Part shown: piece after piece, positions 1 to 64,000 of the stretch
Layout: the number at the start of each line of letters is the position of its first letter
How positions within the stretch are numbered: position 1 is the first letter of the stretch
Source of the DNA: a virus
Taxonomy: Duplodnaviria > Caudoviricetes
IMG/VR virus record: IMGVR_UViG_3300021426_000005
Direction: 5' to 3' (one strand)
DNA: 64,000 bases
Position numbers and translations under genes: made by a program
Notes under the pieces: generated by a model
What the model saw: only the letters and a program-made list of their open reading frames with translations
Databases searched by the model: none
Told to the model about the DNA's origin: nothing

Positions 1-419
1 ATAGAGCTGTCTTCACGCTTGATCTTATATACAGACTCAAGATACTCCATTGCTTCGGAAATCTTATTCATAGTAGATTCATATACAGCTTTAGCATCTG
101 GTATCTTTTCAATCTCCGGAGGAATAATATACTTGAAGTTAGTATAATCCACATACCTTGTGGATTCCTGTAACCGTGTAGGGGCACCGCCGATATGTGT
201 ATACCACTCACGAATTACTTTTGCGGAATAGCCTTTAAGGACCATGTGAACATCTACGAATTCCAAAGTTCTGCCGTGTCCGGACTTGATACAATCCAAC
301 CCTCGTTGATAATTTGCTTTCGGATTAGATATATCTGCATGATAGCATATTCCAGCTCTACGTCCTATCAGAGATATAGGATCCTTAACTGTTTCCGGTA
401 AAATGATAACTTGTCCCAT
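1..419 (-). CDS. thyX: FAD-dependent thymidylate synthase (runs off the window; 3' end missing)
   Basis: Manual translation from ATG 419: MGQVIILPET...RAGICY...SGHGRTLEFV...THIGGAPTRLQESTRY, matching the ThyX GH-x-x-x-E and Q-x-S-x-RY motifs; absent from the ORF track. Confidence 0.85.
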   Translation of the reverse strand, partial: MGQVIILPETVKDPISLIGRRAGICYHADISNPKANYQRGLDCIKSGHGRTLEFVDVHMVLKGYSAKVIREWYTHIGGAPTRLQESTRYVDYTNFKYIIPPEIEKIPDAKAVYESTMNKISEAMEYLESVYKIKREDSS

Positions 420-434
420 TTGAATTCCTCACTT

Positions 435-1028
435 TCATATAATACCGTATGCAGTAGTTGGGTATACACTACAACGGAAAAACGGTTGATCTGATTTATC
501 TATATCTTCCATTAGAGAAAAGAAAGATTTGAAGTCCTCAATTTTTATGTCACGAACATTCCAGTCTACAGAAGGAAGAGCTTCAAACATCGGTCTGCCA
601 CCTTCGCCGTAATATTCCTTAGTATTTCGGTCATAATCAAAGCGATTTTCTTTGACCAGTACATCGAAATCTATACGACCTTCGTCTATGTATATAGACA
701 CTCTGTGTTCTTCCCAAAAACGGGTAGATTGTATATTCTTTGGAGATACCGCAATAATTCCTTCGTCTCTACCCTTAAACTCTGTAAGATCAACAAGATC
801 CTTAGCGAATATAGTTTCCCTTTCATCATTCGGAAGTCCTGCACCCGTAGCTTGTAATGCTAATACTGCTTTCTGTCTGTCACTTAATTCTAACGGAAAT
901 GTTTTATAAGCATCTAACACTTTTTGAACTAATTCCAGTGAAGCGACCGTATAAGCACTCCAATGATAATAAGAATTTGCAAGAATCTGCCCTTTGTTGA
1001 ATATCTCAATATTAAGTCTCTGTCCCAT
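435..1028 (-). CDS. hypothetical phage protein
   Basis: 197 aa ORF in operon, with a YYHWSAYT motif. Confidence 0.7.
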   Translation of the reverse strand: MGQRLNIEIFNKGQILANSYYHWSAYTVASLELVQKVLDAYKTFPLELSDRQKAVLALQATGAGLPNDERETIFAKDLVDLTEFKGRDEGIIAVSPKNIQSTRFWEEHRVSIYIDEGRIDFDVLVKENRFDYDRNTKEYYGEGGRPMFEALPSVDWNVRDIKIEDFKSFFSLMEDIDKSDQPFFRCSVYPTTAYGII

Positions 1029-1515
1029 TATACATATCCATTCCCTTCAGTGATATTTCCGGAGTATCATAAATATTCCCAATTACTTTTAACGTGTGTC
1101 CTATGAAGTCGCCTAAGTCTGCGTGTCTACTAAGGATTACATACTTTCTATTAAACGATGACATATCTTCCGGAATGATATAGTTATATACAAAGGCAGC
1201 TGACTTTGAATCATATCGGCATAAGTAATTGTCAGTAGCCTGGGAAACATCATTGTAAAATCGACTGATTTCTATGATGTCCCCCTCAAAGATCTTATTC
1301 TGTCCAGAATCCATGAAGCCAGTATACTGACCTACTGTTTCTGGATCAACATCTATGCCATCCACACCATCGGTATTTTTCATTGTTGCGAATACACCAT
1401 CACACAGGTTGGTTATAAGCCCATAAACCCAATCACCGTTTTTATAGTTAGTTCTATATTCACGGTTAGGGTACCTGTTTATGGCTTTACCTCTAAATAA
1501 TATCTCCCTACTCAT
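1012..1515 (-). CDS. YopX family protein
   Basis: REILFRGK...VGQYTG...KIFEGDI...VIGNIYD. Confidence 0.9.
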   Translation of the reverse strand: MSREILFRGKAINRYPNREYRTNYKNGDWVYGLITNLCDGVFATMKNTDGVDGIDVDPETVGQYTGFMDSGQNKIFEGDIIEISRFYNDVSQATDNYLCRYDSKSAAFVYNYIIPEDMSSFNRKYVILSRHADLGDFIGHTLKVIGNIYDTPEISLKGMDMYNGTET

Positions 1516-1518
1516 AAA

Positions 1519-1926
1519 TTATTCTCCTTCCGAGTTTTCATCTCCGATTAGCTCAGGGTTGTCATAGATGTTGCCGATGACTTCAACTTCAACTCCCTCT
1601 CTTACAAGGAAGCCAATAGATGTAACATCATATTCCGGCGTTTCGTATTCTACACAGAACGCTCCGTCTGAATAGTATACTTCGTTGCCTGAATAGTGTA
1701 TACCGTCATAATAGTCCTCAGATATTCTAACAACATCTCCCTCAAATATCTTAGTACCATTTTTATCAGTTAATCCTGTATACTGACACAGTGTATCTTC
1801 ATATATACACTCATGTCCATTACCAGCATATATCTGAGGAACATCGTACTGTTTTGCATAATGTCCGTATGTCCATTCTTTGGTTGCTTTTGTTTTAGCT
1901 CTAAATAATATTTCTCGCATACTCAC
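1519..1926 (-). CDS. YopX family protein
   Basis: REILFRAK...QYTGLTDKNGTKIFEGD...EVIGNIYDNPEL. Confidence 0.9.
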   Translation of the reverse strand: MSMREILFRAKTKATKEWTYGHYAKQYDVPQIYAGNGHECIYEDTLCQYTGLTDKNGTKIFEGDVVRISEDYYDGIHYSGNEVYYSDGAFCVEYETPEYDVTSIGFLVREGVEVEVIGNIYDNPELIGDENSEGE

Positions 1927-2321
1927 TTCTCCACCTTATTTATAAGATCAATAGCATCCTGCTTATGCTTCCAGACAAAGAATTCTTCATCCTCACAAAG
2001 GTTGTGATTTAGATGTTCACTAAAATGCTTGCAGTTCTTGCAAGCATAATCATGTTGACCACAGCTGTAGATATCATCCAAACCGAATGAATCCACAATA
2101 TTTATCAGTTCGGATAGATATTGCTTTGCAAGTTTAAGATCCTCAAATATTTCTTTAGGAACTTCCGAGACATTGCTTTTCGGCATATCTGCTATAGCTT
2201 CTACTATATTACTGCAAGTTTCAGCATCAAGAAACGGTTTCATCTTAGAAATTAACCTATATAGATTATCTTTTGATACATAACCATCTATATCTTTCAG
2301 CACATAATCCCCCCCTATCAT
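1923..2321 (-). CDS. hypothetical protein with Cys-rich C-terminus
   Basis: Coupled ORF; CxxC motif. Confidence 0.65.
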   Translation of the reverse strand: MIGGDYVLKDIDGYVSKDNLYRLISKMKPFLDAETCSNIVEAIADMPKSNVSEVPKEIFEDLKLAKQYLSELINIVDSFGLDDIYSCGQHDYACKNCKHFSEHLNHNLCEDEEFFVWKHKQDAIDLINKVEK

Positions 2322-2665
2322 TAGAATAATATCATTCCGTCTTTTTGAAATGCACCATTTAGAAGCATCTTATCTAAGCAATGACACATACGGATTTCTT
2401 TATCGGTACATTCACATTTCCCAAGAGTTATTTCAAAGGGGTCTCCTACTTTCGGATATACGAATATACGATATCCTTTTTCAAACAACTTGGTCGTGCA
2501 AAGGGAAACTTGTGTTGTCATAATCACAGGAAAATCAGCATCGATAGCCTCCTTTGTTTTGACATAGCTATGCAAGACAATTTGGCTATCGTCTATATTC
2601 ATATATAAATGGAAAGATTTATTCATACTACTCAACTCCTTTAGATGAAATGCAGCATTTATCAT
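2321..2665 (-). CDS. hypothetical protein
   Basis: Coupled ORF. Confidence 0.6.
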   Translation of the reverse strand: MINAAFHLKELSSMNKSFHLYMNIDDSQIVLHSYVKTKEAIDADFPVIMTTQVSLCTTKLFEKGYRIFVYPKVGDPFEITLGKCECTDKEIRMCHCLDKMLLNGAFQKDGMILF

Positions 2666-2892
2666 CTGATGTTCTCCCTATTGGGAATTGGCAACCATCC
2701 TTGTACATCTGTACTTTGCTTCATGTATGGACAGTCATTGTGCTTGATGACAAATATATCAGCGTGGTTATTTCTAATGAATACCCCTATATAACACACA
2801 TCATTATAAAGCACGATTACATCTGAATGGTTGCATTTCGGCAGTTCTCGCTTTGGGTCAATCCAATAGAGTTCTGATTCAAGCATAGTCAT
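2662..2892 (-). CDS. small phage protein (DUF551-like)
   Basis: WIDPKRELP...V.GWLPIP pattern. Confidence 0.55.
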   Translation of the reverse strand: MTMLESELYWIDPKRELPKCNHSDVIVLYNDVCYIGVFIRNNHADIFVIKHNDCPYMKQSTDVQGWLPIPNRENIR

Positions 2893-2961
2893 CCATCTTC
2901 TTCCTCCTAAAACACAACTTTTATCATAAAATAGGGCTAGATTTTGCCTATTCTACGTTGT

Positions 2962-3321
2962 TTATTTTTCGTCGTTTAACAGCTTTTTGGCTTCATCGGA
3001 GTAACGCCATCGATATGCAACATCACAGCCACCATCACCAGGACAACAGCAGCCATCTATTTGAGACTTCCACTTACAACATTCACAAACTAAACCGCCA
3101 TTGTAAACCTTGGCAACAGTAATGCTTAAATCCTCGACCGCCGCTTTCAGAAGTCTCTTTGCTTCATCATACTTCTCAGCTATCCCCATTCCCACCTTTG
3201 CAGAATTATTTAGAGCTTCTTCTGTTGCAAAGAAGTTATGTTCTGCAACCCACAGCAACTCTATAATCTGCGCCTTTGTTAGAGACATAAGATAACTATC
3301 ACTATATGCTTTATACCCCAT
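2962..3321 (-). CDS. hypothetical Cys-rich protein
   Basis: Paralogue of 3311..3673 (AKRLLKAAVED). Confidence 0.65.
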   Translation of the reverse strand: MGYKAYSDSYLMSLTKAQIIELLWVAEHNFFATEEALNNSAKVGMGIAEKYDEAKRLLKAAVEDLSITVAKVYNGGLVCECCKWKSQIDGCCCPGDGGCDVAYRWRYSDEAKKLLNDEK

Positions 3322-3673
3322 TTAATTCATCTCCTATCAGCTTTAAGACCGCATCTGTGTAATGCCACTTAAACTTTTTATCGCAGGATATACTGTATCT
3401 TTTGGCACACACTTTGCAAGTATCAAATCTATGACAAAAATTGTTAGAGTTGACATCCTCAACCGCCGATTTCAGAAGTCCTTTAGCTTTCTCAAGTTCC
3501 TTGATAGCCGATATTCCTGTACTTAATGCTGTGTAGACCTCTTCCTCAGTAAACGTCAGCTTGGATTCGCATGAGGGACGAAGATTATCAAGGATCATAA
3601 TTGTTGTATCTATGGCTTCGGATTCAAGCTGATCGTTGTAAATTTTTGCTTCTTCATCTGTTAGATCACGCAT
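3311..3673 (-). CDS. hypothetical Cys-rich protein
   Basis: AKGLLKSAVED...CKVC; GGAGG RBS. Confidence 0.65.
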   Translation of the reverse strand: MRDLTDEEAKIYNDQLESEAIDTTIMILDNLRPSCESKLTFTEEEVYTALSTGISAIKELEKAKGLLKSAVEDVNSNNFCHRFDTCKVCAKRYSISCDKKFKWHYTDAVLKLIGDELNGV

Positions 3674-3705
3674 TTTTCAGCCTCCTTGTGTCTTTAGATA
3701 CATAA

Positions 3706-4146
3706 TCATCCATTTTCAGCACTATCTTCCATAAGAAGAGTCCAAACAACATCTTGTATAAAAGCATCAAGATCGATAAAATCTGTTGTGTACCAATCTT
3801 CAGAGGATCTTGTATCATACATAGAAGTAAACACTATTGTATTTTCTCTATCCGGACTATCAGGATCTATACCTGCTTCATACTCCTGCCAGGTGAGATT
3901 AAGTTCTCTGAATTCCTTGATGTTCTTCATCAGTTCATCGATAAACTGATATAAGTCATCACGATTCTCAAACTCATGTGTCTTAAATTCGGGATCACGC
4001 TTTATAGGTGTGTCAAACACGCTATCTATATGACTATTGACACGTTCCATTATAACATCAACTTTTCTCGGCTGATGCTTAGGAGCTAGTCTGTACAGCC
4101 ACATAGCAATGTGGCCTACCATTGTAGTGTTAGTTATCAGAATCAT
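3706..4146 (-). CDS. hypothetical protein
   Basis: ORF with AGGAGG RBS. Confidence 0.65.
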   Translation of the reverse strand: MILITNTTMVGHIAMWLYRLAPKHQPRKVDVIMERVNSHIDSVFDTPIKRDPEFKTHEFENRDDLYQFIDELMKNIKEFRELNLTWQEYEAGIDPDSPDRENTIVFTSMYDTRSSEDWYTTDFIDLDAFIQDVVWTLLMEDSAENG

Positions 4147-4200
4147 CTTTTCCTCCTTATAGTATACCGTTTCTGAGATTTCTTAGTGGTTGATTTCCTC

Positions 4201-4425
4201 TCAACCATTTATTTCAAGCTCCATGAGCTTTTCCATGTACCAATCAGCTTTATCCAGATCTTCCTGACCGTTCTTTCTGGTTGCCCGATAACGGTACTTG
4301 TAGACGTTGCATTTACAAAATGCCTTGACAGCTTCTATGCCGAACAAAGCAAGCATTTCATCGATACACTCATGCTTGCCCTGATAATGATCAGGGTGGT
4401 TTACGTTGTCTTTCATATCATTCAT
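4201..4425 (-). CDS. DUF3310 family protein
   Basis: VNHPDHY...ECID...KYRYRA..KNG.EDL.KA.WY. Confidence 0.85.
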   Translation of the reverse strand: MNDMKDNVNHPDHYQGKHECIDEMLALFGIEAVKAFCKCNVYKYRYRATRKNGQEDLDKADWYMEKLMELEING

Positions 4426-4633
4426 TTATATCACCTTCCGATTTAATAATATTTTTAATCATAGCCCCACAGTTAGGGCAACATACCCAGTCTGTGACTT
4501 CATTCTTGTGTCTGCCGGTTCTGCAATTGGAACAATATACACCTTGTCCTATGTAAGTTTGAACTTCTCCGGCATCATCCAGCCGCTTATAGTCACACTT
4601 GACCCAATGTGCAGACTTGTTTAGAGTTTCCAC
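4418..4633 (-). CDS. small zinc-ribbon protein
   Basis: CSNC...CPNCGA. Confidence 0.65.
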   Translation of the reverse strand: METLNKSAHWVKCDYKRLDDAGEVQTYIGQGVYCSNCRTGRHKNEVTDWVCCPNCGAMIKNIIKSEGDINE

Positions 4634-4650
4634 TTCTACTTCCCCCCAAA

Positions 4651-5253
4651 TCAGTGATTTGTTTTAGACCAATGCTTCTTATGCTCTTCTGATAATAAAA
4701 TTTCATCCATTACAGGCTTCAATTCTGATAAGTTATAAGATGATCCACATATAATTATAGAATGTTCAGCTTGATAATACCCAAGTGCAATTTTACCATA
4801 ATTGACCATCGGCATAAGTTCAGTCGTGATTCTCTTAACAACAGGGACAGTCATGTGGAATACATAATCGCTATCAGTTGTAAATTCAATCCATCTAGTG
4901 TACTGTTCATAACCTTCGTAGCTCATATTAAATATTTCAAGAACTTCGACCTGAAAGACCTTTTTAAGTATAGCTACAAGATGTTCATATGCTTCTTTCT
5001 CAGGATACTTCCTACGCTTATCATACTTATTTGCCTTTATAGAAAGCCATTTCTGTGCATCATTAAAATAATAATCAGCCCAGAAATAATCAACGTTTCT
5101 TCTGATTGTATAAGCTATATCTTCATCTGCAAGCTGACTTAATCTCTGATGTCTTTCTAACTTCTTATGCTCATAAGCAGATAGTTCTAAAGCATCCGCT
5201 ATAGCTTTTGCACCATCTGGTTTTATCCCATTATACATATTATCTTCAGCCAT
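4651..5253 (-). CDS. hypothetical protein
   Basis: 200 aa ORF in operon. Confidence 0.65.
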   Translation of the reverse strand: MAEDNMYNGIKPDGAKAIADALELSAYEHKKLERHQRLSQLADEDIAYTIRRNVDYFWADYYFNDAQKWLSIKANKYDKRRKYPEKEAYEHLVAILKKVFQVEVLEIFNMSYEGYEQYTRWIEFTTDSDYVFHMTVPVVKRITTELMPMVNYGKIALGYYQAEHSIIICGSSYNLSELKPVMDEILLSEEHKKHWSKTNH

Positions 5254-5532
5254 TTACTCCGCCCCCATAGCTCCAAAATCAACACTTCTTGTGTATTCAT
5301 CATCATGATAATAGGCAAATGACTTGACTAAGCAATGGCAAAAACCACGTCCACCACTGAAAGGGCATTCATGACAGCGGAACACCAAATCATTTGATTC
5401 TGTAGTCTGCTTGACGTTCATGCACCAATTCTTAGTGAAATGGTTTAATCCGTCTATAGCAGCGTGGATATCATCTGAGTTTCCGTCTGTATAGTTTCCA
5501 GTGATTCTTATTCTGTCCTTCTTTGTATCCAT
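5254..5532 (-). CDS. hypothetical Cys-containing protein
   Basis: Start moved to MDTKK, which follows an AAGGAGG RBS. Confidence 0.6.
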   Translation of the reverse strand: MDTKKDRIRITGNYTDGNSDDIHAAIDGLNHFTKNWCMNVKQTTESNDLVFRCHECPFSGGRGFCHCLVKSFAYYHDDEYTRSVDFGAMGAE

Positions 5533-5572
5533 AATTACCTCCTTATATGGATTATGTTCGCTTATATTCAAG

Positions 5573-5986
5573 TCAGTCTGGTGGAGCTGCCGCAAATGTT
5601 ATAGCGTGTTCTGAAAAAGTGGTGCGACATCCGGAACAGATACGCCGATTCATGTTTTCAAAATCCATATTCATCTTATTCCACTCTTCATCAGAATATG
5701 GTTTGAAGTTGAGTTTCAAAGTGTCCCTGTCTACAATCACATCAATAATACTGCCATCATAGCATCGAACCTGTAATCTAACCTCATTCGCATTTATTCG
5801 TTCTACAAATGTACACGTTGCATCAACTTCCTCATGGCTATTTGATTCGTGTACTTCTGCATGAGCTTTGTTAGGTTGAATGTCAGACTGAATGTCAATT
5901 TGCACATCTGCAAGAAATTCAGGGTTATCCTCAAGAACTATCCGTATCTTATCTAATTCTTCTTTACTACCGGTTATTCTTACCAT
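5573..5986 (-). CDS. hypothetical protein
   Basis: AGGAGG RBS. Confidence 0.6.
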   Translation of the reverse strand: MVRITGSKEELDKIRIVLEDNPEFLADVQIDIQSDIQPNKAHAEVHESNSHEEVDATCTFVERINANEVRLQVRCYDGSIIDVIVDRDTLKLNFKPYSDEEWNKMNMDFENMNRRICSGCRTTFSEHAITFAAAPPD

Positions 5987-6006
5987 AATTACCTCCTACC
6001 AACCGC

Positions 6007-6285
6007 TCAGAAGTATTCCGACTTTTCATTCACAGTCCAGCCACTGTGACGAAATTCTTCTATAAATGAAGCTGCCGCTCTTGGAATTCTGACAGCCGTA
6101 TTATTATGATATGCACCATGAGTATTCGCAAAAGCGATTATAGTATCTACAGCTTCTTTGTCTGTAGTGAATGCCGGGATTTCGACTTCTGCAATATTTC
6201 TACCGAATTCGTCATACAATCTAACGAAAAATCCATTTAGAATTGAATACTCCATGACATATAAATAGAAATGTGAATCTGCCAT
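6007..6285 (-). CDS. hypothetical protein
   Basis: ORF in operon. Confidence 0.6.
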   Translation of the reverse strand: MADSHFYLYVMEYSILNGFFVRLYDEFGRNIAEVEIPAFTTDKEAVDTIIAFANTHGAYHNNTAVRIPRAAASFIEEFRHSGWTVNEKSEYF

Positions 6286-6287
6286 AA

Positions 6288-6824
6288 CTACACTTCCTCA
6301 GAATCATTCAGAGATTTTCTCAGTATACTACCATCTGTACGATGTAGTTCCATTTCACGTTCTAAGTATGTAGTTAATTCAGTCCTTAGAAAATATACTG
6401 TCGAATCCAAAACCACATCATATCCAACTATGCAGTTAATCTTCTTCGCCAAAAGATCGACTATTTCATGAGTTTCAGTAAATGACAATGACGGAAATTC
6501 AAGTTTAACTGTGATTGGTTCAGTCAATGACTGTTCACAATATCCTACAAGCACTTGAAATAGCTGTTGTCTGATAACTGTAGGAGCTTCAACTTCCCAA
6601 GCCTTCTGTTTATTGTAGAGTTGTAGTAATTCTACTGAATTTGAATCGAATGTACCTTTATATGCGGACATTTCAACTAATTCAGGTATCCGATGATACA
6701 TAATATTATCAACTTCATTGTTGCATCTAACTATGAAATCATGACAAGCATCTTGCAGCTGTTCTTTTGTACAAGTCCACTTCTTAGATGGATGTTCATT
6801 CAACTTACAATACTCAATACTCAT
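6288..6824 (-). CDS. hypothetical protein
   Basis: ORF with AAGGAG RBS. Confidence 0.65.
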   Translation of the reverse strand: MSIEYCKLNEHPSKKWTCTKEQLQDACHDFIVRCNNEVDNIMYHRIPELVEMSAYKGTFDSNSVELLQLYNKQKAWEVEAPTVIRQQLFQVLVGYCEQSLTEPITVKLEFPSLSFTETHEIVDLLAKKINCIVGYDVVLDSTVYFLRTELTTYLEREMELHRTDGSILRKSLNDSEEV

Positions 6825-6836
6825 TCTGACAACTCC

Positions 6837-7217
6837 TTATAACGAGAGATCAAAGCGATACTGCGGATCTGCCGTAACCATTTCTTGATAAAATCTATTG
6901 AAAATTTGCAATATCTGCGCATCGTTTAGACCGGTACACACTGTATCAAAACCATTCCTGGTGATGCTGAACGGACATGACTTACATTCATGATGATCAC
7001 AAAAAGCTCGATAGCAATGGTCACTAAGCCAGTATATGAAATCCGTACTTACAGTATTTTCATCATCGACCGAAGAAAACAGCTTCGACCCACACTGATG
7101 ACAAAAATTCATTCCATACTGCAAGCTATCGCCATTTTGATAAAATGGTACATCTAGTGTAACCCCACACTTTGGACATTTTACTTTAGCAGTGCCTATT
7201 CCTACCATCAATCTCAC
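6837..7217 (-). CDS. zinc-finger protein
   Basis: CPKC, CHQC, CKSC. Confidence 0.6.
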   Translation of the reverse strand: MRLMVGIGTAKVKCPKCGVTLDVPFYQNGDSLQYGMNFCHQCGSKLFSSVDDENTVSTDFIYWLSDHCYRAFCDHHECKSCPFSITRNGFDTVCTGLNDAQILQIFNRFYQEMVTADPQYRFDLSL

Positions 7218-7219
7218 CC

Positions 7220-7318
7220 CTATTCATCTAAATGGTCATTCTTAGTCGAAACCAAAGCAAGTATTGCAATACCGAAAACGGTACCGCCTACAAATGAAGC
7301 AAAACAAGCTAGGATCAT
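7220..7318 (-). CDS. small membrane protein (32 aa)
   Basis: Manual translation MILACFASFVGGTVFGIAILALVSTKNDHLDE. Confidence 0.5.
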   Translation of the reverse strand: MILACFASFVGGTVFGIAILALVSTKNDHLDE

Positions 7319-7319
7319 A

Positions 7320-7439
7320 TTAAACACCACCCTTTGAATTCCTTAATATAATGGCTGTAAGCCGGTTATAGTGTTCTTCCTTGATTTGACCTGTTGTCAG
7401 TAAATACTTAGCCCAGGCTTCAAAAATTTGCTGTTTCAC
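7320..7439 (-). CDS. small SHOCT-like protein (39 aa), divergent from the recombinase
   Basis: GGGAG RBS; GTG start; MKQQIFEAWAKYLLTTGQIKEEHYNRL... Confidence 0.5.
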   Translation of the reverse strand: MKQQIFEAWAKYLLTTGQIKEEHYNRLTAIILRNSKGGV

Positions 7440-7514
7440 AAAATCACTCCCTATGAAAGTCTTGACTAGGATAGCCTATTCTATACTATCTATAACGATT
7501 TGTGATTTTCCCTA

Positions 7515-7543
7515 TTGACAAACTAATCACGGTATTGTATAAT
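7515..7543 (+). promoter_or_regulatory. sigma70/SigA-type promoter of the recombinase
   Basis: TTGACA-17 nt-TATAAT, perfect consensus. Confidence 0.85.
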
Positions 7544-7563
7544 TGATATAGGGTGGTGATAAA

Positions 7564-9315
7564 ATGGATATTTATAATATCGCTAATGAACTGAAACTTT
7601 CTCATAAGACCATTCATGATATTCCGCTTAGAGTAACATTCTATGCTAGGGTTTCTACTACAAGAGAAGAACAAGAAGGCTCTATAGAGCATCAGATCAG
7701 CTTCTTTACTGAAATGATCCAGAATAATCATAATTGGACGTTTATTCCGGGTTATGTGGATAGGATCAGAGGGGAATCCGCATCTAACCGTGAAAACTTC
7801 ATGCGTATGATTGAAGATGGGAAGAATGATAAATTCGATTTAATCCTGACGAAAGAGGTTTCCAGATTTGCAAGAAACACAATTGACAGCTTAACTTATA
7901 CTAGAGAGCTATTACGCTGCGGTGTAGGTGTATTCTTCCAGAATGACGGAATTTGCACCATTGATACTGATAGTGAACTGAGACTAACTATCATGTCAAG
8001 TATAGCAGCTGATGAAGTCAGAAAGCTCTCAGAGCGTGTACATTGGGGACAGAAACGTTCAATTGAGAACGGTAGGGTCATGGGTAACAACCGTATGTAT
8101 GGCTATCACAAGTCCGACTGCAAATTAGTCATAGATGAAGCTGAAGCTGAAATGGTCAGACTGATATACCAACTATATGCTACCGGAGATTATAGCACCC
8201 GGAAAATAGAAAAAATCCTCTACGAAAGAGGATTTAGAAGCCGGAGCGGTACTAAAATTTTTCATGGGGTAATATCTGGAATAATTCAGAATCCTAAATA
8301 CAAAGGATATTACTGTGGAAATAAGGTCCGAATAGTAGACTACAGAACAAAACAGCAGAAGTTTCTTCCGGAAGAGGACTGGATCATATACAAAGACGAA
8401 ACCGGTGAAGTTGTTCCAGCTATAGTTTCAGAAGAACTCTGGGATAAGGCGAATGCAGTCTTCCAGGAAAGAAGTCAGGCTATTAAGGTAAGAGGGAGAT
8501 CTTTCAAAGATAAAAGTCCATTGACCGGAAAGATCTGGTGCGGAGCTGACGGAAGTGCCTATTGGAGAACGAGCTATTCCAACAGCATCAAGATGGGAAG
8601 CCCAATTTACCAATGGGTATGTAGTTCAAAGAAAAAGGACGGTGCAGCTTCTTGTAAATCATTTGCTTTAATGGAATGGGAAGTATACTACATCTTATCA
8701 AATACATTCAAATCACTAGTAGATGATATAGATACTTATGTATCAGAATTTCTTGAACTCCTAAAAGCTACAGATCCTACCAAAGATGTACAGAAAGATA
8801 TACTAGCACTAACAGCAAAAATTGATCAATGTAAAACAAAGAAAGATAAACTATTAGAAATATATATGGACGATGCTATATCTAAAGCTGAGTTCAAAGC
8901 TAAAAATGATGATTTCAATAGAAAGATTGAAGAATATGAAGGCGAAATCAATGACCTCAAGGAATTGAAATCCGACACAGCTATGACAAGCCGTAAGCTC
9001 CATGAGATTGAAAAGTCTATCAAGGGCATATATCAATCAGATGATGAAGTAATTCCGAAAGCTCAGTTGGACGACCTGATAAAGACTGTACTGGATAAAA
9101 TAGAAGTTTATCCTGATACTGAGGATTCAATGATTCTTAAAATCTTCCTAAAAACTGGGTCAGAAACATCAGTAACTCATTCAAAAGACTTGCGTTGTTC
9201 TGGACACATCAAACATATGATTAAGCCACAACAACAATACATATTCAAAAGAAATTCTATAAAAAGACAGCATCATGAATTCCAAATCAGATATGATGCT
9301 GAAATATACATATAA
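7564..9315 (+). CDS. large serine recombinase/integrase
   Basis: YARVST catalytic motif, KEVSRFARN, recombinase domain (NPKYKG, PAIVSEELW), zinc ribbon, coiled coil. Confidence 0.93.
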   Translation: MDIYNIANELKLSHKTIHDIPLRVTFYARVSTTREEQEGSIEHQISFFTEMIQNNHNWTFIPGYVDRIRGESASNRENFMRMIEDGKNDKFDLILTKEVSRFARNTIDSLTYTRELLRCGVGVFFQNDGICTIDTDSELRLTIMSSIAADEVRKLSERVHWGQKRSIENGRVMGNNRMYGYHKSDCKLVIDEAEAEMVRLIYQLYATGDYSTRKIEKILYERGFRSRSGTKIFHGVISGIIQNPKYKGYYCGNKVRIVDYRTKQQKFLPEEDWIIYKDETGEVVPAIVSEELWDKANAVFQERSQAIKVRGRSFKDKSPLTGKIWCGADGSAYWRTSYSNSIKMGSPIYQWVCSSKKKDGAASCKSFALMEWEVYYILSNTFKSLVDDIDTYVSEFLELLKATDPTKDVQKDILALTAKIDQCKTKKDKLLEIYMDDAISKAEFKAKNDDFNRKIEEYEGEINDLKELKSDTAMTSRKLHEIEKSIKGIYQSDDEVIPKAQLDDLIKTVLDKIEVYPDTEDSMILKIFLKTGSETSVTHSKDLRCSGHIKHMIKPQQQYIFKRNSIKRQHHEFQIRYDAEIYI

Positions 9316-9318
9316 AAT

Positions 9319-9346
9319 AAGGCTGGGATCAGTAAGTCCCAGCCTT
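9319..9346. terminator. hairpin terminator between convergent genes
   Basis: AAGGCTGGGA-loop-TCCCAGCCTT. Confidence 0.75.
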
Positions 9347-9350
9347 TAGT

Positions 9351-11096
9351 TTATTCGATTGGATCAAGAGCATCAGCAATTCCACTCATGATATAAGCTA
9401 CACATGGTACCGCTACCGAATTTCCTAATGCTTTATATCTTGAAGCATCGGATTCAGGATAGGTCCAATTGTCAGGAAAACCCTGGAGCCTTTCGCATTC
9501 CACAGGCGTCAACCTCCGGACAATCGAATTTGATTTATATACTATCTTGGGGTCTTTATAATCCCTTGCAAGTAAGGTAGGTACAACTTCTTCATCACAA
9601 CCCATGAAATGCCCTGTAGTTGCGCAGAGTGCCGGCTGCTCCATTACCAACGGAACATTACCTCCACCAGTACCCATTCTCGCAGATAACGTCTGACATA
9701 TTCCGTCATCGGAAATCTTTACCCTACTGTCTGCTGGATGATTTTCAATTAATACACCCATTCTCTGATTAGCCACTAAAGTAGGTGATAATTCTTCATT
9801 GTATGGTAAACATGGCACTCCTGGACCGGCTTGATAAGCAAAAGCTGCTGAGGATTTTTCAGTTTGATCTTTTACGGAATAAGCAACCGCAGGTCTATCT
9901 ATAGTAGTCAATGTATAAGATACATCTTCTTTCCAACCTTTACCATTGCAACTAGCGGTATCAGCTCTGTCAACGCAATTTCCTTGTATACAGTACACCG
10001 GTTCCTGAACTACCACATTTCCGCCTTGATTGCAAGTAGGATCTGTTCCTGTGGTATCAAGGGTCTTAGCTACATCTGCTTTGTAGAAGCCACTATTAGG
10101 ATTACCGGACTTCATAGAGTTCGATCCCATAGAACATATACCATAGACTTCCGATGCTTCTGATTGACTATCTACCAGCACAGACATCTGATTATCGCCC
10201 ATCTGTGCTCTTAATGTACCGGAAAGCTCAGGCCATAGCCTTGAACCCTTTAGTCTTGAGGAAGCTCCTGGTTCAAATCCGTAGGTTGTTGTTTCTGCGA
10301 CATCAGATGTGCTTGCCTTTCCAATGCTACTTTCAGCCTTTCCGGAAGCTCTTTTCCACGGGATTTCGCCCTGCGGAGTATGCCTTCGCAGGCTTTCTGG
10401 CTTAAATAATACCTCTCTTGCACGTTGTCCTCCAAGATCTGTGACAAGGAAGATTCTACGTCTGCGCTGGGGGACTCCCCAATATTCAGCATCGAGAGTC
10501 CTCCAAGCAAGGGATCCGGACTTTCCCAACAACTCCCCCGCTTTTGTCCACTGCTTAGGTCTAAACGTAGGAAGTTCTTCTCCAAATAGTCCAGCGAATT
10601 CTCGCAGGACGCAGTAGAAGTCGTCTCCATTGTTTGAGCTAAGACTCCCGAATACATTTTCCCAGATAATAAATTTCGGATACTCGCCATTAGTTGCTTC
10701 CCTCATTTCTTTAATAATTCTGATCTGTTCTACAAATAGACCGCTTCGTGTTAGTTCCAATTCTGCTCCACACTCAGGGCAGGTAAAAACGTCAGAATTT
10801 GCAAGAATTGAAAATCCGCAGTCTTGGCAAATTCGTGAAATTCCGGCCTGCTTTCCGGCGATAGACAATGACTGACAGGGCGACCCTCCAGAAATTATAT
10901 CAACCGGATCAATTTTACCACCATCGATCTTCGTAATATCCCCAATATGCTTCATATTCGGGAAATGCCGTTTTGTGATGCGTATCGGAGCTTCTTCAAT
11001 CTCAGAAGCCCATACTGGTTCAATACCGTACATCTGAGCTGCAAGTTCAAATCCACCGATACCAGAAAACAAACTTCCTAATGTCAGCTTAGGCAT
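9351..11096 (-). CDS. DNA cytosine-C5 methyltransferase (alpha chain, long TRD region)
   Basis: LFSGIGG, GSPCQ, WENV, PQRRRR, RLTPVECERLQGFP, GNSVAVP. Confidence 0.95.
   Translation of the reverse strand: MPKLTLGSLFSGIGGFELAAQMYGIEPVWASEIEEAPIRITKRHFPNMKHIGDITKIDGGKIDPVDIISGGSPCQSLSIAGKQAGISRICQDCGFSILANSDVFTCPECGAELELTRSGLFVEQIRIIKEMREATNGEYPKFIIWENVFGSLSSNNGDDFYCVLREFAGLFGEELPTFRPKQWTKAGELLGKSGSLAWRTLDAEYWGVPQRRRRIFLVTDLGGQRAREVLFKPESLRRHTPQGEIPWKRASGKAESSIGKASTSDVAETTTYGFEPGASSRLKGSRLWPELSGTLRAQMGDNQMSVLVDSQSEASEVYGICSMGSNSMKSGNPNSGFYKADVAKTLDTTGTDPTCNQGGNVVVQEPVYCIQGNCVDRADTASCNGKGWKEDVSYTLTTIDRPAVAYSVKDQTEKSSAAFAYQAGPGVPCLPYNEELSPTLVANQRMGVLIENHPADSRVKISDDGICQTLSARMGTGGGNVPLVMEQPALCATTGHFMGCDEEVVPTLLARDYKDPKIVYKSNSIVRRLTPVECERLQGFPDNWTYPESDASRYKALGNSVAVPCVAYIMSGIADALDPIE
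10250..10690 (-). CDS. probable small (beta) subunit of the C5 methyltransferase, nested in an alternative frame
   Basis: SLSQILE...YYLSQKACEGILRRAKSRGKELPERLKVAL; GGAG upstream of the start. Confidence 0.7.
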   Translation of the reverse strand: MASIRNLLSGKMYSGVLAQTMETTSTASCENSLDYLEKNFLRLDLSSGQKRGSCWESPDPLLGGLSMLNIGESPSADVESSLSQILEDNVQERYYLSQKACEGILRRAKSRGKELPERLKVALERQAHLMSQKQQPTDLNQELPQD

Positions 11097-11220
11097 TATG
11101 TATTATCCTCCATTATAAATAGTATATATAGATATATAAGGTCTGTTGTCTTTATACACTATCTATAACGATTGCAAAGAATAAAACTCACAAGGTTCAA
11201 TTGGCCTTATGGGTTAAGTA

Positions 11221-11601
11221 TCAGTCAGGTTTCCAGCCATCATCCAGATAGCATTTATAATGTTGGCTGTTATCATATCGAACGGTTGGGACTTCCCTAA
11301 GCCCAAATTCAACCTTTATATCCGAGATCAAGTCATCCGGAACATTGGGATTCATGTATACTATAGGTTTCCCTTTGTTTGAAAAGTCTACACGACCTCT
11401 GGGGTAGTAATTATACGGCTTATTGCACCCCTTTGGTTTTACGTCCTGCCAGAGCTTCTTGTGATTATAGGTATTGCCAGATTTTGCTACACCTTGAGTA
11501 TCATAATCAATAAACGGAAATGCTAATAATTCATCATCTATGACCCAGAACACACCCCTAGTTGGTTCTTTCGCCATTGATTTTATATATAGCTTCATCA
11601 T
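11221..11601 (-). CDS. conserved phage protein (YYPRGRV) with MKLYIKS tag
   Basis: ORF coupled to the upstream ATPase. Confidence 0.7.
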   Translation of the reverse strand: MMKLYIKSMAKEPTRGVFWVIDDELLAFPFIDYDTQGVAKSGNTYNHKKLWQDVKPKGCNKPYNYYPRGRVDFSNKGKPIVYMNPNVPDDLISDIKVEFGLREVPTVRYDNSQHYKCYLDDGWKPD

Positions 11602-12221
11602 TCATCAATCCTTTCCACATAGTCAAAGAATGCAGACAGCCATTCCGGTGGAGTTGATGTTGTCTGATCCATAGTATTAGAAATACGATTATACACAGCT
11701 ACAAGTTGATACCCGTTGCTGCTATCATAGAATTTTGCCGTATCACAGTAGTCTAAAATTTTACTTAATTGTTCAAATCTATGATTATATCTACGGATAA
11801 TCGTTTCACTTGGTATGTCGTGACCGCCATGCTTCACTCGGTTGGCTACCCTATCGATGCTATCCTGTGCGGAATTCAGACCGATATATATTAGGTTTAT
11901 CGTATACCCATGTTCCTTAGCTTTCTTAGCAGTAGCTATAATGTGCTTACCAGAAAGCGTAGTTTCTTCTGTAAATGCAAATCCATTTTCTATGCAATAT
12001 TCAATATCCTTTAATGCTTCTTTACCACCTTTGATATTGCCACCATACTTTATCGCATAGTCATCAGGATCTATAATTACACCGTATGATTCACTAGTTG
12101 TGCGCAAGATACCCATTGCTGAACTCTTTCCAACACCGTTTACGCCAGCAAGTATGGTGAATACCTTTTTCTTGACCTTAGTATCAACCACACTTATTAT
12201 TCTTCTGATATACCGCTTCAT
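11598..12221 (-). CDS. zeta-toxin-like P-loop ATPase/kinase with MKRYIR tag
   Basis: AGVNGVGKSS, DPDD, ETTLSG, RVANRVKHGGHDIP. Confidence 0.8.
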   Translation of the reverse strand: MKRYIRRIISVVDTKVKKKVFTILAGVNGVGKSSAMGILRTTSESYGVIIDPDDYAIKYGGNIKGGKEALKDIEYCIENGFAFTEETTLSGKHIIATAKKAKEHGYTINLIYIGLNSAQDSIDRVANRVKHGGHDIPSETIIRRYNHRFEQLSKILDYCDTAKFYDSSNGYQLVAVYNRISNTMDQTTSTPPEWLSAFFDYVERIDE

Positions 12222-12241
12222 AACATCAGCCCCTTTATTGC

Positions 12242-12269
12242 ATTATATCGGTTTTATTCAATATGTCAA
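12242..12269 (-). promoter_or_regulatory. SigA-type promoter
   Basis: TTGACA-16 nt-TATAAT upstream of the ATPase. Confidence 0.6.
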
Positions 12270-12389
12270 GCACTTATTTCATATACTACGGCTGCATCCT
12301 GAATACAGTAATTCATTACTTGTAAAGCTGAAATATACCAGCCTAAAAGGAATCTGTATTTACTGAGCTTCATCAGGCTTTTCCTCCTA

Positions 12390-12854
12390 TTAGCTAACAA
12401 TATCATATGTGGCTACTTTATCCGAAGCATTGTAGTGCATTTCGCAGTACAAATCTTTTGCGTTTAGTAGCTTATCAATGAAGCGCTTAACGGATTGTGC
12501 CTGAGATTTCGTGATTTCCTTAAGTGTGGGACAGTAAGGGGATGCAACTTCGGAAACCCTATTCCCTTCTGCATCAAAACCAAAATCCGACAAAATAGAT
12601 CTTGCAGCTTCTATTTTGTCAAATGTATTCGTATCGGCAGAAGGTTCATCATAAAGTCTTGTGTACTTATCATAGGACATTACAACTACACGGTCATCCG
12701 CAAACACACGGAATGAGTTTATAAGCTCTTTTACTTCTGCTTCTGTTATTTTAGTCTTGTTGTAAATTACCGCCATACAGTGATCCACACCATTGTCGGT
12801 AACAGTGAACTCTATCATTTGCAAGTTCTTCGCTGTAATCCGTCTATTTTCCAT
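12390..12854 (-). CDS. hypothetical protein
   Basis: GAGGAGG RBS. Confidence 0.65.
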   Translation of the reverse strand: MENRRITAKNLQMIEFTVTDNGVDHCMAVIYNKTKITEAEVKELINSFRVFADDRVVVMSYDKYTRLYDEPSADTNTFDKIEAARSILSDFGFDAEGNRVSEVASPYCPTLKEITKSQAQSVKRFIDKLLNAKDLYCEMHYNASDKVATYDIVS

Positions 12855-12866
12855 TGATATACCTCC

Positions 12867-13928
12867 TCAATTTTCTATTATATTTACAACCGCAGGTGCA
12901 TCTTCATCAGATTTAGTATTGATGAACATAGGTGCTACCCACTTAACTACTAACTTACGCTCAGGTGTATCACGCTTACCAGTCCAATAGTGGTGGAAGT
13001 GTGCTCTCCTGGTGTGCGGTCTCTTCCTTGAATGCTTAGTAATTGTTCGGGATCCGCCGGAATGTTCGGTGTTGCTGTTCTGACGAATGATTTGGCCAAC
13101 TCTATACCCTACGTCCCATTTTTGAATAGAACTGAGCTTATCCTTACGAACATTAGCTTTCTTGTATATTTTCTTCTGCTCTGGGTTTTCTACCACATCA
13201 CTATTGATAGCGCAGAGATAAAGAAGTATCTGCACAGCAGTATTCAGGTGCATACCTACATGAGTATCGACTTCTGCAATATAGGCTTCGGCTTCATCAG
13301 GTTTAAGCCTATCCTTTTGAGAGAATACTGCTTCACGGAATAGTTTTGTGTAACCTTCTCTGGATTCTTTTATAGTCAAACCTGGTGTCATCGAAATAGG
13401 AAATCCAAGCACGTTTCCATTTTTCATCACAAACATGATATGAAGTGAATTGAGGAATTCAGTGCTTACGGTAGAAACGTTTTCACCCTTATCAAAGATT
13501 TGAACGTTTCTGGAACAGAAGAATCCTTCGCAGCCTGATGAATAATCATGGATATCTACATAGAATGAATCATAAGGGAGATTTCTAAGGGATTCGATTT
13601 CAACGTCATCACACTCAGACAAAGTGAGTTCTTCTATCAGTGTAGGATCAAATGTGTAGATCTGAGAATATCTTCTCCATGCCGCTAAGTGAAACAAATC
13701 CTCTACGTTTATCCCCTTGGTGTGAAGATTGAGCTTGCTACTAAGTTCAACATAAGCAGTCAGCGGAAGATAACAGCAACTATCCCAAGTCATACCAGAT
13801 TGCATCATGACATCACGGAACATATCTACCATTTCAAATACATCACCGTATCCGGTATCTATCTTGCGAATTTCCTTGATACGCTGTAGCGGTAAAGGCT
13901 CTGCTATAGTTCTTTTCCTTTTAGCCAT
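12867..13928 (-). CDS. AcrVA2/FinQ-like protein
   Basis: WRRYSQIYTFDP, LPYDSFYVD, ILLYLCAIN, WDVGYRVG, RPHTRRAHFHHYWTG...KWVAPMFIN; start moved to MAKRKR. Confidence 0.65.
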   Translation of the reverse strand: MAKRKRTIAEPLPLQRIKEIRKIDTGYGDVFEMVDMFRDVMMQSGMTWDSCCYLPLTAYVELSSKLNLHTKGINVEDLFHLAAWRRYSQIYTFDPTLIEELTLSECDDVEIESLRNLPYDSFYVDIHDYSSGCEGFFCSRNVQIFDKGENVSTVSTEFLNSLHIMFVMKNGNVLGFPISMTPGLTIKESREGYTKLFREAVFSQKDRLKPDEAEAYIAEVDTHVGMHLNTAVQILLYLCAINSDVVENPEQKKIYKKANVRKDKLSSIQKWDVGYRVGQIIRQNSNTEHSGGSRTITKHSRKRPHTRRAHFHHYWTGKRDTPERKLVVKWVAPMFINTKSDEDAPAVVNIIEN

Positions 13929-13976
13929 AATATCATCTCCTATATATGACAACGATTTGTGGTTTTCACTATCCTA

Positions 13977-14005
13977 ATTATATCATACCGTACATATATT
14001 TTCAA
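13977..14005 (-). promoter_or_regulatory. SigA-type promoter
   Basis: TTGAAA-17 nt-TATAAT with TG. Confidence 0.7.
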
Positions 14006-14055
14006 TTAGTAAGTTGCACAAAGTTACAATATCGTAATTGTGTATATAGTACATA

Positions 14056-14084
14056 TTGACAATTACGGCATTATATGTTAAAAT
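14056..14084 (+). promoter_or_regulatory. SigA-type promoter
   Basis: TTGACA-17 nt-TAAAAT with TG. Confidence 0.7.
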
Positions 14085-14126
14085 AAGATAGCATCGTTAT
14101 ATGTTTATGAAAGGGGCTGATAACTT

Positions 14127-14513
14127 ATGATCAAAGATCTCATATGCCAACGTTGCGGAGCTACATACCAGGGCGATCCCAGAAGCCGGTATTGCTCTTA
14201 CTGCAAAGGACATCGACCTCCGTCAGTTCATATTGGAGATACAAAGGTATGCCCGAACTGTGGCAAATCATTTGAACTCACAAAGAACGGACAAAAATAT
14301 TGTCCTGATTGCGGACCGTTAATAGCTAAGAAGAAGAAAATTGCAGCAAACTATCGGTACGGAAAGAAGACTTATGCACGAATGGAACTTCGTGTTCTGA
14401 AGAATGACAAACAACGTATTGTAGACCATGCGACTAATATGGGCGAATCTGTTAATCAGTTTGTGCTAAGAGCTGTAGAGAATCAGATCAAAACCGATAA
14501 AGGATCAGAATAA
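14127..14513 (+). CDS. zinc-ribbon plus ribbon-helix-helix regulator
   Basis: Four CxxC pairs; C-terminal MELRV...HATNMGESVNQFVLRAV, Arc-like RHH. Confidence 0.7.
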   Translation: MIKDLICQRCGATYQGDPRSRYCSYCKGHRPPSVHIGDTKVCPNCGKSFELTKNGQKYCPDCGPLIAKKKKIAANYRYGKKTYARMELRVLKNDKQRIVDHATNMGESVNQFVLRAVENQIKTDKGSE

Positions 14514-14517
14514 CAAG

Positions 14518-14542
14518 AAGCTCCGGATATACTCCGGAGCTT
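14518..14542. terminator. hairpin terminator
   Basis: AAGCTCCGGA-TATAC-TCCGGAGCTT followed by T-rich tract. Confidence 0.75.
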
Positions 14543-14547
14543 TTATT

Positions 14548-15834
14548 TTAGAATAATTTTCTGCTTTGGGATCTGATATACTCAGCGACCCTACGCTTGC
14601 CTATATCTACATAAGGTTCTGATTCTGAATTCATCAGTTCCATGTCAATGTAGGAAAGCTGATAGTCTTCTTCCCTATTCAGCTTTTCGCAGGCTACTGC
14701 ATGGGTACATGATCCAGCGGTTATGTCGATAGTCATACCATGCTTCGGTGTAAGTAGCTTTATTAGCCACATTATCAGCTTTACTGGCTTTATGGTCACA
14801 TGGGGATTTGCAGTACCATCTTTCAATATCTTTTCATCATTAGCTGGCTTAGGGCAGTATTTGAACACCGGGAACATTCTGCTTCCACCACCAATATCCC
14901 CACAGCCACCGTGATTGCATATATCAACTTCAGAACTTGGATTATACTGGCTATAACACCGTTTACCCATATTACCAAGGCTGTTTAATCCTGATCCTCC
15001 GGTAGATCTAGTTACACCAGTTTCAGCATCAATAGCTTCGCACATATCATCGGAGATAAGTACATTAGGAGGAAATCTCCCGGCTTCATTAGCGGGCATA
15101 GCTTTATCTTCTGCAAAGCCACCATATATGTGACCTTCCTTTTGACTATAGTTGTTAGTAGGATTCTTAGATGCTTTAGCATTTATCATATCAATATCTT
15201 CCTTTGATATGGGAACTCTGCAAGCATCTATGTTCATAGCTCCGCAACCGTGCTGCCTTATGTTATCGGTATAGGTACCGTCTAAAGGCTTCTGGAATAC
15301 AGCTATCGGTTCATGAGCTGGTTTCAGGCCGGATGTTTTCCAACCATTCCAGATCTCAGCAAGTTCAGGGTCATCTTGTTTATCGAATAGCTTGCCTATA
15401 TCCTGGGACTTTGGCATTCCAGATAAGAAGATCCAGTCAATTTCCTCTACGACCTTAAACCCAGCATCTTCAAAAGCACACTTCATACGATGATTTGTCT
15501 TAGGATGTCCGAATATAGCAACATAGCCACCGGGCTTTATCTTTGATATAAGGATCTCAGCCCTATCATAGCACCAATTATAAAAGGACAATCCGTCCGA
15601 ATGGGTATTAGCATAGAATGCCGGTCTGCGCTTTCCAGAATATCCAGTACCAGGAAACTGACCATGTATACCTTCGCCAGTATTCCAGTGTTTAGAAGAA
15701 TCCCAGTTCTTACCCATGAATTCGATTGCATAAGGAAAATCAGATATGCAACTATCTACAGAGTTATCGGATAATGTTCGTAATAGTTCTATGTTGTCTC
15801 CGTGTAAGATCTTACCGGTCATGTCACACCTCAA
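14548..15834 (-). CDS. DNA N6A/N4C methyltransferase (beta class)
   Basis: SDFPY, LKPAHEPI, GRFPPN, HVTIKP, DITAGS. Confidence 0.85.
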   Translation of the reverse strand: MRCDMTGKILHGDNIELLRTLSDNSVDSCISDFPYAIEFMGKNWDSSKHWNTGEGIHGQFPGTGYSGKRRPAFYANTHSDGLSFYNWCYDRAEILISKIKPGGYVAIFGHPKTNHRMKCAFEDAGFKVVEEIDWIFLSGMPKSQDIGKLFDKQDDPELAEIWNGWKTSGLKPAHEPIAVFQKPLDGTYTDNIRQHGCGAMNIDACRVPISKEDIDMINAKASKNPTNNYSQKEGHIYGGFAEDKAMPANEAGRFPPNVLISDDMCEAIDAETGVTRSTGGSGLNSLGNMGKRCYSQYNPSSEVDICNHGGCGDIGGGSRMFPVFKYCPKPANDEKILKDGTANPHVTIKPVKLIMWLIKLLTPKHGMTIDITAGSCTHAVACEKLNREEDYQLSYIDMELMNSESEPYVDIGKRRVAEYIRSQSRKLF

Positions 15835-16616
15835 AATAATTTATTTGTTTTCATATCAACTACATCTGTAGTTGTTACTTCTGAAAGAACTTCATCGGAT
15901 TCGATTCTTTCTTTCGCTATATGGAAGTAGTTTTCGTCTAATTCAATTCCTACGAAATTTCTTCCAAGGGCTTTAGCTGCTACACCGGTGGATCCGCTTC
16001 CCATACAATTGTCAAGCACTGTATCCGCTTCATTGGTAAATGTACGAATAAGATTTTCTAGCAATGCGATAGGCTTTTGTGTAGGATGAAGGTTATTGTT
16101 CAAACAATCCCTTTGATACTTCCATACTTGTGTTGGGTATCGCCAACCGGTATCCTTATATTCTCGCACTTTCTTTGCTTGACTATCAGTAAGTCTACCT
16201 AGACGACCGTCCTTGACTTTATTTGTTACAGATTTACCTTCATGTTTCATCATCTGCGGGTTATATGTAGGTTGTTTATCATAGAATATGCTAATTGTTT
16301 CCACGGTTTTACCAACACGCTTTTTTACCTGATGAATATTTGTAAGGCGTTCTTTTTCCCAATAAATATCGTATTTATACCAATTGAGGTTGCTCAGTCG
16401 AAGATAGCTACTAAATGGCTCTTGTCCAAACAAAGCAATGGTGCCGTTGGGTTTTATAATACGCTTATATTGATCCCATAGCTTATCAAATGGAATCACA
16501 ATATCCCAAGCACAAGCTGTTGTGCCATAAGGCAGGTCACACAATATCATATCTATGCTCTTATCGGGTATCTGCTTCATTATTTCCAGACAATCTCCCT
16601 GATACAATTCAACCAC
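15831..16616 (-). CDS. DNA N6A/N4C methyltransferase (beta class)
   Basis: DLPYG, HPTQKP, VLDNCMGSGSTG. Confidence 0.92.
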   Translation of the reverse strand: MVELYQGDCLEIMKQIPDKSIDMILCDLPYGTTACAWDIVIPFDKLWDQYKRIIKPNGTIALFGQEPFSSYLRLSNLNWYKYDIYWEKERLTNIHQVKKRVGKTVETISIFYDKQPTYNPQMMKHEGKSVTNKVKDGRLGRLTDSQAKKVREYKDTGWRYPTQVWKYQRDCLNNNLHPTQKPIALLENLIRTFTNEADTVLDNCMGSGSTGVAAKALGRNFVGIELDENYFHIAKERIESDEVLSEVTTTDVVDMKTNKLF

Positions 16617-16630
16617 CGTAAATTCTCCTA

Positions 16631-17551
16631 CTAAAACAATGTATTAACCTTCTTAGGCTTGCTTAGAATATATTCTGGTGTATAATTAGCCACCAAAATC
16701 TCTTCGGCATGGCTATTTCCTTTACCACAGGCTGAATATGTGTGGTTGGTAAACCAGTTTACATGATATGAATTATTAGATATCCATTTAGCCAAAGTGT
16801 CATTGTACTTCCCCTTATTGTTTAATACAGAGGATAGTGCCCAACGGATACCCTTAGCAGACATAGCATCCAGCAAGTCGTACAAATCTAATTCATCTTC
16901 TATAGACCAGCCCTTACGACCGTCCCTATTTTCATTGTATGTCGCAGTAGTTCCAGCATATGGTGGGTCACAATAATAGAAGGCATCAGAATTAGCATCT
17001 GATAGTATATTTCTAAAATCCAGACAAGTGTACTCAACCGAATCTTGTTTGAAAAAGCTACAGCCATTTTCCACCCCAAGTATTCGATTAGAACTGAAGT
17101 AATCTGCCCCAAGTGGCATATTGAATTCACCATCAGAATTAAATCGTATCATTTGAGAGAAGGAAAATATTGACAATGTGAATAATTCAATAGGGAGTTT
17201 GGATTTGTTATATGAATTTCGCAGCTTTTCATATCCAGATTTATGTTGATCTCTAATATCTTTCATGACAGAATGTCTCTCTGTAAGTGGCAAATCATAC
17301 TTTTTGATTAAATCATTTACTTGGCAAATTATATCTTCGGAAGAATGATTTTTGAAAAGCGAGTATAAGGAAATGATGTGATCATCAATATCATTCAATT
17401 GATACGAATTCGCTTGAACATTCATAGCCACGCATCCGCTTCCACTAAAGACATCAACAAATCTGTTTATATCTTTTGGAAACATTCTAATCAACCCTGA
17501 CTTAACAAGTCTAGTCTTACCGCCCATATAAACTATAGGTGATGTAATCAT
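16631..17551 (-). CDS. Dam-like (D12 class) adenine methyltransferase
   Basis: YMGGK, DVFSGSG, RFN..G.FN.P.G, DPPY. Confidence 0.92.
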   Translation of the reverse strand: MITSPIVYMGGKTRLVKSGLIRMFPKDINRFVDVFSGSGCVAMNVQANSYQLNDIDDHIISLYSLFKNHSSEDIICQVNDLIKKYDLPLTERHSVMKDIRDQHKSGYEKLRNSYNKSKLPIELFTLSIFSFSQMIRFNSDGEFNMPLGADYFSSNRILGVENGCSFFKQDSVEYTCLDFRNILSDANSDAFYYCDPPYAGTTATYNENRDGRKGWSIEDELDLYDLLDAMSAKGIRWALSSVLNNKGKYNDTLAKWISNNSYHVNWFTNHTYSACGKGNSHAEEILVANYTPEYILSKPKKVNTLF

Positions 17552-17778
17552 TATTTCACCTCAAATACAAGTGGATCTGCAAAAAAATCTGATATAACTA
17601 TATCATCAATCGGATTAAGTGTGGTCTCCATAGCTTTCAGGATATTTTTCTTAGGAATATCCGGAGGTATAATTTTAGTACGAGCTTCAAGTCTCTCAGA
17701 TACTTGCTGGAGTTCTTCATGAATAGCCTGTTTTAGTTCGTCTAAAGACATATTATTGAGTTCTTCTTCGGTATACAT
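17551..17778 (-). CDS. hypothetical protein
   Basis: Coupled ORF. Confidence 0.55.
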   Translation of the reverse strand: MYTEEELNNMSLDELKQAIHEELQQVSERLEARTKIIPPDIPKKNILKAMETTLNPIDDIVISDFFADPLVFEVK

Positions 17779-17779
17779 A

Positions 17780-18103
17780 TTATCCTCCTTTACGATATTC
17801 CAGTAGTCTCATAGCTATATCCATAATATTAGGCTGCATATAAGCAGACCTAAGATTCTGTCCCGTACTGTGGTCGAAATTTTTGAATATATCTGCAAAT
17901 TCAACCTTTGAAGCAAGCTCAGGATGCTCTGCTTGCAGCTTTTCTAATTCCAAAGCCCATTTAGACCACTGGTCATCGGATATGATGTTCTGGTTCAGTT
18001 CATAGTAGATATAGCTGTGAACTAACAGCTGTCTTCTTCTGCGCTTTATCAAACCAGATATATCCGGCTTTGGCTTTAGTGAAAACAGAGCATTAGCTTT
18101 CAT
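17780..18103 (-). CDS. stand-alone protein resembling the N-terminal (Ia) subdomain of NAD-dependent DNA ligase
   Basis: HSYIYYELNQNIISDDQW...EL.KLQAEHPE. Confidence 0.65.
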   Translation of the reverse strand: MKANALFSLKPKPDISGLIKRRRRQLLVHSYIYYELNQNIISDDQWSKWALELEKLQAEHPELASKVEFADIFKNFDHSTGQNLRSAYMQPNIMDIAMRLLEYRKGG

Positions 18104-18290
18104 CAGAATATTCCTCCGGTAGTTCTACTAGTGGACAATAATCTGGCCTTTCGTATCTAAGATCCTTTTGAGTGATGTCTAAAGCATCATCTGTTCCAGC
18201 GCAGAAATATTCATGCTCACTATAGTCATAACACAGTGGACACCATGCACAAGACTTAGGCATATCAAGCCCTTTAATGATTACACTCAT
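18093..18290 (-). CDS. small Cys-rich phage protein
   Basis: MPKSCAWCPLC...RPDYCPL. Confidence 0.6.
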   Translation of the reverse strand: MSVIIKGLDMPKSCAWCPLCYDYSEHEYFCAGTDDALDITQKDLRYERPDYCPLVELPEEYSDES

Positions 18291-18291
18291 A

Positions 18292-18960
18292 TTATAACCA
18301 CCTAATTATAGTATCTCCAGTATATCCCTTTTCCCACACAAACCAGGCAAAGCACATTGTTGAAGACCAAGGCTTTCCGTTCGGGGCTACTGCTTCACCG
18401 TTAGGAAGTGGTGCAACACGTTTGCTGAACACATAAACAAAGTGTGGTGGATTATACTTAAACATTTCTTTACGTTCAGCGGTTTCAAGTAATTGTATTC
18501 TAGCAAATATTATAACGTAGTGATTCGCTATAGATAATGCCTTCTCAATAAATGCCTGAGCTAATGCGAATGGTGGGTTGGTGATTATGGAATCTATCGG
18601 CTCTTTTGACTCATATTCCAAAAAATCAACACCACCATTCACCTCGATACCCAGCCTGCTTTCTCTACAGATCAGATCATTTGCAATGATTTTGTTATTC
18701 GGGTAATACTTCCTAAGTACCTGAACTATATGCCCTTCCCCAGCAGCAGGCTCTAAAATGGTGTCAAATCCCAAAGATATTCGGCTTAAAATAGCTTCGG
18801 TTGCATTGAACGGTGTTGCATAATAGTCATGACTTACCCGACCCCTTGCTGGATCACTACCTACTAGTTTAGCACCAGACAGCACTTTACGATCTTCGCT
18901 TTTGACATCATCAGTTGAACTATATTCAGTATGAAATAGCTTATTTAACATCATAGTCAC
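18292..18960 (-). CDS. DNA adenine methyltransferase (NPPF type)
   Basis: DYYATP, LEPAAGEG, ITNPPF, FAWFVW. Confidence 0.88.
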   Translation of the reverse strand: MTMMLNKLFHTEYSSTDDVKSEDRKVLSGAKLVGSDPARGRVSHDYYATPFNATEAILSRISLGFDTILEPAAGEGHIVQVLRKYYPNNKIIANDLICRESRLGIEVNGGVDFLEYESKEPIDSIITNPPFALAQAFIEKALSIANHYVIIFARIQLLETAERKEMFKYNPPHFVYVFSKRVAPLPNGEAVAPNGKPWSSTMCFAWFVWEKGYTGDTIIRWL

Positions 18961-18963
18961 CTC

Positions 18964-19671
18964 TCAGAATAATTTATGAGTTTTTGATTTCTTCTTATAA
19001 TAACTTGGGGTATAGTAATCTGGTTGAGAATCAAATGCTTCTTCACAGATATCTACTATATGTTCGCATAAGAGCTTAGGGATCCTGCTACGTTCTACAT
19101 GGTCTTTTAGCCCCTGAGTTCCAGTTCTGCTCCCCCTCGGTGCAGCTATATGGCAGAGATCACCGTTCTTGCATGGTGGCTTAAATCTAGGATCAGGATG
19201 ATTAGTCCATATATCCGTAGGCTTCATTCTACTATCCCCGTAGCCACAGTAAGTGGTGGTATATCTAGGTAAAGACTGGATCCATGACATCTTCCGCATA
19301 CCGCCCCTAGGGTTTTCAATAAACCAGAACTTAGGCTTGAGTTCATCTACTAAATCCAAACAATGCTGGTCTATAATATCACACTGTCTGGCATACTCGC
19401 TGATAGGGTCTAATGAACCTGTTATTGGGTTTAGCGTTCTGTGGTGTGAGATCGCCGCTATGGAATAAGTCGTACAATCGAAGCTCATCCACACAACATC
19501 AGGTCTACCGAATTTAGACAGAACTTCATCTACACTAAGATTTCCAATGTCTGCATATAAATCTATATCAGGAAATGACCTTTCCCAATCAACACTGAAA
19601 ACTTCATGACCTTTAGCTTCAAATGCTTTTCCGATAGATCTAGTTCCAGCAAATAATTCTAACACTTTCAT
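18964..19671 (-). CDS. C5-methyltransferase-like protein (short)
   Basis: VLELFAG, SFDCTTYS, FIENP, KPTDIW. Confidence 0.8.
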   Translation of the reverse strand: MKVLELFAGTRSIGKAFEAKGHEVFSVDWERSFPDIDLYADIGNLSVDEVLSKFGRPDVVWMSFDCTTYSIAAISHHRTLNPITGSLDPISEYARQCDIIDQHCLDLVDELKPKFWFIENPRGGMRKMSWIQSLPRYTTTYCGYGDSRMKPTDIWTNHPDPRFKPPCKNGDLCHIAAPRGSRTGTQGLKDHVERSRIPKLLCEHIVDICEEAFDSQPDYYTPSYYKKKSKTHKLF

Positions 19672-19976
19672 TCAGTGTGCTCCCATTCATTGCATTTGCG
19701 ATTAAGGTATGCAGATATACACTTATCACAAGTAGATACGCTTGGATATTTGCTATAATTTTCGTAATCATCGGGTTTGGAATGACAATGCTTCACCCAC
19801 ATACCATGCTCTCCAAGTGCATCAAGAACACAGCATTGACCATGACTGCGGAGTATAATGGATGTGTTCATACTTCTAAGCAAATCCCCTATCCAAATAT
19901 TAGTCAATCTTTCGCTATTTATAGGAATTCGCTCGGGTTGGTCATTGTAATGATCTAGATTGCAGAGATCTAACAT
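19668..19976 (-). CDS. hypothetical Cys-rich protein
   Basis: AGGAG RBS; first gene after a TCGTTA motif. Confidence 0.6.
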   Translation of the reverse strand: MLDLCNLDHYNDQPERIPINSERLTNIWIGDLLRSMNTSIILRSHGQCCVLDALGEHGMWVKHCHSKPDDYENYSKYPSVSTCDKCISAYLNRKCNEWEHTE

Positions 19977-20092
19977 AATCGCTCACACTCCTATAATATC
20001 TATAACGACGGGCAAATGCCAAAAAGCAGACCCATTTCCTATTGAGTCTGCTTTGGCTTTGGAGGTCATAGCAATGGCGAACTATGACACGA

Positions 20093-20167
20093 TGGTGATC
20101 CGTAGGGGAGTTGAACCCCTGTTCCCAGAATGAAAATCTGATGTCTTGACCACTTGACCAACGGACC
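20093..20167 (-). tRNA. tRNA-Glu(TTC)
   Basis: Cloverleaf; TCAGA-TTTTCAT-TCTGG; CCA encoded. Confidence 0.9.
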
Positions 20168-20174
20168 ACAATAG

Positions 20175-20250
20175 TGGTGCGACCAGAGGGGTTTGAACCC
20201 TCGACCTACCGCTTAAAAGGCGGTTGCTCTGCCGACTGAGCTATAGTCAC
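20175..20250 (-). tRNA. tRNA-Lys(TTT)
   Basis: ACCGC-CTTTTAA-GCGGT; CCA encoded. Confidence 0.92.
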
Positions 20251-20255
20251 ATATG

Positions 20256-20366
20256 CACTGTAAGCTGGTATCCGGTGCTTCTAATACCGTAGTGTGTAGG
20301 TAGTTTACCATGGTACTATCCTACTTGCTTTGCACTGTCCTCCGAAATTGAACGATGCTTACAGTG
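20256..20366 (-). ncRNA. unknown structured RNA between tRNAs
   Basis: 10-bp closing stem CACTGTAAGC/GCTTACAGTG plus internal hairpins. Confidence 0.5.
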
Positions 20367-20368
20367 AT

Positions 20369-20446
20369 TGGTCCGGATGACAGGACTCGAACCTGCGACC
20401 TCTTGATCCCAAATCAAGAATTCTAACCAAACTGAAATACATCCGG
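20369..20446 (-). tRNA. tRNA-Pro(TGG)
   Basis: CTTGA-TTTGGGA-TCAAG; CCA encoded. Confidence 0.9.
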
Positions 20447-20450
20447 ATAT

Positions 20451-20538
20451 TGGTGCTACCAATCAGACTTGAACTGATAATGAATTTTACTTCGCTGGAT
20501 TTTAAGTCCAGTGTGTCTGCCTATTCCACCATGGTAGC
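20451..20538 (-). tRNA. tRNA-Leu(TAA)
   Basis: CTGGA-CTTAAAA-TCCAG; long variable arm; CCA encoded. Confidence 0.9.
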
Positions 20539-20543
20539 AAATG

Positions 20544-20581
20544 TGGTACTTGAAGTAAGATTTGAATTCACATCAAGTACC
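20544..20581 (-). pseudogene. tRNA-Leu-like minihelix remnant (acceptor plus T arm)
   Basis: GGTACTTGA-TGTGAA-TTCAAAT-CTTAC-TTCAAGT-ACCA; 3' end TCAAGTACCA identical to tRNA-Leu(CAA). Confidence 0.5.
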
Positions 20582-20853
20582 GTTTGGTCGGGTTTACAGG
20601 GAGCGACCCCATATTCCCAATGAGTTGCCTACACAAGAACGTGTAACTTATGTAGGACTTTTATCCCTTTTGCTAGTTTCCGTAGGTAGCTACTTCTACA
20701 GGTTTGCTCATAATCAGGGACGATTTGATGGCTGTTCCGTCTTCATCAATTCTACATCACAAAATTGTAATATCTAAGATACTAGTATTTTACAATGCTG
20801 CCACACCGTTTTTGGATAGTTGGTCCGGAGTTTCTTATCTGGGTCATTGCAAA

Positions 20854-20887
20854 ATTTCAATCCACGCTCCCCGTGAGAGGGGGCGAC
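20854..20887 (-). CRISPR. solitary type I-C-like CRISPR repeat (no array, no cas)
   Basis: GTCGCCCCCTCTCACGGGGAGCGTGGATTGAAAT. Confidence 0.8.
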
Positions 20888-20901
20888 ACCATAATCTCCG
20901 G

Positions 20902-20987
20902 TGGTACTTGAGGTGGGAATTGAACCCACAATGTCTTTCGACACTTGTTTTTGAGACAAGCTCCTATGCCTATTCGGATACTCAAGC
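20902..20987 (-). tRNA. tRNA-Leu(CAA)
   Basis: CTTGT-CTCAAAA-ACAAG; variable arm TGTCGAAAGACA; CCA encoded. Confidence 0.9.
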
Positions 20988-21083
20988 ATATGCCCGGTTT
21001 CAGACCGCAGCTATTGCCACGGTCCGTAACCGGAATCTGAAAAGGTGGTGTATTACCGCCGTACAAAAGGAGAAAACGGCGAT

Positions 21084-21168
21084 TGGTGGGGATAACAGGG
21101 ATCGAACCTGCATGAATTTCTTCACCAGAACCTAAATCTGGCGCGTGTGCCAATTTCGCCATATCCCC
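21084..21168 (-). tRNA. tRNA-Leu(TAG)
   Basis: CCAGA-TTTAGGT-TCTGG; CCA encoded. Confidence 0.9.
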
Positions 21169-21169
21169 A

Positions 21170-21994
21170 CTAGAATAATCGGTTTGTTGCTCTGGCTGGC
21201 TTAATGCTATCTAAACGGCTTTTTGCAATCTCACAATACTCCGGAACTGCTTCAATCAACACCCAGTCCCTTCCTAAACTCTGTGCTACTTTTGCAGTAG
21301 TACCGCTACCACCAAAGGGATCTAGAATTAAGTCACCTGGATTACTCCATGAAATGATGTGATCTTCAACTAGTTTCTCCGGAAAGATTGCAGGATGCTT
21401 GTATGCGATTTCATCAGAAGTAGCAAAGCCTTTGCCGTTAGCATAGCGCCATATGTTCGTTCTGATACCGAATTCACTGATAACCTTTCTACCTTTATTT
21501 GTAAGACTACCGTCCTTTTCACGCCGGGTAACTTCACCATAAGTAGATGTTCCAGCCCATTTGTTAGGCTTATCTTTTATAAGGTTTATGGTTTTAGGTC
21601 TCCCTTTGCTTAGAACGAACATATACTCAAAGGCGTTGAAATACCTGTTGGGGTGGGGCGGTCCGGAGCCGGCCTTCTCATAGATGATCACATCGTACAT
21701 ATCGAAGCCGATCTCCTGGAAGAACAGCGCCTGCTTGAAGCTGGTCAGGGTCTTGCTGCCCTTCAGGGTCTTATCCCCTACCACCCAGACCACGACTCCG
21801 CCGGGCTTCATCACACGGTAAAGCTCCCTGGCGATGGTCTGGAAGACCTCCATATCCCACGAAGCCACGCCCTCGTAGTCTCTTAGGTCGTCGTAGGGCG
21901 GACTAGTCACCACCAGGTCGATGCACTCCGCCGGGAATTCCTTCAGCAGCCGGTCGGATCTGTCGTTGAAGATTTTATTTACAAAATCAAACAT
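21170..21994 (-). CDS. DNA N4C/N6A methyltransferase (beta class)
   Basis: VTSPPY, HPAIFPE, LDPFGGSGTT. Confidence 0.93.
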   Translation of the reverse strand: MFDFVNKIFNDRSDRLLKEFPAECIDLVVTSPPYDDLRDYEGVASWDMEVFQTIARELYRVMKPGGVVVWVVGDKTLKGSKTLTSFKQALFFQEIGFDMYDVIIYEKAGSGPPHPNRYFNAFEYMFVLSKGRPKTINLIKDKPNKWAGTSTYGEVTRREKDGSLTNKGRKVISEFGIRTNIWRYANGKGFATSDEIAYKHPAIFPEKLVEDHIISWSNPGDLILDPFGGSGTTAKVAQSLGRDWVLIEAVPEYCEIAKSRLDSIKPARATNRLF

Positions 21995-22011
21995 TTCACA
22001 CCTCTAACACT

Positions 22012-22046
22012 GTGTGAGATGTGACATCGAAATCACATCTCACATA
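22012..22046. terminator. strong hairpin
   Basis: TGTGAGATGTGA...TCACATCTCACA. Confidence 0.5.
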
Positions 22047-22101
22047 ATGTAATTCAGACCCTTCGCTATAGGTCATGAAGTGAAGCCAAAGGCATCACCG
22101 T

Positions 22102-22210
22102 TGGAGCGGTGTGTAGGTCCTACCCCTACTGGTGGTTACAACCACCTAACAGCATAAACCACCTATATGATGTATGTTGAATGTACGTCATATCGCCGCA
22201 CTGACACCGC
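22102..22210 (-). ncRNA. tRNA-like RNA with CCA end and non-canonical arms
   Basis: Acceptor GCGGTGT/ACACCGC-T-CCA; T-like arm GTAGG-GGTAGGA-CCTAC. Confidence 0.55.
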
Positions 22211-22478
22211 ATATGTATGCCAGTCTTTCCTGGCCGTCAACTTGTCTTTCCAAGTGGTCATCTATCTAGGTCAAAGAAAATATTTACTGAGCGGTTTGAC
22301 CTATAAACCACTTCTTTTCGTCTTTCCGAACCGTCATACGATTTTACAACAGATTTAATTCGTAGTCTATTAACGTATCTGTCAACTCTTTTCATCACAC
22401 TGATACAAGAGATTCAAGCTGCGTCGTCGTTCTTCCTTTTATTTATTGACCCAGTAAACACGATAAAAGTTAGGTCTA

Positions 22479-22554
22479 TGGTTGGTGTAGAGGGATTTGA
22501 ACCCCCGAATAACGGAATCAAAATCCGTGGTCTTAACCGCTTGACGATACACCA
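22479..22554 (-). tRNA. tRNA-Gln(TTG)
   Basis: ACGGA-TTTTGAT-TCCGT; CCA encoded. Confidence 0.9.
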
Positions 22555-22604
22555 ATAAATTTTATACTTGATTTTGGCAGTATACCTATCTTATACCAAA
22601 TCCG

Positions 22605-22698
22605 TGGGGGCGGTGGGATTTGAACCCACAATCTTCTTTGCTTTCCAGAGAAGTAATAACTTCTAAGGCAAGTGACTTAGCTTTTAGTCGACGCCTCC
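22605..22698 (-). ncRNA. tRNA-like gene with a 26-nt expanded anticodon loop
   Basis: Normal acceptor, D and T arms; anticodon stem encloses CTTAGAAGTTATTACTTCTCTGGAAA. Confidence 0.6.
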
Positions 22699-22870
22699 TA
22701 CATGAAGAGCTTCCGCCACTTCATGATTAGATCAGTTATAAGACAGGTTTACACTACCATTACGTTCATTTTGTTCTGTCCAGATCAAGCTGGATCTCAT
22801 TTGTGGCTGATGAACGAACGTCCCACCAGAAATTTGCATTCACAATGTGGGAGAAAGAAACAGCCCTGGA

Positions 22871-22976
22871 TGGCAGCAGTGAGAATCGAACTCACCAGCG
22901 AATGAATATGGTCTGTACTTCTACAGTCCTGAGATTCAAGTTAAATCTCTACATTCCCACTTCAGTGGTCGCCGCC
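22871..22976 (-). ncRNA. tRNA-like RNA with a two-hairpin insert in place of the anticodon loop
   Basis: GGCGGCG/TGCTGCC acceptor; GTGAG-TTCGATT-CTCAC T arm. Confidence 0.55.
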
Positions 22977-23198
22977 AAAAATGTCCCCAGAAGTTCTATA
23001 TACCTCTGGGAAATAAAAGAAGAGGTATTTATTTGGATGTCAGTTTCTGCTTTGTTTTGCTTGTGTGTAAGCAGGATCACACATTGGACAAGAAACCAAG
23101 TCATCACCTCAGTTTCCTGATACACCCCATGAAGGGGATTCACATGGGGTGTTATTTGGGGAAGATGTCCGCAGCTACTGACGCAGATTGCTGTGGAC

Positions 23199-23275
23199 TG
23201 GTGGAACATGAAGGACTTGAACCTTCGATCGTCCGGTTATGAGCCGGAAGCCTTAACCAGCTTGGCCAATGTTCC
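23199..23275 (-). tRNA. tRNA-Met or Ile2 (CAT)
   Basis: TCCGG-CTCATAA-CCGGA; CCA encoded. Confidence 0.9.
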
Positions 23276-23358
23276 ACATACCGCAGACGTAGTGTCATCT
23301 GCGGTAGTACGATTAAGGACGGTTGAAGAAGTAACCTTCTTCTAATTACATTAACGAT

Positions 23359-23763
23359 TCAATGATTTCGGTTTTTTGTAGGCTTCGACTTATATCTAGG
23401 TCTGGTCTTATCACCATTTATACTGCGGTGCTTATCATTGAATGACTGCTGTGCCGATAGTATCATACTGTCAAGATTTCTGGCTGGTTCAGATACAACA
23501 AGATGCTTCGGCTGCAAACCTTCATTCCGCAAACTTAGCTCTGGACCACGACCAGTATCAACACATTCAGCAGTAAGTTCCTTACCGACTGAAACGACAT
23601 CGGCTACATCATGCACAAAAGACTGTGATAGCTTTGAAATGTGGATGAAACCGGTATACTTTGTACCCAGCAGTTCTACAATGATACCCTTATCCAAGAG
23701 CTTCATAACTGACACTGGATACTGTTTACCGATTTCAAGAAATCCTTCTGGTAATCTTTCCAT
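23359..23763 (-). CDS. S1 RNA-binding domain protein (YugI/YabR-like)
   Basis: GFIHISKLSQSFVHDV...VSVG...ELSLR; start moved to MERLPEG. Confidence 0.8.
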   Translation of the reverse strand: MERLPEGFLEIGKQYPVSVMKLLDKGIIVELLGTKYTGFIHISKLSQSFVHDVADVVSVGKELTAECVDTGRGPELSLRNEGLQPKHLVVSEPARNLDSMILSAQQSFNDKHRSINGDKTRPRYKSKPTKNRNH

Positions 23764-23764
23764 G

Positions 23765-25579
23765 TTATTCTCCAATTCTAACGGTGAATTTATCAAATTC
23801 TGGAATGTCAGAATGCTGTACTCCAGCAAGTATTATCTGTATTCCAGTAATCTTATATAAGGTTTTTAACGTGTGTGCGATAGATGGCGGATCTAGGTGA
23901 TCAAGTAGATCATCGACAAGAAGCAACCTAAATTCATTATCTGAATTATTCTGCTGGTTGATTGTAATGAGTAGAGCTAATGTGAACAGACATTTCTCTC
24001 CGCTTGAAAGACCGCTGTATTCTATATAGCTTTCATCACGAACTATACCAAATTCAAAGCTGTTCGCTTTCTCTCCTACTAGGAATTTCGCTGAAACATT
24101 ATTGTGAAAGATAGAAGTCAGTATCGGTGTCATTGCTGACTCAAATTGTGTGAATGGTGCGATCATGATTTTTGACTGCCAGCCGTTGACACCTGATAGC
24201 TTTTCCCAAGCCTTGTAAATAGTCAGCTTTTCTTCTGCAAGCTGCTTCTCGGAAAGAAGCTCCGCACCTAACTTGAAGTATTTCTCATTTGCAGCTACCT
24301 TTACTGCTAAATCCTGAAGTTTGTCAATTTCCTTGGAAATTTCCACAACCTCCGCTTCAGCATTAGCCAACTCCATATCACCTAGAGACTCATCTAGCTG
24401 GGATTTGAGGTTATCATATGTGGTATATTCAGCTTTTATAGCACTGATACGATACTTGACCTTATTATATGCGTCCTTTGTATTGCTGAGTTTAGTCTTT
24501 GCACTGTTAAGGTGTATCTGCTGATGATTTAGGGTTTCATTAAGGGTATCTAATTCACCCTTCAACTGCTGGATCTGCCGAGATATGCTGTCACAAGTGG
24601 AATTGGTAAACGGACATATTCCGCCGCCGGATATGATCTTCTCATGATCACGGATTTGGTTGATTGTCGTAGCTATATCCGCTGAACTGCGTGGAACTTC
24701 TTCCTCCAGGAACTCTAAATCTTTTGTACACTCAGCTAACTTATCCAAAAGCTCTTTGTACTCCTGGTTATCATCCAGTGAAGGAGAATACTGTGAAATT
24801 GTTAGCTTGCTTAATTTATCCTTTATCTTATCATTGGATCTGCATTTGTATACTTTTTCGGATGCCACAGAGTGTCGAATTTTCAACACACGGAGCTTTT
24901 CTTGAATAGTTTCATTGGTGATAGTGCTGTCGCAATCATCATAGTATACCAAGCTCTGAATGGTATGATCAATGCGCTGAATATCGCCCTTTAATACAGA
25001 CATATTCTCTTTGCATATAGCATTGAAGTTCTTTAATCGGGCAATGACCTGCTCACCTTCAAGAAGACCTACTGCATCATCTAACATAGATTTATCTATG
25101 ATCTCGACCGTAGGTGCCACAGCTTTAAGCTCGGCACTCCAATCTATAGACTTTGAACTCTTAGGTAAGAACTCAACAAACCAATCCTTCAGCTTATTAG
25201 CAGTCATACCGATGAATTCGTTGAAGTTACATATTGGGAGTGTGCGATTTCCAAGTAAGGACTCTACATCAAAGCCTTCTGGTTTCGTAGTAATCGTATT
25301 TTTAATGCTTTTACCATCACGAAACCACTGACGGAGTATTTCAGTACCGTCATCGAACAGCAAGCATACTGACATCATCGGACCGTTTGAATGTTTGAAA
25401 ATTGCAGCATTCGTCTTATCTGTACCTGGGATATATCCCAGAATGCCAAGCTGTATGGCTTGCATTATAGTTGATTTACCAGCTCCGTTTTTTCCATAGA
25501 AGTAAGTCATGTCAGACAAATCATAGGTTGCATCAGTTACTTTGTGCATTCCATGAATACTTATAGATGAAAGTTTCAT
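23765..25579 (-). CDS. SMC/Rad50(SbcC)-like ATPase
   Basis: GKNGAGKST, central coiled coil with Cys hook, LSSGE, LLVDD. Confidence 0.88.
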   Translation of the reverse strand: MKLSSISIHGMHKVTDATYDLSDMTYFYGKNGAGKSTIMQAIQLGILGYIPGTDKTNAAIFKHSNGPMMSVCLLFDDGTEILRQWFRDGKSIKNTITTKPEGFDVESLLGNRTLPICNFNEFIGMTANKLKDWFVEFLPKSSKSIDWSAELKAVAPTVEIIDKSMLDDAVGLLEGEQVIARLKNFNAICKENMSVLKGDIQRIDHTIQSLVYYDDCDSTITNETIQEKLRVLKIRHSVASEKVYKCRSNDKIKDKLSKLTISQYSPSLDDNQEYKELLDKLAECTKDLEFLEEEVPRSSADIATTINQIRDHEKIISGGGICPFTNSTCDSISRQIQQLKGELDTLNETLNHQQIHLNSAKTKLSNTKDAYNKVKYRISAIKAEYTTYDNLKSQLDESLGDMELANAEAEVVEISKEIDKLQDLAVKVAANEKYFKLGAELLSEKQLAEEKLTIYKAWEKLSGVNGWQSKIMIAPFTQFESAMTPILTSIFHNNVSAKFLVGEKANSFEFGIVRDESYIEYSGLSSGEKCLFTLALLITINQQNNSDNEFRLLLVDDLLDHLDPPSIAHTLKTLYKITGIQIILAGVQHSDIPEFDKFTVRIGE

Positions 25580-25591
25580 ATGGGATCTCCT

Positions 25592-25825
25592 TTAGTATGA
25601 TATAAATTCAAAACGATATTCTTGAACGGCCTCGGGGTACTTTTCTTTATCAACCTTTGACGTGAACATATCCAGAGGTCTAGACCACAATTCATTAGTT
25701 CCCAGGTGTTCATACACGACCAAGGGCTCCCCAGTCTCAGTATGCTTAGATACACCGATTACCCGAATGTATGCACCTTTGAAGTGGCGATACACACCAC
25801 AAGCTACCTGCTTCACTGATTTCAC
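25592..25825 (-). CDS. DUF1653 family protein
   Basis: YRHFKG...HTETGE.LVVY...WSRP..MF. Confidence 0.9.
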   Translation of the reverse strand: MKSVKQVACGVYRHFKGAYIRVIGVSKHTETGEPLVVYEHLGTNELWSRPLDMFTSKVDKEKYPEAVQEYRFEFISY

Positions 25826-25826
25826 C

Positions 25827-26276
25827 TCACTTCGCTAATTTCTCAAGCAGCTGTTCATATAGCTGTTTATAAAGATCACGTTCTGTTTTAATAACCAGAT
25901 CCGGTGATATTTCCGGCTGAATCGGTGATATGATTTTAGGCGGATTACAGTTCAATCCCAAGGACGCCATAAGTGCATCATCTATAGGCTTCATCTCAGC
26001 ATCTGTAAGGGACGTTATATAATCTCCAATCCGATTAACAGATACTGAATTGACCTGCTCACATAGAACGGTTGATGTCACGCCGTTTGCGGTCACTTCA
26101 GCATGAGTTGGTAACTCAGGTTTATGCCTAGTAGTAAGATATACTACTTCAAGAACGTTGCTGAAGTGGTTGTTGGTGTTGTTTGATACAATTACACCAG
26201 GTCTACCAGCTTCCTGCTCTGAGCCATATGCGGGCTGCTTGTATATGTAGAAAATATCTCCACGTTTGTATTCCAT
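25827..26276 (-). CDS. PemK/MazF family protein
   Basis: KRGDIFY...GSEQ..GRPGVIVSN...CEQV. Confidence 0.88.
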   Translation of the reverse strand: MEYKRGDIFYIYKQPAYGSEQEAGRPGVIVSNNTNNHFSNVLEVVYLTTRHKPELPTHAEVTANGVTSTVLCEQVNSVSVNRIGDYITSLTDAEMKPIDDALMASLGLNCNPPKIISPIQPEISPDLVIKTERDLYKQLYEQLLEKLAK

Positions 26277-26344
26277 TTTTATTCTCCTTTATATTATTTT
26301 TGTAATGAAACGTTTAGCATCTTATATATACTATAACGACACGG

Positions 26345-27988
26345 CTAATCAAATATTCCGTCCGGCTGCTTGTATCTCCCATCAGGTCTCCCATCAGGAT
26401 TATCCACCCACAGAGTCAGCTTTGTCTTAGCTCTTGTACAACCAACGTAAAAGCAGTTCATTTGATCTTCATTCTTGAACACAGGGAAGCTCTTTCCATT
26501 GACCCCAATCAAATGCACAGAGTCATATTCAAGTCCTTTTGCAGAGTGAATTGTACCTACATATAAACCGTTTTCTGAATTAGTATCCGATAGTAAGAGC
26601 TTATTTACGGCTTTAATTACGTCTGTTATTGTAGGCAGATCCATAAGCTCCTGTTTATGAAATAATCCATTGTTGAATATGGTGTACAGCCCTAAGCAGA
26701 AAATCCTTCCTGATGCTTCAGGTTGACCGGCGATCAATCTTCTTACTTGCATTATTAAATCAATGTCCCTGCGGAACTTGATCCCAAATAACTGAAGAAA
26801 AGTAGCTTCTGTAAAGTCATCGGATATACTACTCATTCTCAGATAGCGACCATAATCATCAGCTGAAAGTTTAGTTGATATCCATTCAACTAGATACTTC
26901 TCATCTACAGCACTGTTCAGTATGTGTCCGACATACCCAGATTTATTGTTGGTAGAATACGGAATGTTGAATGCGGTTAGAAGTTCCACTACCCTAGTTA
27001 CCTCAGCATTGGTTCTGCACAAGATAGCCGTACTTCCAGGCTCTTCTGCGATAGGAATTAGATCCTTTGGTGTATTGTAATCAAATGAAGGTTTGATTAC
27101 AATCGGTTCACCCGGTTTATCGCTGACCATTTCTATATTGAATGGATCATTCTTCCAATCAAAGTGTATTCGATTGGCATACTCGCATATCTGCTGTGTA
27201 GATCTGTAGTTAGTAGGTAAAATTATAGTTTCCCAATCAGAATTTGAAGCGAGCGATTTTATAATTTCACTTGATGTCCCTCTGAAAGAATATAGGTTTT
27301 GCTTCGCATCACCCACAACAAACAGCTTAGATTCATTAAATGATGAAATAAATCCCCACTGTTTATCATCGGTATCTTGGAATTCATCTGCGATCACATA
27401 GTTATATTTCTGCTTGTACTTCCTGATACATTCATGATCATCTATGAATAGTTGTCCTATATCATAACACATAATGTCGAAAGTTATAAGATTTGCTTTT
27501 CTCAGCAACTTCTTGTATGCCAACCAGTAAGTCTTATATTGAAACCGCTTGTTCAGAGGTATTTCGCTTTCAGGCTTATCCAGCTCTGTATCTGAGAGCT
27601 TTGTTCCGACAGCACTTCTAGCTAGACCACGATACTTCTTAATATCTGCATCAGATGCTACTTGCGGAACTTTCATGTACCCCATTACTGACTTAACTGT
27701 AGGATCCATAACAAGTAACTTATAGCAAAAGCTATGAAATGTTCCGAATTGAGGAGTTATGGTTTCACCAGACTGTGCCTTATACCTTATTTCCATTTCA
27801 TGTGCGGCAGCATTGGTAAATGTCAGTGCCAAGATTGAACTGGGATCTACACCCAGTCCTACTAATCGGCAGATACGTTCGATCAAAACAGTCGTTTTTC
27901 CACTACCAGCGGCAGCAATGACACAGATCTTATCAGAATTACTGTTTACAGCAAGCAACTGCTGTTCATTCAGATTCTTCAATGTCAT
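26345..27988 (-). CDS. UvrD/PcrA-like SF1 helicase
   Basis: AAAGSGKT, LTFTNAAA, DEFQDT, VGDAKQ, NYRS, TIHSAKGLE; start moved to MTLKNLN. Confidence 0.93.
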   Translation of the reverse strand: MTLKNLNEQQLLAVNSNSDKICVIAAAGSGKTTVLIERICRLVGLGVDPSSILALTFTNAAAHEMEIRYKAQSGETITPQFGTFHSFCYKLLVMDPTVKSVMGYMKVPQVASDADIKKYRGLARSAVGTKLSDTELDKPESEIPLNKRFQYKTYWLAYKKLLRKANLITFDIMCYDIGQLFIDDHECIRKYKQKYNYVIADEFQDTDDKQWGFISSFNESKLFVVGDAKQNLYSFRGTSSEIIKSLASNSDWETIILPTNYRSTQQICEYANRIHFDWKNDPFNIEMVSDKPGEPIVIKPSFDYNTPKDLIPIAEEPGSTAILCRTNAEVTRVVELLTAFNIPYSTNNKSGYVGHILNSAVDEKYLVEWISTKLSADDYGRYLRMSSISDDFTEATFLQLFGIKFRRDIDLIMQVRRLIAGQPEASGRIFCLGLYTIFNNGLFHKQELMDLPTITDVIKAVNKLLLSDTNSENGLYVGTIHSAKGLEYDSVHLIGVNGKSFPVFKNEDQMNCFYVGCTRAKTKLTLWVDNPDGRPDGRYKQPDGIFD

Positions 27989-28277
27989 CTTCCTTTCCAG
28001 CCCAAGGCTTGATGTGAATATCGGTAATGTCAGAGAACAAAGCCCTTCCTTTAGCCGTGACATAGTATGCTTTGCTCTCCCCTATCGCCATATATCCCCA
28101 TTCTACAAGCTGATTGAGATACGGCTTATCCTCTGCTGTAGCATAGTAATAGTTCATGTGCGGTTCAAATCTATGCCAAGTTCTACCTATAACCAGACTA
28201 CCACGATAGCCTATTGTGCTCCGTATCAGCATAATGTGACGTAGGGTAATGGAATCGATTAACTTTGGATCAACCAT
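27966..28277 (-). CDS. hypothetical protein
   Basis: ORF in operon. Confidence 0.6.
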   Translation of the reverse strand: MVDPKLIDSITLRHIMLIRSTIGYRGSLVIGRTWHRFEPHMNYYYATAEDKPYLNQLVEWGYMAIGESKAYYVTAKGRALFSDITDIHIKPWAGKEDDIEESE

Positions 28278-28632
28278 GTTTCTTCACTTCCTCATCGAAA
28301 TCTATGCCGATTTCGTTCTTCATAAATTCCAGACATTCTATTGTCCCGAATTTCTTCCCTAGGATTCCCGTGGACATGGTTTGAAATGTAGCATCGATAT
28401 TTCGCTTAAACTGCATCAACCGCTGTGTTCGCCAGTTGTATGGTGGCTTGTACAGCGTTGAAAATGCAACCGCAAGTATTTGTGCTGAAGCATCCTTAAT
28501 AGCTGCCTGATATATTTCAGCTTCCTTTGAAGCCCACTGTTCCTCAAGGTAAGCAGTCAGTTCTTCTTCGGTAAAGCACTTTATCTTCTTACTTACGGTA
28601 CCGTCTTTTGCCCGTCTATAGTTTGATTTCAT
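28270..28632 (-). CDS. hypothetical protein
   Basis: ORF in operon. Confidence 0.65.
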   Translation of the reverse strand: MKSNYRRAKDGTVSKKIKCFTEEELTAYLEEQWASKEAEIYQAAIKDASAQILAVAFSTLYKPPYNWRTQRLMQFKRNIDATFQTMSTGILGKKFGTIECLEFMKNEIGIDFDEEVKKHG

Positions 28633-28940
28633 GGTAAATCCTCTTCTCCTATATATTCAGATAACTCTTCTACAATGTCTTCATAATCGTTTTCGTCTAG
28701 TACCTGAATACAGGCAGCTACATCACTGCCACACTTATTCGCAATGTAAGTCATTAGCTGTTCTGTTGTAGAAAAGAACATCATACCGTCCGGAGTGACC
28801 AACCCTTTTGTCCCATCAACTAAAACGGTTGCAATGTCATACTCCCCACCATATATGTTGCCGGTCTTCACAATATCACCACCTAATAAAAATAGTCTAT
28901 GTAAGAATTTCTCCTTACATAGACTATAACGATTGATCAA
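28629..28940 (-). CDS. hypothetical protein
   Basis: ORF in operon; start uncertain. Confidence 0.5.
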   Translation of the reverse strand: MINRYSLCKEKFLHRLFLLGGDIVKTGNIYGGEYDIATVLVDGTKGLVTPDGMMFFSTTEQLMTYIANKCGSDVAACIQVLDENDYEDIVEELSEYIGEEDLP

Positions 28941-28945
28941 GTTAA

Positions 28946-29869
28946 TTATTGATAGTAGAAGTGATTTTGATATCCGTCACCCCACCATGAGTTATCGCTG
29001 TTAAATTCCCCCATATTTGAGAAATAGTAATCTACGGCATCATAGCAAGCCTGAGTAGGTGTACAACACCCAGGCCAATATCCACTAAACTGACCTGGCT
29101 GAGTAAGTACATCATATACAGTTGCAGGAAATCTGCTATCGTATACACGATTCATGACCCCGGCAGCAACCTTAGCTTTACTATATGTGTCAATATACGA
29201 TGACCCAGCTTCATGCCAGACTATTTCTGCAAGTAGCTGCCTATCATAATCAGCTACTGTTGGTGTTTCCGGAACATATTCATGAAGGATTTCCATATCA
29301 GGGCTGCACTCTGAACATTTCCTTGCTTCAATATCCTCAGTATCGGTTATTTCATAACATTCTGAGGAATACCATCTGCACTTGTTTGTATGAATGTAGT
29401 GGGTAGATGGCTTAAATACTGTGAAAGTAGGTTCTTCAACCACAGGTTCTGTTGTTTCAAATTCTTCTTCAATGATTTCTTCTTCGACAATCTCTTCAAT
29501 TTCTTCTGGTTGAAATTGTTCTTCTTCAACGTCAACAACTTCTTCCTCTACAGTTGCTTCCTCTATTTGAACGGTTTCGGTTGTTGACTGTGTACTAGTA
29601 GTGACTACGGCAGTAGTGGTTTCTGTAGTAACTGTAGTGGTCACTGTAGTAGCAGGGGCTGTAGATGTAGCTGTAGTCACTTCAGGAATAAACGGATCCA
29701 CATCATATGCTAGTGCTTCCTTTATTTGAGAAGTCCTAACTGCTACCGGAGTGCTGGGGTCTGTGTCTATGCTGTAGCGTCCACTCCCAATCAACATCAA
29801 AGACAGCATAGAGGGAATTAAAATAATTTGTGTCGCCCTTTTCAAGCGACTTCGGTTTAGAATTTTCAT
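28946..29869 (-). CDS. membrane-anchored SleB/CwlJ-like cell wall hydrolase with Thr/Glu-rich stalk
   Basis: N-terminal hydrophobic segment; LAEIVWHEAG...VMNRV.DSRFPATVYDVLTQPGQF. Confidence 0.85.
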   Translation of the reverse strand: MKILNRSRLKRATQIILIPSMLSLMLIGSGRYSIDTDPSTPVAVRTSQIKEALAYDVDPFIPEVTTATSTAPATTVTTTVTTETTTAVVTTSTQSTTETVQIEEATVEEEVVDVEEEQFQPEEIEEIVEEEIIEEEFETTEPVVEEPTFTVFKPSTHYIHTNKCRWYSSECYEITDTEDIEARKCSECSPDMEILHEYVPETPTVADYDRQLLAEIVWHEAGSSYIDTYSKAKVAAGVMNRVYDSRFPATVYDVLTQPGQFSGYWPGCCTPTQACYDAVDYYFSNMGEFNSDNSWWGDGYQNHFYYQ

Positions 29870-30058
29870 AATGAAATTCCTCCTTGAAATAAATTTATCG
29901 TGTATAAAAACGACTGTGTAGGATTGCTCCCACACAGTCTACAACGATTGCTGTTCAATTATCTTTCGTACAAGGCTATTTATAGCCATTTGTAGGCTGT
30001 TGATACCCTCACAGCCCTAAACCTAAAAATCAGCAGAATTTAAGTCAAATGATTTACA

Positions 30059-30775
30059 TCAGATAAATATCAGACTGTCATCATAGAGAATTGAAGCCGC
30101 TACATCCCCAACGACACCGTCATTTATAGCAGTGATGAGCTTACCCTTGCGTGTTGCGTTGGGGAACACCTGCTGAATCTCATCCATATAATCAGCAGTC
30201 TTTCTGTTGAGCTGATATCCAGATTTTGTTTTCCCCTCATTGCTCTTACCTGTACCCTCATATACAGTTATGTATATTTTTCCACCAGGCTTTACAATCT
30301 TTCTCATGTTTTCAAGAACACCAAGTCTATTCTCAGGTTCTTTTATAACATTGAGAACATTTGAACAGGTAGCAGTATCAGCCCCACCGTGTTCTCTTAC
30401 AAGGTTGATGACTTCTCTGTTATGCTTCTTAGAGCGGTTGAATGGGTCAAGTACCATATTGATAACATCGTACTGTGTCAAATATTCTGCCACATTGTCA
30501 AACCGACCGCCACCGTAATCCACATTGACAGTTCCAGGTTCAAAGGTCACAAGATGAAATAATGCAGGAAGATTCTTAGCATTGATAGATGTATTTTCAG
30601 AAGTAAACTCCTGATCTATCTCCTTGATGGAATCCCACACATCTTCATACACATCATGTTCACCAGTATATTCCTCATAAGGATCTTCTTCTCTGGCACT
30701 ATATATCTTACGTTCGGGATAACAAGCTCTTGCAGAAGAAACGCTGTGTTTTCTACTTCTAACTGTAATTTTCAT
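30059..30775 (-). CDS. class I SAM methyltransferase with basic N-terminal tag
   Basis: VDYGGGRFD, DPFNR, SNVLNVIKE, ITVYEG. Confidence 0.8.
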   Translation of the reverse strand: MKITVRSRKHSVSSARACYPERKIYSAREEDPYEEYTGEHDVYEDVWDSIKEIDQEFTSENTSINAKNLPALFHLVTFEPGTVNVDYGGGRFDNVAEYLTQYDVINMVLDPFNRSKKHNREVINLVREHGGADTATCSNVLNVIKEPENRLGVLENMRKIVKPGGKIYITVYEGTGKSNEGKTKSGYQLNRKTADYMDEIQQVFPNATRKGKLITAINDGVVGDVAASILYDDSLIFI

Positions 30776-30801
30776 AGCAATTTCACCTCAAAAAATAAAA
30801 A

Positions 30802-30842
30802 ATCGGTAATAGAATTACTCTCTATTACCGATATATAAGGTT
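30802..30842 (-). promoter_or_regulatory. AACCTTATATA motif fused to a terminator-like hairpin
   Basis: AACCTTAT-ATCGGTAATAGA...TCTATTACCGAT-TTTTT. Confidence 0.7.
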
Positions 30843-30856
30843 ATTTTGCATTGTAA

Positions 30857-31414
30857 TTAGCGGTCTAATGGTAATCCATAGCGTTGTAACTGTACATTCC
30901 ACCGACCTATTCCATTACCATCTGAGGTTTCCTGCAAGGTATTAAGCCACTGCCTGCTCCAATTCCAGCTATCAGCTACATCAAAACCAGGATAATTGTT
31001 TAAGACCCACAGCCACTTATGATGGAATATATACTCTGAATGTCCGGTCTTGATTGTTCCGTCAGGTTTCACTGTAATATAGTCTCCGACCTTGGGCTCT
31101 CTTGCAGTATCAAAATCAGGCGATTCCTGAAATGATACATCACCGGTTTTAGGGGAATACCGTATGCAGTTATATTCATAGTCTGGATATTCTTCTGATA
31201 GCACTTGTTCTGCATATTCTAAAATATCAAGAGGAATTACATCTTCGGCATAATCCCTATGGAAATATATATCTCCGCCGATTTCTTTACCCACACCGTA
31301 TTTTGAACTTCGTTTTATAGGTGAGCCTTTATATGTTTTAAGGGTAGATCCTACTTCAGTCTGCTTATCATTATACTCCTGCGGAGTAAGTGCAGCTCTT
31401 ATATAACGTTTCAT
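30857..31414 (-). CDS. MKRYIR-tagged protein resembling the accessory domain of the phosphorothioation-associated methyltransferase
   Basis: GKEIGGDIYFH...SFQESPDFD...IFHHKWLWV..YPGF. Confidence 0.55.
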   Translation of the reverse strand: MKRYIRAALTPQEYNDKQTEVGSTLKTYKGSPIKRSSKYGVGKEIGGDIYFHRDYAEDVIPLDILEYAEQVLSEEYPDYEYNCIRYSPKTGDVSFQESPDFDTAREPKVGDYITVKPDGTIKTGHSEYIFHHKWLWVLNNYPGFDVADSWNWSRQWLNTLQETSDGNGIGRWNVQLQRYGLPLDR

Positions 31415-31451
31415 TCATACTACTCCTCGCCATGCGTGATGTGAGCCTACA

Positions 31452-31883
31452 TCAATGTGAGATTTCTTCAAGAGTAAGCGCTTCATTCTTTACCACATCT
31501 TTCTTTGATTGGATATATGCTTCGATGTGCTGGGTGATTATTTCTTCCAGATCAATACCGTTTTTATCAATTATGGCCTTGGTAGTAGTTAGCAGACTAT
31601 CAGTAACATTATTGATCACTGTACGGAGCACATCAGCTTGAGTTTCCTTATTCCAGGCATCATTCTCCTTCAGTACCGCTACCGTGGTCTGCTCACAGTG
31701 ATCTACACAAGTAGCAACGGTAGTTGTTATGTCAGAAATAACTGCCTTGATGTTCTCATTATCGGTTTTAGACTTCAGCCATGAAGCCAGAGCTGGAAGT
31801 AGCACTGTAGTGATCACAGCAGCTAATATGGTAAATACCAATTCAATTATGGATTTAATTACATATTCATTCATAATAATCAC
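31452..31883 (-). CDS. holin-like membrane protein
   Basis: N-terminal TM; C-terminal IEAYI, LL-H-holin-like pattern. Confidence 0.6.
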   Translation of the reverse strand: MIIMNEYVIKSIIELVFTILAAVITTVLLPALASWLKSKTDNENIKAVISDITTTVATCVDHCEQTTVAVLKENDAWNKETQADVLRTVINNVTDSLLTTTKAIIDKNGIDLEEIITQHIEAYIQSKKDVVKNEALTLEEISH

Positions 31884-32362
31884 TTCTCCGGATCGTATTC
31901 AGAAAAATAAGTATTCATAAGGTCCCTCACAAGAACATTGTTGTGGTGTGATGCCTTATCTATCGTATCATTGAAATAGAGCTTTCCTTGGCTATTGAAA
32001 CCACAAAGATGATATTCTCGGTATAGGATTATCAGCTGTTTCAGTTCTTCACTGTAATCTTCATTTCCGGCTTCAATAGCAAGCTGAATCCGTTTCGATT
32101 TCTCAAGGATCTGGGTCTGTAAACCTGTCCGCTGCGCTGATGATAACTTAGTCAATTGTTTTGTTATATCATCAATTGCGGCTTTTGTTTCAGATATGGT
32201 ATCCTTAGTTTCGGCAGTTGTCTGCATTACGTCCTTGATGTACTTTTTGCCGGGATTGATTTTCTCCCAATTATTCAGAACTGCGACTAAAACGGCCGAA
32301 ATCAGCGGTGCGATTACCGATATTAAAGCAAGCATAGTTTCTTTATTCATCGAAATCATCAT
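31880..32362 (-). CDS. membrane protein, possible holin/lysis accessory
   Basis: N-terminal TM plus coiled coil; Y..YH..G.N..G. Confidence 0.55.
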   Translation of the reverse strand: MMISMNKETMLALISVIAPLISAVLVAVLNNWEKINPGKKYIKDVMQTTAETKDTISETKAAIDDITKQLTKLSSAQRTGLQTQILEKSKRIQLAIEAGNEDYSEELKQLIILYREYHLCGFNSQGKLYFNDTIDKASHHNNVLVRDLMNTYFSEYDPEK

Positions 32363-32699
32363 CCTTTACGGACTTTATCAGCCATTTTAGGTACTGGTCG
32401 GTTTCTTTATCGCAAAGAGGACAGATACCGGTGATTTTTTCGACTTCCTGATCTGATTCAACCAATGCTGAAATAAACACTCCGTGACAGGAATCGCATT
32501 CCGCTATGAAGTGGTTAGCGATATTGTTATCAAGTTCGATGTCTATATCATCTTCTTCAACATCATCAATGGTGTCCTGGATGTCCTCAACAGAATCCGA
32601 TATATCATCTATAGTATCCACAATATCGTAATCCTCTTCATCAGCAGCTACAATTCTTGTAGATGATTTTATGGGCTTCCTATTCTTACTCAGCTTCAT
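32343..32699 (-). CDS. acidic zinc-ribbon protein with basic tag
   Basis: MKLSKNRKPIKSSTRIVAA, D/E-rich region, CDSC/CPLC. Confidence 0.7.
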   Translation of the reverse strand: MKLSKNRKPIKSSTRIVAADEEDYDIVDTIDDISDSVEDIQDTIDDVEEDDIDIELDNNIANHFIAECDSCHGVFISALVESDQEVEKITGICPLCDKETDQYLKWLIKSVKDDDFDE

Positions 32700-32753
32700 G
32701 ATGTTCAGCTCCTTACATAAAAATAACGGTAGCAGATGTTATTCTACTACCGT

Positions 32754-32764
32754 TATATAAGGTT
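32754..32764 (-). promoter_or_regulatory. putative late promoter AACCTTATATA
   Basis: Exact motif followed by a hairpin. Confidence 0.7.
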
Positions 32765-32834
32765 AAACATACTTCTTATGTAAAGCCCCTTATGGTACAA
32801 GTATAATACACATAGGGGCTGTTGCAAACTGTTT

Positions 32835-33305
32835 TTATTTGCTAAGAATTCTATTAACTTCTTTCTCAAGTTCGTCAATGGAATATACTTGTTTAGAGCG
32901 ATTTCCAGCCACATTCCTCACGATTACGGTACCGTCTTCTCTGATAAATACCTGCGCAGATGTCCACTTTTTAGGGTCAGATCGTAATAGATAGTTCTTA
33001 CCGTCCATAGTCCAGGCTTCTTTAACATCGTAGGGACTAGATTCCACCCAATCTACAGCAACATCATAAGTGAGTTCATTTGTAGGGGCGACATAATTAG
33101 GATTATTGATTCTGCGCTTGATAACTTTAGCGTTATAGCCATTGTCGATGTAGTCCCTAACATCTTGTTTTGCCAGCTTCAAGGATTCTGAAGATGTGTC
33201 ATCATATACAGCTATATCTTCCCAACCATAGCCAGGAACATATTCCTGTGAAACATACACTTCTATCTTTTTAGCATTTCGAGCGGATTTAATATACCGT
33301 TTCAT
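32835..33305 (-). CDS. MKRYIKS-tagged protein
   Basis: Start moved to ATG 33305 after an AGGAG RBS. Confidence 0.75.
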   Translation of the reverse strand: MKRYIKSARNAKKIEVYVSQEYVPGYGWEDIAVYDDTSSESLKLAKQDVRDYIDNGYNAKVIKRRINNPNYVAPTNELTYDVAVDWVESSPYDVKEAWTMDGKNYLLRSDPKKWTSAQVFIREDGTVIVRNVAGNRSKQVYSIDELEKEVNRILSK

Positions 33306-33383
33306 TGTAGTATTCACTCCTATAGAAAATATTAGTAACACCCTTATTACTGGAGTGTTGCTCTTTTCAGTTCTTCGAGGTTG

Positions 33384-33674
33384 TCAATAACGTGTAAGGA
33401 AGTAATTCAGGCAACCTGTAACGATTTCATCATAAGTATGGGTGAAATCAAAGTCGTCCTGAATGTACTCCCCACCATCTTTCACAAGCCATATGTCATA
33501 CCTATCATCAGGATCTGGTGGGATAAGTTTGAATCTTGCATAGACATCACCATCATCAAATCTGATGATGACCTCTCTATCTGAAACCTCAACACCGTAG
33601 CCGAGGTCCTTAATTTTTTGGTACTGCCAAGAATCTTCCCAATTCTCACGGGAAGATTTGATGTATCTTTTCAT
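33384..33674 (-). CDS. MKRYIKS-tagged acidic protein
   Basis: ORF with tag. Confidence 0.75.
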   Translation of the reverse strand: MKRYIKSSRENWEDSWQYQKIKDLGYGVEVSDREVIIRFDDGDVYARFKLIPPDPDDRYDIWLVKDGGEYIQDDFDFTHTYDEIVTGCLNYFLTRY

Positions 33675-33693
33675 AGAATTACCCCTTTCCCGC

Positions 33694-34008
33694 TCAAAGT
33701 TTTGCTACCGTAGCATCAGCAGAATTGCCGACATAGAGTTCGCCAGTATCTTTGTCTTCGATAAGGATACCAGAACGATAACCATTGGTATCATTCCAGG
33801 CAATGCCTATGATCTCATAGTTCATTTCCATAGGATCAAATGTACCAGCCATATCTTCTGCAATACCGGAAGCTACCATATCCCTGAGTTCTTTTCTGGT
33901 GAATAGGTACTTACCGGGGAATCTGCTTGTCTGCTTGCCGTATTTCTTTCCGTTAGGTGCTTTCCATGCGGAAGCCATTACGGAAGTGGATTTGATATAT
34001 CGTTTCAT
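33694..34008 (-). CDS. MKRYIKS-tagged protein
   Basis: ORF with tag. Confidence 0.75.
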   Translation of the reverse strand: MKRYIKSTSVMASAWKAPNGKKYGKQTSRFPGKYLFTRKELRDMVASGIAEDMAGTFDPMEMNYEIIGIAWNDTNGYRSGILIEDKDTGELYVGNSADATVAKL

Positions 34009-34907
34009 CAGTATTCCTCCTCCCCAGAAATTGCATTGATAGCACGCTCTACAACATCATTTATCCGATCATTGTTATCTATATCTGTAAGATATTCCGG
34101 TACCACAACATTAGCCCATTCTTCTGGATCAACATCAATACCGCGATCATCACATACACTTAATACCATATTCTGCATTAAGGCATCAAGGTTTTCGTAT
34201 AATAGTATGCTGTAATATTCAGACTGACACATCTGAAGCATCCTAACCATATCAGTTGTACCGTCAAGTAAGCCATTAACTGCCGCTTCTTCATATGCAC
34301 CGCTTTCCCAAATTTCATATGCAGATTTGAACAAACTATCATAATAAATATCTACTTCACTATTTGCTTGTTCTGCAATTGCATCTCCAATATATGCGTC
34401 ACTATCGGAGTAGTTATATACAAACCCGTCTAGGCAGTTTTCTGGGGCAAGATGTTCATACGGATAAAAGTCATATTCTGCGTTTAGTACGTTATTGGTT
34501 GCAGCCATGATAGTCTTCCTTCCTTTACGCCTTGTGGAAGCCTGTACATCGTCTTCGTACATGATTTCGTCCTCGTAGTAGTCTCTCAGTTCTTCGGCAA
34601 TAGCCTTCCTCGTAGCAGGACTGAGCATTGCAACTGATCCTCTACCAGAGCCGAATTCTTTGTCGTATCTTCTTACACCTTCGTCTGCAACATACTGCCA
34701 GAGCTTAACCGCAAGATCACGGTCATACTTGCCCTTCTTGTACTTACGCTTCAGATTTTCGATTGCCGGAGTGATACGCTCACGGTAAAGATCTCCATCA
34801 TTTGTGATAGTAAGCACCAGCTCATCTACATCTTCTCTGGAAACCTGAGATCTGTCTACGGCAGCCGCCTTGACCGGTCTGTTATAAGCACGGTTTATCT
34901 TTTTCAT
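34008..34907 (-). CDS. tagged two-domain protein with a C-terminal Ocr-like DNA mimic
   Basis: Start MKKINRAYNRPVKAA; linker VQASTRRKGRKTIMAA; C-domain DAIAEQANSEVDIYY...GLLDGTTDMVRMLQ. Confidence 0.7.
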   Translation of the reverse strand: MKKINRAYNRPVKAAAVDRSQVSREDVDELVLTITNDGDLYRERITPAIENLKRKYKKGKYDRDLAVKLWQYVADEGVRRYDKEFGSGRGSVAMLSPATRKAIAEELRDYYEDEIMYEDDVQASTRRKGRKTIMAATNNVLNAEYDFYPYEHLAPENCLDGFVYNYSDSDAYIGDAIAEQANSEVDIYYDSLFKSAYEIWESGAYEEAAVNGLLDGTTDMVRMLQMCQSEYYSILLYENLDALMQNMVLSVCDDRGIDVDPEEWANVVVPEYLTDIDNNDRINDVVERAINAISGEEEY

Positions 34908-34957
34908 AAGTAAGTTCCTCCTTAATAAAGTGGTTGTGTTATAGTTACCTATAACAC

Positions 34958-34968
34958 TATATAAGGTT
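34958..34968 (-). promoter_or_regulatory. putative late promoter AACCTTATATA
   Basis: Exact motif followed by hairpin GTGTTATAG/CTATAACAC. Confidence 0.7.
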
Positions 34969-34989
34969 ACAAGCCGTGTTTTTTGCATT

Positions 34990-35208
34990 TCACGATGTAG
35001 ATATCGGTCGCAAAGTTATATCATTTTTGCACATATCGCACTTGAATGTGTGGGGCTTTCTACCTAAAAGGTATAGGTTTTCTGTATGATATTCCAGACC
35101 GCAATGAGGGCATTTGTACACCGGATCATTAGAATCATCACTGACACATATTGTTTCTTTTGCATCAGGATCTATCGGCCAGTCTAACGGATTATAGAAA
35201 TGTAACAT
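34990..35208 (-). CDS. small zinc-ribbon protein
   Basis: CPHC, CDMC. Confidence 0.6.
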   Translation of the reverse strand: MLHFYNPLDWPIDPDAKETICVSDDSNDPVYKCPHCGLEYHTENLYLLGRKPHTFKCDMCKNDITLRPISTS

Positions 35209-35220
35209 ATCACCAGCCCC

Positions 35221-36105
35221 TTACAGTATTGAAAGCCGGTCCGCAGTCTGAAGCATAGTAACCATGGGATATTTTTCATTAGCATCCATGAGATCATGTT
35301 TCTGAGCATCAGATACATCATACTCATTCATGTGCCAGCGGATAGCTAAAGCCTGCTCTGTTGTCAGCTTGAATATCTTCATAGCAATGAACATGGAAGT
35401 TACACCATGACCGAATGGAAGTGAAGAACCTTTGTACTTATAAGCAAGCTGCTGTTCCCATACACCAGTTTCTTCATTCTTGACGTTCTTCTTGTAGGGC
35501 TGGTAGAAATCAATCTTACACCAATCATGGCAGATAGCAGCCAGAATAGCCTGAGCCAGATCAACTTCTGCATAAGTATCTATGGTGCTGAGTTCGATTA
35601 TCTTATCTACAACCTTGAGGGTGTGTTTTGCAAGACCACCTGGGCAGCAGTCATGATATATGGTACTTGCCGGAGCTATAAAGAAATCGGTACTTTCAAG
35701 CCACTGAATAGCTCTTGTTACATACTTCTTAGCTGTATCATCATTGCCATGGGTGGCATAACAGCAAGCTATGATATAGTTTTCCAGCTCCTCCTTGATA
35801 AGTTTGATCTGCTCCTGATTAGGATCATCTTTTGCTAACAGCTCCTGGCTAACCCTACCACCGATGTAAACTTCCGGTCTGAACATGGTAAACCGAGTGA
35901 AGTTCTCCATAACCTCCGGAATATCATCAGCGCCGAATGTTTCATCAGCAGGTATGAAATGAGGCTCATGCTGGTCATCAGGGACTATAGTACCTACTTT
36001 AGAATTATCGGAAGTCATCGTTACGGTCCAGGAATCTGATATTCCTATACGCTTGAACCAGTATGCGAATGATTCCTTAAAAGACATTGTATTGATGTTA
36101 AACAT
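35221..36105 (-). CDS. HD-domain hydrolase (YhaM-like)
   Basis: FFIAPAS..YH...GGLAKH, CHDWCK, GHG, AIRWHM, AD. Confidence 0.85.
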   Translation of the reverse strand: MFNINTMSFKESFAYWFKRIGISDSWTVTMTSDNSKVGTIVPDDQHEPHFIPADETFGADDIPEVMENFTRFTMFRPEVYIGGRVSQELLAKDDPNQEQIKLIKEELENYIIACCYATHGNDDTAKKYVTRAIQWLESTDFFIAPASTIYHDCCPGGLAKHTLKVVDKIIELSTIDTYAEVDLAQAILAAICHDWCKIDFYQPYKKNVKNEETGVWEQQLAYKYKGSSLPFGHGVTSMFIAMKIFKLTTEQALAIRWHMNEYDVSDAQKHDLMDANEKYPMVTMLQTADRLSIL

Positions 36106-36175
36106 AAAATCAACTCCTTCATATACATTAACGATTTATATAAACTAGCAATACCGTACTTGTATCTTCACTATA

Positions 36176-36204
36176 ATTATACAATACCGTACATAGTGTG
36201 TCAA
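36176..36204 (-). promoter_or_regulatory. SigA-type promoter
   Basis: TTGACA-17 nt-TATAAT, perfect consensus. Confidence 0.85.
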
Positions 36205-36258
36205 TTGGTATAACGACCAAAAAGAAACTGCCGATATTGTTCATATCGGCAGCAAATG

Positions 36259-36633
36259 TCAATCTTCGGTATATCTTGAAGGATCATACTCAAACTTCAC
36301 CAGATCTGTGATGAATTTTCCTATTTCCTCCCACTTACCCAAGAAGTAATGTATACTATCATAGTAATCCATATCCTCTTGTTTAAGCTCTGGGAATTTC
36401 AGATTTGGTGTGAAGTAGTAGATGCCATCATCGGGATCCTGATTGGTAGTGACCGTAATTTCTGGTAGATACTTTGCATCACTACCCTTAGCTTTTAGGG
36501 TTATCTGCAAATCATCAGATACTTCCATATCATAGTCGTTTCTGTCAGCAGACTTCCACAGTTCAAGAAATGGTCCGTCAATCAGAGCATCAGAACTCTG
36601 AGCTGCGGTTATAGGTCTTTTTGTAATTTTCAT
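36259..36633 (-). CDS. tagged acidic protein
   Basis: MKITKRPITAA. Confidence 0.72.
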   Translation of the reverse strand: MKITKRPITAAQSSDALIDGPFLELWKSADRNDYDMEVSDDLQITLKAKGSDAKYLPEITVTTNQDPDDGIYYFTPNLKFPELKQEDMDYYDSIHYFLGKWEEIGKFITDLVKFEYDPSRYTED

Positions 36634-36644
36634 TGTGTATCACC

Positions 36645-36974
36645 TCAATCAATTATAATCGGAATTCTGTTTACTACTGTGATATAGTTATCACTATATC
36701 CAGAAGCGTGTGTATAATATCTGTTATCGATCCAGTTGTTGCCGATAGCGTCATCCCAGCCATACTTTGCATATCTCAAAGCCCGCTGGAACATCTTATA
36801 AGACGGATCGTTTATCAGCTTATCTCTCCAACGCTCTGCGGTTTTTCTGTCCTTATATACGATCAGATTATATCGTGCAGAGTAATTGTCCTGGGTCATT
36901 ACACCGAACTCAGGCTGATCTTCTTCGTAAGCAAAAGCTACATCATAGTCATTTGCTTTTATGTATCTTTTCAT
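36645..36974 (-). CDS. MKRYIKA-tagged protein
   Basis: ORF with tag, GAGG RBS. Confidence 0.75.
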   Translation of the reverse strand: MKRYIKANDYDVAFAYEEDQPEFGVMTQDNYSARYNLIVYKDRKTAERWRDKLINDPSYKMFQRALRYAKYGWDDAIGNNWIDNRYYTHASGYSDNYITVVNRIPIIID

Positions 36975-37414
36975 AATAGCACCTCACTTAAACTTAGTGT
37001 CTGTCCCAGAAATTCCAGCCAGATCCATCCGATCCAGAATTTCTTCCTCTGTTAGCTTTAGCTTCAAAAGTGGATTGTGTATCTAACCACAATGGTTCAT
37101 CACAATATACACCCCTTGATGCTAGTTTCGTAGCAACATCATATGTACTGCCAGTTTTCAATTTATACCAAGGTGAATCTAACATAGCCCAATCAGTATC
37201 TGTTATTTTGCTAAAATAACAATTTCCGGCATCCCAATCCATACCTATGACTGCACCTATCGGAAACCTATTCAAAACAGCTTCGTATTCCTGGATGTCA
37301 GCATAAGTAGTCTTTGAATATCCAGGAAATACAGGTAAATTGTTTAATTCCGTCAGTATACTTTCTTCTTTAGAACACCGAATATATCTTTTCATAACAG
37401 CACCTCACTTAAAC
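36961..37414. repeat. 33-bp direct repeat (36961-36993 and 37382-37414) bracketing one gene
   Basis: atRtatcttttcataaYagcacctcacttaaac, 2 mismatches. Confidence 0.85.
36994..37395 (-). CDS. MKRYIRC-tagged protein
   Basis: ORF with tag. Confidence 0.75.
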   Translation of the reverse strand: MKRYIRCSKEESILTELNNLPVFPGYSKTTYADIQEYEAVLNRFPIGAVIGMDWDAGNCYFSKITDTDWAMLDSPWYKLKTGSTYDVATKLASRGVYCDEPLWLDTQSTFEAKANRGRNSGSDGSGWNFWDRH

Positions 37415-37890
37415 ATATTGTTATCCCAATCCCCGGTATAGTCAAGCATAGCCTTTCTACTGGGAATGGTTTGAATCTCATGATACTTTATTCCCCATTT
37501 GTTGATCTTCAATACGTTCAGGGAATGTTTCTTCTTCTCTTTAATAAGATAATCGATATCCCTTATGTCAAGAATGAAAGCTCTTTGATAAGAAGCGAAC
37601 AGAACTATGATCACCCCATAAGTACCTTCTATCTTCGACTTTTTCAGAAGATTGTCATACTGATAGTCGGTTATCATTGAGAAGTCAAATCTATCGGCAT
37701 AAGTGGCTTTGCTTTCGATGTAGAACATATTAGGTTTCTTATACAGCGTGAAGTCACAGATGTTCTTACTGCCTACAAATCCTGTCATTTGGTCCTTTAT
37801 TCTATCAAAAGAATACCCTTCTTCTGGTCGGTCTAACCAGGCTTCTATCTTAGCTTCTGCCTTTTTACCTAACAGATCATCTCTTACCAT
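37405..37890 (-). CDS. Holliday junction resolvase, RecU-like
   Basis: PD-(D/E)xK pattern: ICDF...FYIESKAT, Q...L. Confidence 0.75.
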   Translation of the reverse strand: MVRDDLLGKKAEAKIEAWLDRPEEGYSFDRIKDQMTGFVGSKNICDFTLYKKPNMFYIESKATYADRFDFSMITDYQYDNLLKKSKIEGTYGVIIVLFASYQRAFILDIRDIDYLIKEKKKHSLNVLKINKWGIKYHEIQTIPSRKAMLDYTGDWDNNMFK

Positions 37891-37969
37891 AGTTCCTATC
37901 TCCTATATATACATTAACGACCGGACAAATAAAGAAATGGTGAGTTCCCATTGTTTAGGAACTCACCAT

Positions 37970-37980
37970 TATATAAGGTT
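37970..37980 (-). promoter_or_regulatory. putative late promoter AACCTTATATA
   Basis: Exact motif followed by a 13-bp hairpin. Confidence 0.65.
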
Positions 37981-38042
37981 ATTTATTACATATTGTGATG
38001 AATAGGTTTGTGGTCAACTGTCTTTGAGTCAGAGAATGATTC

Positions 38043-38558
38043 CTAAAATCGCCCCGCGCTCCAATAGCCATCTATGGCTCTTTTAGCCGCCTTTAGTGTG
38101 GAATCGGTTTCCCACATAACTTCATCAGTTTTGGGATCTATTGTATACCACCGCTTATTTTCATAGTTATAGTGTATGTTGAATCCTCGATATTCATACA
38201 AATCTTCACCTATACGCTTGGCTGTAGGTCTTTCACCACAATAATACTTAATTGCTGCTCTGTCGGGATTCGATAACATATCAGATTCCAATAGGTATGA
38301 TAAGTTATCCTTCTCTGTAAAATTGAGCCTAATAATGCCTGTAAATGGGGTAGTTGATAAAGCCTTTACAGCCTTTTTATGTATAGCTAAAAACGGACCC
38401 TCTTCATAGCCCTCTAATATAACTCGCAACGTGTCAAGACGATTCCACCTTTTTATGAACTCATCTTTGGATAAGTTGGAATATATTACATCACCGTTCT
38501 TAAATGTATATTGGTATCTTGCGTTGGGCTTAGAATCGCTTTTTATGTAGCGCATCAT
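38043..38558 (-). CDS. MRYIKS-tagged protein
   Basis: ORF with tag; start MMRYIKS. Confidence 0.7.
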   Translation of the reverse strand: MMRYIKSDSKPNARYQYTFKNGDVIYSNLSKDEFIKRWNRLDTLRVILEGYEEGPFLAIHKKAVKALSTTPFTGIIRLNFTEKDNLSYLLESDMLSNPDRAAIKYYCGERPTAKRIGEDLYEYRGFNIHYNYENKRWYTIDPKTDEVMWETDSTLKAAKRAIDGYWSAGRF

Positions 38559-38663
38559 ATGATCGCTTCCTTTCATAATGATTATACCATAACAGCAGTA
38601 TATTGTCAGTAGTAAATATCAACAATATACTGCTGTTCATTTTAGTTATTAAGTTATCAGTTA

Positions 38664-39635
38664 TTATTCATATGCCTCTGCTTTGTCATTGTACTCAGCG
38701 ATAAGATCATTGACGTTACGGCTGTTTATCTGGCTATCGATTGCGGAAGCATCATCAAGCACCTGATTGAAGTAGCTTTCGCCGTACTTATCATATACAG
38801 CCTTAAACTCGGGAGAAAGCTGATTTACCATGTTGCGACCAACATTGTAAAGTGTATCAGCAATATCTACAAGAGCTTTATGCTCTGAATTGATGTATCC
38901 GTCCTCTACATCAGCCCAATCCCTTAGTATCAGGAGCATACTTACAAGATCATAGGGGATTTTTCCAGAATATGCAGCCTTTATAGCTTTACAACCTGAT
39001 CTTTTTCTACTACTTACTACAGCACCTTTACGTCTTGAAGATTTTACTGATTTCTTACCACATGATCCGGTAACAGACTCTTCTGATACAAGGTTATCCA
39101 GATATTCTAAAGTCTGGTATGCAAAATCAGCAGGGGTAAAGCAAGAACTCAGGTCATCGGTTTCTTGCCATTCATCATTGAAATAATCATCAGGGTATTC
39201 ACGAATAATATCTTCTGCTGTGATAGTATCGGTAGTATCACCATTCATATACCAATTGTAAGCATCTTCATAGCAATACTCCCGGAACTCATCCCAGGTC
39301 ATTATCTTATAGCAGTTATCCATCTGGATATTAGATGCCTTTACTGGTCTTGTGGAAGCCTTAACAAAGGGATCTTTGATAGATTCCGTTCTGCCGTAGT
39401 CATCGGGATTTTCGCCGTTCTTAGTGATGAGTACATCAATGTAGTTGTTGCCGTTAGAATTGAGAAATCCTAGCAGTTCATCTTCGGTCATAGATTTGAT
39501 TCCTGGACCAGCACTGCCCCAGGTTTTCCATGTATTATCTTCGTCCAGAACCCATAGGATATCGTCAGGTGCATATCCAGCTCTAATAGATCTGTGGTTA
39601 GCATTTTTATTGATTTTCTTACAATATATCTTCAT
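38664..39635 (-). CDS. tagged three-domain polyprotein
   Basis: Basic linkers VKASTRPVKAS and KKSVKSSRRKG...KAIKAA. Confidence 0.75.
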   Translation of the reverse strand: MKIYCKKINKNANHRSIRAGYAPDDILWVLDEDNTWKTWGSAGPGIKSMTEDELLGFLNSNGNNYIDVLITKNGENPDDYGRTESIKDPFVKASTRPVKASNIQMDNCYKIMTWDEFREYCYEDAYNWYMNGDTTDTITAEDIIREYPDDYFNDEWQETDDLSSCFTPADFAYQTLEYLDNLVSEESVTGSCGKKSVKSSRRKGAVVSSRKRSGCKAIKAAYSGKIPYDLVSMLLILRDWADVEDGYINSEHKALVDIADTLYNVGRNMVNQLSPEFKAVYDKYGESYFNQVLDDASAIDSQINSRNVNDLIAEYNDKAEAYE

Positions 39636-39652
39636 ATGCTATACCTCCAGTA

Positions 39653-40111
39653 TTAGTATACAGATAGTCCGAATGCTTCGGCTTCGTCTTCTGTCATCAT
39701 ATGTGTAATAGCACCAACATTAAGCCTTACCCAAAGATGTGCCGTGAATAATTCAAGTTCACCACGCTTCCAGGCTTCAAGCTCCTCCTGAGTTGGAATA
39801 TCATTGTCCGCATTTACTGTAGCATCTGTCTGCAATGAACCATCCAGAAATACATAGTCTTTGATGTCATCTGAAAAGATGAAGCTACTTTCAGCTATAT
39901 CATCGATTAGGTCCTGTGCAGTCCTAAATGAATCTGCAATTGTGAAAGTCCAAGAATTGACTTGTTCGCCTTCACCCTGTTCATAGCTATCAACCATAAC
40001 GTCAACATAGCAATCAGAAGGTACATATATTCTGAGGTTGCTTATGTCAGCAGCACCCATGATGGAGCTTGCTTTTACAGACTTCTTAGACTTATTGCAT
40101 TTAATCTTCAT
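39653..40111 (-). CDS. tagged acidic protein
   Basis: Start moved to MKIKCNKSKKSVKASSIMGAA. Confidence 0.7.
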   Translation of the reverse strand: MKIKCNKSKKSVKASSIMGAADISNLRIYVPSDCYVDVMVDSYEQGEGEQVNSWTFTIADSFRTAQDLIDDIAESSFIFSDDIKDYVFLDGSLQTDATVNADNDIPTQEELEAWKRGELELFTAHLWVRLNVGAITHMMTEDEAEAFGLSVY

Positions 40112-40388
40112 AATCTTCATCCCCCTCATTACGACCATACCACTCCCTGAAATCATACATACGGAACATATATGCCAGTGATTCTGCAAGTTCATCTGTG
40201 GAAAGTCCCTGAATGATCTCTGCATCTACAGTTTCCTTGCCAAGATAATCACAGGCGAATTCATATGCTTCCCATGCCTCTGACTCCTCTACGACCCAGC
40301 CGTAGCTTTCTGCTGACTTGATAGGTCTTCTACATCTGGGATTCTGTGAAGCGCTTACAGCTCTGCGTTTGTTTCTTATTATCTTCAT
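40101..40388 (-). CDS. tagged acidic protein
   Basis: MKIIRNKRRAVSAS...RRPIKSA. Confidence 0.72.
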   Translation of the reverse strand: MKIIRNKRRAVSASQNPRCRRPIKSAESYGWVVEESEAWEAYEFACDYLGKETVDAEIIQGLSTDELAESLAYMFRMYDFREWYGRNEGDEDYED

Positions 40389-40416
40389 AATATCAACACT
40401 CCTTATCTTATAATGC

Positions 40417-40929
40417 TTATCTTATAATGCTTGCAGCTTCAAGGAGATCCTGAAGATTATTGTATTCAGTCTTTTCTCCATAAGCATCTATAACATATCC
40501 TGAACCTAAGTCCACATTGATGTATGCTGTATCACCCATGCCGTTATCGTAATCAAATTCATCAAGTCTACCGTTATGGGGTGTTGCACCGATAAGGGGC
40601 AGTCCAGCACAAAGCAGTTCTCCGATGTCATATTCGTCCCAAGTATAAAGATCATCACAAAGACGGTTTGCATCTTCTGCCGTGTTGACTTCATAATTGA
40701 AAGGAAGCTCATACATATTACCTGCTGGATTCCACCAGACGTAGGCTTCGTGTGTATCATCATTGTATGTACAGCCGAAACCAAGCCACATATACTTATC
40801 CCACCAAGGTGTAGGTTCATTAGCATACTCAAAACCATTAGCCTCAAGTATTTTTATCACATTTGCATTGCTTCTGTCAGCCTCTCCCTTAATAGGGCGC
40901 TTATTAGATTTATTCATGTAAATCTTCAT
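40417..40929 (-). CDS. tagged acidic protein
   Basis: MKIYMNKSNKRPIKG. Confidence 0.72.
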   Translation of the reverse strand: MKIYMNKSNKRPIKGEADRSNANVIKILEANGFEYANEPTPWWDKYMWLGFGCTYNDDTHEAYVWWNPAGNMYELPFNYEVNTAEDANRLCDDLYTWDEYDIGELLCAGLPLIGATPHNGRLDEFDYDNGMGDTAYINVDLGSGYVIDAYGEKTEYNNLQDLLEAASIIR

Positions 40930-40941
40930 ATTGACACTCCT

Positions 40942-41229
40942 TTACAACATAAACGGTATTTCCAGAAGCCTTACTCTGAATACATCTGAAATGTCAGGTT
41001 TACCAAATTCTAAACCTTCGGTTTTGTCTATCAAGGCTTCTATCTCAGATATATCTTCGTAGTAAACTTCACCAAGGAAGCACTGACCATCCAGATCTAT
41101 CTGAGCTTCTTTTACACATTCCAGAGAGTTTAGCTGCTGGACGAAATCCAGCAGCAACTCTATTTCATCTTGTGGATAATCTGTGATCAGATCCGGATCC
41201 ACAAATAACTTGAACTTATTGTATTCCAT
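40942..41229 (-). CDS. acidic hypothetical protein
   Basis: ORF in cluster. Confidence 0.6.
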   Translation of the reverse strand: MEYNKFKLFVDPDLITDYPQDEIELLLDFVQQLNSLECVKEAQIDLDGQCFLGEVYYEDISEIEALIDKTEGLEFGKPDISDVFRVRLLEIPFML

Positions 41230-41234
41230 AAGCC

Positions 41235-43811
41235 TTAGATGTTTGTTATCGCATTGTAGATAGCCTCTGCGGCAGGCTTTGCAATACCCTTAACATACTC
41301 TTCGATAGCTTCCATATCGTAGTTGTTAGGATCAAGATTGCTTGAATTCCAGATAAGTTCAACCTTATCGATCTCATTACCCTTTACATAGATATAGAAT
41401 TCAAGTTCTCCGACTTCCTTACCACCACGGAAATCATAGTGGTAGGCATCAGGCAGAGCATATGATACAACGTCTATATCATCAGTATCGAATGTAGCAC
41501 TGATTGTATAAGTAACGCCTACATATGTGCTAGAAGCATAATACTCAAAGGTATCTTCCATGATAGTAGCGTATTCATCAACCTTAGCAAGCTCAGTTGT
41601 AGGAAGAACTTCACGCTCTGCGATTCTGTAGAGTTCATCTACCGTAGACTCAGATATTGCTTCTCCATTGGAATCGAAGCCATAACCGTAGTCTTCGTCT
41701 TCGCCATTGATAGGCTCAAGGTCTTCATAGGTAGCCGCTTCAACAGTCTTACCAGCTACACTCTTTACAGCGGCAGCCAGCTCCTCCGCATCATCATCTT
41801 CATCACCAAGAATAGGTGTGATCTCATCGGTAGGCTGAATATACACTACATCATCTTCGGTACCGTCATAGAATGACAGTGCTTCATCTGTAACTGCACA
41901 GCCGATACCTTCGTATCCGTCATCGTGAAGAATACCAAGGGTCATATCTGCAAGCATCTGATTGTACTCTGCTGCTGAGATATTTTCTGATGCACACTTT
42001 ACCGACTTAGCATCACTTCTTCTCACGGTAGAAGCTGTGATACCATTAGCAAGGAAACTACCTAATCCATTCTGGAAATCCGTATATGCCTTTATGCGGC
42101 TATCTTCATAGGCATCACGAATTTCAGATAGTCTTTCAAGCCATTCAGGTGTCAAATATTGATCATCAAAGTCAACCTGCGGTGCATAGATTTGTCTGTT
42201 ACCAGGGTAAAGCTGAATATAGAACTCATTTCCGTTTACAGCATTCTGATTGTATATGTAGTTTACCGGATCTTCATCAAGCGGATTAGCGAGATCTGCT
42301 TCAAGCATTTCCTCATACAAGTCATGATCCATAGCATCAAGGAAAAACCAAAAATCAGTTTCAACAGCTTCGGGACTCAAACCAGCATCTACTGACCAAT
42401 CATCCGGACCGTTGTACTTCACACTGTCAGTATTCAGCCAAGCACCACTACTGGGATCCTGAAGGAAAGCATCTACATATTCCAGCATATCGCTGTCTTC
42501 AAAGCCGTCGTACTCATAAGAATCATTCAGCATATCATTGACATCTTCTTCAGAAGACTCCCATGTATCTGCCTTTATAGCCTTACGTCTGATTTTCGAT
42601 GTACACTTCACTGACTTAGTACCAGTCACCTCTTCTGTAGCAGGGAAGATCTCAAAATCGAGAATACCGTCTCCATCTTCGTAGTTATTTTCATCATCTA
42701 CGAAATCATAGTATATAAGCTCACAGAATGTATAAGCTGTCTCAGAAGCATCACCATATTCATCATCGAACAGAGGGTCGCCGAACTGATTACACCACTC
42801 CTGGAATTTCAGTCGGGTCTCATCGTCCTGACAGAGTGGAAGTATAGCATCATACATATCAGCTCCTGGCTGACCTTCATATATCTTCTCGCCGTTGAAG
42901 TACATTACAATGTCTCCACCCTCATACCAAGCGGCAGTTACTTTAGTGCCGTTTCTTCTCTTGGTAGAAGCACCAATACCCATTGACTTCCAGACTTTAT
43001 CCCTGAAATCTGCGATTTCGTTTGTTACAACGAACTCACCATCAAAATTCTCAGCATAAACGTCAGGATCAATGTCTATCATATCACCGGTCTTGAAGTA
43101 AATGATATTAACATACAAGCCCTGCATGAGAAGTTCATGTGCATAACTTTCTACTTCTGACCATTCATCAGGTCCGAAATATCTATCTGCGTATGCACCG
43201 CTGCGATTTGAACCAAGGTATCCGGTTACTGCGAAACCGTTTTCATTCCACGAAGCCTTTACAGCCCTACGTCTTTTAGCTGACTTAGAAGCCTTAATAT
43301 TGAACTTTCTTTTATAAACAGACCCACCTATAGGGGATGCGTATTTACGTCCCTTAAAAGTGAATGTAGCCGTACCATCGAGAGCTGCTTGCTTTGCTTC
43401 TTCAGGAGTATCATAAATCTCTTTAGATATATCCCATGCAAATTCACCATTTTCAGCTTCATTCATAGATCTACGAATTCTATACCCATATGGACGTTTA
43501 ACTACCCGAAGCTGCGCCCCATCATCATCTTTGAGAACGATTTCAGCATCATTTTCACGAACAAGCTCCGCACCGGCTTTTACAGATTTCTTACCACAAG
43601 CAGATTCAACTACTTCGTAGCCCTTCTTCTTAGCCCAGGCTATCGCACCCTTTTTACTTTTCCAATTGTTAGGGGCAGAAGTAAGAACCTGATTATCCTC
43701 TGCATTTTTCAAACCGTAATACTCTCCGGATTGACCCTTATTGATAACATAAGGAGTGACCTTGAGGGTAGAACTGTTGGAAGAAGCAGTTACTTTGAAT
43801 TTTCTCATCAT
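41235..43811 (-). CDS. highly acidic multi-domain polyprotein with repeated basic linkers
   Basis: About 7 segments separated by K/R-rich [IV]-x-[AS]-[AS] linkers. Confidence 0.8.
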   Translation of the reverse strand: MMRKFKVTASSNSSTLKVTPYVINKGQSGEYYGLKNAEDNQVLTSAPNNWKSKKGAIAWAKKKGYEVVESACGKKSVKAGAELVRENDAEIVLKDDDGAQLRVVKRPYGYRIRRSMNEAENGEFAWDISKEIYDTPEEAKQAALDGTATFTFKGRKYASPIGGSVYKRKFNIKASKSAKRRRAVKASWNENGFAVTGYLGSNRSGAYADRYFGPDEWSEVESYAHELLMQGLYVNIIYFKTGDMIDIDPDVYAENFDGEFVVTNEIADFRDKVWKSMGIGASTKRRNGTKVTAAWYEGGDIVMYFNGEKIYEGQPGADMYDAILPLCQDDETRLKFQEWCNQFGDPLFDDEYGDASETAYTFCELIYYDFVDDENNYEDGDGILDFEIFPATEEVTGTKSVKCTSKIRRKAIKADTWESSEEDVNDMLNDSYEYDGFEDSDMLEYVDAFLQDPSSGAWLNTDSVKYNGPDDWSVDAGLSPEAVETDFWFFLDAMDHDLYEEMLEADLANPLDEDPVNYIYNQNAVNGNEFYIQLYPGNRQIYAPQVDFDDQYLTPEWLERLSEIRDAYEDSRIKAYTDFQNGLGSFLANGITASTVRRSDAKSVKCASENISAAEYNQMLADMTLGILHDDGYEGIGCAVTDEALSFYDGTEDDVVYIQPTDEITPILGDEDDDAEELAAAVKSVAGKTVEAATYEDLEPINGEDEDYGYGFDSNGEAISESTVDELYRIAEREVLPTTELAKVDEYATIMEDTFEYYASSTYVGVTYTISATFDTDDIDVVSYALPDAYHYDFRGGKEVGELEFYIYVKGNEIDKVELIWNSSNLDPNNYDMEAIEEYVKGIAKPAAEAIYNAITNI

Positions 43812-43819
43812 TAAACACC

Positions 43820-44035
43820 TCACTCAATTATTGCATTTGAAATGCTATTGTTAATGTTTACAAGATTCTGACTAAGCTCCAAAGCTATTGATAATGCCTC
43901 TTTGCCTTTATCAGTGCTGGTCCGTCCGAGCTTTTCAAGTCCTTCGATAATGTAATCGAAATCTGCTTCCAGATCCTTTATAGCATTGTCTAAGGCTTCA
44001 TTGCCCTCAGTAGCAGCTAATATCATTCGTTTCAT
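43820..44035 (-). CDS. tagged small helical protein
   Basis: Start moved to MKRMILAA. Confidence 0.65.
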   Translation of the reverse strand: MKRMILAATEGNEALDNAIKDLEADFDYIIEGLEKLGRTSTDKGKEALSIALELSQNLVNINNSISNAIIE

Positions 44036-44070
44036 TTTATCACCACCGAACAATATATAATCATTACTTT

Positions 44071-44081
44071 TATATAAGGTT
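44071..44081 (-). promoter_or_regulatory. putative late promoter AACCTTATATA
   Basis: Exact motif heading the 38-44 kb tagged cluster. Confidence 0.7.
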
Positions 44082-44240
44082 ATCACACTTATTCTTATAT
44101 ATACTATAACGACACAGACCACATTTAATTAAAACAAAAATAGCGACCTGCTAAAATGCAAGTCGCTGTTGTATATATTGACGAATAAGGTTGTATTGCC
44201 CTATAGGGGATTTTCTTACTGAAAAGGTAAAATGCACAAA

Positions 44241-46499
44241 TCACTTACTTCTTCCAAGTAGAAAATCAAACAGTTCAGGATTCTTTTTCAGATCCAGTTT
44301 ACCGTCTACGATATAGTTTGAGATAGCGCGTTTATCTTCAAGTATCTGATATACACGTTCATCTACCGTGTCTTTGGAAAGTAAGGTGTATACCTTTAGT
44401 GGTTCTGTACTGCCTATACGATTTGCTCTGTCTTCTGCTTGTGTCTTATCAGCTGGTGTCCAGCAATCATCGTAAAAGATCACGTTGGTAGCAGCTGTAA
44501 GCGTAAGAGAAACACCCATAGCACCGATAGTACCAAGCATTATCTTGTACTCAGGGTTGTTCTGAAAGACCCTTTTATGTTTCTCTCTATCTGCTTCATT
44601 CATAGAGCCGGTATAGCAACAAGTCTTATACTTCTTCGATAAGAACTTGTATATAGTCCTTAGTGGATCTATCCAGTTTGAGAAGATAATGACCTTTTCA
44701 TTTCTTTCGACCACATCATCTACTAGCTCAATGAGCCGTTTCAGCTTTGCATTGCAGGCTATATACTTGTCATCGACGACTATAGTATCATCTACCAGCT
44801 CTGGACTTCCGTTGACCTGACGTAATCTGAGCATTGCCGTAAGCGGATTCAGTGTGCTGAGAATTTCTTCTCGCTGCTGATAGAGTTCTTCTACTATGGC
44901 TTCATACAGCGCTTGCTGCCGGGGAGTATTTTCAACGTATTCGGTATAATATATCTTCGGAGGGAGATCAAGAACTTCTGACTTCATTCGGCGGATCATA
45001 TTGCCTTGGAGCATATCTTTCAGAATAGGTATATTCTTGTAGCCCATTATTTCATGATCACCGTATCCGCCAAATATGCAGAACTCCCTTGACCACATAT
45101 AATAGCTTTTGAAAGCATGACCATCTACCAGCTTCAATGGTGTGAATACATCAGTAGGCTTGTTTTTGATAGGCGTACCAGTCATGGGGATCCACTGTAC
45201 AGCTTTCTCAGTTCGCTTCTTGATATCCAGTATGACCTTACCCTGAGTAGATTGTGGAGACATATTTTTGTGACATTCATCTATAGCTATCATCTGCAAT
45301 TTACCTTCGTTTATCATCTTAATGATAGCTTCCTCAAGGGTGAATATCTTTCCGACCTTAGTTCTACCAAGGGCTTCTATGTTGGTTATAAGGAAGTATG
45401 GAAGCTCAGGGGCATCTTCTTTGCCATACATATGACCGGATACAAGATCCTCTACCTTATCAGGACCTGTGGTATTGAACCTCAAGCTGCCATTGCGTTT
45501 CTTTCTTGTACCAAGAATATAGCCAATCTCCTGACCATTGGTGTGCTTTGCTATGTCTTCCTGCCAGGAATACTTAGCTGAGTTCACACAAGTAATTATG
45601 AGACAGTGCTTGTAGTTGTAGATCTTACGCTGATACATGGCGTAGTTGAGGACTTCTAAGGTCTTACCGCAGTTGTGGACCAGAATACCATTTACAAAGA
45701 AGTTCCGGTACGGATCAGCCATAACTATATCGTATGTCAATTCACAGCACAAAGGTGTCTTACTAACTACATGAGACCATGTAGGTATCATATATTCATC
45801 AACAGTAAAGACTTCCGAATCGGTAACTAAATCAGCTAGTTCTACATAGCCATTTCTGGTAAAGAATTGATGGTCTTCCGTAGCTTTTACTTTGTACCCG
45901 TTTTCAAGTTCCAGTTCGTATACAAGTTTGTATCCACTACACTTCATGTCACGGATTCGATTTTGCTTAGTTACATTATTCACTTCATCATAGGAAGAAG
46001 TTGTAAACGTATATTGCGGATTCGACTTAAATAGCCTATATAGGGTTTCCAATGGTCTAATAATACGGTGATCATTGACGTAGAAGGTGATTGAAGCATC
46101 ACCAGCTATGCAGCCCATATCATCGGCCAGTATGAAGCCATTTCTGCCCTTGCTCTTAGCGTACTTCAAGAAAGCAAGCTGGTGATCATACAGCTTGTAA
46201 CCTTCTTTAACATAATGATCCACATCAGATATATCTGCATCCGGTATCAGGTTTATATCGGTAGAATCTATAGAAGCATTCTCATTTATAGCTTCTTCCG
46301 ACTGGATCTGTAATGTACCTTCGTAAGCAGTACCTTTGATCTCGTTTAGAAGCCACCCAAGATGACCTTTTGGAATAGTCCAGTATTTGTTTTCTGGTAC
46401 CCATTTTCTGCCGGGTACATTTTTGACCATAGCTATGAGTTGGGGATCATATTTGAATTTCAGTATGTAGAGGTCATTTTCCTGAATAGCATAAAACAT
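44241..46499 (-). CDS. SNF2-family helicase (HARP-like N-terminus) with intein
   Basis: LADDMG[intein]CGKT, DECH, MTGTP, QAEDRANRIG. Confidence 0.92.
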   Translation of the reverse strand: MFYAIQENDLYILKFKYDPQLIAMVKNVPGRKWVPENKYWTIPKGHLGWLLNEIKGTAYEGTLQIQSEEAINENASIDSTDINLIPDADISDVDHYVKEGYKLYDHQLAFLKYAKSKGRNGFILADDMGCIAGDASITFYVNDHRIIRPLETLYRLFKSNPQYTFTTSSYDEVNNVTKQNRIRDMKCSGYKLVYELELENGYKVKATEDHQFFTRNGYVELADLVTDSEVFTVDEYMIPTWSHVVSKTPLCCELTYDIVMADPYRNFFVNGILVHNCGKTLEVLNYAMYQRKIYNYKHCLIITCVNSAKYSWQEDIAKHTNGQEIGYILGTRKKRNGSLRFNTTGPDKVEDLVSGHMYGKEDAPELPYFLITNIEALGRTKVGKIFTLEEAIIKMINEGKLQMIAIDECHKNMSPQSTQGKVILDIKKRTEKAVQWIPMTGTPIKNKPTDVFTPLKLVDGHAFKSYYMWSREFCIFGGYGDHEIMGYKNIPILKDMLQGNMIRRMKSEVLDLPPKIYYTEYVENTPRQQALYEAIVEELYQQREEILSTLNPLTAMLRLRQVNGSPELVDDTIVVDDKYIACNAKLKRLIELVDDVVERNEKVIIFSNWIDPLRTIYKFLSKKYKTCCYTGSMNEADREKHKRVFQNNPEYKIMLGTIGAMGVSLTLTAATNVIFYDDCWTPADKTQAEDRANRIGSTEPLKVYTLLSKDTVDERVYQILEDKRAISNYIVDGKLDLKKNPELFDFLLGRSK
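45672..46112 (-). mobile_element. mini-intein (147 aa, no endonuclease)
   Basis: CIAGDA...ATEDHQF...YDI...NFFVNGILVHN|C, inserted in Walker A. Confidence 0.92.
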
Positions 46500-46865
46500 T
46501 TACTCACCACATTTCAATAATCTTTCAGCTCTGCGTAAGTAGACGTATTCAAATAGTCCGTCACACTTACTCCGTCCTTGAGGAGTACGACAGTCTTTAG
46601 CGCACATAATGCAAGGATTTGCACAACCCCTAGCCTGAATAGTCTCGATAGCATCAGCAAGCGCCATACGAAGCTCCTTAACTAAGCTATAATGTTCGTT
46701 GAAACCAGTCATGTAGCCACGCATAAATAGATTGTTGGCTTCAACAGAATCCATCGGTTTTGCAGCTTCCAGCTTTGGATACCCTTCATCATCAAGTATC
46801 TTCCGCAGAACGTCTTCCAGCTCACTGTAGTTGTCAGCTGCCATTTTGTTGATAAGATTTTCCAT
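46500..46865 (-). CDS. hypothetical Cys-rich protein
   Basis: CIMC motif; similar to the 2-3.7 kb paralogues. Confidence 0.6.
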   Translation of the reverse strand: MENLINKMAADNYSELEDVLRKILDDEGYPKLEAAKPMDSVEANNLFMRGYMTGFNEHYSLVKELRMALADAIETIQARGCANPCIMCAKDCRTPQGRSKCDGLFEYVYLRRAERLLKCGE

Positions 46866-46874
46866 GATTTCCTC

Positions 46875-47099
46875 CTAGAATAGCTTATTTGTTTTAGCCT
46901 TAGCAGTGGCGGATTTGGTATCAGCCAGCTCCGCCACTTTAGTTACTGATGCAGATTTCCCATCGACCTTAAACTTATACCCCGCAGACACCATATCTTT
47001 TAGGATTGTGGTATCTGGAATACAGCTAGTATGCGTGGTTGTCATGACTATAGCACCAGCAGAATTGAGTACCTGAAATAGCAAGTTATCACCCCTCAC
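46875..47099 (-). CDS. small protein with NKLF tail
   Basis: Ends AKTNKLF. Confidence 0.6.
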   Translation of the reverse strand: MRGDNLLFQVLNSAGAIVMTTTHTSCIPDTTILKDMVSAGYKFKVDGKSASVTKVAELADTKSATAKAKTNKLF

Positions 47100-47691
47100 A
47101 GGCAGATTTCACATTGGCACTATATGAAAAGTATGTATCGCCGATACGAATATATGGCTGCTGATCTCCCCAGCTATGATAGCAGTCAGCTCTGAAATAT
47201 GTTACATACTCAGGGACCGTAGAACCGTAAATAGATACGTCCTTTACTGCATTGAGCGAATCCTCTGAAGCTGTGATTGTATCTAGTTCATAAGCGACAT
47301 CATACTGACCTTCTTCATAGATAACATCTACCAGCTCCGCCCCTGAGAGTATCTTCCTATTGATTACGGTACTAGCCACAGCCTTTTTGCAGGCATAGCT
47401 TTCACCCCCAGCTTCACCTTCGACCAATCTTGCCAGCATTTCCATTTCAGTGTTGGTAAGGAATGTATCCGGACTATGAATAGCCTGTCCACATTCAGGA
47501 CAACGTACATAACCATCAGGAGTTGTAGTTATTTCATGCTCAGGCTCAGGATCAACATTGAAGCCCATTGTTGTAGTGGTAAGGGCAGGCTCTGACGGAA
47601 CTGTTGTATTGAGGTGCTTTGCACATCCGATGAATACGATTGCTAATGCAACACAGCCTACAGCTGTCCTTCTTTTCTGATACTTGTTCAT
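47089..47691 (-). CDS. SleB-like cell wall hydrolase
   Basis: LARLVEGEAGGE...AVASTVINR...DVIYEEGQY; N-terminal TM. Confidence 0.85.
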   Translation of the reverse strand: MNKYQKRRTAVGCVALAIVFIGCAKHLNTTVPSEPALTTTTMGFNVDPEPEHEITTTPDGYVRCPECGQAIHSPDTFLTNTEMEMLARLVEGEAGGESYACKKAVASTVINRKILSGAELVDVIYEEGQYDVAYELDTITASEDSLNAVKDVSIYGSTVPEYVTYFRADCYHSWGDQQPYIRIGDTYFSYSANVKSACEG

Positions 47692-47885
47692 AACTTTTGT
47701 TCTCACTTTCAAAAATATATTTAAGGATAACATTTATATCTATCATCCTTATACTTACATTAACGATTGACAAAAATAAAAAGCTGAGAGTGGTGTGACT
47801 CTCAGCTTATGTTGCTTACGCAAAGACAGATTGTACAGGAGATACTAGATTGAACTTTATTTATAAACCGCACACCCGGCTTACA

Positions 47886-48755
47886 TCATTTGATAATATA
47901 GTACCAGTCGGTACCACCGAGATAACCAGTCCCCAATCCGTTAGCCTTCTGGAAGCTCTTGATAGCAGTCATAGTGTTGACACCGGCCTTACCATCAGCA
48001 ATACCACAATTGAAGCCTTTATTGTTCAGACGTTCTTGAACCCAACGAACTAGAGGACCAAAGTCGCCACGCTCAATGGTAAATTTCTTGCAGACTTCAT
48101 AAGTCTTAGGTCCGGCATAACCATCAATCGCAATAGCATAGCCCTTATTTCTGAGGATCTGCTGAAGCTCCTTGATCTTAGCATCATACCTATTAGAATA
48201 AACAAATGATGCTGTACTCTTATCCTTGGTATTTATCTTAGTTATAGGTGTAGGAGTGATGACTTCTCCGATAGCTGCCTTGACAGCATCACGACTGAGC
48301 TTGTAGTAGCTGTAGAAATCTGATGTAACTGTACTGTACCCGTATAGCTCATTTCCTCTATAGATTCTACCCTTCATATCAAGGTGGATCCAAGCATAAT
48401 CTGATGTAATGTTGGCTATACCCTTGAAACCGAGATCCTGAGCTATACAGGACAGTATTTTAGTGCTGATAGGCTTATCGTTTTTATCATAGAAACAAAT
48501 ATCTGCCGCATAGCCACCCACATGAGGACCATAGCCACTGCCAAGAACTGCACGATCATGTGTTGCACATCTATGACCGGAGCTGATTATGGCTTTGGAG
48601 CACTTAACTTTTGTATATAGCATTTCAAGCATAGATACCAGTTCATCGGAAACATAGATATTATGTGTCTTACCACACTTGCATCTGAACTCACGGACGT
48701 TGAAATGCGCTGATAGTTGCACATTTGAATTATAGGGATATATGCGAACTCCCAT
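47886..48755 (-). CDS. endolysin: peptidase M15 plus peptidoglycan-binding domains
   Basis: LSAHFNVREFRCKC, SGHRC..H, H..G.AADI, IHLD; DGYAGPKT and DGKAGVNT. Confidence 0.88.
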   Translation of the reverse strand: MGVRIYPYNSNVQLSAHFNVREFRCKCGKTHNIYVSDELVSMLEMLYTKVKCSKAIISSGHRCATHDRAVLGSGYGPHVGGYAADICFYDKNDKPISTKILSCIAQDLGFKGIANITSDYAWIHLDMKGRIYRGNELYGYSTVTSDFYSYYKLSRDAVKAAIGEVITPTPITKINTKDKSTASFVYSNRYDAKIKELQQILRNKGYAIAIDGYAGPKTYEVCKKFTIERGDFGPLVRWVQERLNNKGFNCGIADGKAGVNTMTAIKSFQKANGLGTGYLGGTDWYYIIK

Positions 48756-48766
48756 TATTCAACACC

Positions 48767-49285
48767 TCACTTAATATCGGAAACGTTTATCCAACCAGCA
48801 AGTTTGGCAAGATTACCGATACCGGCTTCCTGCTCAGTAACCGGAAGTCTGCCAGTCACTTCTTCCTTGTCCCAGAAGTAATACCTACCACGGATCTGCT
48901 GGATAGGCTTATTTGATACAGAAGTCTTATAGATGAATATAGGCTTGTCTATATCAACATAGTTCTTAGTCTCTTCCTTTGTAAGCTGTTCTTCTGCTTC
49001 TGAAGCTACTTCCGCTGTTTTATCCTCTATAGCCACAGTTTCAGCCGGATCGAATGTCTTCTCTTCATCCGATATTTCCGGAAGCGGACCGGAGTTTTCA
49101 GGAACAGCTGTCTCTTCAACAGTAACAGTTTCCTCTGCCTTAGTCTTACCGCCTCTCTTCCGTGTGCGCTTCTTAGGTTTTTCTTCAGCAGAAGTTGTAG
49201 CTTCATCAACAGTTACACCAGTAACCTCAACTTCATCTGTAGTCAGACCAAGTATATCATTAGTCATATAAGGTACCTCCTTCAA
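48767..49285 (-). CDS. hypothetical protein (low-complexity N-terminus, SH3-like C-terminus)
   Basis: E/T-rich; ends GWINVSDIK. Confidence 0.6.
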   Translation of the reverse strand: MKEVPYMTNDILGLTTDEVEVTGVTVDEATTSAEEKPKKRTRKRGGKTKAEETVTVEETAVPENSGPLPEISDEEKTFDPAETVAIEDKTAEVASEAEEQLTKEETKNYVDIDKPIFIYKTSVSNKPIQQIRGRYYFWDKEEVTGRLPVTEQEAGIGNLAKLAGWINVSDIK

Positions 49286-49685
49286 TAAGCTGATGCCAGA
49301 GCATACGGGTCAACACCCTGACCCTTGCTCTTTTACCGCCATCGGTTATACTATTATATATATAATAAAGGTTATTTCTTTTCTTACTTTCATAAAAGCT
49401 GTCATATACAGCATTCTGTACTTCTACATCATCAATATAACAGAACATTTCACGGATCTCTTTAGCTTCATATTCATCACTGAAGTAGCACCTATGTTCA
49501 GGTACAGTGCCACACATGATATGAGTAATAGCTTCCGAATGCAGTATTTTATCATTGTACTGAGAAGCCAACTCCCGGGCTTCACGCTGCACCTTCTGCA
49601 CAATACCATAGATATTCCCTGACTTTTCAAGATACCGTCTGAAACCAGCATCTTTATCAAAGCCCATTACATTTTCTCCTGACAT
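49260..49685 (-). CDS. hypothetical protein
   Basis: ORF in operon. Confidence 0.6.
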   Translation of the reverse strand: MSGENVMGFDKDAGFRRYLEKSGNIYGIVQKVQREARELASQYNDKILHSEAITHIMCGTVPEHRCYFSDEYEAKEIREMFCYIDDVEVQNAVYDSFYESKKRNNLYYIYNSITDGGKRARVRVLTRMLWHQLIEGGTLYD

Positions 49686-50107
49686 ATAGGACCAATTCCA
49701 AGCTCAATGGAATCTGGGTTGGTCAATGGTCTACCACATCTAGCACAAACACCCTCATGGAATAAGTGCATACGTTCATCGGAATATCCCGGCTTGAGCA
49801 TCAGCTTCAGAATAAATGCTACCCCCTTTACAATAGATGAAGTAATGGGAAATTTAGAAGCCTTAGTAAGCTGGAACTGCTTGTTCTTGTACATACCAAC
49901 ATAGACCCACTCGTTACCGTCTACAAGGGTGAACACACATAATGTATCTTCACCTTCTTTGCGAAAATTAGGTGCTGAAAACTGGTATGTATGATGTACT
50001 CCGGAGCTGGACTGCAAGGTTACAGTACCATGTCCTCCGGTAATATAATCGTAGATCCTATCGTTTCCGACAAGTTCATGTCTCATTGTTTCTTTCACTG
50101 CAAACAC
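49667..50107 (-). CDS. DUF6011-type protein
   Basis: CARCGRPLTNPDSIELGIGPIC. Confidence 0.8.
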   Translation of the reverse strand: MFAVKETMRHELVGNDRIYDYITGGHGTVTLQSSSGVHHTYQFSAPNFRKEGEDTLCVFTLVDGNEWVYVGMYKNKQFQLTKASKFPITSSIVKGVAFILKLMLKPGYSDERMHLFHEGVCARCGRPLTNPDSIELGIGPICQEKM

Positions 50108-50163
50108 CTTCCTTTTGGAATATTGATCATATGCTTACAGTTACCTTAACGATTGTCAGAAAT

Positions 50164-51186
50164 TTAACAGTATTGTTTCAATCTGAAATCCGAAATCTCC
50201 TTCAGCCCACGGATCATACGGTCTATCTCAAACTGCATATCATGGCTGAAATTCGGATAAAAGAAATTCAATGTATCGACATAGGCATCAATAGCATCGA
50301 ATATCTTTCCAGTACCGATAGATTCTATCTGCGGTGAATGTGGTGACGTAAGGTCACAATCTTCAAACCACATACCGCTTTGCACCCCATATGGTGAAAC
50401 TACGCTATTGCAGTTCTGGACTATCCACAGACCTATCTGGTTTACATCAGTCTGAGACATATATAGCAGATCCCCAGTGATGCTGAATAGGTGCTCATTA
50501 AAAGCAGAATCCCAATGGAATACCTGAGCTTCCATATTGAACTTCACAGCTGCACAGAGCATCTGATAAAGCGAATCCAAGGTAAGTTGATCTCCGGCCA
50601 TAGCCTCATCAAGAGAACTTATGTCCAGCTCCTCCCCCTCATCTATAATAGAGTATGAAGTGAGTTCTTCTGGGATCGCTTCAATGAATTCATTGGTATC
50701 CAATAAAGTATCAAGCACAGCAGTAGCTTCTCTGAAATCATAGTTTGCAGTTATACCGCATAGCCTGATATCCACTTCTGTAGCAGATACCACTTTTTGC
50801 AGTGACACACGAAGCTCTTTAGATGAAGTGATACCGAATGACTTCTTCAAGTCATCATCTATCAGCTTATCATATGCCTGATTTAGCTTGGTTTCAAAAT
50901 CATCGGCCTTTATCTTTTTGAAAGTCATGGGTTTGCTGTTAATATCGGTGACAAGCACACTCATATTGATAAGTCCGTCACCTAGATCTTCCACTTCGAC
51001 CCAGGTAGGTATCTTGTTCTTATACATGATAGGAAGTCTTACTTTGCCACTACCAAGGTCTTCCGCAGTACCCATCTTTAAGTTTTTCTTAGCTTCACCC
51101 GAACTAAGATACTTGAATATCTTCTCCGAGATTCCTTTAAGAAAATTCAGTGCATCTTTGATAGCACCAGCTTCTATCTTTTCCAT
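50164..51186 (-). CDS. head-region protein, possibly ferritin/Dps-like C-domain
   Basis: QVFHW motif and helical C-terminus; internal ITSS/VVSA linker. Confidence 0.5.
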   Translation of the reverse strand: MEKIEAGAIKDALNFLKGISEKIFKYLSSGEAKKNLKMGTAEDLGSGKVRLPIMYKNKIPTWVEVEDLGDGLINMSVLVTDINSKPMTFKKIKADDFETKLNQAYDKLIDDDLKKSFGITSSKELRVSLQKVVSATEVDIRLCGITANYDFREATAVLDTLLDTNEFIEAIPEELTSYSIIDEGEELDISSLDEAMAGDQLTLDSLYQMLCAAVKFNMEAQVFHWDSAFNEHLFSITGDLLYMSQTDVNQIGLWIVQNCNSVVSPYGVQSGMWFEDCDLTSPHSPQIESIGTGKIFDAIDAYVDTLNFFYPNFSHDMQFEIDRMIRGLKEISDFRLKQYC

Positions 51187-51254
51187 AAATTCCTCCTGAT
51201 AGCAAAACGGCCCCCATTGGTCGGGGGCGGCTTTGAATTATTACAGCTGATAGA

Positions 51255-51590
51255 TTACTTGCGAGGGAGCTTGCGAACGGATCTGCCAGCGCCCATAGGC
51301 TTTCTCGCCTTTGTGGAAGCAGATACTTTACGCATATCCTTGCGAGGTCTGGAAGAAGCCTCAAGAATCTCCTCATCACCCTCAGCTTCACAAGTGTACT
51401 CTTCATCACCTACAGCAAAGGTAACTGTGTTCTCGTCTACAGTAACCTCAACATCTTCACCGGTGATCTCAGCGATAAGCTGTGCAGCATCCTCTGTCTC
51501 AAGAAGAAGCTCAGAAGCCTCTGGTGCAACCTCAGTCTCAGCCATTACACGGCGATTTCTTGAAGGGATACCCTTTTTACGAATCTGCAT
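51255..51590 (-). CDS. acidic head-associated protein with basic tags at both ends
   Basis: RRVMAE N-terminus; RKVSASTK C-terminus. Confidence 0.7.
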   Translation of the reverse strand: MQIRKKGIPSRNRRVMAETEVAPEASELLLETEDAAQLIAEITGEDVEVTVDENTVTFAVGDEEYTCEAEGDEEILEASSRPRKDMRKVSASTKARKPMGAGRSVRKLPRK

Positions 51591-51605
51591 AAAACAGTCC
51601 TCCTT

Positions 51606-52316
51606 TTAATTGATTATTACAAGTTTGCTCTTTTTCGGACCTAGTTCACCACGGATAGCTTCCAACTCAGCATTACCTTCATTGAGAAGTATTTCTCCGT
51701 CAAGTGTAACATTAGATCCTTCTATTGTATACTTAGACCTTGATCTACCTAATGCAACTTTGGCATAGGCCAAGGAAAGGCGGATCAGATAATTGATCCA
51801 TGTATTATTGGTTATTTCCGACACATCAGTGAACTGCGGTACATAGCTTACTGTTACCACAGCAGGCTTTGGATCCCTTATAGCAAGGTATACACACTGA
51901 TTAGGTAAATCATAGTTCCACTGAAAATCAGTAGCTAGTGTGTTTCGTACTTGAGCTAATGCAAGCTCCGTCATGATAGGGTCGATGTTCAAAGTGGATC
52001 CTTGTCCGAAACCATTTGAAACATTGACTGCTGCCGCAACCTGAAACACATTACCTGATTCAATAGAAGTAAGATTCAATCCGAGTTTAGGATAAGCTGG
52101 ATAAACAGCTAGTACCCTCACAGTATTTATACCTAATTTCGGAAGATCAAGCCGTGTCGAAAACGGAACTGTTTTCTGTACAGGTGTCTTCATGTAGCGT
52201 TTCAATTCCTGAAAGGCAATCAGCACAGCCTGTTCCAGATCCAGCTCCTCCACATTCTTATTTGTGGGGAAGCCTAATTGGAAGCTGATCTGAGCTACAA
52301 TTTCCTGTATTGTCAT
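51606..52316 (-). CDS. neck/head-completion protein (T4 gp13-like)
   Basis: C-terminal LGRSRSKY...VTLDGE.LL.EG..EL. Confidence 0.65.
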   Translation of the reverse strand: MTIQEIVAQISFQLGFPTNKNVEELDLEQAVLIAFQELKRYMKTPVQKTVPFSTRLDLPKLGINTVRVLAVYPAYPKLGLNLTSIESGNVFQVAAAVNVSNGFGQGSTLNIDPIMTELALAQVRNTLATDFQWNYDLPNQCVYLAIRDPKPAVVTVSYVPQFTDVSEITNNTWINYLIRLSLAYAKVALGRSRSKYTIEGSNVTLDGEILLNEGNAELEAIRGELGPKKSKLVIIN

Positions 52317-52366
52317 ACACTAACTCCCCCACAACAAGAATTTAACTACTATTCGCCGATCAATGG

Positions 52367-52759
52367 TTATGAAGCAAGTACAGCAGTTACAGTGAAGCCC
52401 TGATCTGCCAGAGCCTTACCAGCTTCCATGTAGTAGAATGCTTCCATGTAGCTGTCAACTGTGAACTCAACCTTCTTGGCACCGGTAGGCTTATCATCAC
52501 TGTCAAGCACATCTTCGCCGATAACAGCCAGCTTGAACTGAGCCAGAGGTACAGGGAATGGGAAAGAAGTATCAGCATAAGGGTCCATAAGATCGATCTT
52601 GCCGAAGCCGAGCACATTTGTATCGTATACTGTGCCAGCATATGCTTCTGTATCAATGTAAGAATTGGTAGGCAGGAAGATACTGCACACAGGGGCTACG
52701 AAAGGAAGTGACTCAGGAGCCTGTACACCAGCATATGTTATAGTAATATTGTATGCCAT
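52367..52759 (-). CDS. putative virion structural protein
   Basis: Immediately downstream of the capsid gene; highly-expressed codon style. Confidence 0.55.
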   Translation of the reverse strand: MAYNITITYAGVQAPESLPFVAPVCSIFLPTNSYIDTEAYAGTVYDTNVLGFGKIDLMDPYADTSFPFPVPLAQFKLAVIGEDVLDSDDKPTGAKKVEFTVDSYMEAFYYMEAGKALADQGFTVTAVLAS

Positions 52760-52840
52760 AGTAGATTACCTCCATTTGGATTTTATTTAATGCTGTCCCA
52801 CCAGTCAAGGCAGGACAGCAAGCATTGATGTTGCGTTGGA

Positions 52841-54307
52841 TCAGAAAGTGCCGAGGATACGTCCGGATACAACGGAAGCGGGGTTTACAACCTCCATTGC
52901 AAGCATTGTGCCGTAACCCTGCTGTACGCTTGCGTTGGCAAGTGTTACGGGTGCAGTCTCTGTGAAAGGCATATATTCACCAAACAGAGCACTGTTTCTG
53001 CGAATGTCGTTGCTCTTGCAGCCCATTACCCACTTGTTAGGATCATAGTTAGGATCAACAATAACGTTGAACTGATCCAGAGTACCGAGCTTGTAAGGAC
53101 CTACAGTGTCTTCCAGAGAAGCAGACTTGAAGCCGTTGATCATCTTCATGTAAGAAGCTACGTTAGTACCAGCAATGATCCAGTTAGGTCTTGCGATATG
53201 TGTCTCATTGTAGATAGAAGAAGCTGCCTGGTCAAGTTTGAGCTTGAACATATTCAGGTAGTCAGAAGGCATTACTGCTGTCTGAACAGGTGCAGCATCC
53301 CAGTTGTACTGAGGCTTGTAAGAAGCAGCCTGAGCCAGCTTCTGGAAGCCCATTGTGTTGATCTCAGCGGTCATTTCGCTGAAAGCGGCTTCCTTGCTCA
53401 TATCAGCTACAGAAGCGCCGTATTCATTCTGTGCAGCGAAAGCACTGTATACAGACCAGTAGCAAGCCAGCTCCTTGACCTCAGCAACAAGGTTGATCTC
53501 GTCAAGCTGGAGGTAGCCCTTACCCATCTGAGCGCCGTACTCACCGTCAGCGTTAGGACCAACAGTCTCATTGTCGTACTGATATGTAGCCTTTACTGTG
53601 TCGCCAGCTGTAAGTGTTACTGCGGAGCTGAATGTGATAGCACCTGTGCTGTAGTCGATAGTACCAGCGGCAGCACCAGCAGCTGTTACGATATTGCCGG
53701 CACCGTCATCTGTGTAAGCAGTTGTTGTACCGCTGATGTCAGTTACGATTGTTACAGAGCCGGGAAGTACAGGGAGATATGCGAGGCTGCCTGTTGTGAA
53801 TGCACCAGCAGCAGACTCAACAATCTCATTCTTGACAACTCTGCCAGTGAAGTTGGGATCGATACCCTGACGGTTTACGAATGGGCTGCTGAGGATTGTT
53901 CCCTTCTGAGTCTCACCCTTGGTGTTCTCAGTGATGAACTTGAAGTAAGGGATCAGCTGCTGTCTGCTCTTCATTGCTACTGAACCGAAAACGTCAAGGA
54001 TCAGGAGCTTCTGAACGAACATAGGAAGCAGTTCAAGGAAGTCAGGTCTTGCAGCGATATTGGATGTATTTGTAGCACCCATGATGCTTGCTCTTGTACG
54101 GCAGTTGTTTGTGATCTGACGAGCGAACTGTGCCTGCTCAGGTGTCAGACCTGCGAAATTAGCCTTGATTGCTGTATTTGCTCTTCTTGCCTGTCTATTC
54201 TGAATACCAGATGTGATGCTGGTGCTTGCAGTTACAGGTCTACGTCCCATAGGGCGATTAGCCTTGGCAGAAATGCCGGTAGGACGGAATGTCTTCTTGA
54301 TTGCCAT
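52841..54307 (-). CDS. major capsid protein (T4 gp23-like)
   Basis: L.C.WS...A...YG.......SEMTAEIN, NWIIAG, G.L..F.V.VDP, GEYMP; follows the protease. Confidence 0.85.
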   Translation of the reverse strand: MAIKKTFRPTGISAKANRPMGRRPVTASTSITSGIQNRQARRANTAIKANFAGLTPEQAQFARQITNNCRTRASIMGATNTSNIAARPDFLELLPMFVQKLLILDVFGSVAMKSRQQLIPYFKFITENTKGETQKGTILSSPFVNRQGIDPNFTGRVVKNEIVESAAGAFTTGSLAYLPVLPGSVTIVTDISGTTTAYTDDGAGNIVTAAGAAAGTIDYSTGAITFSSAVTLTAGDTVKATYQYDNETVGPNADGEYGAQMGKGYLQLDEINLVAEVKELACYWSVYSAFAAQNEYGASVADMSKEAAFSEMTAEINTMGFQKLAQAASYKPQYNWDAAPVQTAVMPSDYLNMFKLKLDQAASSIYNETHIARPNWIIAGTNVASYMKMINGFKSASLEDTVGPYKLGTLDQFNVIVDPNYDPNKWVMGCKSNDIRRNSALFGEYMPFTETAPVTLANASVQQGYGTMLAMEVVNPASVVSGRILGTF

Positions 54308-54323
54308 AATCTTATCACTCCTA

Positions 54324-55703
54324 TTATATAGAAATTATTTCATTGTCATCATCTACAGCATCTGTCAGGTAAAAATCATCTACAACTGGTTGTGCAGCGA
54401 TATTGCAGGTATTCATACTAGCTTCTACAAGCGAATGAATCTCTGCTACAGATGTCTGTGGAGATACTTGTATATTCATGGAATTTACACCAAGAGCATT
54501 TGCGTACATTTTCGCATATGCTGTCTGGAAAGCGGCTAACTGCTGCTGACACTCAATCAGTTCATCCGATAGTCTCTGATTCTCTGCATCAAGGTTTGAT
54601 GTCTGGGATCTTACTTCTCTGCTTGCTGTGACGGTTTCACGAAGTCTGGATTTCAGATCCTTGATAGTAGACTGCTGATCGGCATTGTTCTGATTGCTTG
54701 CTGTAATCCTTTGCTTATATATAAGGTTAGCTTTTTTAAGGCCTTCAACCTCATTATTTAATTTTTTGATATCTGCGGACATTCTTTTTGTCCTTGCAGC
54801 CATAATGGACTTAGCATCTTCAGCTTCATCAAGGCTTGCAAGCACATCATCTATCTGTGCAGTAGTTATCCGCTGTATTGCATTGAACTTTCTTCTGTAA
54901 GCAGATTCTATAGTCCTTTTGCTCTGCTTTGTCTTTTCCAGGTCAGACTTTAGAGCTTTATTTTCAGAAAGGCATTCGATATATGCACAAGTCATAGCTT
55001 CGATACGCTCACCTGATAAATCAATAGAAGAAGCATTGATAGCCTCTTTTCTGGCTTCAAGGGCAGCAAACTCAGCTGACTGCGGTGCAAACTGCTGCTG
55101 AAGGATATTGATTGCTGTAGAACTTGTTATAGCTGATAGGTTGTCCCTTACAGCTGCACATACAGACTGATACTTCTTTCTGTCTGCCAGATCTGTAGAT
55201 GCCGCTATTTCCTTGAACTCCGGTATAGACTCAGGATAAGCTGGGAAAGCTACCAGATCGAAACCACGGAACATAAATGTTTCAGGGTCAACAGAATTAC
55301 CAACTATGTCGCCAGCTCCTCTGATAGAAATACCCCACTTCACCCCGGCATTTATGAACTTCTTTACAATCTGTCCGACCGGTGTATCAATCAGATTGAA
55401 CTTGGCATATACCTTGCCGTTATCTTCGATCCACATATCGGTGAGCACAATACAGCCATTCTCAAATTCCTGGCAAGCTGGATCCTCCGGATGTCCCAAG
55501 AATCCGATGAACCAACCGTATTTGATACCTTCTTTGTATTCTTCTGATTCAAGAACATTTTGCATTACTTCGGTAGTAATATCCAGACCATTCTTATTAG
55601 TGATCATGCTGTCAAGAGCTTCACCTTCATATGTACCGATAATGGAGGAATCGATCGTACTAGCCTGGACACTACGTTTTGTCTTTCCACTCATCGTTAT
55701 CAC
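54324..55703 (-). CDS. prohead protease (T4 gp21-like) fused to a coiled-coil scaffold-like region
   Basis: GFLGHP, DTPVG, GISIRGAG, FDLVAFPA. Confidence 0.85.
   Translation of the reverse strand: MITMSGKTKRSVQASTIDSSIIGTYEGEALDSMITNKNGLDITTEVMQNVLESEEYKEGIKYGWFIGFLGHPEDPACQEFENGCIVLTDMWIEDNGKVYAKFNLIDTPVGQIVKKFINAGVKWGISIRGAGDIVGNSVDPETFMFRGFDLVAFPAYPESIPEFKEIAASTDLADRKKYQSVCAAVRDNLSAITSSTAINILQQQFAPQSAEFAALEARKEAINASSIDLSGERIEAMTCAYIECLSENKALKSDLEKTKQSKRTIESAYRRKFNAIQRITTAQIDDVLASLDEAEDAKSIMAARTKRMSADIKKLNNEVEGLKKANLIYKQRITASNQNNADQQSTIKDLKSRLRETVTASREVRSQTSNLDAENQRLSDELIECQQQLAAFQTAYAKMYANALGVNSMNIQVSPQTSVAEIHSLVEASMNTCNIAAQPVVDDFYLTDAVDDDNEIISI
54718..54728 (-). promoter_or_regulatory. 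putative late promoter upstream of the major capsid gene
   Basis: Exact AACCTTATATA inside the protease CDS, about 410 nt before the capsid start. Confidence 0.6.
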
Positions 55704-55704
55704 C

Positions 55705-56046
55705 TCAACTTAAAAGTTTCTTTGTAAGACGAATGATGCCGCCTATCATCAATGTTTTAGCCAGTTCCTTGATCACACCAGATTCGATGGTATCGGAGGA
55801 GCTGGAAAAATCACCGAATGTTTCATCATTTATTTCTGCCACTTCATCAAGTGCTTCAGCATCTATTTCAACATCGGAAGCTAAAGGAGCGATCTGATAC
55901 TCATTATTACCGATAGTGATATTAAGCTGTTCAGATGTTTCATCAAGATGAATGTTATATTCACTGAGTTCATCTATCTGAGAAAGCAGATCTAAGACAG
56001 CAGAAGTTGTGAATACTAATTCTGAATCATTCATTACTATCACCAC
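55705..56046 (-). CDS. acidic hypothetical head-module protein
   Basis: Position between protease and tail genes. Confidence 0.6.
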   Translation of the reverse strand: MVIVMNDSELVFTTSAVLDLLSQIDELSEYNIHLDETSEQLNITIGNNEYQIAPLASDVEIDAEALDEVAEINDETFGDFSSSSDTIESGVIKELAKTLMIGGIIRLTKKLLS

Positions 56047-56902
56047 CTAACAATTGTATCAATGATCCAAGCTGAATCTTCCAGATTACTTGAACTACCT
56101 GATTTATGTCAACACGAATTATCTGCTGTTTCAAAATTTGACGGTTAGCTGCTACCGTCATATCCCAATTTTCCTTATTAGGTGGTACAAGCCTATATGC
56201 CGCAAGCAGACCATTGTCACCAGGATATACATAGTCAGGTCGTGACCATAGACCAGCTTCCGTTATGAATATGTGATCATATGCACCACGGAACTGTGCT
56301 AATGCACCAGTTGAAATCATAGCGGATAGAACTACATCTACGGTCTGAGGATACTCAGCTCTTGTTTCTGGTATAAGTTCACGATACACAATAGGCGATC
56401 TTGGAAATGTATCAGAAATTAATTCACAATCAACACAAACGTTATTCAGAAGAATAGCTTTAGGTCCTAGACCAAAGTGGCTTCGACCATTGTTTTGATA
56501 ACGGTCATATCCATCCGCTCCATATCCCGGAACTTGCTTCATATACTCGATGAAGTTTCTTTCTTCGGTATAATATTCGTCATTGCTTATACCAATACCA
56601 ATAGGTAATCCATCAGAATCAGCCCGTTGACTCCAAAGCCCCATAGTGCCAAGAGATATATACTTAGGTACAAATCTATCCAGCATGGCGCTTCCCTGAT
56701 TGAGTACACCGTCACCCATGAGAAAATGAGCTATACCCACAAGCATGGAATTGGTAACTTGGTTATGACCTGAATAGCTTCTTACTACCTTTCCGGTATT
56801 GCTATCAAGTACATTGAACGTCACATTTTGGTCTACGCTCATTGACTTAGCGGCTTCAAGTATTCCCATATTACGGTACCTCACTTGTTCTTGAATCTTC
56901 AT
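56027..56902 (-). CDS. baseplate/tail structural protein
   Basis: GHNQVTN...ITEAGLW...LLAAYR...VIWKIQ pattern. Confidence 0.55.
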   Translation of the reverse strand: MKIQEQVRYRNMGILEAAKSMSVDQNVTFNVLDSNTGKVVRSYSGHNQVTNSMLVGIAHFLMGDGVLNQGSAMLDRFVPKYISLGTMGLWSQRADSDGLPIGIGISNDEYYTEERNFIEYMKQVPGYGADGYDRYQNNGRSHFGLGPKAILLNNVCVDCELISDTFPRSPIVYRELIPETRAEYPQTVDVVLSAMISTGALAQFRGAYDHIFITEAGLWSRPDYVYPGDNGLLAAYRLVPPNKENWDMTVAANRQILKQQIIRVDINQVVQVIWKIQLGSLIQLLGGDSNE

Positions 56903-57107
56903 CGTGTGTTTCGGTTTCAGTATATCTATAGGAATTTAGTCCATATATTGAAACTGTGTAGGTAATATCTTCTGGAATTTGATCGCTTTTTCTTCTGTGG
57001 AGATTTGGATTTGTAAATCCTATTACATCTCTCTGAGCTTCAACAGATTCTGGATCCGTTATTTCATGCCACGGTCCTTGACCGTATTTCTGCGGTATAT
57101 CTGCCAT
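56871..57107 (-). CDS. hypothetical protein
   Basis: GGGGTG RBS. Confidence 0.55.
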   Translation of the reverse strand: MADIPQKYGQGPWHEITDPESVEAQRDVIGFTNPNLHRRKSDQIPEDITYTVSIYGLNSYRYTETETHDEDSRTSEVP

Positions 57108-57130
57108 AGTATCACCCCATATAAATATAA

Positions 57131-57159
57131 AAGGTTAGATCCTATACGGATCTAACCTT
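57131..57159 (-). terminator. terminator hairpin overlapping an AACCTTTTATA variant motif
   Basis: AAGGTTAGATCC-GTATA-GGATCTAACCTT-TT. Confidence 0.65.
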
Positions 57160-57167
57160 CATAGTAG

Positions 57168-58172
57168 TTATTTGTAGTATTCTATTAAACAACCTTTGGG
57201 GAATGTTTCTTCATCGAAAGTACAATCTTGAGATATCTTCACTTGTTTTAGCAACGTGTTAGTAAAAGATTGATCTCCTAATTTTTGAACCGTGGCTGGT
57301 ATCCTAGCGTATATCAGATTATTTGCATTTGCGAACGCTCCTAGTGCTGGACAATCAGGGGGCAACTTATTAAAAGGTATACCTCCCATTTCATCCGGTT
57401 TTATACGAAATACAGCATCAGGAAAAGGTTTTGTTAGAGCTGGGATATTTAATACCGGAGCTAAATTTGTATGTGGTAAATCATCGGTTTCGTCTATACG
57501 GAAAATGGCATCAGGTGGCTCACTTAATGCTTTTTCTGGCATAGGTATGAAATTTTCATTATAAGGAAATAGATCTTCACCTTGTATCCAAGGGATATCA
57601 GTGTAAAATGATTCATGCCCATCTGGGTAATATACTTCATCGTTGACTTGATTCCATAAACCTGCCTTTCCATCAGATCTTCGTTCCACAGGTAATAGAT
57701 CACCAATCAGTAAATTATTATCCCATATCTTGAGACTATACGTTCGTACATTTGCCTGAGTGTTACCACTACCATTATTAAATAGCCAAAAATCCCTTGA
57801 TGCCGCAGCGTGTCCTGATGCTGTGTTTGTTATGCCATTTACTGTAATAGACATCCCCGATGCCGAAATTATTCCTTCTATATCGTATACGGTATCAGCT
57901 GATACATCCGTAACATCGGAATAGCAATATATCCACGGACTGTATTGCTGTAACTGAAACCTATGGGCCGCACTATCATATGCTAACCAATCATAATATC
58001 CAGAGCCGGGTCTGCCCCAGTTGCCATGAATATCCATACTTTTGGAGATATCTAATATTTCCAACGACCATTGAAATCTCAAAACCCCTGATGTAGGTGT
58101 ACAACCTACACTCATACCTGAATTACCGCAATCATAATAGTCAACTACATTGAAATTAGCAAATTTCGGCAT
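57168..58172 (-). CDS. tail fibre/adhesin-like protein, lectin-like N-domain plus LRR-like C-module
   Basis: YSLKIWD...DLLPV.R.SDG..GLW; C-terminal AFANANNL...IPATVQKLGD. Confidence 0.6.
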   Translation of the reverse strand: MPKFANFNVVDYYDCGNSGMSVGCTPTSGVLRFQWSLEILDISKSMDIHGNWGRPGSGYYDWLAYDSAAHRFQLQQYSPWIYCYSDVTDVSADTVYDIEGIISASGMSITVNGITNTASGHAAASRDFWLFNNGSGNTQANVRTYSLKIWDNNLLIGDLLPVERRSDGKAGLWNQVNDEVYYPDGHESFYTDIPWIQGEDLFPYNENFIPMPEKALSEPPDAIFRIDETDDLPHTNLAPVLNIPALTKPFPDAVFRIKPDEMGGIPFNKLPPDCPALGAFANANNLIYARIPATVQKLGDQSFTNTLLKQVKISQDCTFDEETFPKGCLIEYYK

Positions 58173-58175
58173 ATC

Positions 58176-59024
58176 TTATTCCTCCACATATATAGGAAAT
58201 CCTGTAGCTGCTACAGTGGAAGCATCTTTTAGTTGTTCTGTAGTTAATCCTGTAACCCCACCTTGTTGACTTCCAGAAGAAATTAAGTCGGAATTATAAA
58301 TAACATGAGAGGTACCCACATTGGAACCTAGCCAGAGTATCTGGCTTCCGGAAGCATTAATAATAGAATTGGACCAACTAAAATACAAGTAGGTAGAATT
58401 TGAGGAATCACCTATTTTACCATCAATTCTACTTGATTTTAATATTGGAGTACCACTAGTATTACCACCACTAAAATTCGTTCCATTCCACTTAATAAAA
58501 CAGTTGTCGAATGTGGGATGATAATCAGCATATGGGCTATATCCTACTCCACCATTTGGATTATTAAGGTTGAAAGAACATCCTTCCAATAATGTAGGTA
58601 CATTACCTTGATTTTGATTAATTCTAAACATTACATCAGAGCCGGTATGAAACCCTGTTATTGTAATATTTAACAGATGCAATAACATACCATAGGAACT
58701 CTTTATTTGGAACAAATTGGTGTCAGTATAAGTGTTCAAAAAGGATACATTTTTAATTACCCTGGTTACGTTTGTATCTATAAACATACTGAAAATAGGA
58801 GCATTATGCCAATACCCATTTTTAATAACAACTCCATTACCGTCCCATTCAGCACAATTAAATGTTATAGATGTAGCCCCAAAACGATATAATGTATTCA
58901 TATTTATTTCTAAATTTGGAATACACTTGACGTATACATTAGCTATGCCACATTGGGATACTATCTCTTCCCATGTACTTACGATATATGGATCTTCTTT
59001 TGTTCCTGTTCCTGATATACTCAT
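58176..59024 (-). CDS. GTGT.DP-type beta-helix adhesin-like protein
   Basis: SGTGTKEDPY; ends TTEQLKDA...GFPI. Confidence 0.6.
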   Translation of the reverse strand: MSISGTGTKEDPYIVSTWEEIVSQCGIANVYVKCIPNLEINMNTLYRFGATSITFNCAEWDGNGVVIKNGYWHNAPIFSMFIDTNVTRVIKNVSFLNTYTDTNLFQIKSSYGMLLHLLNITITGFHTGSDVMFRINQNQGNVPTLLEGCSFNLNNPNGGVGYSPYADYHPTFDNCFIKWNGTNFSGGNTSGTPILKSSRIDGKIGDSSNSTYLYFSWSNSIINASGSQILWLGSNVGTSHVIYNSDLISSGSQQGGVTGLTTEQLKDASTVAATGFPIYVEE

Positions 59025-59044
59025 ATAAATCACCTCTTATTTAA

Positions 59045-60433
59045 TTATTCGTAATAATCCACCTGACAGCCAGGAGGGAAGGTTGTATTTGAAAAAGTAC
59101 AATTTGAAGATATTCTAACATTCTGGAGCTTAGTATTTGCGAAGACTTGATCCCCTAATTTCTGAACTGTGGCTGGTATCTTAACATATACCAAATTATT
59201 TGCGTTTGCAAATGCTCCAAATGCTGGAATTTCTGGGGGTAATTCGATATATGGGTGTTCAGAAACATTTAGATTTACACGCCACAGCGCTTTAGGTCCT
59301 TCACCTTCTATGGCATATTCTGGCATATCTAAAAATACACCTTTATATGGGTATCCATTATTTACAAGTGGATCAATATTCCATGCAATATATGGTAAGG
59401 GTGTAACCCATACATTTTTAGGTGCCTCAATAAAATTAACATTTGTGGGGAAATTATCCGCACCCATAGTCCAACCAGTAGTTCCGTCATCTATCGGGAA
59501 TCCAATACTCTGTAAATAGGACACATCCATGAGCTGACTTGTAGTAACCCCTACAAATCCCGATCTCAATGATCCTCCGGAATATTTATCTAGATTAACC
59601 AGAATTCTGGTAGGTGTACCATTAACTCTGGCCACGGCGGTTAGGTTTGATAAATCAATTATACTATTACTTCCTACTCCGGATAGTTCTATAGCATTCA
59701 TCGACCCATGAATGTAGGAATTCACAGGTCTGCCACAATAAATTGTACCATTATCTAGTCCATGCACTGTAATGTCACAGTCCGTAAGTAACACACCGTG
59801 ACCATCATTCCTATTAGCGGCTATAGCACCACCACGCATCAATTCAAAATTGTAACTGCATCTATAATGTTCGGAAGCACTACCACCGACCGCTACGGCA
59901 GCACTTTCAAGCCTTCCAGCAAAACTACAATATTCAAACACTCTCCCGCTTGGAGTTGCATATGCGTCTCCAGGACACCTAAATAGTGATGTATACCATA
60001 CACCTTCTTTTGATGCAGCTTCTATCACCCACATATTAATAAAGTGCAAAGATTTTATAATACCATTCTGTGGATTAGACATACGAAAAACGCAAGTGGC
60101 ACCGTCATAAAATACATTGAGTATCTTTGCATCTCTACCGTCAACGTACCCACGGAACAGGATTTCCTCTGTAACTCCGGTGGGATAGTAGTCATTGAAA
60201 TCTACCGTAAATGAATTTTCATAGTAATTATCAAGTTGCGACGCTGTAGGTTCGGACACTTCTTCTCCATTTGCATAAAAATACCTCTTCCCAGCAATTA
60301 CCGATGTATCCGCAGTCTTACTCAGAACCAGTGGAAATTGTGTATATACATCATCCGTAACAGTACATTCTAATATCTCTTCCCATGTTTCGGGGCAAAA
60401 GGGATCTTGTTGAGTACCTGTACCAGTTATCAT
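59045..60433 (-). CDS. GTGT.DP-type adhesin-like protein plus LRR-like C-module
   Basis: TGTGTQQDPF; AFANANNLVYVKIPATVQKLGD. Confidence 0.65.
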   Translation of the reverse strand: MITGTGTQQDPFCPETWEEILECTVTDDVYTQFPLVLSKTADTSVIAGKRYFYANGEEVSEPTASQLDNYYENSFTVDFNDYYPTGVTEEILFRGYVDGRDAKILNVFYDGATCVFRMSNPQNGIIKSLHFINMWVIEAASKEGVWYTSLFRCPGDAYATPSGRVFEYCSFAGRLESAAVAVGGSASEHYRCSYNFELMRGGAIAANRNDGHGVLLTDCDITVHGLDNGTIYCGRPVNSYIHGSMNAIELSGVGSNSIIDLSNLTAVARVNGTPTRILVNLDKYSGGSLRSGFVGVTTSQLMDVSYLQSIGFPIDDGTTGWTMGADNFPTNVNFIEAPKNVWVTPLPYIAWNIDPLVNNGYPYKGVFLDMPEYAIEGEGPKALWRVNLNVSEHPYIELPPEIPAFGAFANANNLVYVKIPATVQKLGDQVFANTKLQNVRISSNCTFSNTTFPPGCQVDYYE

Positions 60434-60444
60434 CTAATCCCTCC

Positions 60445-61299
60445 TTAGTATACCTTAATAATGGGAAAGCTCAAACTTCTCAAGTAGTCAGCATCTTTTA
60501 ATTGATTATCCGTAACCCCATTCATACCTGTAGGTATAGTTCCGGCATATTTTTCTGTATTTACCAAGATCATACTTGGGTTACTTCTGCTTGCTGTAAT
60601 TGAATTCGATTCAATATTTAGTACAGAAGAATTAGATGGGGCATTAGAACTAATCGAATTAATATCACAGTGGGATATATTACCTTCCATATAACAGTTG
60701 TCTAATGCAAAACTTCCTACACCAATATGATCTAGCCTAATATTACAATTCTTATTTAATGCCGTATAGTTACCGGTATCCAAATTAGCACTGGATGCTA
60801 CACAGGTTATATTATAGGCACATCTGGATATAGACCCAGCGTCAGACACCTGTGTAATTGCACAATAACTAACATTAGAAGTGGCAGCTACTAATCCAGA
60901 GAATATACAATTATAAAAGGCTCGACCAGAATATGGGCCATATTCAGTAACTTTGGAATTAACACCTATCAAAGTGGCACCAGTCGCAGTAACCTTGAGA
61001 TAAAAATTTAAGAAATTTAGGTTTTTTATACTTCCAGTGCTTTCCGAATTAGACATTATAATTGCACGAGCTGGACCTTCATAATGTGCATTTATAATGG
61101 AAGATCCGTTACCATCAATGAATCCTCTAAGTATAATACCTCCTGTGGGTATTCCATCTGGAAAATAGTCATTCAAATTAAAGATAGTATTCTGGGGCAA
61201 CACTGTGTATATACCATCAGTGGAGGTGCATTGCAGCACTTCTTCCCAGGTCTCAGGGCGGAATGGATCCCCTTGTGTTCCTGTTCCTGTAATTGCCAT
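60445..61299 (-). CDS. GTGT.DP-type adhesin-like protein
   Basis: TGTGTQGDPF; ends QLKDADYLRSLSFPI. Confidence 0.65.
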   Translation of the reverse strand: MAITGTGTQGDPFRPETWEEVLQCTSTDGIYTVLPQNTIFNLNDYFPDGIPTGGIILRGFIDGNGSSIINAHYEGPARAIIMSNSESTGSIKNLNFLNFYLKVTATGATLIGVNSKVTEYGPYSGRAFYNCIFSGLVAATSNVSYCAITQVSDAGSISRCAYNITCVASSANLDTGNYTALNKNCNIRLDHIGVGSFALDNCYMEGNISHCDINSISSNAPSNSSVLNIESNSITASRSNPSMILVNTEKYAGTIPTGMNGVTDNQLKDADYLRSLSFPIIKVY

Positions 61300-61311
61300 A
61301 GTATCGACTCC

Positions 61312-62688
61312 TTATCCAATTTCAACCACACCGTCTGGAATATCTACAAACTTTACATTTGTATAATTGAAGGCTGTAGGTGCTAGTTTAGTTACCGGAG
61401 CGCCACCAAGTGTAGCAGGGATCTGCACGGCTATGCCAGTTCCGATATAGTAAAGCACGGTTGCTTCTCCGTTAGTAATTTCATAAATGTAGTCATTTTC
61501 ATCTACAGGTTCCCATGGAATATCACCAGCATACTCCGTGTTCAGATCATTCATAGATATAGCGTCACCCAGCTCCGCCATTAACGGATTTATTCTAGGT
61601 CTGGGATCCAGAATACCAAGCTCAGGATCACTAGGTGATCTATCATCATCAATGGTATAGATATCGTATTCATCATCATGAAGCGGCGTATTATCTTCTT
61701 CCATTTGCCTATCATACCGAAGATTGTAAGCATCAGGCGTCAGCGGCTCTTTGTAATAATCATCTGGATATACAGTATCTACATCTTGTGGACCATAACC
61801 CAGAGAGAATATCGGACCAAGCAAAGACATAACAACTTCTTCATTATTACTGAGCTGCAAGGAATTCAATGCCCTATATCCCGGATTCATATTGGGATCA
61901 GTACCGCTCTCATATGTACCATCACCATGGGCTATATCTTCATAGTCACTATTTCTATACCACACAGGATTTCTTGTATCAGTAGTATCATTTTCCGTAG
62001 GTGTAATAGTTTTCTGTAGTCTTGCATAGTCAGCTCTGCGATAATGTCCGACCTGAGTAGGACCGTAGGACATACCAACGTCATCACTATTAGTAAGTCT
62101 CGCATCAACAGAAATCTTTGCTTTAGCATCAAATCTGACTCCAGCATATGAAAAGCAAAACATACCTAGTGGACGAACGTATTCAACACAGGCATCTTTA
62201 GGTACTTCCTTTGAAAAATATACTACATCAATATATCCTTCTGCGGTATGTGGGATAACAGATGCCGCATTGACAGGTATTGTAGTATCTTCTAGTCGGT
62301 TGTACAAAATGCTGTCTGCCTTCTCAATATTGTCATTACTACCATTTATATCAGCTTCGGCAGCTTGAAGTATGCGGAATTGTGCGAGGTTTACTTCTGC
62401 CGCTAATATAACTCCGTCCTTACTGCCACGGTTATATATCATCGACATAAAGTATATCAGAACTAAGCGATTGAATGCTGTAGGTAGTCTATCATCATAT
62501 CTGAAGCCCATGGTGTCTGCCAGAAGCCACACCAGCTCCTCCGGACACCGTAATGGATCATATAGATCAAAGATGTTTTCGGTATCATATTTTGTTTTCT
62601 CTAAAGCCTGAACGAACCACTCTCTGAAAAAACGGAAGTCCTGACTTTCCACATACACTTCTGGCAGCGGTATATTTTTAAGATCCAA
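61312..62688 (-). CDS. baseplate wedge protein (P2 gpI-like N-terminus) with C-terminal LRR-like module
   Basis: DPLRCPEELVWLLADTMG...IYNRGS..G; VRPLG. Confidence 0.7.
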   Translation of the reverse strand: MDLKNIPLPEVYVESQDFRFFREWFVQALEKTKYDTENIFDLYDPLRCPEELVWLLADTMGFRYDDRLPTAFNRLVLIYFMSMIYNRGSKDGVILAAEVNLAQFRILQAAEADINGSNDNIEKADSILYNRLEDTTIPVNAASVIPHTAEGYIDVVYFSKEVPKDACVEYVRPLGMFCFSYAGVRFDAKAKISVDARLTNSDDVGMSYGPTQVGHYRRADYARLQKTITPTENDTTDTRNPVWYRNSDYEDIAHGDGTYESGTDPNMNPGYRALNSLQLSNNEEVVMSLLGPIFSLGYGPQDVDTVYPDDYYKEPLTPDAYNLRYDRQMEEDNTPLHDDEYDIYTIDDDRSPSDPELGILDPRPRINPLMAELGDAISMNDLNTEYAGDIPWEPVDENDYIYEITNGEATVLYYIGTGIAVQIPATLGGAPVTKLAPTAFNYTNVKFVDIPDGVVEIG

Positions 62689-62698
62689 ACAAAATCAC

Positions 62699-64000
62699 CT
62701 ACTTTATGATCCAATCAGGTGCTACCCTGATATTGTTCTCTGATAGACCAACGTCTTTATACTGTGCAAATGATATAGGATTGAAATACTCTATATCAAA
62801 TTTGACTATTTGAGCGGAATTACCCATAATACGTTTTTCACCCCAATTGATGACTGTATTCTTAAGCGATCCAGCATCAAAGTATTTTATCTGAGGATCC
62901 GCATTTTCAATTACATCGACAACTTCCATTATCGTGGGCTTCTGTCCGAACGAGCGGTTAGCCGGTGCAAAGTGAAGAGCTAGTGCTTCTTTTACATTCT
63001 TTACAATGTTATCAGCTACATCTTTAGAAACTGGATTTTTGGGGTATATCTCTCCAATAACATACCAAGGGAATATTCTAGCATAACCAAATTCCAGCTC
63101 CACCGACATAGCCTGTAGCGGTCTGAAATCTGCATTTACCCCATCAAGGAAAGACACTGGGGCTTTGTATCTTATATAGTTGATCGCATTCTGCACCTTT
63201 GACTGATAGTCTTGGGGTTTGCTATCCAGATACTCAGAAGAAGTATAGTCCGAACTATCATTAAAATCATTGTGTATGAGATAGCAAACTGCTTTGAATG
63301 TCTGGAAGTTACAAGGGAATGGTACGCCCGAAGACGTATCTACGTCAGCCAGTATCTCCCTCCAATTGAAGGTATTAGTTTCTGCTAATGGGAAATCCCT
63401 TGCTGTAATGTACATCTTCTGCTTCTGACTTTCGGTTAGTGATGTATCAAAATAGATTGCCTGATTGATCTCTAATGCCTTCTGGCAATCAATGACCAAT
63501 CCGCAGTCAACACCAGCTTCACGATTTATAAATCTGTTGAAGTCTGGAACAGTTATCAAACTATCCCAGGTATTGATGTAGTTTCTGCTATTCTGGTAGG
63601 CTTGCTTTGCCGTTTCAGGACTTTTTCCTGTCACAGTATAGGTATGCGGTACTTCTACAGTATTAGCTAAATTACTGATAGACAAGCTCTCAGCATCAAA
63701 GCTATTTGCATCAAAGCTATTTGCTTCGGAGGAGCTGGTAGGCGGTTTCGCAGGATTGAAGTTTCCAAGAACATCTTGGCTTACGGACCCGATCACACCA
63801 GAACATTCGATCCAGTATACTATAAGATAGTTGCTATCATAGTTTTCAAGCTGATTTAGATAATTCGATACCTGAATTTGAGCATTACTGTAGTTATCAT
63901 ACGTTACAGCAAACCTGGGTTCGGGCTCAACAAAATCAGCTGGTGATGTAACTTGGATCCACTGTGTAAGTAAGAAGTCATCTGAGGATAGATTAGACTT
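62699..64000 (-). CDS. baseplate J/gp6-like protein (5' end probably outside the window)
   Basis: TGKSPET...LITVPDF; frame stays open upstream of the listed GTG as far as I read it. Confidence 0.65.
   Translation of the reverse strand, partial: KSNLSSDDFLLTQWIQVTSPADFVEPEPRFAVTYDNYSNAQIQVSNYLNQLENYDSNYLIVYWIECSGVIGSVSQDVLGNFNPAKPPTSSSEANSFDANSFDAESLSISNLANTVEVPHTYTVTGKSPETAKQAYQNSRNYINTWDSLITVPDFNRFINREAGVDCGLVIDCQKALEINQAIYFDTSLTESQKQKMYITARDFPLAETNTFNWREILADVDTSSGVPFPCNFQTFKAVCYLIHNDFNDSSDYTSSEYLDSKPQDYQSKVQNAINYIRYKAPVSFLDGVNADFRPLQAMSVELEFGYARIFPWYVIGEIYPKNPVSKDVADNIVKNVKEALALHFAPANRSFGQKPTIMEVVDVIENADPQIKYFDAGSLKNTVINWGEKRIMGNSAQIVKFDIEYFNPISFAQYKDVGLSENNIRVAPDWIIK

Follow-up and report, generated by a model that had tools for sequence, protein, structure and literature searches.

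Six genes on the minus strand of a large gut phage, five encoding DNA methyltransferases (MTases) and one a protein of 69 residues, end in Leu-Phe, and their C-termini follow a common pattern, [ST/V]-[N/H/R]-[K/R/T]-L-F-COOH, in which the terminal L-F is invariant. Selection acts on this tail as a peptide and, on balance, comparative sequence evidence suggests that it is probably a docking motif for a sliding clamp. The window referred to below is the whole stretch of DNA analysed, 64,000 nucleotides in length. The six C-termini had been listed in an earlier note on this DNA, and all are present as written and on the minus strand. Position -5 of the window's tails is T, S or V, not the Q of the canonical clamp motif.

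The shared tail and its carriers

The tailed MTases are of different classes, three belonging to Pfam N6_N4_Mtase, one to the D12 class and one to PHROG 757, while the MTase domains found overall comprise PF01555 (three times), PF02086 and PHROG 757, 799 and 116. With SAM-dependent MTase domains, encoded by the phage and with no cognate restriction endonuclease nearby, these enzymes are orphan phage MTases. Apart from the MTases, the operon at 14548-21994 consists of nothing but small ORFs, tRNAs and a ligase Ia domain. The tail is present at the C-terminus of 5/7 MTases versus 1/96 other ORFs (ca. 1%; Fisher p=1.4e-6), the single non-MTase carrier in the window being the 69-aa protein, and no other real gene ending in [KRT]LF was found among its ca. 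90 non-overlapping ORFs. In related loci, the background of [LM]F ends is 10/1117 non-MTase ORFs.

Features of the window that carry the tail or bear on its interpretation
Feature	Coordinates	Strand	Remarks
Intrinsic-terminator-like hairpin	14518..14542	-	directly 3' of the SRKLF stop codon
N6/N4 DNA methyltransferase, 428 aa	14548..15834	-	PF01555 with large insertion; ends ..IRSQSRKLF; tail codons 14551-14565
N6/N4 DNA methyltransferase, 261 aa	15831..16616	-	PF01555, E=1.6e-34; ends ..DMKTNKLF
D12-class N6-adenine methyltransferase, 306 aa	16631..17551	-	PF02086, E=2.3e-30; ends ..KPKKVNTLF
Stand-alone NAD-ligase Ia domain, 107 aa	17780..18103	-	PF22745; starts MKANALF
Adenine MTase, 222 aa	18292..18960	-	NPPF motif, PHROG 799
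DNA methyltransferase, 235 aa	18964..19671	-	PHROG 757, E=1.4e-38; ELFAG motif I; ends ..KKKSKTHKLF
N6/N4 DNA methyltransferase, 274 aa	21170..21994	-	PF01555, E=5.4e-43; ends ..ARATNRLF
69-aa protein, no known family	46875..47084	-	starts MLFQ, ends ..AKTNKLF
C5 MTase without C-terminal tail	9351-11096		

Synonymous codons vary between the tails (AAA/AAG, TTA/CTA/TTG, TTC/TTT, AAT/AAC), and the sequence 3' of them varies too, being either the ribosome-binding site (RBS) of the next gene or a terminator. As both codons and 3' contexts differ, conservation lies at the level of the peptide. The 428-aa MTase is encoded by the final gene of the MTase operon and, contrary to the other tails, its SRKLF is followed by no RBS of a downstream gene.

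As the earlier note proposed, enzymes of different classes acquired the tail secondarily: close orthologues stop at a conserved ..AKERIE helix or differ in the tail. Among MTase orthologues 73–84% identical, the tail is absent or replaced by other tails, indicating both gain and loss, and one orthologue ends in QSKLF. The tails sit 16–47 residues past the ends of the Pfam domains, and in a structure model of the 261-aa MTase residues 244–261 have a pLDDT below 50 and no secondary structure. The tail is a disordered stretch in the model, separate from the catalytic core, and a terminal or disordered placement of this kind, away from the folded domain, marks clamp clients.

Two N-terminal versions, MLNKLF (18960) and MKANALF (18103), had also been proposed. 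Both exist, though neither is significant on its own because LF occurs within the first nine residues of 7/90 ORFs. The 222-aa MTase, whose C-terminus belongs to the conserved fold and bears no tail, has an N-terminal extension of ca. 30 residues, missing in relatives, that begins M(M)LNKLF; its start codon is likely the ATG at 18954 or 18951. Going by sequence, MKANALF of the ligase Ia domain might be such an N-terminal version. The 69-aa protein carries MLF at its N-terminus and KLF at its C-terminus. It results from re-starting a 74-aa ORF (46875-47099) at TTG 47084, behind a GAGGGG RBS, and a 90%-identical homologue starts MLFQV.

The phage clamp and terminal motifs in relatives

The phage clamp and host DnaN had both been named as possible partners, and profile, model and gene context agree that the phage encodes a divergent beta clamp with its loader. 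The clamp gene (L006:17548-18672) gives a full-length match to PDB beta clamps/DnaN (family profile, E=2e-17) and encodes a protein of 374 aa, beside PolA and ca. 17 kb upstream of the window. Its model has a pLDDT of 95.8, with beta clamps as the only top Foldseek matches (TM about 0.7), at just 11–16% identity to cellular clamps. DnaX-like and delta'-like loader genes lie near it. The expectation that replication proteins would share the [NH][KR]LF ending failed, as polymerase, clamp loader, helicase and primase are without such ends. PolA has no C-terminal tail, with LF at its N-terminus instead, starting M-x-L-F-[STN] in ca. 37 phages with this clamp family (one exception starts MGFW). This N-terminal LF of the polymerase may serve another role.

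The closest IMG/VR relative, whose clamp is 42% identical, encodes three MTases ending SKKLF, SRRLF and SKRLF, and in a 253-kb relative the ends of MTases read NYNLFE, TYNLFGE and TFNLFGEQ. The same kind of C-terminal tail is found on DpdA-like proteins (PHROG 887, E down to 1e-43), encoded ca. 7 kb from the clamp in 33 relatives that share it, all 33 of 33 ending [KR][KRS][KR]LF plus 0–4 residues after a variable linker. Conservation of the tail, one point on which the earlier note had staked its proposal, holds in relatives sharing the clamp family; its gain and loss among orthologues 73–84% identical are set out above. MTases are tail-less in two phages with clamp-profile matches (E 1e-20 and 8e-12), and so are several of the large proteins containing PF01555 that clamp-family phages encode. 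This co-variation of tail and clamp is drawn from metagenomic fragments and from ORFs called in this analysis. Besides MTases, DpdA-like proteins and the 69-aa protein, the tail is carried by two HNH homing endonucleases and one ParB-like protein.

The bacterial clamp-binding motif is a variable, C-terminal QL(S/D)LF (PMC9690074). In IMG/VR phage loci, Qxx[LM]F is present in the last 12 residues of 10/120 MTase ORFs versus 1/1117 other ORFs (p=5e-10), with examples including QLKLF, QLDLF, QTKLF (twice in one locus), QVSLF and QMTLF, and one further phage locus has an MTase ending QLSLF. No clamp of the present family was found in complete small phages bearing Qxx[LM]F-type tails, which fits use of host DnaN.

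Cultured phages present a comparable arrangement. Ten of their DpdAs end [QM]xLF or QxxLF, one carrying two extra residues after LF; the ends include QNRLF (MS1), QGKLF (Flasso), IQELF, AQELF, VMELF, LQDLFDE, EQRLF and IQGLF, and QNRLF is identical at 4/5 positions to TNRLF of the window. The dpdA gene lies within three genes (0–2) upstream of the phage clamp gene in 9/10 of these phages. The clamp gene is followed by a DNA polymerase gene in eight, with an N-terminus ..G[LF]FW.. in all seven starts read. E. coli phages CAjan and JenK1 (9g-like), Pseudomonas phages Iggy and NP1 and Streptococcus phage MS1 have an LF-ending DpdA (or LF plus two residues) beside the clamp.

Proposed clamp docking and its alternatives

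The proposal of clamp docking made in the earlier note gains strong comparative sequence support, while its corollary of a C-terminal tail on replisome proteins falls away. It is strengthened by the canonical tails of orthologous MTases, the DpdA tails beside phage clamps and the terminal LF of PolA. The tail would be a short linear docking motif on a flexible linker that DNA-modifying enzymes of different folds gained independently of one another, and it would be a variant, particular to this lineage, of the bacterial beta-clamp-binding motif (QL[SD]LF / QxxLF). Through its terminal Leu-Phe it would fit the hydrophobic cleft between domains II and III of a sliding clamp, the likeliest partner being the divergent beta clamp of the phage itself, with host DnaN less likely. 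Clamps remaining on freshly replicated DNA could then recruit the MTases, so that phage DNA would be methylated directly behind the fork and protected from restriction; by analogy, a parallel may be drawn with DNMT1 on PCNA. Clamp binding by the tail, the identity of the clamp and a gain in methylation kinetics are what we infer from these comparisons.

A wider proposition, held more tentatively and short of being probable, is that clamp-coupled DNA modification is present in many unrelated phage lineages, each DNA-marking enzyme being a clamp client through a terminal peptide. Besides several MTase classes, the clients would include the 7-deazaguanine transglycosylase DpdA as well as ParB-like DpdB partners. 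Peptide and clamp in use would evolve together, QxxLF belonging to host-type clamps and [KR][KR]LF to this clamp family, with xNLFGE and LK.W..F as possible peptides of other giant phages. The N-terminal M-x-L-F of PolA would bind the same cleft, and the 69-aa MLF...KLF protein would act as a bivalent clamp regulator.

A tail that is shared, terminal, flexible and lineage-specific points to a common partner without naming which, and candidates other than a clamp are an SSB-type hub, a scaffold of the phage on which modification enzymes gather, or some other protein of the replisome or of recombination. Such a partner would suit the missing canonical glutamine in the window's tails and the different common tail, [LVI]K.W..F, of three adjacent MTases in another phage group. 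It is nevertheless unlikely, given the occurrence of clamp-binding pentapeptides of exact canonical sequence at the corresponding position of orthologues, the position of tailed dpdA genes upstream of the clamp gene in nine cultured phages, and the lack of any alternative hub protein co-varying with the tail in the loci examined. The clamp-binding consensus in orthologues is likewise left unexplained by a C-terminal degron, through which a protease of host or phage (ClpXP, Lon or a tail-specific type) would clear the modification enzymes at a fixed point of infection or lysogeny, as are the conserved LF at the polymerase N-terminus, the tracking of the phage clamp family and the dpdA-clamp adjacency. 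This rival, already raised in the earlier note, appears improbable despite the exposed, disordered state of the tail in the model and its hydrophobic end after basic residues, a composition typical of some degrons.

The Lys/Arg-richness of many tails (KKKSKTHKLF, KPKKVNTLF, and VKKAKKLF in DpdA-like proteins) could instead suggest a non-specific basic extension, increasing DNA affinity and one-dimensional sliding with no protein partner. The invariant part, however, is Leu-Phe and not charge, the 261-aa MTase tail DVVDMKTNKLF has zero net charge, and the canonical versions QLDLFEVVG and QMTLFEEEDE are acidic, which makes this account quite improbable. Highly improbable is a packaging signal by which MTases would be loaded into capsids and injected with the DNA: a separate protein family of this genome has a common N-terminal leader, MKRYIK.., indicating that the phage uses terminal peptide tags, but in the window and 40 related loci the tail was seen on neither structural proteins nor known ejection proteins, its carriers are those listed above, and the canonical clamp motif in orthologues is again unaccounted for. 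Lastly, the peptide would be a by-product if the signal were in the nucleic acid (translational coupling, an RBS enhancer or a cassette recombination junction). Purine-rich SD-like GAGG/GGAG for the next gene follows within a few bases of 4/6 stop codons, and one tail overlaps the next ORF. Variation of synonymous codons at nearly every tail position largely refutes this, one tail precedes a terminator instead of a gene, and unrelated phages encode the same peptide by different nucleotide sequences in different surroundings, so that a nucleic-acid signal is scarcely credible.

Relation to known clamp clients and significance

Docking of the tail on a clamp would place these enzymes alongside the bacterial beta-clamp clients (Pol II, Pol IV, Pol V, delta, Hda, MutS, MutL and ligase), which use a QL[SD]LF pentapeptide or QLxLxL hexapeptide. 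The likeness lies in terminal Leu-Phe peptides on flexible linkers of unrelated DNA-acting proteins, in a system with a beta-type clamp, and orthologues of the window's MTases bear the exact consensus (QLSLF, QLDLF, QLKLF). By contrast, the candidate clients here are MTases and DpdA-like transglycosylases, the window's tail, [ST][NHR][KR]LF, is without glutamine, and the presumed clamp is a phage-encoded homologue. No description of MTases or DpdA-like transglycosylases as bacterial or phage clamp clients was found in the literature searched. T4/RB69 gp43, gp33 and gp55 possess C-terminal gp45-binding peptides, the T4 clamp being a PCNA-like trimer whose clients are polymerase and transcription factors. 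In a like manner, functionally different phage proteins would here share a terminal hydrophobic peptide for the phage's own clamp; an MTase client of the T4 clamp is not described in the searchable literature.

Host clamps are exploited by MuC of Mu (PMC12867686), Gp168 of Twort (PDB 7evp) and the SocB toxin (PMC9690074). These mobile-element proteins occupy the clamp cleft by means of peptides resembling the clamp-binding motif, as is proposed for the tails here, yet they regulate transcription or inhibit the clamp, whereas the present catalytic enzymes would use it as a platform. The plasmid MTases M.EcoGIX and M.BceJIII are replication-associated, modify single-stranded DNA and purify together with Pol I, with the clamp as intermediary being their authors' speculation and no terminal clamp motif reported (PMC7736820); they would share with the phage enzymes a link between mobile-element MTases and replication. 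The eukaryotic maintenance methyltransferase DNMT1 is brought to PCNA on replicated DNA by a PIP-box (PMC9690074). The proposed phage system would similarly tether a DNA methyltransferase to a clamp by a short motif for methylation after replication. It differs in having a beta-type dimer rather than the PCNA trimer, the phage tail rather than the PIP motif Qxx[IL]xxFF, and enzymes that presumably guard phage DNA from restriction rather than maintain epigenetic marks, the origins being independent.

Phage DNA modification must outrun host restriction, and how orphan methyltransferases and DpdA keep up with rapid replication lacks an explanation. The cultured phages with an LF-ending DpdA beside the clamp make the idea directly testable. 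If true, a clamp tether would be a simple physical answer to the pace of modification, a bacterial-world counterpart of DNMT1-PCNA and a new client class of the clamp "tool-belt", and the tail could help to predict which phage enzymes act on DNA.

Terminal Leu-Phe peptides in the window

The six proteins ending in Leu-Phe that the earlier note had listed are all encoded by real genes, which lie on the minus strand as do all genes of the region; five are DNA methyltransferases (MTases), while the sixth has no family. Such a tail is carried by five of the seven MTases in the window against one of the 96 other ORFs (Fisher p=1.4e-6), and no further credible gene with such an end was found among the approximately 90 present. 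The D12 MTase had no relatives in IMG/VR by the search method used. Synonymous codon choices in the tails vary between the six genes, as does the downstream context, which is the ribosome-binding site of the next gene in four cases, an overlap with the next ORF in one and a terminator in one; conservation therefore lies at the peptide level, and a signal in the nucleic acid as the source of the likeness was rejected on the codon variation.

Features of the window and of other loci (L006, replication region of the window's own phage; other L numbers, further loci)
Feature	Position	Strand	Family	Terminus
428-aa MTase	14548-15834	-	PF01555	C: ..SQSRKLF
261-aa MTase	15831-16616	-	PF01555	C: ..MKTNKLF
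306-aa MTase, D12 class	16631-17551	-	PF02086	C: ..KKVNTLF
235-aa MTase	18964-19671	-	PHROG 757	C: ..SKTHKLF
274-aa MTase	21170-21994	-	PF01555	C: ..RATNRLF
74-aa ORF as called	46875-47099	-		C: ..AKTNKLF
C5 MTase, adjoining serine recombinase	9351-11096	-		no C-terminal tail
222-aa NPPF MTase	18292-18960	-		no C-terminal tail
NAD-ligase Ia domain	17780-18103	-	PF22745 (E=3.6e-28)	N: MKANALF
Serine recombinase	7564-9315	+	Resolvase/Recombinase/Zn-ribbon	
Nine tRNA genes	20093-23275	-		
Leader proteins	11598-12221, 30857-31414, 33384-33674, 33694-34008, 36645-36974, 36994-37395	-		N: MKRYI[KR]
DnaB	L006:11732-13081			C: ..DLNADDDIEF
SSB-like protein	L006:14189-14890			C: ..EEIEEAPDFD
PolA	L006:14960-17536			N: MGLFSKVQ
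374-aa clamp homologue	L006:17548-18672			
DpdA-like proteins (examples)	L094:17427-18380, L108:17683-18675		PHROG 887	
Homing endonuclease	L126:18964-19812		NUMOD4/HNH	C: ..RRSRRLF
Homing endonuclease	L007:12330-12902		NUMOD4/HNH	C: ..RKHKSLFK
ParB-like (DpdB-like), phage phiSM	L203:3208-3672			C: ..ETSVNLF

The gene called as a 74-aa ORF truly starts at TTG 47084; a GAGGGG ribosome-binding site stands in front of this codon, and a 90%-identical homologue begins MLFQV. The resulting 69-aa protein has MLF at its N-terminus and KLF at its C-terminus; it matched no Pfam or PHROG family and nothing in the Atlas, and one near-identical homologue was found.

The proposal that the tail was added secondarily is borne out by comparison with relatives. 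Among orthologues of the 261-aa MTase, the best 120 (72–98% identical, or 72–84% without one near-identical copy) share a common core up to ..AKERIE, beyond which they diverge and most end within a few residues. Some carry C-terminal QPKRLF, KKRKLF, QSKLF or KVNLF, others NQLW or KTNI; the last two were rejected as tags, being absent from those neighbouring MTases that are visible. The Pfam domains end 16–47 residues short of the C-terminus, and in the AlphaFold2 model of the 261-aa MTase the C-terminal lobe is confident while residues 244–261 have pLDDT <50 and no secondary structure. Judged by alignment and model, the tail is an add-on outside the conserved MTase core.

The N-terminal versions fared less evenly. 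Both the MLNKLF extension and the MKANALF start exist, the latter on a stand-alone NAD-ligase Ia domain within the MTase operon, but N-terminal Leu-Phe is not enriched in the window (7 of 90 ORFs, conserved YopX and C5-MTase motifs included). The 222-aa MTase, whose C-terminus is conserved up to the last residues, bears M(M)LNKLF on an N-terminal extension of approximately 30 residues that is absent from its relatives, a single case that would fit a position-independent motif. The sole large tail-less MTase, the C5 enzyme, is convergent with the serine recombinase gene; an MTase produced from a prophage could do without tethering to the replisome. Between the MTase genes lie tRNA genes for Glu, Lys, Pro, Leu-TAA, Leu-CAA, Leu-TAG (two), Gln and Met, four of the nine being tRNA-Leu. 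In addition, many otherwise dissimilar small proteins share the MKRYI[KR] leader, a second shared tag of this phage.

Clamp and replisome of the phage

The window matches a 147-kb contig from a human-gut metagenome (ENA ERZ28612969 scaffold_102), which breaks off within the 274-aa MTase gene at approximately 21665, where the window runs on; the two assemblies are mutually permuted, consistent with a genome that is circular or has terminal redundancy. The phage is temperate-looking, with a serine recombinase, YopX and Thy1. The tail scan covered all but approximately 45 kb of mostly structural genes, taking in the window and the contig to approximately 38 kb upstream of it.

Upstream of the window is a replisome block encoding DnaB, primase, an SSB-like protein with an acidic tail, the family A polymerase PolA (858 aa) and a 374-aa protein, along with PD-(D/E)XK-like, DnaX-like, RecA-like and delta'-like proteins. 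In Pfam the 374-aa protein bears only a weak resemblance to DnaN, the bacterial beta clamp. A profile of its family, which counts approximately 95 representative clusters at E<=1e-30, agrees with solved beta clamps along the entire length (E=2e-17), and its AlphaFold2 model (pLDDT 95.8) has none but bacterial beta clamps among the top Foldseek matches, at TM ~0.7 and 11–16% identity. This clamp gave no tblastn match among the cultured phages of the collection. A tail had been expected on the polymerase or clamp loader, an expectation that failed, as none of the replisome proteins examined ends in [KR]LF. The C-termini of DnaB and the SSB-like protein are acidic-aromatic, of the SSB C-terminal type and conserved in relatives, another terminal-peptide code of the replisome.

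Leu-Phe termini in other phages

Relatives of the clamp are encoded on 41 IMG/VR contigs. The phage with the closest of these (42% identical) has an MTase cluster in which three enzymes end SKKLF, SRRLF and SKRLF; another has an MTase with ..TKNKLF followed by 12 residues, and in a 253-kb relative the MTase ends read NYNLFE, TYNLFGE, TFNLFGEQ and PMALF. Downstream of the clamp, at a distance of ~7 kb, 33 of the 41 contigs encode a DpdA-like protein of approximately 320 aa. Assigned to PHROG 887 ("queuine tRNA-ribosyltransferase", E down to 1e-43), this protein is homologous to annotated phage DpdA, a DNA transglycosylase (annotated as inserting 7-deazaguanine into DNA). All 33 carry [KR][KRS][KR]LF plus 0–4 residues at the end, with a variable linker before the motif and 21 distinct C-termini among them. 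The tail thus marks DNA-modifying enzymes of unrelated folds. Homing-endonuclease genes lying directly after dpdA have similar ends, and either took over the tail on insertion or use the same partner. Furthermore, PolA begins M-x-L-F-[STN]xxQ in approximately 37 phages of this clamp family (L006 and loci among L092–L131), a candidate clamp-binding peptide of the polymerase; the sole exception (MGFW) comes from the 253-kb phage, which also differs in its MTase tails.

Phage DpdA-like proteins almost always end in xLF, in IMG/VR loci and in cultured phages (L198–L203, L208–L212) alike: KQNRLF in Streptococcus virus MS1, one position different from the window's TNRLF over QNRLF, SQGKLF in Bacillus phage Flasso, IQELF in Pseudomonas phages Iggy and NP1, AQELF in Acinetobacter phage HD01, VMELF in Hafnia phage yong3 and E. 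coli phage CAjan, LQDLFDE in the 9g-like E. coli phage JenK1 (the corresponding 330-aa gene, annotated only as hypothetical), EQRLF in Rhizobium phage RHEph04 and IQGLF in Vibrio phage BA3. The DpdA of Cellulophaga phage phiSM has no such tail, and the overlapping downstream ParB-like gene ends in one. In nine of these ten cultured phages (CAjan, JenK1, NP1, Iggy, MS1, HD01, yong3, RHEph04 and BA3) dpdA lies 0–2 small genes upstream of the clamp gene, which is followed by a DNA polymerase gene in eight of the ten. All seven polymerases whose start was read have an N-terminal ..G[LF]FW.., the Queuovirinae-type form being M..DA[LI]G[LF]FW[EQD]D.

Canonical motifs appear on MTase relatives. In 80 IMG/VR loci that encode a relative of the 261-aa MTase, Qxx[LM]F falls within the last 12 residues of 10 of 120 distinct MTase ORFs, against a single case among the 1117 other ORFs (p=5e-10). 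MTase examples are ..AEQAQLKLF, ..VTQLDLFEVVG, ..KKQVSLF and ..PKQMTLFEEEDE; QTKLF is common to two MTases of one locus, and ..SQLSLFSEVKEI occurs among relatives of the 274-aa MTase. By sequence these ends agree with QL(S/D)LF, the consensus for clamp binding in bacteria, in which variation is tolerated (PMC9690074). No clamp can be recognised in a 377-aa protein near a KKRKLF-tailed orthologue (L088). On L155–L159, IMG/VR fragments of very large phages, three adjacent MTases of different subfamilies have another tail in common, [LVI]K[VLSA]W[EDK][KN]F[SGIM] (e.g., PLKVWENFS, VKSWEKFI), perhaps another docking peptide particular to its own lineage; the fragments amount to 5–13% only, so that seeing no clamp on them carries no information.

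Proposed clamp docking and its alternatives

Proteins that bind a clamp through a terminal peptide are already known, and the simplest reading of the tail, on balance a probable one, is a docking peptide for a sliding clamp. Degron, basic DNA-binding tail, packaging tag or nucleic-acid signal would each account poorly for the canonical motifs and for the linkage of dpdA to the clamp. Counting against clamp docking are untailed MTases, two in the window's phage and others in two phages in whose records the clamp profile finds a match; that the tail docks instead on another shared partner seems rather unlikely. As for which clamp, the phage's own is a possible partner, somewhat short of an even chance. 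The missing glutamine and the basic [KR][KR] before the motif coincide with a highly divergent clamp, the pattern to be expected if motif and cleft had evolved together. In a single complex prediction, run without controls, two clamp copies with residues 226–261 of the 261-aa MTase gave scores of 0.19 and 0.11 (mark 0.32), which weigh on neither side. Complete 35–50-kb phages whose MTases carry Qxx[LM]F-type tails encode no clamp of this family, so that host DnaN would be the clamp used there; for the tail at large, docking on the host clamp is improbable.

Full-text literature searches found no report of bacterial or phage MTases or DpdA binding a clamp, the nearest precedent being speculation that the clamp mediates association of plasmid MTases with Pol I (PMC7736820). 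DNMT1-PCNA is the eukaryotic analogue of the proposed clamp-coupled MTases (PMC9690074). Under clamp docking, the terminal Leu-Phe would fill a hydrophobic subsite of the clamp cleft, and through the tail DNA-modifying enzymes would be brought to clamps on DNA that has just been replicated.

Follow-up and report, generated by a model that had tools for sequence, protein, structure and literature searches.

A solitary type I-C CRISPR repeat inside a conserved tRNA-like RNA module of a phage tRNA operon, probably taken from a host array at the site of a former protospacer

Introduction

How might a phage come to carry one CRISPR repeat amid its tRNA genes, and what could the repeat do there? A 34-nt unit in the 64,000-nt stretch of phage DNA analyzed here (the window) raises both questions. 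Solitary type I-C repeats on phages that act as RNA anti-CRISPRs are already known. The single viral repeats RacrIF1 and RacrIC1 have been shown to act in this way by sequestering Cas proteins (PMC10651486), and the Racr study listed 2,103 viral repeat units and validated RacrIC1 (Camara-Wilpert et al., 2023; PMC10651486). How phages obtain single repeats and make the RNAs is largely unexplored. A preliminary description of the window had taken the unit for a crRNA mimic, or for a single guide using the ~35 nt downstream.

A lone type I-C repeat among phage tRNA genes

The carrier is a large gut or rumen phage. Its genes in the window lie nearly all on the minus strand, and they include those for a T4-type major capsid protein (PF07068), a head protease, helicases, many DNA methyltransferases and a serine integrase. 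The repeat and its surroundings comprise the following features.

20093..23275, minus strand: tRNA operon with nine tRNAs and one inserted methyltransferase gene (ARAGORN, Rfam)
20902..20987, minus strand: tRNA-Leu(CAA), whose CCA end abuts the RNA module described below (ARAGORN and Rfam; adjacent to the module or in its neighborhood in all relatives)
20854..20887, minus strand: solitary type I-C-type CRISPR repeat, 34 nt (exact match, single copy, two edits from true I-C array repeats)
20865..20885, minus strand: repeat hairpin, mismatched (C.A) or bulged in the window's variant (folds of five variants and the array consensus)
20854..20864, minus strand: 11-nt stretch equivalent to the type I-C crRNA 5′ handle (UGGAUUGAAAU), invariant in five variants
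20023..20054, minus strand: terminator-like hairpin and T run past the last tRNA, Glu (inverted repeat, found by sequence inspection)

The 5′ end of the 34-mer lies 14 nt past the last A of the CCA of tRNA-Leu(CAA) (ARAGORN tRNA, 20902-20987), on the same strand and within the tRNA transcription unit. The preliminary description had given both the spacing and the embedding in the tRNA operon, and both are borne out, as is its claim that the repeat is solitary. A second copy at three or fewer mismatches was found neither in the 64-kb window nor in 100 shuffles, and no other window site on either strand rose above 20/34 identity to the repeat. The element is base-for-base identical in two independent samples, a 144,924-nt ENA contig and a 70,941-nt Logan contig. 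The metagenomes ERZ12302814 and SRR873598 both contain this phage. Searches of IMG/VR returned no match to the exact window repeat, nor any exact or near match to the repeat variants of two relatives introduced below (L244 and L254). The 34-mer is predicted to fold into a 7-bp hairpin that leaves one A unpaired, with its last 11 nt as a single-stranded tail.

The window had also been described as free of cas genes, and we found none. A tblastn search of the 64-kb window with 2,318 ORFs from ~120 host I-C array loci, a query set whose content of cas genes is unconfirmed, gave one helicase similarity only. The output of a PADLOC scan of the 74 window proteins was swamped by methyltransferase families and is uninformative on cas genes.

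A degenerate pattern scan identified 76 IMG/VR loci and at least 120 loci in species genomes, and both sets include long arrays of this repeat family. Among the matches listed, the closest true array repeats are two edits from the window unit (one T to C change and one extra loop base). One Selenomonas ruminantium MAG (L215) has them as an array of 31 copies, and an IMG/VR locus (L002) has four copies; the two-edit repeat is also present as one copy in a Eubacteriales MAG (L203). This short distance to true I-C arrays agrees with the earlier assignment of the unit to the type I-C pattern. The T that the window replaces by C is paired with A in the arrays, so that the window hairpin has a C.A mismatch. 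The only Rfam match of the repeat was to CRISPR-DR9, below threshold at 16.6 bits against a cut-off of 45.

Matching the repeat to host I-C arrays had been expected to predict the host, and for this the family proved too widespread. Among the matches listed, it was seen in Lachnospiraceae, Oscillospiraceae, Selenomonas, Paenibacillus, Oceanobacillus, Streptococcus, Bifidobacterium and others. Being spread over many Bacillota and beyond, the repeat cannot name the host. The phage capsid protein was absent from the 401 Lachnospiraceae and 251 Selenomonadaceae-family genomes sampled, and a 29-mer query had no match in the 401 Lachnospiraceae genomes.

The position in the operon and the terminator-like hairpin at its end, which a terminator scan missed because of the long loop, suggest that the repeat is transcribed with the tRNAs. 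A promoter scan of the minus strand between tRNA-Leu(TAG) and the repeat found no sigma-70-like promoter. Without a promoter of its own and placed in the tRNA transcription unit, the repeat RNA would be made whenever the tRNAs are. There is no acr gene beside the repeat; typical solitary repeat units differ in having an acr neighbor and their own promoter. When the tRNA region was compared with GenBank phages by megablast, one tRNA-sized match was the only result.

The repeat is part of an 81-nt RNA module

Directly after the CCA of tRNA-Leu(CAA) begins a structured segment that contains the repeat.

20821..20901, minus strand: whole 81-nt module with helices P1 and P2, the repeat hairpin and an ACCA end (MFE and consensus folds; boundaries conserved, flanks diverging past ACCA)
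20821..20853, minus strand: conserved 33-nt tail, made of the 3′ strands of P2 and P1 plus ACCA (one variable column; the same sequence follows TTC in long-form relatives)

P1 has 6 bp, formed by CCGGAG (20901-20896) and CTCCGG (20830-20825), and the ACCA end follows at 20824-20821. As the flanks are unrelated beyond ACCA, the module is a discrete unit. It has no cloverleaf that could be recognized: neither the 81-nt form nor the longer form described below was called by ARAGORN or the Rfam tRNA model, and only the closing stem and ACCA are tRNA-like. Rfam has no family for the module in either form. The locus is a genuine host-type I-C repeat unit inside a conserved 81-nt tRNA-like RNA module of the tRNA operon.

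Relatives carry the module with and without the repeat

We collected relatives via homologs of the SbcC-like gene located just upstream of the tRNA operon. In four of them the SbcC-like protein is 96%, 95% (L242), 70% and 69% identical to that of the window, and the tRNA order is Met-Gln-Leu(TAG)-Leu(CAA), followed by the module. The repeat-containing module (short form) is confined to genomes with SbcC-like proteins 69-100% identical to the window's, which gives five variants including the window, each with exactly one repeat unit. The repeats differ mainly in the hairpin and all still fold as hairpins. The L242 repeat has a G to A change at the hairpin base, adjoining the expected Cas5c cut; that of L254 has a fully paired 8-bp stem, that of L243 a longer C-rich arm, and that of L244 is shortened to a perfect 6-bp stem with a 4-nt loop. 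The closing CGC/GCG pairs of the hairpin are kept in four of the five variants.

A scan of IMG/VR and JGI metagenomes with the 33-nt tail yielded five to six more loci, including ones on contigs of 240 kb and 160 kb, and the 33-mer is also present in L245/L246, where the SbcC-like protein shows 52% identity. All 33-mer loci outside the window's clade have a 104-nt module (long form) with the ends CCGGAG...CTCCGG-ACCA and without a CRISPR repeat.

L245:10687-10790: long form
L247:266-369, minus strand: long form
L248:4639-4742, minus strand: long form
L249:344-447, minus strand: long form
L251:6200-6303: long form
L252:87-190: long form

These copies lie in tRNA clusters downstream of tRNA-Leu(CAA), either directly abutting it or with one ~97-nt ACCA-ended piece between. 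Their 33-mer is identical to that of the window in L247, L249, L250 and L251 (33/33) and nearly so in L245, L248 and L252 (32/33). The consensus fold of the long form has P1 (6 bp), P2 (6 bp) and a long apical hairpin, and P2 includes one compensatory exchange between G:C and U:A (three sequences against three). The 5′ strands of P1 and P2 adjoin without a gap, and with the ACCA end the two helices give a 12-bp stack like an acceptor/T minihelix. The short form occurs only in genomes with SbcC-like proteins of 69-100% identity and the long form in more distant ones, a distribution that points to the repeat-free long form as ancestral. As the ancestral form lacks the repeat, the ~35 nt downstream are old scaffold sequence and not an acquired spacer. 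The module is absent from a more distant relative (L253, 43%), and no tRNAs accompany the sole relative of the SbcC-like gene in IMG/VR (34% identity). A comparison set of 42 loci drawn from relatives of the methyltransferase gene was uninformative, as they are without a tRNA cluster and the gene is mobile.

The preliminary description had asked whether relatives would show a decayed array, and the single unit in each of the five variants speaks against one. That a phage-borne CRISPR array or mini-array decayed until one repeat was left is very improbable. Ten nucleotides at 20607-20598, 280 nt downstream, do match the start of the consensus repeat and are kept in L242 and L243, but a spacing of 280 nt is not array-like, about three chance 10-mer matches are expected in the window by our estimate and two were seen, and no cas homologs were found in the window. 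The 10-mer itself, GTCGCTCCCT (20598-20607, minus strand), matches the consensus host repeat over its first 10 nt and is notable for its nearness on the same strand; it is probably a chance match.

We consider it extremely improbable that the unit is a chance or convergent hairpin unrelated to CRISPR, or a Cracr-type regulator of host cas or toxin genes. The Rfam score for CRISPR-DR9 is below threshold, and viral crRNA-like regulators, type I-C ones included, do exist (10.1101/2024.10.29.618823). Against chance, two edits over 33-34 nt are all that separates the unit from real array repeats, and no shuffle produced a match. A Cracr-type regulator is unlikely because the tail is ancestral scaffold and was not selected to match a host promoter.

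The repeat ends on a probable former PAM/protospacer border

Relative to the long form, the window clade lacks the segment from the end of the P2 5′ strand through a TTC. The repeat stands in its stead and replaces the apical hairpin, so that the predicted short-form fold keeps P1, re-forms P2 and has the repeat hairpin at its apex. The long form contains exactly one TTC (positions 69-71); its 33-mer starts at position 72, and the last base of the repeat abuts this same position. The type I-C PAM is 5′-TTC, on the crRNA-matching strand and directly 5′ of the protospacer (10.1101/2022.06.15.496202; PMC8406640). Because the repeat takes the place of TTC, it joins the 33-mer just as, in an array, it would join a spacer taken from that site. 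The module continues for 33 nt past the repeat, through the ACCA end, and most of the 2,249 spacers from the fetched I-C arrays are 33-36 nt long. A random junction within the module would meet the TTC border about once in 64 to once in 100 cases.

That the repeat's 3′ end falls exactly on this border suggests that the repeat was captured from a host array at a site once targeted, an origin that we consider somewhat more probable than not. A host type I-C array would once have held a spacer from the TTC-flanked site. Recombination between this spacer and the phage protospacer, together with an illegitimate upstream junction, would then have brought one repeat into the phage, and insertion of the repeat would have removed the PAM and so let the phage escape that spacer. 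Recombination between spacers and phage protospacers has reportedly been documented in staphylococci by Varble et al. in 2019. No array spacer matching the 33-mer was found among the 2,249 I-C spacers, IMG/VR, JGI metagenomes and 401 Lachnospiraceae genomes, and for want of such an array the origin is something that we infer. A search of the flanking sequence for a target, as proposed earlier, matched the 33 nt to sibling phages and not to a host gene. A repeat that replaces the PAM at a protospacer border would be the footprint of host-array capture, and would tie CRISPR escape to the birth of a repeat mimic.

A Dorea spacer was compared with the long-form hairpin and rejected, as the match reaches no more than 24/33, lacks a TTC and is what chance would produce with 2,249 queries.

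If the repeat had instead been inserted independently of any protospacer, it would be a plain RNA anti-CRISPR, as in the preliminary description, and the TTC border would be a coincidence. Phage contigs commonly carry single I-C repeats (one pattern scan gave 41 single-copy cases among its 76 IMG/VR loci), and RacrIC1 has been validated (PMC10651486). The junction, however, coincides with the one TTC that the 104-nt ancestral module contains, and the 41 other single I-C repeats are all outside this scaffold and away from tRNAs. We regard coincidence as distinctly improbable.

The segments of the module differ in constraint

Variable columns were counted per segment in an alignment of the five short-form genomes. 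The tRNAs have 1-3% variable columns, the inter-tRNA spacer upstream 20% and the 282 nt downstream of the module 8%. Within the module, the 11-nt handle has no variable column (0/11) and the 33-nt tail one (1/33). The hairpin is the most variable segment (13/22), yet a hairpin is always kept. Against a background of 20%, its excess variation is significant (binomial, 6e-5), whereas the invariant handle does not reach significance by itself (P = 0.09-0.4). The scaffold suffices to explain why the 33-mer is conserved; the repeat-free long forms conserve it equally.

A variable upper stem and loop with kept closing pairs and a kept tail is the pattern that Cas5 recognition would demand, and a generic hairpin in a slippage-prone C tract fits it too. 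Closing pairs and tail are the part that Cas5 enzymes are said to read, as Nam and Garside reportedly found in 2012.

These counts bear on whether the repeat is now an inert scar. The captured repeat would have had no other use than CRISPR escape through loss of the PAM, and would now be a generic hairpin in place of the lost apical helix, with no Cas contact. The high variability of the hairpin (13 of its 22 columns) is what one would expect of a scar, as are the mismatched hairpin of the window, the altered hairpin base of L242, a 33-mer whose conservation is accounted for by scaffold function and is the same in repeat-free long forms, and the lack of an acr neighbor and of an own promoter. 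What argues for retained function is the handle, invariant in all five variants where 8-20% of nearby columns vary, if not significantly so on its own, and the closing CGC/GCG pairs kept in four of five. We judge an inert scar unlikely, if well worth weighing.

A possible crRNA mimic made with the tRNAs

A solitary I-C-type repeat on the tRNA strand, within the tRNA transcription unit, makes a crRNA-mimic role reasonable, either as a decoy or as a single guide. The preliminary proposal stands in this respect, with the correction that the downstream stretch is old scaffold and not an acquired spacer. Our preferred reading joins origin and function: a piece of a host array, captured at a former protospacer, may now work as a crRNA mimic that is made with the tRNAs, as decoy or guide. 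We hold this combined reading tentatively, as one that could nearly as well be true as not. Taken by itself, present working as a crRNA mimic made with the tRNAs is a possibility to which we give slightly less than even weight.

Under this preferred reading, the module would be co-transcribed with the tRNAs and cleaved by RNase P at its first C, the same cut freeing the mature CCA end of tRNA-Leu. Cleavage of the module is a supposition drawn from general knowledge of RNase P substrates. The resulting RNA would have ACCA as its 3′ end, would be stable, and would present the hairpin and 11-nt handle to Cas5c and Cas7. In the I-C Cascade, Cas5c cradles the 5′ handle and seven Cas7 subunits polymerize along the guide to its 3′ end (10.1101/2022.06.15.496202). 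As a decoy, the RNA would tie up Cas5c and Cas7 in the manner of an RNA anti-CRISPR. As a guide, it would be cut by Cas5c to free the 11-nt handle with a 33-nt guide, which would fit sibling phages with the ancestral allele and not the carrier. The two outcomes are compatible with each other. Features that argue against activity are the C.A mismatch in the window hairpin, the G to A change of L242 beside the expected Cas5c cut site, and the pairing of the 3′ half of the would-be guide in P1 and P2 of the predicted fold. That the repeat lies within a tRNA-like, ACCA-ended RNA of no described family suggests that tRNA processing is used to produce abundant repeat RNA.

The guide outcome can be stated more specifically. 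The handle and the 33-nt tail (ending in ACCA), released by RNase P, 3′-end processing and host Cas5c, would load host I-C Cascade and direct Cas3 to long-form phages. The carrier phage's own copy would be protected because the end of the captured repeat replaced the PAM. In L247, L249, L250 and L251 the 33-mer matches at 33/33 with 5′-TTC directly upstream, and in L245, L248 and L252 at 32/33; the tail has the length of a spacer, and virus-borne mini-arrays aimed at relatives are known (PMC6858448). On the other side, the unit has a single repeat and lacks a repeat hairpin on the 3′ side, the tail takes part in scaffold base pairs, and the match is a by-product of common descent for which selection is not needed. 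We consider a guide directed at sibling phages quite unlikely. If true, it would amount to a natural "tRNA-guide" cassette by which phages turn host immunity on their own relatives, and large phages would have a general way of passing from CRISPR escape to CRISPR hijack, by capturing a repeat at a formerly targeted site.

Comparison with known systems

Like the solitary viral repeat units of the Racr type, and RacrIC1 in particular, the window element is a single type I-C repeat on a phage, with a hairpin and handle and with no cas genes or second repeat nearby. Unlike them, it has no promoter or acr neighbor of its own, is embedded, within a tRNA operon, in a conserved scaffold RNA that ends in ACCA, and has its 3′ end on a former PAM/protospacer border; its anti-CRISPR activity is only putative. 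What is new is this scaffold RNA, the placement among tRNA genes with no promoter of the repeat's own, and the pair of ancestral and derived alleles that place the repeat on the PAM/protospacer border.

With virus-borne mini-CRISPR arrays it shares a sequence after the repeat that matches close relatives with a correct PAM, and a carrier copy that is not targetable (Medvedeva et al., 2019; PMC6858448). The window unit, in contrast, has one repeat and not two flanking a spacer, its "spacer" is the phage's own ancestral sequence in place and not an acquired insert, and it belongs to bacterial I-C phages whereas the mini-arrays are from archaeal viruses. Cracr RNAs are likewise viral, repeat-derived and such as would engage host Cas proteins, and type I-C examples have been reported (Liu et al., preprint; 10.1101/2024.10.29.618823). 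Their spacers match host cas or toxin promoters, whereas the window tail is scaffold sequence.

The species 1 and 2 RNAs of phage T4 are stable non-tRNA RNAs of a phage tRNA operon. Like these RNAs and other tRNA-like RNase P substrates, the module is a small structured RNA arranged head-to-tail with tRNAs, and its closing helix and ACCA resemble an acceptor stem, discriminator base and CCA. It is unrelated to the T4 RNAs in sequence, and its cleavage by RNase P is presumed. Engineered polycistronic tRNA-guide RNA arrays, reportedly a laboratory design for Cas9 guides by Xie et al. in 2015, also have a CRISPR RNA directly after a tRNA, with its end set by tRNA processing; the window would be a natural type I-C arrangement of this kind.

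A recurrent single I-C repeat was seen in gut phage contigs of IMG/VR (L001, L003, L014, L021, L024, L030, L031 and L057), with identical flanks and a partial GGATTGAAAA ~45 nt upstream. Its sequence suggests that it may be a mini-array with a degenerate first repeat.

Additional features of the tRNA operon and its neighborhood

The N6/N4 DNA methyltransferase gene (21170-21994, minus strand) lies inside the tRNA operon of the window, L242 and L254, and is missing there in L243, L244 and L245. Its nearest relatives are in unrelated phage contigs without tRNAs, which indicates a mobile cassette. A second tRNA-Leu(TAG) call (22604-22698, minus strand) is 95 nt long and scores low with Rfam (41 bits). 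In L242 nothing aligns to ~22577-22765 and no tRNA was called in that interval, and the call may represent an insertion or an aberrant tRNA.

The 282 nt from the module to tRNA-Leu(TAA) (20539-20820, minus strand) are 92-95% conserved in relatives, and the region 20539-20901 folds far better than shuffles (z = -3.4). This stretch may be a second non-coding RNA, to judge from the predicted folding. Just ahead of tRNA-Leu(TAA) lies a hairpin (20545-20581, minus strand) whose 3′ half resembles the T arm and acceptor end of tRNA-Leu(CAA) and pairs with a complementary 5′ strand, with ACA after it. It looks like a tRNA-derived minihelix or a half-tRNA pseudogene. The apical hairpin of the long-form module also reads TTGAAT-18-TATAAT, a spelling that leaves room for a role as promoter.

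A PemK/MazF-like toxin gene (25827-26276, minus strand) followed by a DUF1653 gene is located just upstream of the SbcC-like gene. The pair is present in all relatives, and the toxin-domain protein is twice as long in the more distant ones. Between the helicase and toxin genes of L245 is an IS605 OrfB/TnpB-type gene with a Cas12f1-like TNB domain (L245:4989-6203), which is absent from the window. The window ORF at 12867-13952 (minus strand) gave no Pfam family at E <= 0.01 and no AcrVA2-like match, and is divergent from a double zinc-ribbon gene (14127-14513). Its positional counterpart in L245 (L245:14817-15812) has a precomputed AcrVA2-like Pfam match.

Follow-up and report, generated by a model that had tools for sequence, protein, structure and literature searches.

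A short basic motif at the N-termini of unrelated proteins in an uncultured gut phage of ~140 kb is likely to serve both as a site for the prohead protease and as an address tag for head-internal cargo, in the manner of the T4 CTS. Unrelated genes and modules share the motif that lies at the presumed cleavage sites in the capsid protein and the protease, and therefore probably encode proteins that enter the head, are clipped there and leave together with the DNA. The motif, its modularity, its placement and its conservation are observed directly, and together with the copies in capsid and scaffold, the linkers of polyproteins and an Ocr-like module the tag fits a T4-CTS-like 'load, then clip' signal.

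A basic leader on unrelated proteins

Seventeen of the 23 minus-strand genes between positions 30,059 and 44,035 of the window (the whole 64,000-nt stretch analysed) start with a basic leader ending in [IV]-x-[A/S/C/G]-[A/S], most commonly in the form MKRYI[KR][SA]x (Table 1). The six untagged genes encode two holin-like membrane proteins, a Zn-ribbon protein, an HD-domain protein, RecU and a 95-aa protein. All N-termini quoted in the original prediction were found at the starts it gave, each preceded by a Shine-Dalgarno-like GGAGG/GAGGTG; the start of the 152-aa gene was reassigned to 40111 because of ribosome-binding site spacing. Its figure of about 20 tagged proteins becomes 17 in the block, and two genes that it had included, MKRYIRR at 12221 (with a zeta-toxin Pfam match) and MKLYIKS at 11598, fit the consensus poorly at P1 and P1′ and were left out of the count as uncertain.

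Table 1. Tagged genes of the block, head genes and doubtful outliers (↓, predicted scissile bond)
Feature	Coordinates (strand)	Length (aa)	Leader	Remarks
Tagged gene	30059..30775 (-)	238	MKITVRSRKHSVSSA	Methyltransferase-like body
Tagged gene	30857..31414 (-)	185	MKRYIRA↓A	Fold of body unassigned
Tagged gene	32343..32699 (-)	118	MKLSKNRKPIKSSTRIVAA	2 motif copies; body very acidic, pI 4.05
Tagged gene	32835..33305 (-)	156	MKRYIKS↓A	
Tagged gene	33384..33674 (-)	96	MKRYIKS↓S	
Tagged gene	33694..34008 (-)	104	MKRYIKSTSVMASA	2 motif copies
Tagged two-module protein	34008..34907 (-)	299	MKKINRAYNRPVKA↓A	
Tagged gene	36259..36633 (-)	124	MKITKRPITA↓A	
Tagged gene	36645..36974 (-)	109	MKRYIKA↓N	
Tagged gene	36994..37395 (-)	133	MKRYIRC↓S	
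Tagged gene	38043..38555 (-)	170	MRYIKS↓D	
Tagged polyprotein	38664..39635 (-)	323	..NHRSIRAG	
Tagged gene	39653..40111 (-)	152	MKIKCNKSKKSVKASSIMGAA	
Tagged gene	40101..40388 (-)	95	MKIIRNKRRAVSAS..RRPIKSA	2 copies
Tagged gene	40417..40929 (-)	170	MKIYMNKSNKRPIKG↓E	
Tagged polyprotein	41235..43808 (-)	857	MRKFKVTAS	Net charge about -96
Tagged gene	43820..44035 (-)	71	MKRMILA↓A	First gene after AACCTTATATA at 44071-44081
Major capsid protein, gp23 family	52841..54307 (-)			Pfam Gp23 E=8e-19
Prohead protease (S77/gp21 family) fused to coiled-coil scaffold domain	54324..55694 (-)			Pfam Peptidase_S77 E=2.6e-8
Doubtful outliers	11221..12221 (-)	207; 125	MKRYIRRIIS; MKLYIKSM	The 207-aa protein is zeta-toxin-like

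Scanning the window in six frames with the strict expression [KR][PSYA][IV][KRTQS][ASCG][ASGNTDE] gave 29 matches on the minus strand versus 2 in the three plus-strand frames. Twenty-five matches lie in real reading frames, all of them within the block, the capsid (RPVTAS) or the protease (RSVQAS), and the eight internal ones are confined to the 857-aa and 323-aa proteins. Across 66 IMG/VR loci around related capsids, motif density within 30 residues of the N-terminus is 2.17 per 1000 aa, versus 0.30 elsewhere.

The codons for M-K-R-Y-I-K vary from one tagged gene to the next, so the tag is conserved by selection on the protein. Once the leaders are removed, BLASTP finds no similarity of the tagged bodies to one another (all E > 0.06), which bears out the prediction that the bodies are unrelated. 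Most are strongly acidic, and only 2 of the 17 proteins offer a functional hint, namely an Ocr-like module and the methyltransferase-like 238-aa protein (Pfam Methyltransf_23, E=1.1e-5, just short of the Pfam cut-off). Homologues of the 185-aa protein, over 100 of them and with identity falling to about 55%, keep its leader, with K2, Y4, I/V5, a small residue 7 and A/S at 8 conserved and residues 9-13 variable; in an AF2 model of this protein (pLDDT 93) residues 1-6 are disordered and lie outside the confident fold. Its homologue KVP40.0371 lacks the tag, as does the stand-alone form of module A of the 857-aa polyprotein, which argues that the tag is an add-on. These comparisons support a modular element under protein-level selection. 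That the leaders have no function, reflecting initiation bias (A-rich codons after ATG), recent paralogy or chance, is extremely improbable: highly expressed genes do often have M-K starts and A-rich second codons, but the reading is contradicted by the conservation of Y4, I5 and the small residues 7 and 8 despite codon variation, by the internal copies at module borders, by the unrelated bodies and by the localisation of the motif, out-of-frame and plus-strand controls being nearly empty.

The promoter argument for the tagged genes is weaker than first stated. The element AACCTTATATA, said to precede most tagged genes and the capsid gene, does head their operons, but it lies immediately upstream of only four tagged genes (starts 30775, 32699, 34907 and 44035) and of RecU, with the remaining tagged genes further downstream, and the capsid-side copy falls within the protease gene, about 410 nt before the capsid gene begins. 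At the 238-aa gene AACCTTATATA is accompanied by a hairpin; another copy stands ahead of a tRNA cluster. The tagged gene at 38555 has a sigma-70-like promoter at 38609-38581, and untagged early-type genes are interspersed in the block, among them the HD gene with a perfect sigma-70 consensus promoter. These early-type genes, like the copies of AACCTTATATA ahead of RecU and the tRNA cluster, count against the reading as head cargo.

Motif copies in the capsid protein and the protease-scaffold fusion

The original prediction also placed the motif in the capsid protein and the protease, and it is found at the junction of capsid propeptide and mature region and throughout the protease-scaffold. 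The window capsid propeptide of ~77 residues contains RRPVTAS, TSITSG, TAIKAN and ASIMG↓A, the last of which directly abuts the conserved TNTSNIAARPDFLE; the second motif copy in the leader of the 104-aa protein resembles the S-I-M-G-A of this site. Among 120 capsid homologues the propeptide (72-100 residues) is variable and little is kept except the motif copies, with [IV]-[MT]-[GA]-A-T fixed where the conserved mature region begins. When the window capsid was aligned by MAFFT with T4 gp23 and the LIS04 capsid, the junction copy matched, column for column and at low identity, a T4-type [LI]-x-E site in the LIS04 capsid, L-L-E↓T.

In the protease-scaffold fusion, the S77 domain spans residues 26-166 and motif copies occur at residues 9, 163, 189, 219, 297, 330, 355 and 423. 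Ser123 and His68 do not vary within the family, and the motif is present near the N-terminus in 97 of 121 homologues, as I-A-A-S closing the S77 domain in all 121, as V-T-A-S in the scaffold in 117 and near the C-terminus again in 121/121. The S77 protease quite probably cleaves the motif. The exact scissile bond is placed by analogy and by the single low-identity alignment, and a small residue at P1 would be unprecedented in the gp21 family, because every phage protease of that family characterised so far cleaves after Glu (PMC5694885). It is very unlikely that the tag is read by other machinery, such as a modifying enzyme, a secretion or compartment-import system or a chaperone, and that its likeness to capsid and scaffold is coincidental, given that over 100 homologues keep the motif both where the capsid propeptide ends and at many places in the scaffold, that the window showed no candidate for a partner enzyme, and that the leaders are not hydrophobic signal peptides.

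Linkers and modules of the polyproteins

Seven internal motif copies (nt 43589, 43268, 42947, 42617, 42584, 42008 and 41750) split the 857-aa polyprotein into about 6-7 modules, and the 323-aa polyprotein has internal linkers RPVKAS (nt 39350), KSVKSS (39053) and KAIKAA (38990). Relatives carry 2-10 linkers per protein, and modules of the 857-aa protein are found elsewhere as stand-alone genes. When tagged, stand-alone modules B, D and F start with MKKYIKAN, MKRYIRSS, MKIKYNGAIKASS or MNIYSNKRRPVKAGA, the tag falling exactly at the linker position of the window protein; some copies of module F are untagged. Copies of module C bear a second leader type, M[IV][KR]KL.I.E[SND], which has a T4-type [LI]-x-E end and occurs on homologous modules in another lineage. 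These correspondences support a second role for the motif as the linker that joins polyprotein modules. In the 299-aa protein the leader is followed by a first module, the linker DVQAS..RKTIMAA↓T and a C-terminal module (about residues 140-299) that sequence matching identifies as Ocr-like: residues 135-293 match phrog_2568 ('ocr-like anti-restriction', E=1e-12), and T7 Ocr 1s7z is the best PDB sequence match to residues 140-299 (E=0.077).

The equivalence of leader and linker needs cleavage alone, and the S77 protease, or another phage or host protease, might clip leaders and polyproteins in the cytoplasm, releasing or activating modules late in infection with nothing packaged; a 2026 preprint reports that phage proteases activate CBASS proteolytically (PMC12991175). 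We consider this unlikely. It is not obvious what purpose a 7-residue leader would serve if it were merely removed, prohead proteases of the gp21 family are normally activated within the closed prohead (T4; PMC9026906), and the tagged genes of relatives sit among structural genes, with up to nine adjoining one capsid gene and, in one case, three lying between baseplate genes.

Proposed mechanism

In the model that we prefer, [K/R]-x-[I/V]-x-[A/S/G/C]↓[A/S] would be the recognition and cleavage site of the phage's own S77-family protease, and N-terminal leaders of 7-25 residues would bring about co-assembly of the tagged proteins into the prohead core. On closure of the shell the protease would cut the capsid propeptide, its own N-terminus, the scaffold, every leader and every inter-module linker, releasing within the head folded cargo modules that would include the Ocr-like DNA mimic, the methyltransferase-like protein and many acidic domains. 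On infection the freed modules would then exit together with the DNA. That the tagged proteins reside in the head is probable on this evidence; their injection and an anti-defence role are possible and are put forward more tentatively.

The acidic bodies, unlike the basic T4 IPs, would suit a scaffold-like filler as well as DNA mimics, and thus count against the model. As core or scaffold proteins like T4 gp22, gp67 and gp68, the tagged proteins might be cut and expelled before or during DNA packaging and never delivered, an arrangement in keeping with the low-complexity D/E runs of many very acidic bodies, the several cut sites per protein and the lack of a separate scaffold gene besides the protease fusion. 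Such a role is nevertheless unlikely, since folded domains are recognisable (the Ocr-like module, the methyltransferase-like body and the confidently folded 185-aa protein) and the module set is shuffled and highly variable among relatives, unlike essential scaffold proteins.

Comparison with known systems

In T4 the CTS, of 10 residues, is found on IPI, IPII, IPIII and Alt and is removed by the prohead protease gp21, Alt having a 7-residue propeptide, gp21 an N-terminal LIE-9 and the IP loci being variable (Mullaney & Black 1996; review PMC9026906). Both T4 and the window system would combine a gp23-type capsid and a gp21/S77-type protease with a short leader, 7-19 residues long in T4, that is carried N-terminally by unrelated proteins and ends in the protease's motif, and in both the motif recurs in the propeptide of the capsid protein and at the N-terminus of the protease, relatives differ in their cargo and one cargo is anti-restriction, IPI* in T4 and putatively the Ocr-like module here. 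The leaders also share an M-K-x-Y opening, the T4 sequence being MKTYQEFIAE. The window system differs in that its leader is basic rather than acidic, P1 is small (S/A/G/C) and followed by A/S whereas T4 has Glu at P1, 17 tagged genes form one block, T4 having only 4, the leader motif also links the modules of polyproteins, most bodies are acidic in contrast to the basic T4 IPs, and the protease is fused to the scaffold.

In phiKZ, 201phi2-1 and SPN3US a gp21-like protease (gp175/gp245) processes head and ejection proteins at S/A-x-E (PMC5694885, PMC10052503). The proposed system would share with these three the protease family, a simple three-residue motif, many head-internal substrates, several sites per propeptide and self-processing of the protease; those viruses, however, are jumbo phages with an inner body, their proteases cut after Glu, and their propeptides often exceed 100 residues rather than forming a uniform short tag.

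The predicted site [I/V]-x-[A/S]↓[A/S] has the same form as the (V/L/I)-x-A↓S sites of herpesvirus assemblin (S21), such as YLQA-T and VQA-S in PrV (PMC4498786), and gp21 is reportedly of the assemblin fold (cited in PMC5694885). Both systems place the protease N-terminally in the scaffold protein, with conserved sites at the domain boundary and near the scaffold C-terminus. The leader in one relative of the window phage reads MKKYVKA↓S, and the HCMV release site is YVKA↓S. The Pfam match here is to S77, not S21, and the virus is bacterial; we know of no shared short leader by which herpesviruses load unrelated cargo.

Phage P1 packages its anti-restriction Dar proteins (DarA, DarB, Hdf, Ddr, Ulx) in the head and delivers them from the capsid together with its DNA (PMC9024508, PMC12810830), and DarB has methyltransferase motifs, comparable to the tagged methyltransferase-like protein here. 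Their incorporation, however, is hierarchical via specific proteins and involves no common protease-clipped tag, and the window proteins have no homology to them. Lastly, whereas the DNA mimic Ocr (gp0.3) is a free early protein in T7, its counterpart of putative activity here is the C-terminal module of a 299-aa protein, matched to both the Ocr-like PHROG and the PDB entry, and preceded by a leader, another module and a double linker.

A leader motif shared by unrelated proteins

Of the 23 genes from 30,059 to 44,035, seventeen open with a basic leader ending in [I/V]-x-[A/S/C/G]-[A/S/...], and each tagged gene is preceded by a good ribosome-binding site. Eight of these leaders are short, reading M-K-R-Y-I-[KR]-[SAC]-x or something close to it, the remainder extend over 10–25 residues with one or two motif copies each, and lengths across the set range from 7 to 25 residues. 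Once the leaders are removed, the bodies show no mutual similarity, which rules out paralogy of the tagged genes. The codons used for M-K-R-Y-I-K vary between genes, indicating that selection acts at the peptide level rather than on DNA or RNA, so a nucleic acid signal as the cause of the shared leaders is ruled out as well.

A six-residue regular expression derived from the block leaders and scanned in all six frames of the window matched 29 times on the minus strand, which carries all window genes but a few, versus twice on the plus strand. Twenty-five matches fall in real reading frames, every one in the block, the capsid N-terminus or the protease N-terminus, and the approximately 50 other window genes contain no in-frame match. 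The original prediction of an N-terminal tag common to unrelated proteins, to the capsid and to the protease is borne out. Two further starts that it had listed as members, at 12221 (MKRYIRR) and 11598 (MKLYIKSM), are only loosely alike, fit the motif poorly and are not counted here. These tag-like starts belong to a zeta-toxin-like P-loop protein followed by a small protein (11221-12221, minus strand), a pair adjoining a cytosine methyltransferase and a serine recombinase. A literature search found no paper containing the leader strings.

The gene content surrounding the block is that of a tailed phage with a gp23-family capsid and an S77-family prohead protease. A near-identical 141.8-kb contig is present in a metagenome, and a megablast search with the block returned zero matches among 50,697 phage records. 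The best capsid matches are 24-27% identical and come from Bacillus, Listeria (LIS04) and Streptococcus phages, with no close cultured phage among them; PDB sequence searches with capsid and protease gave nothing at E<=0.01. The phage family is uncultured and abundant, with genomes of ~120-250 kb, and its hosts are apparently gut Firmicutes, going by MAG names on a few database matches. The intein of the SNF2-family helicase splits the ATP-binding motif (..DDMG-C...HN-CGKT..), and a tail-associated 699-aa protein (276-2375) of the relative L002 also looks intein-bearing.

Features of the window and of related contigs
Feature	Position	Strand	Match or remark
Tail and baseplate genes	56-64 kb		
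Prohead protease	54324-55694	minus	Pfam Peptidase_S77 over residues 26-166, E=2.6e-8; then coiled-coil extension of ~250 residues
Major capsid protein, gp23 family	52841-54307	minus	Pfam Gp23, E=8e-19
SNF2-family helicase with intein	44241-46499	minus	Pfam Intein_splicing
Tagged block	30-44 kb		
Holin-like genes and cell-wall hydrolase	in window		
Helicases, methyltransferases, serine recombinase	in window		
Nine tRNA genes	20093-23275	minus	Glu, Lys, Pro, four Leu, Gln, Met
AACCTTATATA copies/regions	30802-30842, 32723-32764, 37936-37980; also 34958-34968, 44071-44081, 23854-23864, 54718-54728	minus	
Gene runs with second leader type (metagenomic contigs)	L015:4117-10609, L012:2741-6266, L014:68-3021, L011:1173-3609		

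The motif in the capsid and protease-scaffold

Among 120 capsid homologues (63-100% identity), the region from residue 1 to residues 72-100 varies in length and sequence, and this propeptide conserves little beyond its motif copies, R-R-P-[IV]-T-A-[GS], T-S-I-T-[SA]-G and [IV]-M-[AG]-[SN]. In all 120, [IV]-[MT]-[GA]-A-T lies immediately N-terminal to the conserved N-T-S-N-I-A-A-R-P-D-F-L-E. When these capsids were aligned at low identity with T4 gp23 and the LIS04 capsid, whose propeptide is rich in T4-type [LI]-x-E motifs, S-I-M-G-A-T of the window matched A-L-L-E-T-T of this cultured relative column for column. The T4-type [L/I]-x-E cleavage motif does not describe the window sites: S, A, G or C occupies the column of the E-type relative's Glu. 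Because the alignment is of low identity, we infer rather than fix the scissile bond; the probable register is P3 = I/V, P1 = G/A/S and P1' = A/S, which would be the T4 rule with a small residue replacing Glu.

The 456-residue protease-scaffold carries motif copies at 9, 163, 189, 219, 297, 330, 355 and 423. The copy near the N-terminus is kept in 97 of 121 homologues, I-A-A-S at the end of the S77 domain in 121/121, V-T-A-S around residue 355 in 117/121, and the copy near the scaffold C-terminus again in 121/121. Such a distribution is what one would expect if a maturation protease processes the capsid, its own chain and the scaffold, with cleavage predicted at these positions. A complex prediction for protease residues 1-215 with the leader end (1-60) of the tagged 185-aa family scored 0.00 and weighs neither way.

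The scaffold end (residues ~423-436, nt ~54390-54430) reads ..L-V-E-A-S-M-N-T-C-N-I-A-A-Q-P, with the family consensus I-I-S-G-A-T-N-T, and resembles capsid residues 75-88 (nt ~54045-54085), where the cut site and mature start read S-I-M-G-A-T-N-T-S-N-I-A-A-R-P. The scaffold C-terminal peptide may thus mimic the capsid N-arm.

The leader as a modular add-on

The tagged 185-aa protein retains its leader in more than 100 homologues down to ~55% identity, with K2 conserved in 91%, Y4 in 76% and I/V5 in 92%; position 7 holds a small residue in 99% and position 8 holds A/S in 92%, with free variation at residues 9-13. An alignment-based AlphaFold model has a pLDDT of 93, with residues 1-6 outside the fold and not confident. 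The homologue in the T4-like vibriophage KVP40 is untagged and starts just before the conserved body. Homologues of this body occur in 51 records of T4-like vibriophages; they lack the tag and continue into an additional C-terminal domain. KVP40.0371 (L010:1552-2514) starts M-S-I-I-F-E, a chance fit to T4-type I-x-E that is too short to weigh.

Internal motif copies number seven in the tagged 857-aa protein and three in the 323-aa protein, and also occur within the 299-aa protein. A full HMMER search found 229 relatives of the 857-aa protein, and those of 400-1500 residues contain 2-10 K-[SATP]-[IV]-K-[ASCG]-x linkers each, where rough residue frequencies give a chance expectation of ~0.06 per 1000 residues. 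Modules of this polyprotein exist elsewhere as separate genes, and where these are tagged the tag stands in the linker's place. In most stand-alone copies of module F, an N-terminal MKKYIKAN, MKKYIKSA, MKRYIRSS or MVRYIKGN immediately precedes the homologous body, while some copies have no tag; the window linker at that position is ..GKTVEAAT. Module D copies start MKIKYNGAIKASS or MKKYKRQPVKAS..RIIKAS, module B copies start MNIYSNKRRPVKAGA where the window linker reads ..CGKKSVKAGA, and module A copies are mostly untagged. Since the tagged stand-alone modules carry the leader at the linker position, leader and linker appear interchangeable, as a cleavage site would predict.

Leaders without any function are contradicted by the in-frame localization of the motif, the varying codons, the unrelated bodies, the use as linkers and the conservation of the leader. 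A less likely alternative is that leaders and polyproteins are processed in the cytoplasm and nothing is packaged; the equivalence of linker and leader would call for cleavage alone.

Occurrence across the family and a second leader type

Around related capsids in IMG/VR (66 loci), the first 30 residues of ORFs contain the strict motif at a density of 2.17 per 1000 residues, as against 0.30 in the rest. As many as nine tagged genes lie beside the capsid within one locus, and a 120-kb relative (G001) has three tagged genes between baseplate genes.

Metagenomic contigs bearing homologues of module C contain runs of adjacent unrelated genes that start M-[IV]-[KR]-K-L-x-I-[KED]-E-[SND]. Examples such as MVRKLTIKES, MIKKLRIKES, MMKLHIEEN and MIKLIKES all end in T4-type [LI]-x-E, and the genes adjoin a tail gene homologous to window 59045-60433. 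The leader on homologous cargo thus differs between lineages, as would follow if each has to suit the protease of its own phage. Less probably, the tag is recognized by other machinery. Whether leader and capsid motif change together was judged from one aligned capsid, that of the cultured E-type LIS04; scans of viral contigs found no relatives of capsid and protease from the [LI]-x-E lineage (L011-L017), whose metagenome contigs are short. A contig of this second lineage also bears a Tad5 (anti-Thoeris) Pfam match and an IS605 TnpB.

Predicted functions of the cargo

For 15 of the 17 tagged bodies, scans of Pfam, PHROGs and NCBIfam assign no function; most bodies other than the two described next are strongly acidic. 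The 238-aa protein is methyltransferase-like (Pfam). In the 299-aa protein, the C-terminal module has an Ocr-like PHROG match, phrog_2568 (E=1e-12), and its best PDB sequence match is T7 Ocr (E=0.077 over 77/117 residues); the single-sequence AF2 model of the protein (pLDDT 47) is too poor for fold comparison. By sequence this module is a homologue of the Ocr (T7 gp0.3) DNA mimics, with a predicted anti-restriction role. Cleavage at the double linker that precedes it would release a domain the size of Ocr. The model of the 185-aa protein found no match in the PDB: the best Foldseek E was 0.07, with only weak Ugi-like rows, and the best VIA-align Z was 3.7.

Transcription signals around the block

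The promoter-like word AACCTTATATA has 7 exact copies in the window, all on the minus strand. Three copies have a strong hairpin and T-run directly 3', in the shape of an intrinsic terminator. Should the word act as a -10-like promoter, transcription would begin in the 5' arm of the hairpin; transcripts arriving from upstream would then end there and new ones pass through, making an overlapping terminator/promoter insulator. The copy at 23854-23864 precedes the tRNA cluster. Another, ~410 nt upstream of the capsid start, lies within the protease-scaffold gene (residues ~322-326), where it encodes N-L-I-Y; in 101 homologues N323, L324 and Y326 are invariant and I325 nearly so, and the surrounding coiled coil is variable. 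The relative L001 has an exact copy of the DNA word here. A promoter embedded in this gene may constrain the protein sequence. At 36176-36253 (minus strand), a promoter that matches the sigma-70 consensus perfectly (TTGACA-17-TATAAT, 36204-36176) lies downstream of a strong terminator (36253-36227) and precedes an untagged HD-domain gene and a Zn-ribbon gene; the arrangement looks like a host-RNA-polymerase transcription unit nested in the tagged block.

Implications and comparison with known systems

In the likeliest reading, by analogy with T4, the leader would direct each protein into the prohead scaffold core, the S77 protease would then strip leaders and linkers, and the freed modules would stay in the head and exit with the DNA. 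Cleavage, packaging and injection of the tagged proteins are each predicted on this analogy. In a less likely rival, the tagged proteins are scaffold-like filler expelled before or during DNA packaging. Taken as a whole, we consider it plausible, if somewhat short of probable, that in an uncultured gut-phage family the prohead protease, of gp21 type, reads a herpesvirus-like code, [I/V]-x-[A/S]|[A/S], serving as universal address and cut mark for a large, shuffled, co-injected arsenal of single-domain effectors and polyproteins; dozens of new folds would belong to it, alongside an Ocr-like mimic and a methyltransferase-like protein. New here are the code with a small residue, the large number of tagged genes, the systematic recurrence of the motif as a linker within polyproteins, and the occurrence in an uncultured family apparently of gut Firmicutes.

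If the tag marks head cargo, it would be a simple searchable label for proteins co-delivered with DNA by widespread uncultured phages, and a sequence handle to mine virion-delivered anti-defence proteins straight from metagenomes. Proteins of this kind would be the likeliest to act as first-strike inhibitors against restriction, BREX and further defence systems; those found here mostly lack a known fold or family. The gp21-family proteases would then not be limited to Glu-specific cutting and could share the Ala/Ser specificity of assemblin, adding a functional link to the structural kinship of the two. Exchange of modules between phages at cut sites suggests that cargo repertoires evolve by cassette shuffling; T-even phages have variable internal protein (IP) loci. 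The short leader could load foreign proteins into capsids, a use to which the T4 capsid-targeting sequence (CTS) has been put.

The T4 CTS/IP system is alike in its gp21-family (S77) prohead protease and gp23-family capsid, and in a short leader common to unrelated proteins that ends in a putative cleavage motif, which here recurs both at the junction in the capsid and within the protease-scaffold. For T4 IPIII, the first 10 residues are sufficient to bring about packaging, and gp21 cuts them off; this protease has LIE-9 at its own N-terminal end and cleaves the core proteins repeatedly (PMC9026906). The window sites differ in having no Glu at P1, whereas the characterized phage relatives of gp21 all cut after Glu (PMC5694885). 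Processed head proteins of phiKZ and SPN3US combine S/A-x-E with long propeptides, in contrast to a motif without Glu and leaders of 7-25 residues here. Herpesvirus assemblin (S21) cuts at YLQA-T and VQA-S (PMC4498786), and the site form (V/L/I)-x-A|S is shared at the level of the motif, the scissile bond here being the predicted one. The window protease is not S21 by sequence, its only Pfam match being S77 with no PDB match at E<=0.01. It lies N-terminal to a scaffold, and its conserved motif copies at the boundary (~163) and near the C-terminus (~423), where cleavage is predicted, are candidate counterparts of a release-type and a maturation-type site.

Follow-up and report, generated by a model that had tools for sequence, protein, structure and literature searches.

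What is a phage to do with a single, very acidic protein whose segments are joined by short basic linkers that repeat the same motif? The window analysed here, a stretch of 64,000 nucleotides from an uncultured phage of ~150 kb, encodes such a protein, and the sequence-only reading had taken it for a string of cargo proteins that is packaged as one unit and cut apart by the prohead protease. Our analysis makes it probable that the polyprotein is cargo addressed to the head and that this protease cuts it at V/I-x-A↓S-like sites.

The open reading frame (41235..43823, minus strand) would specify 862 aa if counted from a GTG codon. The likely start, however, is the ATG at 43811, which is preceded by GAGTGAGGTG, lies 9 nt past the point at which the preceding gene stops and yields 858 aa. 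The product has a mass of 96.5 kDa and a net charge of -91 overall, and consists of an N-terminal leader, seven segments (A-G) and six basic linkers (Table 1). The earlier division into seven segments was confirmed in the 858-aa frame, where the six linkers then quoted all occur verbatim, often with the motif at both ends, so that paired sites bracket them. The description of about seven acidic domains holds for five of the seven, C-G, whose acidity is strong (core pI 4.05-4.10 approximately, net charge -11 to -36), but not for the basic segment A or for segment B, which is close to neutrality (net -3 or +1, according to where its boundaries are set). The transcription unit of the polyprotein opens with a small leader-tagged gene, which starts after a terminator-like hairpin at 44142-44167.

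Table 1 Features of the polyprotein and of the genes discussed with it (window coordinates; residues numbered from the ATG)
Feature	Coordinates	Strand	Remarks
N-terminal basic leader, residues 1-10	43782..43811	-	ends with the first motif copy, V-T-A-S
Module A, residues 11-67	43611..43781	-	basic, pI 9.65
Linker A/B, residues 68-80	43572..43610	-	motif at each end: V-E-S-A, V-K-A-G
Module B, residues 81-160	43332..43571	-	segment bounded by linkers A/B and B/C
Linker B/C, residues 161-187	43251..43331	-	3 motif copies; net charge about +10
Module C, residues 188-278	42978..43250	-	acidic
Linker C/D, residues 279-294	42930..42977	-	motif at each end
Module D, residues 295-394	42630..42929	-	AF2: folded unit, model residues 1-100
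Linker D/E, residues 395-415	42567..42629	-	3 motif copies; predicted disordered
Module E, residues 416-590	42042..42566	-	largest acidic module
Linker E/F, residues 591-614	41970..42041	-	3 motif copies; predicted disordered
Module F, residues 615-682	41766..41969	-	small acidic alpha/beta unit
Linker F/G, residues 683-693	41733..41765	-	2 weaker motif copies; predicted disordered
Module G, residues 694-858	41238..41732	-	C-terminal in nearly all relatives
Small leader-tagged gene	43820..44035	-	opens the transcription unit containing the polyprotein
Major capsid protein, Gp23 family	52841..54307	-	Pfam Gp23 8e-19; N-terminal basic region with motif
Prohead protease, Peptidase_S77, T4 gp21 type	54324..55703	-	fused to a long C-terminal region

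The motif is strongly enriched in the polyprotein. Its strict form, [KR]-x(1-2)-[VI]-x-[AC]-[ASGTD], is found 8 times, whereas 5000 shuffles gave 0.30 on average and none of them reached 8 (maximum 3). A loose 4-mer, which carries little information, is present in 19 copies against 8.8 expected, and 4 of these fall inside modules. The leader and linkers, with 14% of the residues, hold all 8 strict sites, although this placement is partly circular because the linkers were defined partly by motif and basic composition. Within the leader and linkers, each of which carries 1-3 copies, the consensus is K-K-S-[VI]-K-[ACS]-[SAG]. Position 3 of the motif is mostly occupied by A (62%), S (18%) or C (15%), and position 4 by S (56%), A (19%) or G (10%). 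The string S-A-C-G-K-K, which recurs ahead of the motif, was considered as a lipobox and rejected, as it lacks a hydrophobic signal region and its positions are internal.

A scan of the whole window places the strict motif almost entirely in the late/structural block at 30-56 kb, with hardly any copies in the genes for replication and modification. The linker tag is common to the N-terminal regions of the capsid protein and the S77 prohead protease; in these two, and in many unrelated small proteins, the motif stands 7-30 residues from the N-terminus. This distribution argues against a cytoplasmic multidomain protein outside the virion, in which any processing would fall to some other phage or host protease and the resemblance to the leaders would be one of composition only. 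Such a protein would accord with the position of the gene, which comes after an SNF2 helicase and a terminator of its own rather than after a head gene, but the syntenic locus L004 keeps the same order (capsid protein, lysin, SNF2, polyprotein, leader-tagged genes), and the selected ORFs scanned in the window revealed no other protease. We regard this explanation as very unlikely.

The candidate enzyme is encoded in the same block. It matches Pfam Peptidase_S77 (2.6e-8, 34 bits, cut-off 27) and the PHROG head maturation protease (2e-22), is intact, and is probably active, because H71 and S126 match T4 gp21 H85 and S140 in the alignment. One motif site lies close to its N-terminus, and several others are internal, at positions that are conserved in relatives, including one at about residue 220, just past the protease domain; its 286-residue C-terminal extension contains conserved internal sites. 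In the capsid protein, the motif ahead of T-S-I-T-S-G is conserved in the related loci L005-L011, where 1-3 copies lie upstream; leader length and copy number vary, while the motif stays just ahead of a conserved start that looks like that of a mature protein. The alignment to T4 gp23 is weak and places no motif exactly at the T4 cleavage position, and phmmer searches of the PDB with the capsid protein and with the protease returned no match. In L012 and L013, which are more distantly related (34% identity in the capsid protein) and whose loci are very different, the protease begins with a T4-like L-I-E and basic leaders are absent. Judging from the co-occurrence of motif and enzyme, the motif is most likely recognised by the phage's own T4 gp21-type (S77) prohead protease.

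Comparison with relatives demonstrates that the polyprotein is modular and that its modules are shuffled. The homologues, 49 long and 13 short, comprise about 78 module families and differ in module sets and orders, with C-D in some and D-C in others. Module lengths are tight, and the motif flanks every instance; module D, the commonest internal module, is represented by 29 instances of 103-118 aa each. The N-terminal leader is identical in close homologues, and that of other homologues is longer, likewise basic and equipped with 2-3 copies of the motif. Backbones that are nearly identical (98-100% in A, 95-100% in D, 95-98% in F) differ in entire modules, and their identity blocks start or stop at residues 79, 279, 291 and 406, which are motif positions. 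For example, the 100% identity of P0005 to the polyprotein stops at residue 79, within linker A/B, and the high-identity blocks of P0005 and P0006 start at residues 279 and 291 (linker C/D) and stop at residue 406 (linker D/E). Shuffling via DNA repeats was considered and is not supported, the linkers forming only weak repeats within the gene (28 nt at 79%, 16 nt at 88%).

Several modules are also encoded on their own. Stand-alone genes exist for A, C, D and G, and the copies of C (P0058, P0088, P0185, P0186), D (P0084, P0108, P0063) and G often bear a leader, short or long, that ends in the motif. Module G accounts for more than 20 such genes of 159-198 aa, most with short M-K-[KR]-Y-I-[KR]-[SA]-type leaders, and module A is a widespread small domain found alone in many proteins of 52-143 aa; some stand-alone copies of G and A have no leader. 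Modules B and D also occur directly behind N-terminal leaders in relatives, B in P0054 and P0059. In L004, module G forms a separate leader-tagged gene (10001-10543) downstream of a 1106-aa polyprotein that contains other modules with the same joints. The search for tagged stand-alone genes and altered orders suggested by the sequence-only reading thus found both, and the segments proved to be separate, exchangeable units. Since the same joints flank each module, a module can be added or dropped, change its place in the order, or stand by itself behind a leader, and the locus would thus behave as an exchangeable cassette of proposed early-acting proteins. A tblastn search of 50,697 phage records with the polyprotein gave no match, and no proteomic data on processing were found in the literature on the cultured relatives HSE3, Thornevirus and GXN1.

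These comparisons also bear on a second explanation, namely that the polyprotein is a sacrificial filler of the core or scaffold, which would enter the prohead core, be cut up at the same motifs and leave again before DNA packaging or in its course, with no delivery to the host. The scaffold to which it is likened, T4 gp22, is acidic and is cut many times by gp21 (PMC9026906); the polyprotein is likewise very acidic with many sites, and its gene belongs to the late block that also contains the head genes. An essential structural scaffold would not, however, be expected to change its module content between near-identical phages, nor would its parts be expected as small leader-tagged genes. Moreover, the C-terminal extension of the protease can already supply a scaffold, and the modules modelled with AF2 are well-folded globular units. 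A filler is therefore unlikely, and cargo cut apart in the head is the reading that we prefer.

AF2 models were obtained for module G alone and for the D-E-F-G chain. Module G reached a pLDDT of 84.6 and a pTM of 0.80, and the chain was predicted as separate folded units (pTM 0.33), which argues against one interdependent fold. In the chain, pLDDT falls below 50 at all three linkers: at model residues 102-146 (protein residues 396-440, linker D/E region), 298-317 (592-611, linker E/F) and 394-415 (688-709, linker F/G region). Lys/Arg-rich linkers with predicted disorder might also be expected of an uncleaved multidomain internal or virion protein, in which they would serve as flexible tethers binding DNA or scaffold and the motif as a binding element; the virion RNA polymerase of phage N4 does enter the virion unprocessed (PMC5512222). 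Yet a motif placed so close to the start of the capsid protein, of the protease and of many small proteins fits a propeptide boundary and hardly a tether, positions 3 and 4 of the motif are limited to tiny residues, as expected at a scissile bond, and paired sites bracket the linkers. Taken with these features, an uncleaved protein appears quite unlikely.

For the preferred reading, a cargo polyprotein cut in the head, we infer the following course from targeting to ejection. The basic leader and linkers would direct the precursor to the prohead core, and the protease would cut past the small residue during head maturation. By analogy with the hydrophobic P3 residue of T4 sites and the Ala↓Ser of herpesvirus assemblin, the scissile bond may be [VI]-x-[A/C/S]↓[S/A/G]. 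A linker with a site at each end would be excised as a small basic peptide, and seven separate proteins of about 7-22 kDa would be freed in the head and would exit with the DNA at infection, possibly with roles in host takeover or anti-defence.

Searches for such functions led to no assignment for any module. Pfam, PHROG and PADLOC searches of the whole polyprotein and of each module returned nothing above noise and no peptidase domain in the chain, PDB sequence searches with G and E profiles yielded no match at an E-value under 0.19, and Foldseek searches of the PDB with the G and D-G models gave no match at E 0.001 or better. A BFVD fold search found one match only, an uncharacterised protein of an uncultured myovirus (8e-5). 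With VIA-align, module G matched SPLUNC1/BPI (Z 8.8/8.3) and Aha1-N (Z 6.7), borderline values in a range that the tool calls common; the D-G model gave generic alpha/beta matches for F at about Z 6, again in the common range, and D and E were barely probed. The earlier idea of DNA mimics or anti-CRISPRs among the acidic modules accordingly drew no support from sequence (no match in Pfam, PHROG, PADLOC or PDB) or, for D-G, from Foldseek (no match). Charge alone is weak evidence for mimicry, because most leader-tagged neighbours of the polyprotein are acidic, as is the protease.

If the joints are cut as proposed, the motif would represent an address-and-cut code that names the head-carried, delivered proteins of an uncultured clade, covering about 20 of the window's genes and, among the relatives, about 80 families of modules. 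The small, fast-turning-over acidic modules would then be prime candidates for new host-takeover or counter-defence proteins that act early, S77 head proteases could be said to adopt an Ala/Ser-type specificity like that of their herpesvirus cousins, and the tag-and-linker design would offer a compact means of loading phage heads with several foreign proteins. Should the joints stay uncut, the locus is still a clear case of domain-cassette shuffling at defined joints. A bolder extension, which we put forward tentatively and consider doubtful, is that this clade of Firmicute-type gut or rumen myoviruses has switched a T4-type protease to a herpesvirus-like V/I-x-Ala↓Ser specificity and uses the site as a universal joint for shuffled, small acidic effectors, which are injected ready-made with the genome and include new anti-defence proteins or DNA mimics. 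Were that so, the motif would reveal an entire virion-delivered proteome from sequence.

Among the closest known systems are the internal proteins of T4 (IPI, IPII, IPIII and Alt), in which capsid-targeting sequences are combined with gp21 processing of IPI-III and Alt (PMC9026906). Both phages have a gp23-type capsid and a gp21-type (S77) protease; in both, a short N-terminal leader ends in the protease motif and the tagged products are unrelated, poorly conserved small proteins, which in T4 are loaded into the head and injected (PMC9026906), a fate that is predicted here. The T4 cargo, however, is single-module with an L/I-x-E site, whereas seven modules form one chain here, the leaders and linkers are basic, and the motif, [VI]-x-[ACS]-[SAG], has no Glu at the corresponding position. 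In phiKZ, 201phi2-1 and SPN3US (gp175/gp245), an S77-type protease cuts many head proteins, ejection proteins included and sometimes at several sites in one precursor (PMC10052503), and removes N-terminal propeptides at A/S/G-x-E; in SPN3US, gp245 cleaves proteins of both kinds at A-x-E and makes several cuts in a propeptide (PMC10052503). A multi-module mature chain is not described for these phages, and their head and ejection proteins share no sequence similarity with the polyprotein. The motif thus differs from every characterised S77 specificity, namely L/I-x-E in T4 and A/S/G-x-E in phiKZ and SPN3US.

Polyvalent proteins, known from phages and conjugative elements, resemble the polyprotein in uniting several unrelated domains in one polypeptide that is predicted to travel with the DNA (PMC5512222) and in their combinatorial shuffling, with 2-15 domains there and seven modules, with about 78 families among 62 relatives, here. 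Their proteolytic release has been predicted, in some cases with assemblin-like peptidases (PMC5512222). They contain recognisable enzyme or DNA-binding domains of conflict-related families and often an embedded peptidase (MPTase or assemblin-like), whereas no module here has a Pfam match, the proposed protease would act in trans, and the joints are explicit short motif linkers. Against the DNA mimics Ocr and ArdA and the anti-CRISPRs, no sequence match was found, and the best VIA score was that of G with SPLUNC1. Herpesvirus assemblin sites have the form hydrophobic-x-A↓S/T, as in YLQA-T and VQA-S of PrV (PMC4498786), and in form the R and M sites of pUL26 resemble the motif described here, a putative likeness of specificity drawn from primary structure. 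The pUL26 protein also shares with the phage protease a long C-terminal assembly region behind the protease domain and an internal site just past that domain. The herpesvirus enzyme nevertheless belongs to family S21, whereas the phage protease matches Peptidase_S77, and herpesviruses do not use the site for stringing cargo modules.

Reading from the ATG at 43811 yields an 858-aa polyprotein, which equals the database form of the protein; the stop codon of the upstream gene lies 9 nt before this ATG, which is preceded by the ribosome-binding stretch GAGTGAGGTG. The six linkers quoted in the sequence-only reading were recovered letter for letter at residues 68–80, 161–187, 279–294, 395–415, 591–614 and 683–693, splitting the chain into seven segments, designated A to G. 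That reading had described about seven acidic domains. The number of segments stands, but strong acidity is confined to C–G (core pI about 4.05–4.10, net charge −11 to −36); because A is basic (pI 9.65) and B near neutral, the description is corrected to five strongly acidic domains. The strict motif, [KR]-x(1-2)-[VI]-x-[AC]-[ASGTD], occurs at eight sites against 0.30 expected, a count that 0 of 5000 shuffles reached, and all eight sites fall in the short basic N-terminal leader or in the linkers.

The polyprotein is almost certainly modular, with its modules shuffled among relatives, and five lines of evidence for exchangeable modules are regarded as independent of how the motif is defined. 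Relatives comprise 49 long homologues (577–1485 aa) and 13 short ones, carrying differing subsets of A–G together with other modules; the order C-D is reversed to D-C in many of them, and G is nearly always last. When all homologues were cut at the motif and the fragments clustered, about 78 module families of tight length emerged (D, 103–118 aa; C, 97–112 aa; A, 67–71 aa), with the motif flanking every module instance. In four relatives, A, D and F are 95–100% identical and G 86–96%, yet other modules lie between them, and the blocks of identity begin or end at residues 79, 279, 291 and 406, which are motif positions.

Single modules also occur as separate proteins. Among 1.84 billion representative proteins, 229 relatives were identified at E ≤ 0.001, many of them single-module. 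G alone forms more than 20 clusters (159–198 aa), mostly with the seven-residue leader M-K-[KR]-Y-I-[KR]-[SA], and in one case the leader is instead long and basic and holds two copies of the motif. Leaders also precede stand-alone copies of D and C, B and D directly follow N-terminal leaders in three homologues (P0054, P0059 and P0052), and A stands alone in dozens of proteins. Locus L004, a related one, has genes for capsid protein, lysin and SNF2 helicase in that order and then one for a 1106-aa polyprotein, whose joints are the same but whose modules mostly differ. In L004, G has its own leader-tagged gene, the third beyond the polyprotein, among about ten genes in a row that bear the short leader. 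AlphaFold2 predicted G alone with a pLDDT of 84.6 and a pTM of 0.80, and residues 295–858 as four folded units (pTM 0.33), with pLDDT below 50 at residues 396–440, 592–611 and 688–709, corresponding to three linkers. The comparative evidence and predicted folds argue against a single interdependent structure. Small proteins of the module A family are widespread (dozens of clusters, 52–143 aa) and often start at the domain's own Met, without a leader.

Features of the window discussed in the text
Feature	Position	Strand	Remarks
Nine-tRNA cluster	20093-23275	-	four tRNA-Leu among them (taa, caa, two tag)
Run of unrelated small genes	30857-38576	-	seven-residue leader M-K-R-Y-I-[KR]-[SA]
323-aa neighbour	38664-39635	-	motif-bearing leader; another site near residue 100; internal basic linker with two sites around residues 186-222
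Polyprotein ORF	41235-43823	-	862 aa if GTG start used
Module A	43611-43781	-	sole basic module of the chain
Terminator-like hairpin	44142-44167		3' of SNF2 helicase gene
SNF2-family helicase	44241-46499	-	intein-like insert (Pfam Intein_splicing 1.4e-8; 35.1 bits, below cut-off 35.8)
Major capsid protein, Gp23 family	52841-54307	-	Pfam 8e-19
Prohead protease, Peptidase_S77, T4 gp21 type	54324-55703	-	Pfam 34 bits, cut-off 27
Putative tail-fibre genes	57168-60433	-	BspA-type leucine-rich repeats (Pfam LRR_5, weak matches)

The window (GC about 40%) belongs to a large uncultured phage; contigs with the identical polyprotein are as long as 152.6 kb. Its closest cultured capsid proteins, from Bacillus phage HSE3, Listeria phage LIS04 (Thornevirus) and Streptococcus phage GXN1, are about 26% identical, and the polyprotein had zero matches among 50,697 phage records. 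After the hairpin, the next unit begins with a small leader-tagged gene, followed by the polyprotein. The L004 helicase homologue (607 aa) is without the intein-like insert. Three consecutive putative tail-fibre genes have near-identical N-termini.

Across the window, the strict motif is nearly limited to a 30–56 kb block, where it lies near the N-termini of the capsid protein, the protease and many nearby unrelated small proteins. In all seven related loci compared (67–72% capsid identity), it immediately precedes the conserved T-S-I-T-S-G of the capsid protein, with one to three copies upstream, and lies 8–10 residues ahead of the conserved protease start. The basic capsid motif stands in one to three tandem copies, the number differing among relatives (L005–L011, around 10001), and a second conserved site directly precedes F-x-x-L-x-P-x-Q. 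The 323-aa neighbour resembles a small polyprotein of this system, with two or three modules. A run of small genes with the seven-residue leader also occurs in L004 (9620–16600); stand-alone G copies use this leader, which links the short and long leader types.

The protease matches the PHROG head maturation protease (2e-22), and its His71 and Ser126 align with His85 and Ser140 of T4 gp21, the catalytic pair in T4. Its C-terminal extension of 286 residues has the motif near residues 220, 265, 330 and 355, sites that relatives have too; those near 220 and 265 recur among the seven related loci. This layout, in which the catalytic domain precedes a conserved release-type site near 220 and then an assembly-type extension with further sites, resembles that of herpesvirus pUL26. 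In two IMG/VR contigs with 34% capsid identity (L012 and L013), the protease starts with a T4-like L-I-E and basic leaders are absent, suggesting that cleavage specificity changed within this branch of S77 proteases.

On these sequence patterns, the joints are probably prohead-protease sites and the polyprotein head cargo. Herpesvirus assemblins and gp21 share a common fold. T4 gp21 cleaves L/I-x-E↓, with a hydrophobic P3 (PMC9026906), and assemblins cleave hydrophobic-x-A↓S/T, such as PrV YLQA-T and VQA-S (PMC4498786). The logo of 357 non-identical family sites reads K-K-S-[V63/I36]-K75-[A62/S18/C15]-[S56/A19/G10], the allowed residue sets having been limited beforehand by the search pattern. 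As both analogies agree on the bond, we propose cleavage at [VI]-x-[A/C/S]↓[S/A/G], after the third motif residue. A linker bounded by two sites would be released as a basic peptide of 7–25 residues; a joint that has one site, for example K-S-I-K-C-S, which joins D to C in relatives, would undergo a single cut. By analogy with T4 IPI-III and Alt and the SPN3US and phiKZ ejection proteins, we infer that basic leaders would load the precursor, the protease would cleave it and the products would be delivered with the DNA.

Zero matches were obtained for the polyprotein and each module in Pfam, PHROG and PADLOC, likewise in PDB by sequence (G and E profiles) and by Foldseek (predicted G and D–G models); against BFVD, Foldseek gave a single match, which is uncharacterised and comes from an uncultured myovirus. 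For G, the nearest fold by VIA-align was the helix-wrapped-by-sheet one of SPLUNC1/BPI (Z 8.8, rmsd 3.3 Å, 113 residues), followed by Aha1-N (Z 6.7); since these Z values lie in the range that VIA-align calls common, no function was drawn from either likeness. Fast module turnover among near-identical phages is circumstantially consistent with an arms-race role, and an injected effector or anti-defence role is advanced only tentatively. The earlier suggestion of DNA mimics or anti-CRISPRs finds no support, charge being its sole basis and leader-tagged neighbours being generally acidic too.

Our literature search turned up no account of a polyprotein of this type. Three known forms are comparable: the leader-tagged, gp21-processed head cargo of T4; the head and ejection proteins of giant phages, extensively processed by an S77 protease (PMC10052503); and the 'polyvalent proteins', predicted to be virion-borne and proteolytically released (PMC5512222). 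Unlike these, the polyprotein is a bead-on-a-string chain of small modules matching no known family, with explicit short joints and proposed cleavage in trans, acidic cargo bearing basic leaders and linkers, and an Ala/Ser-type motif rather than Glu.
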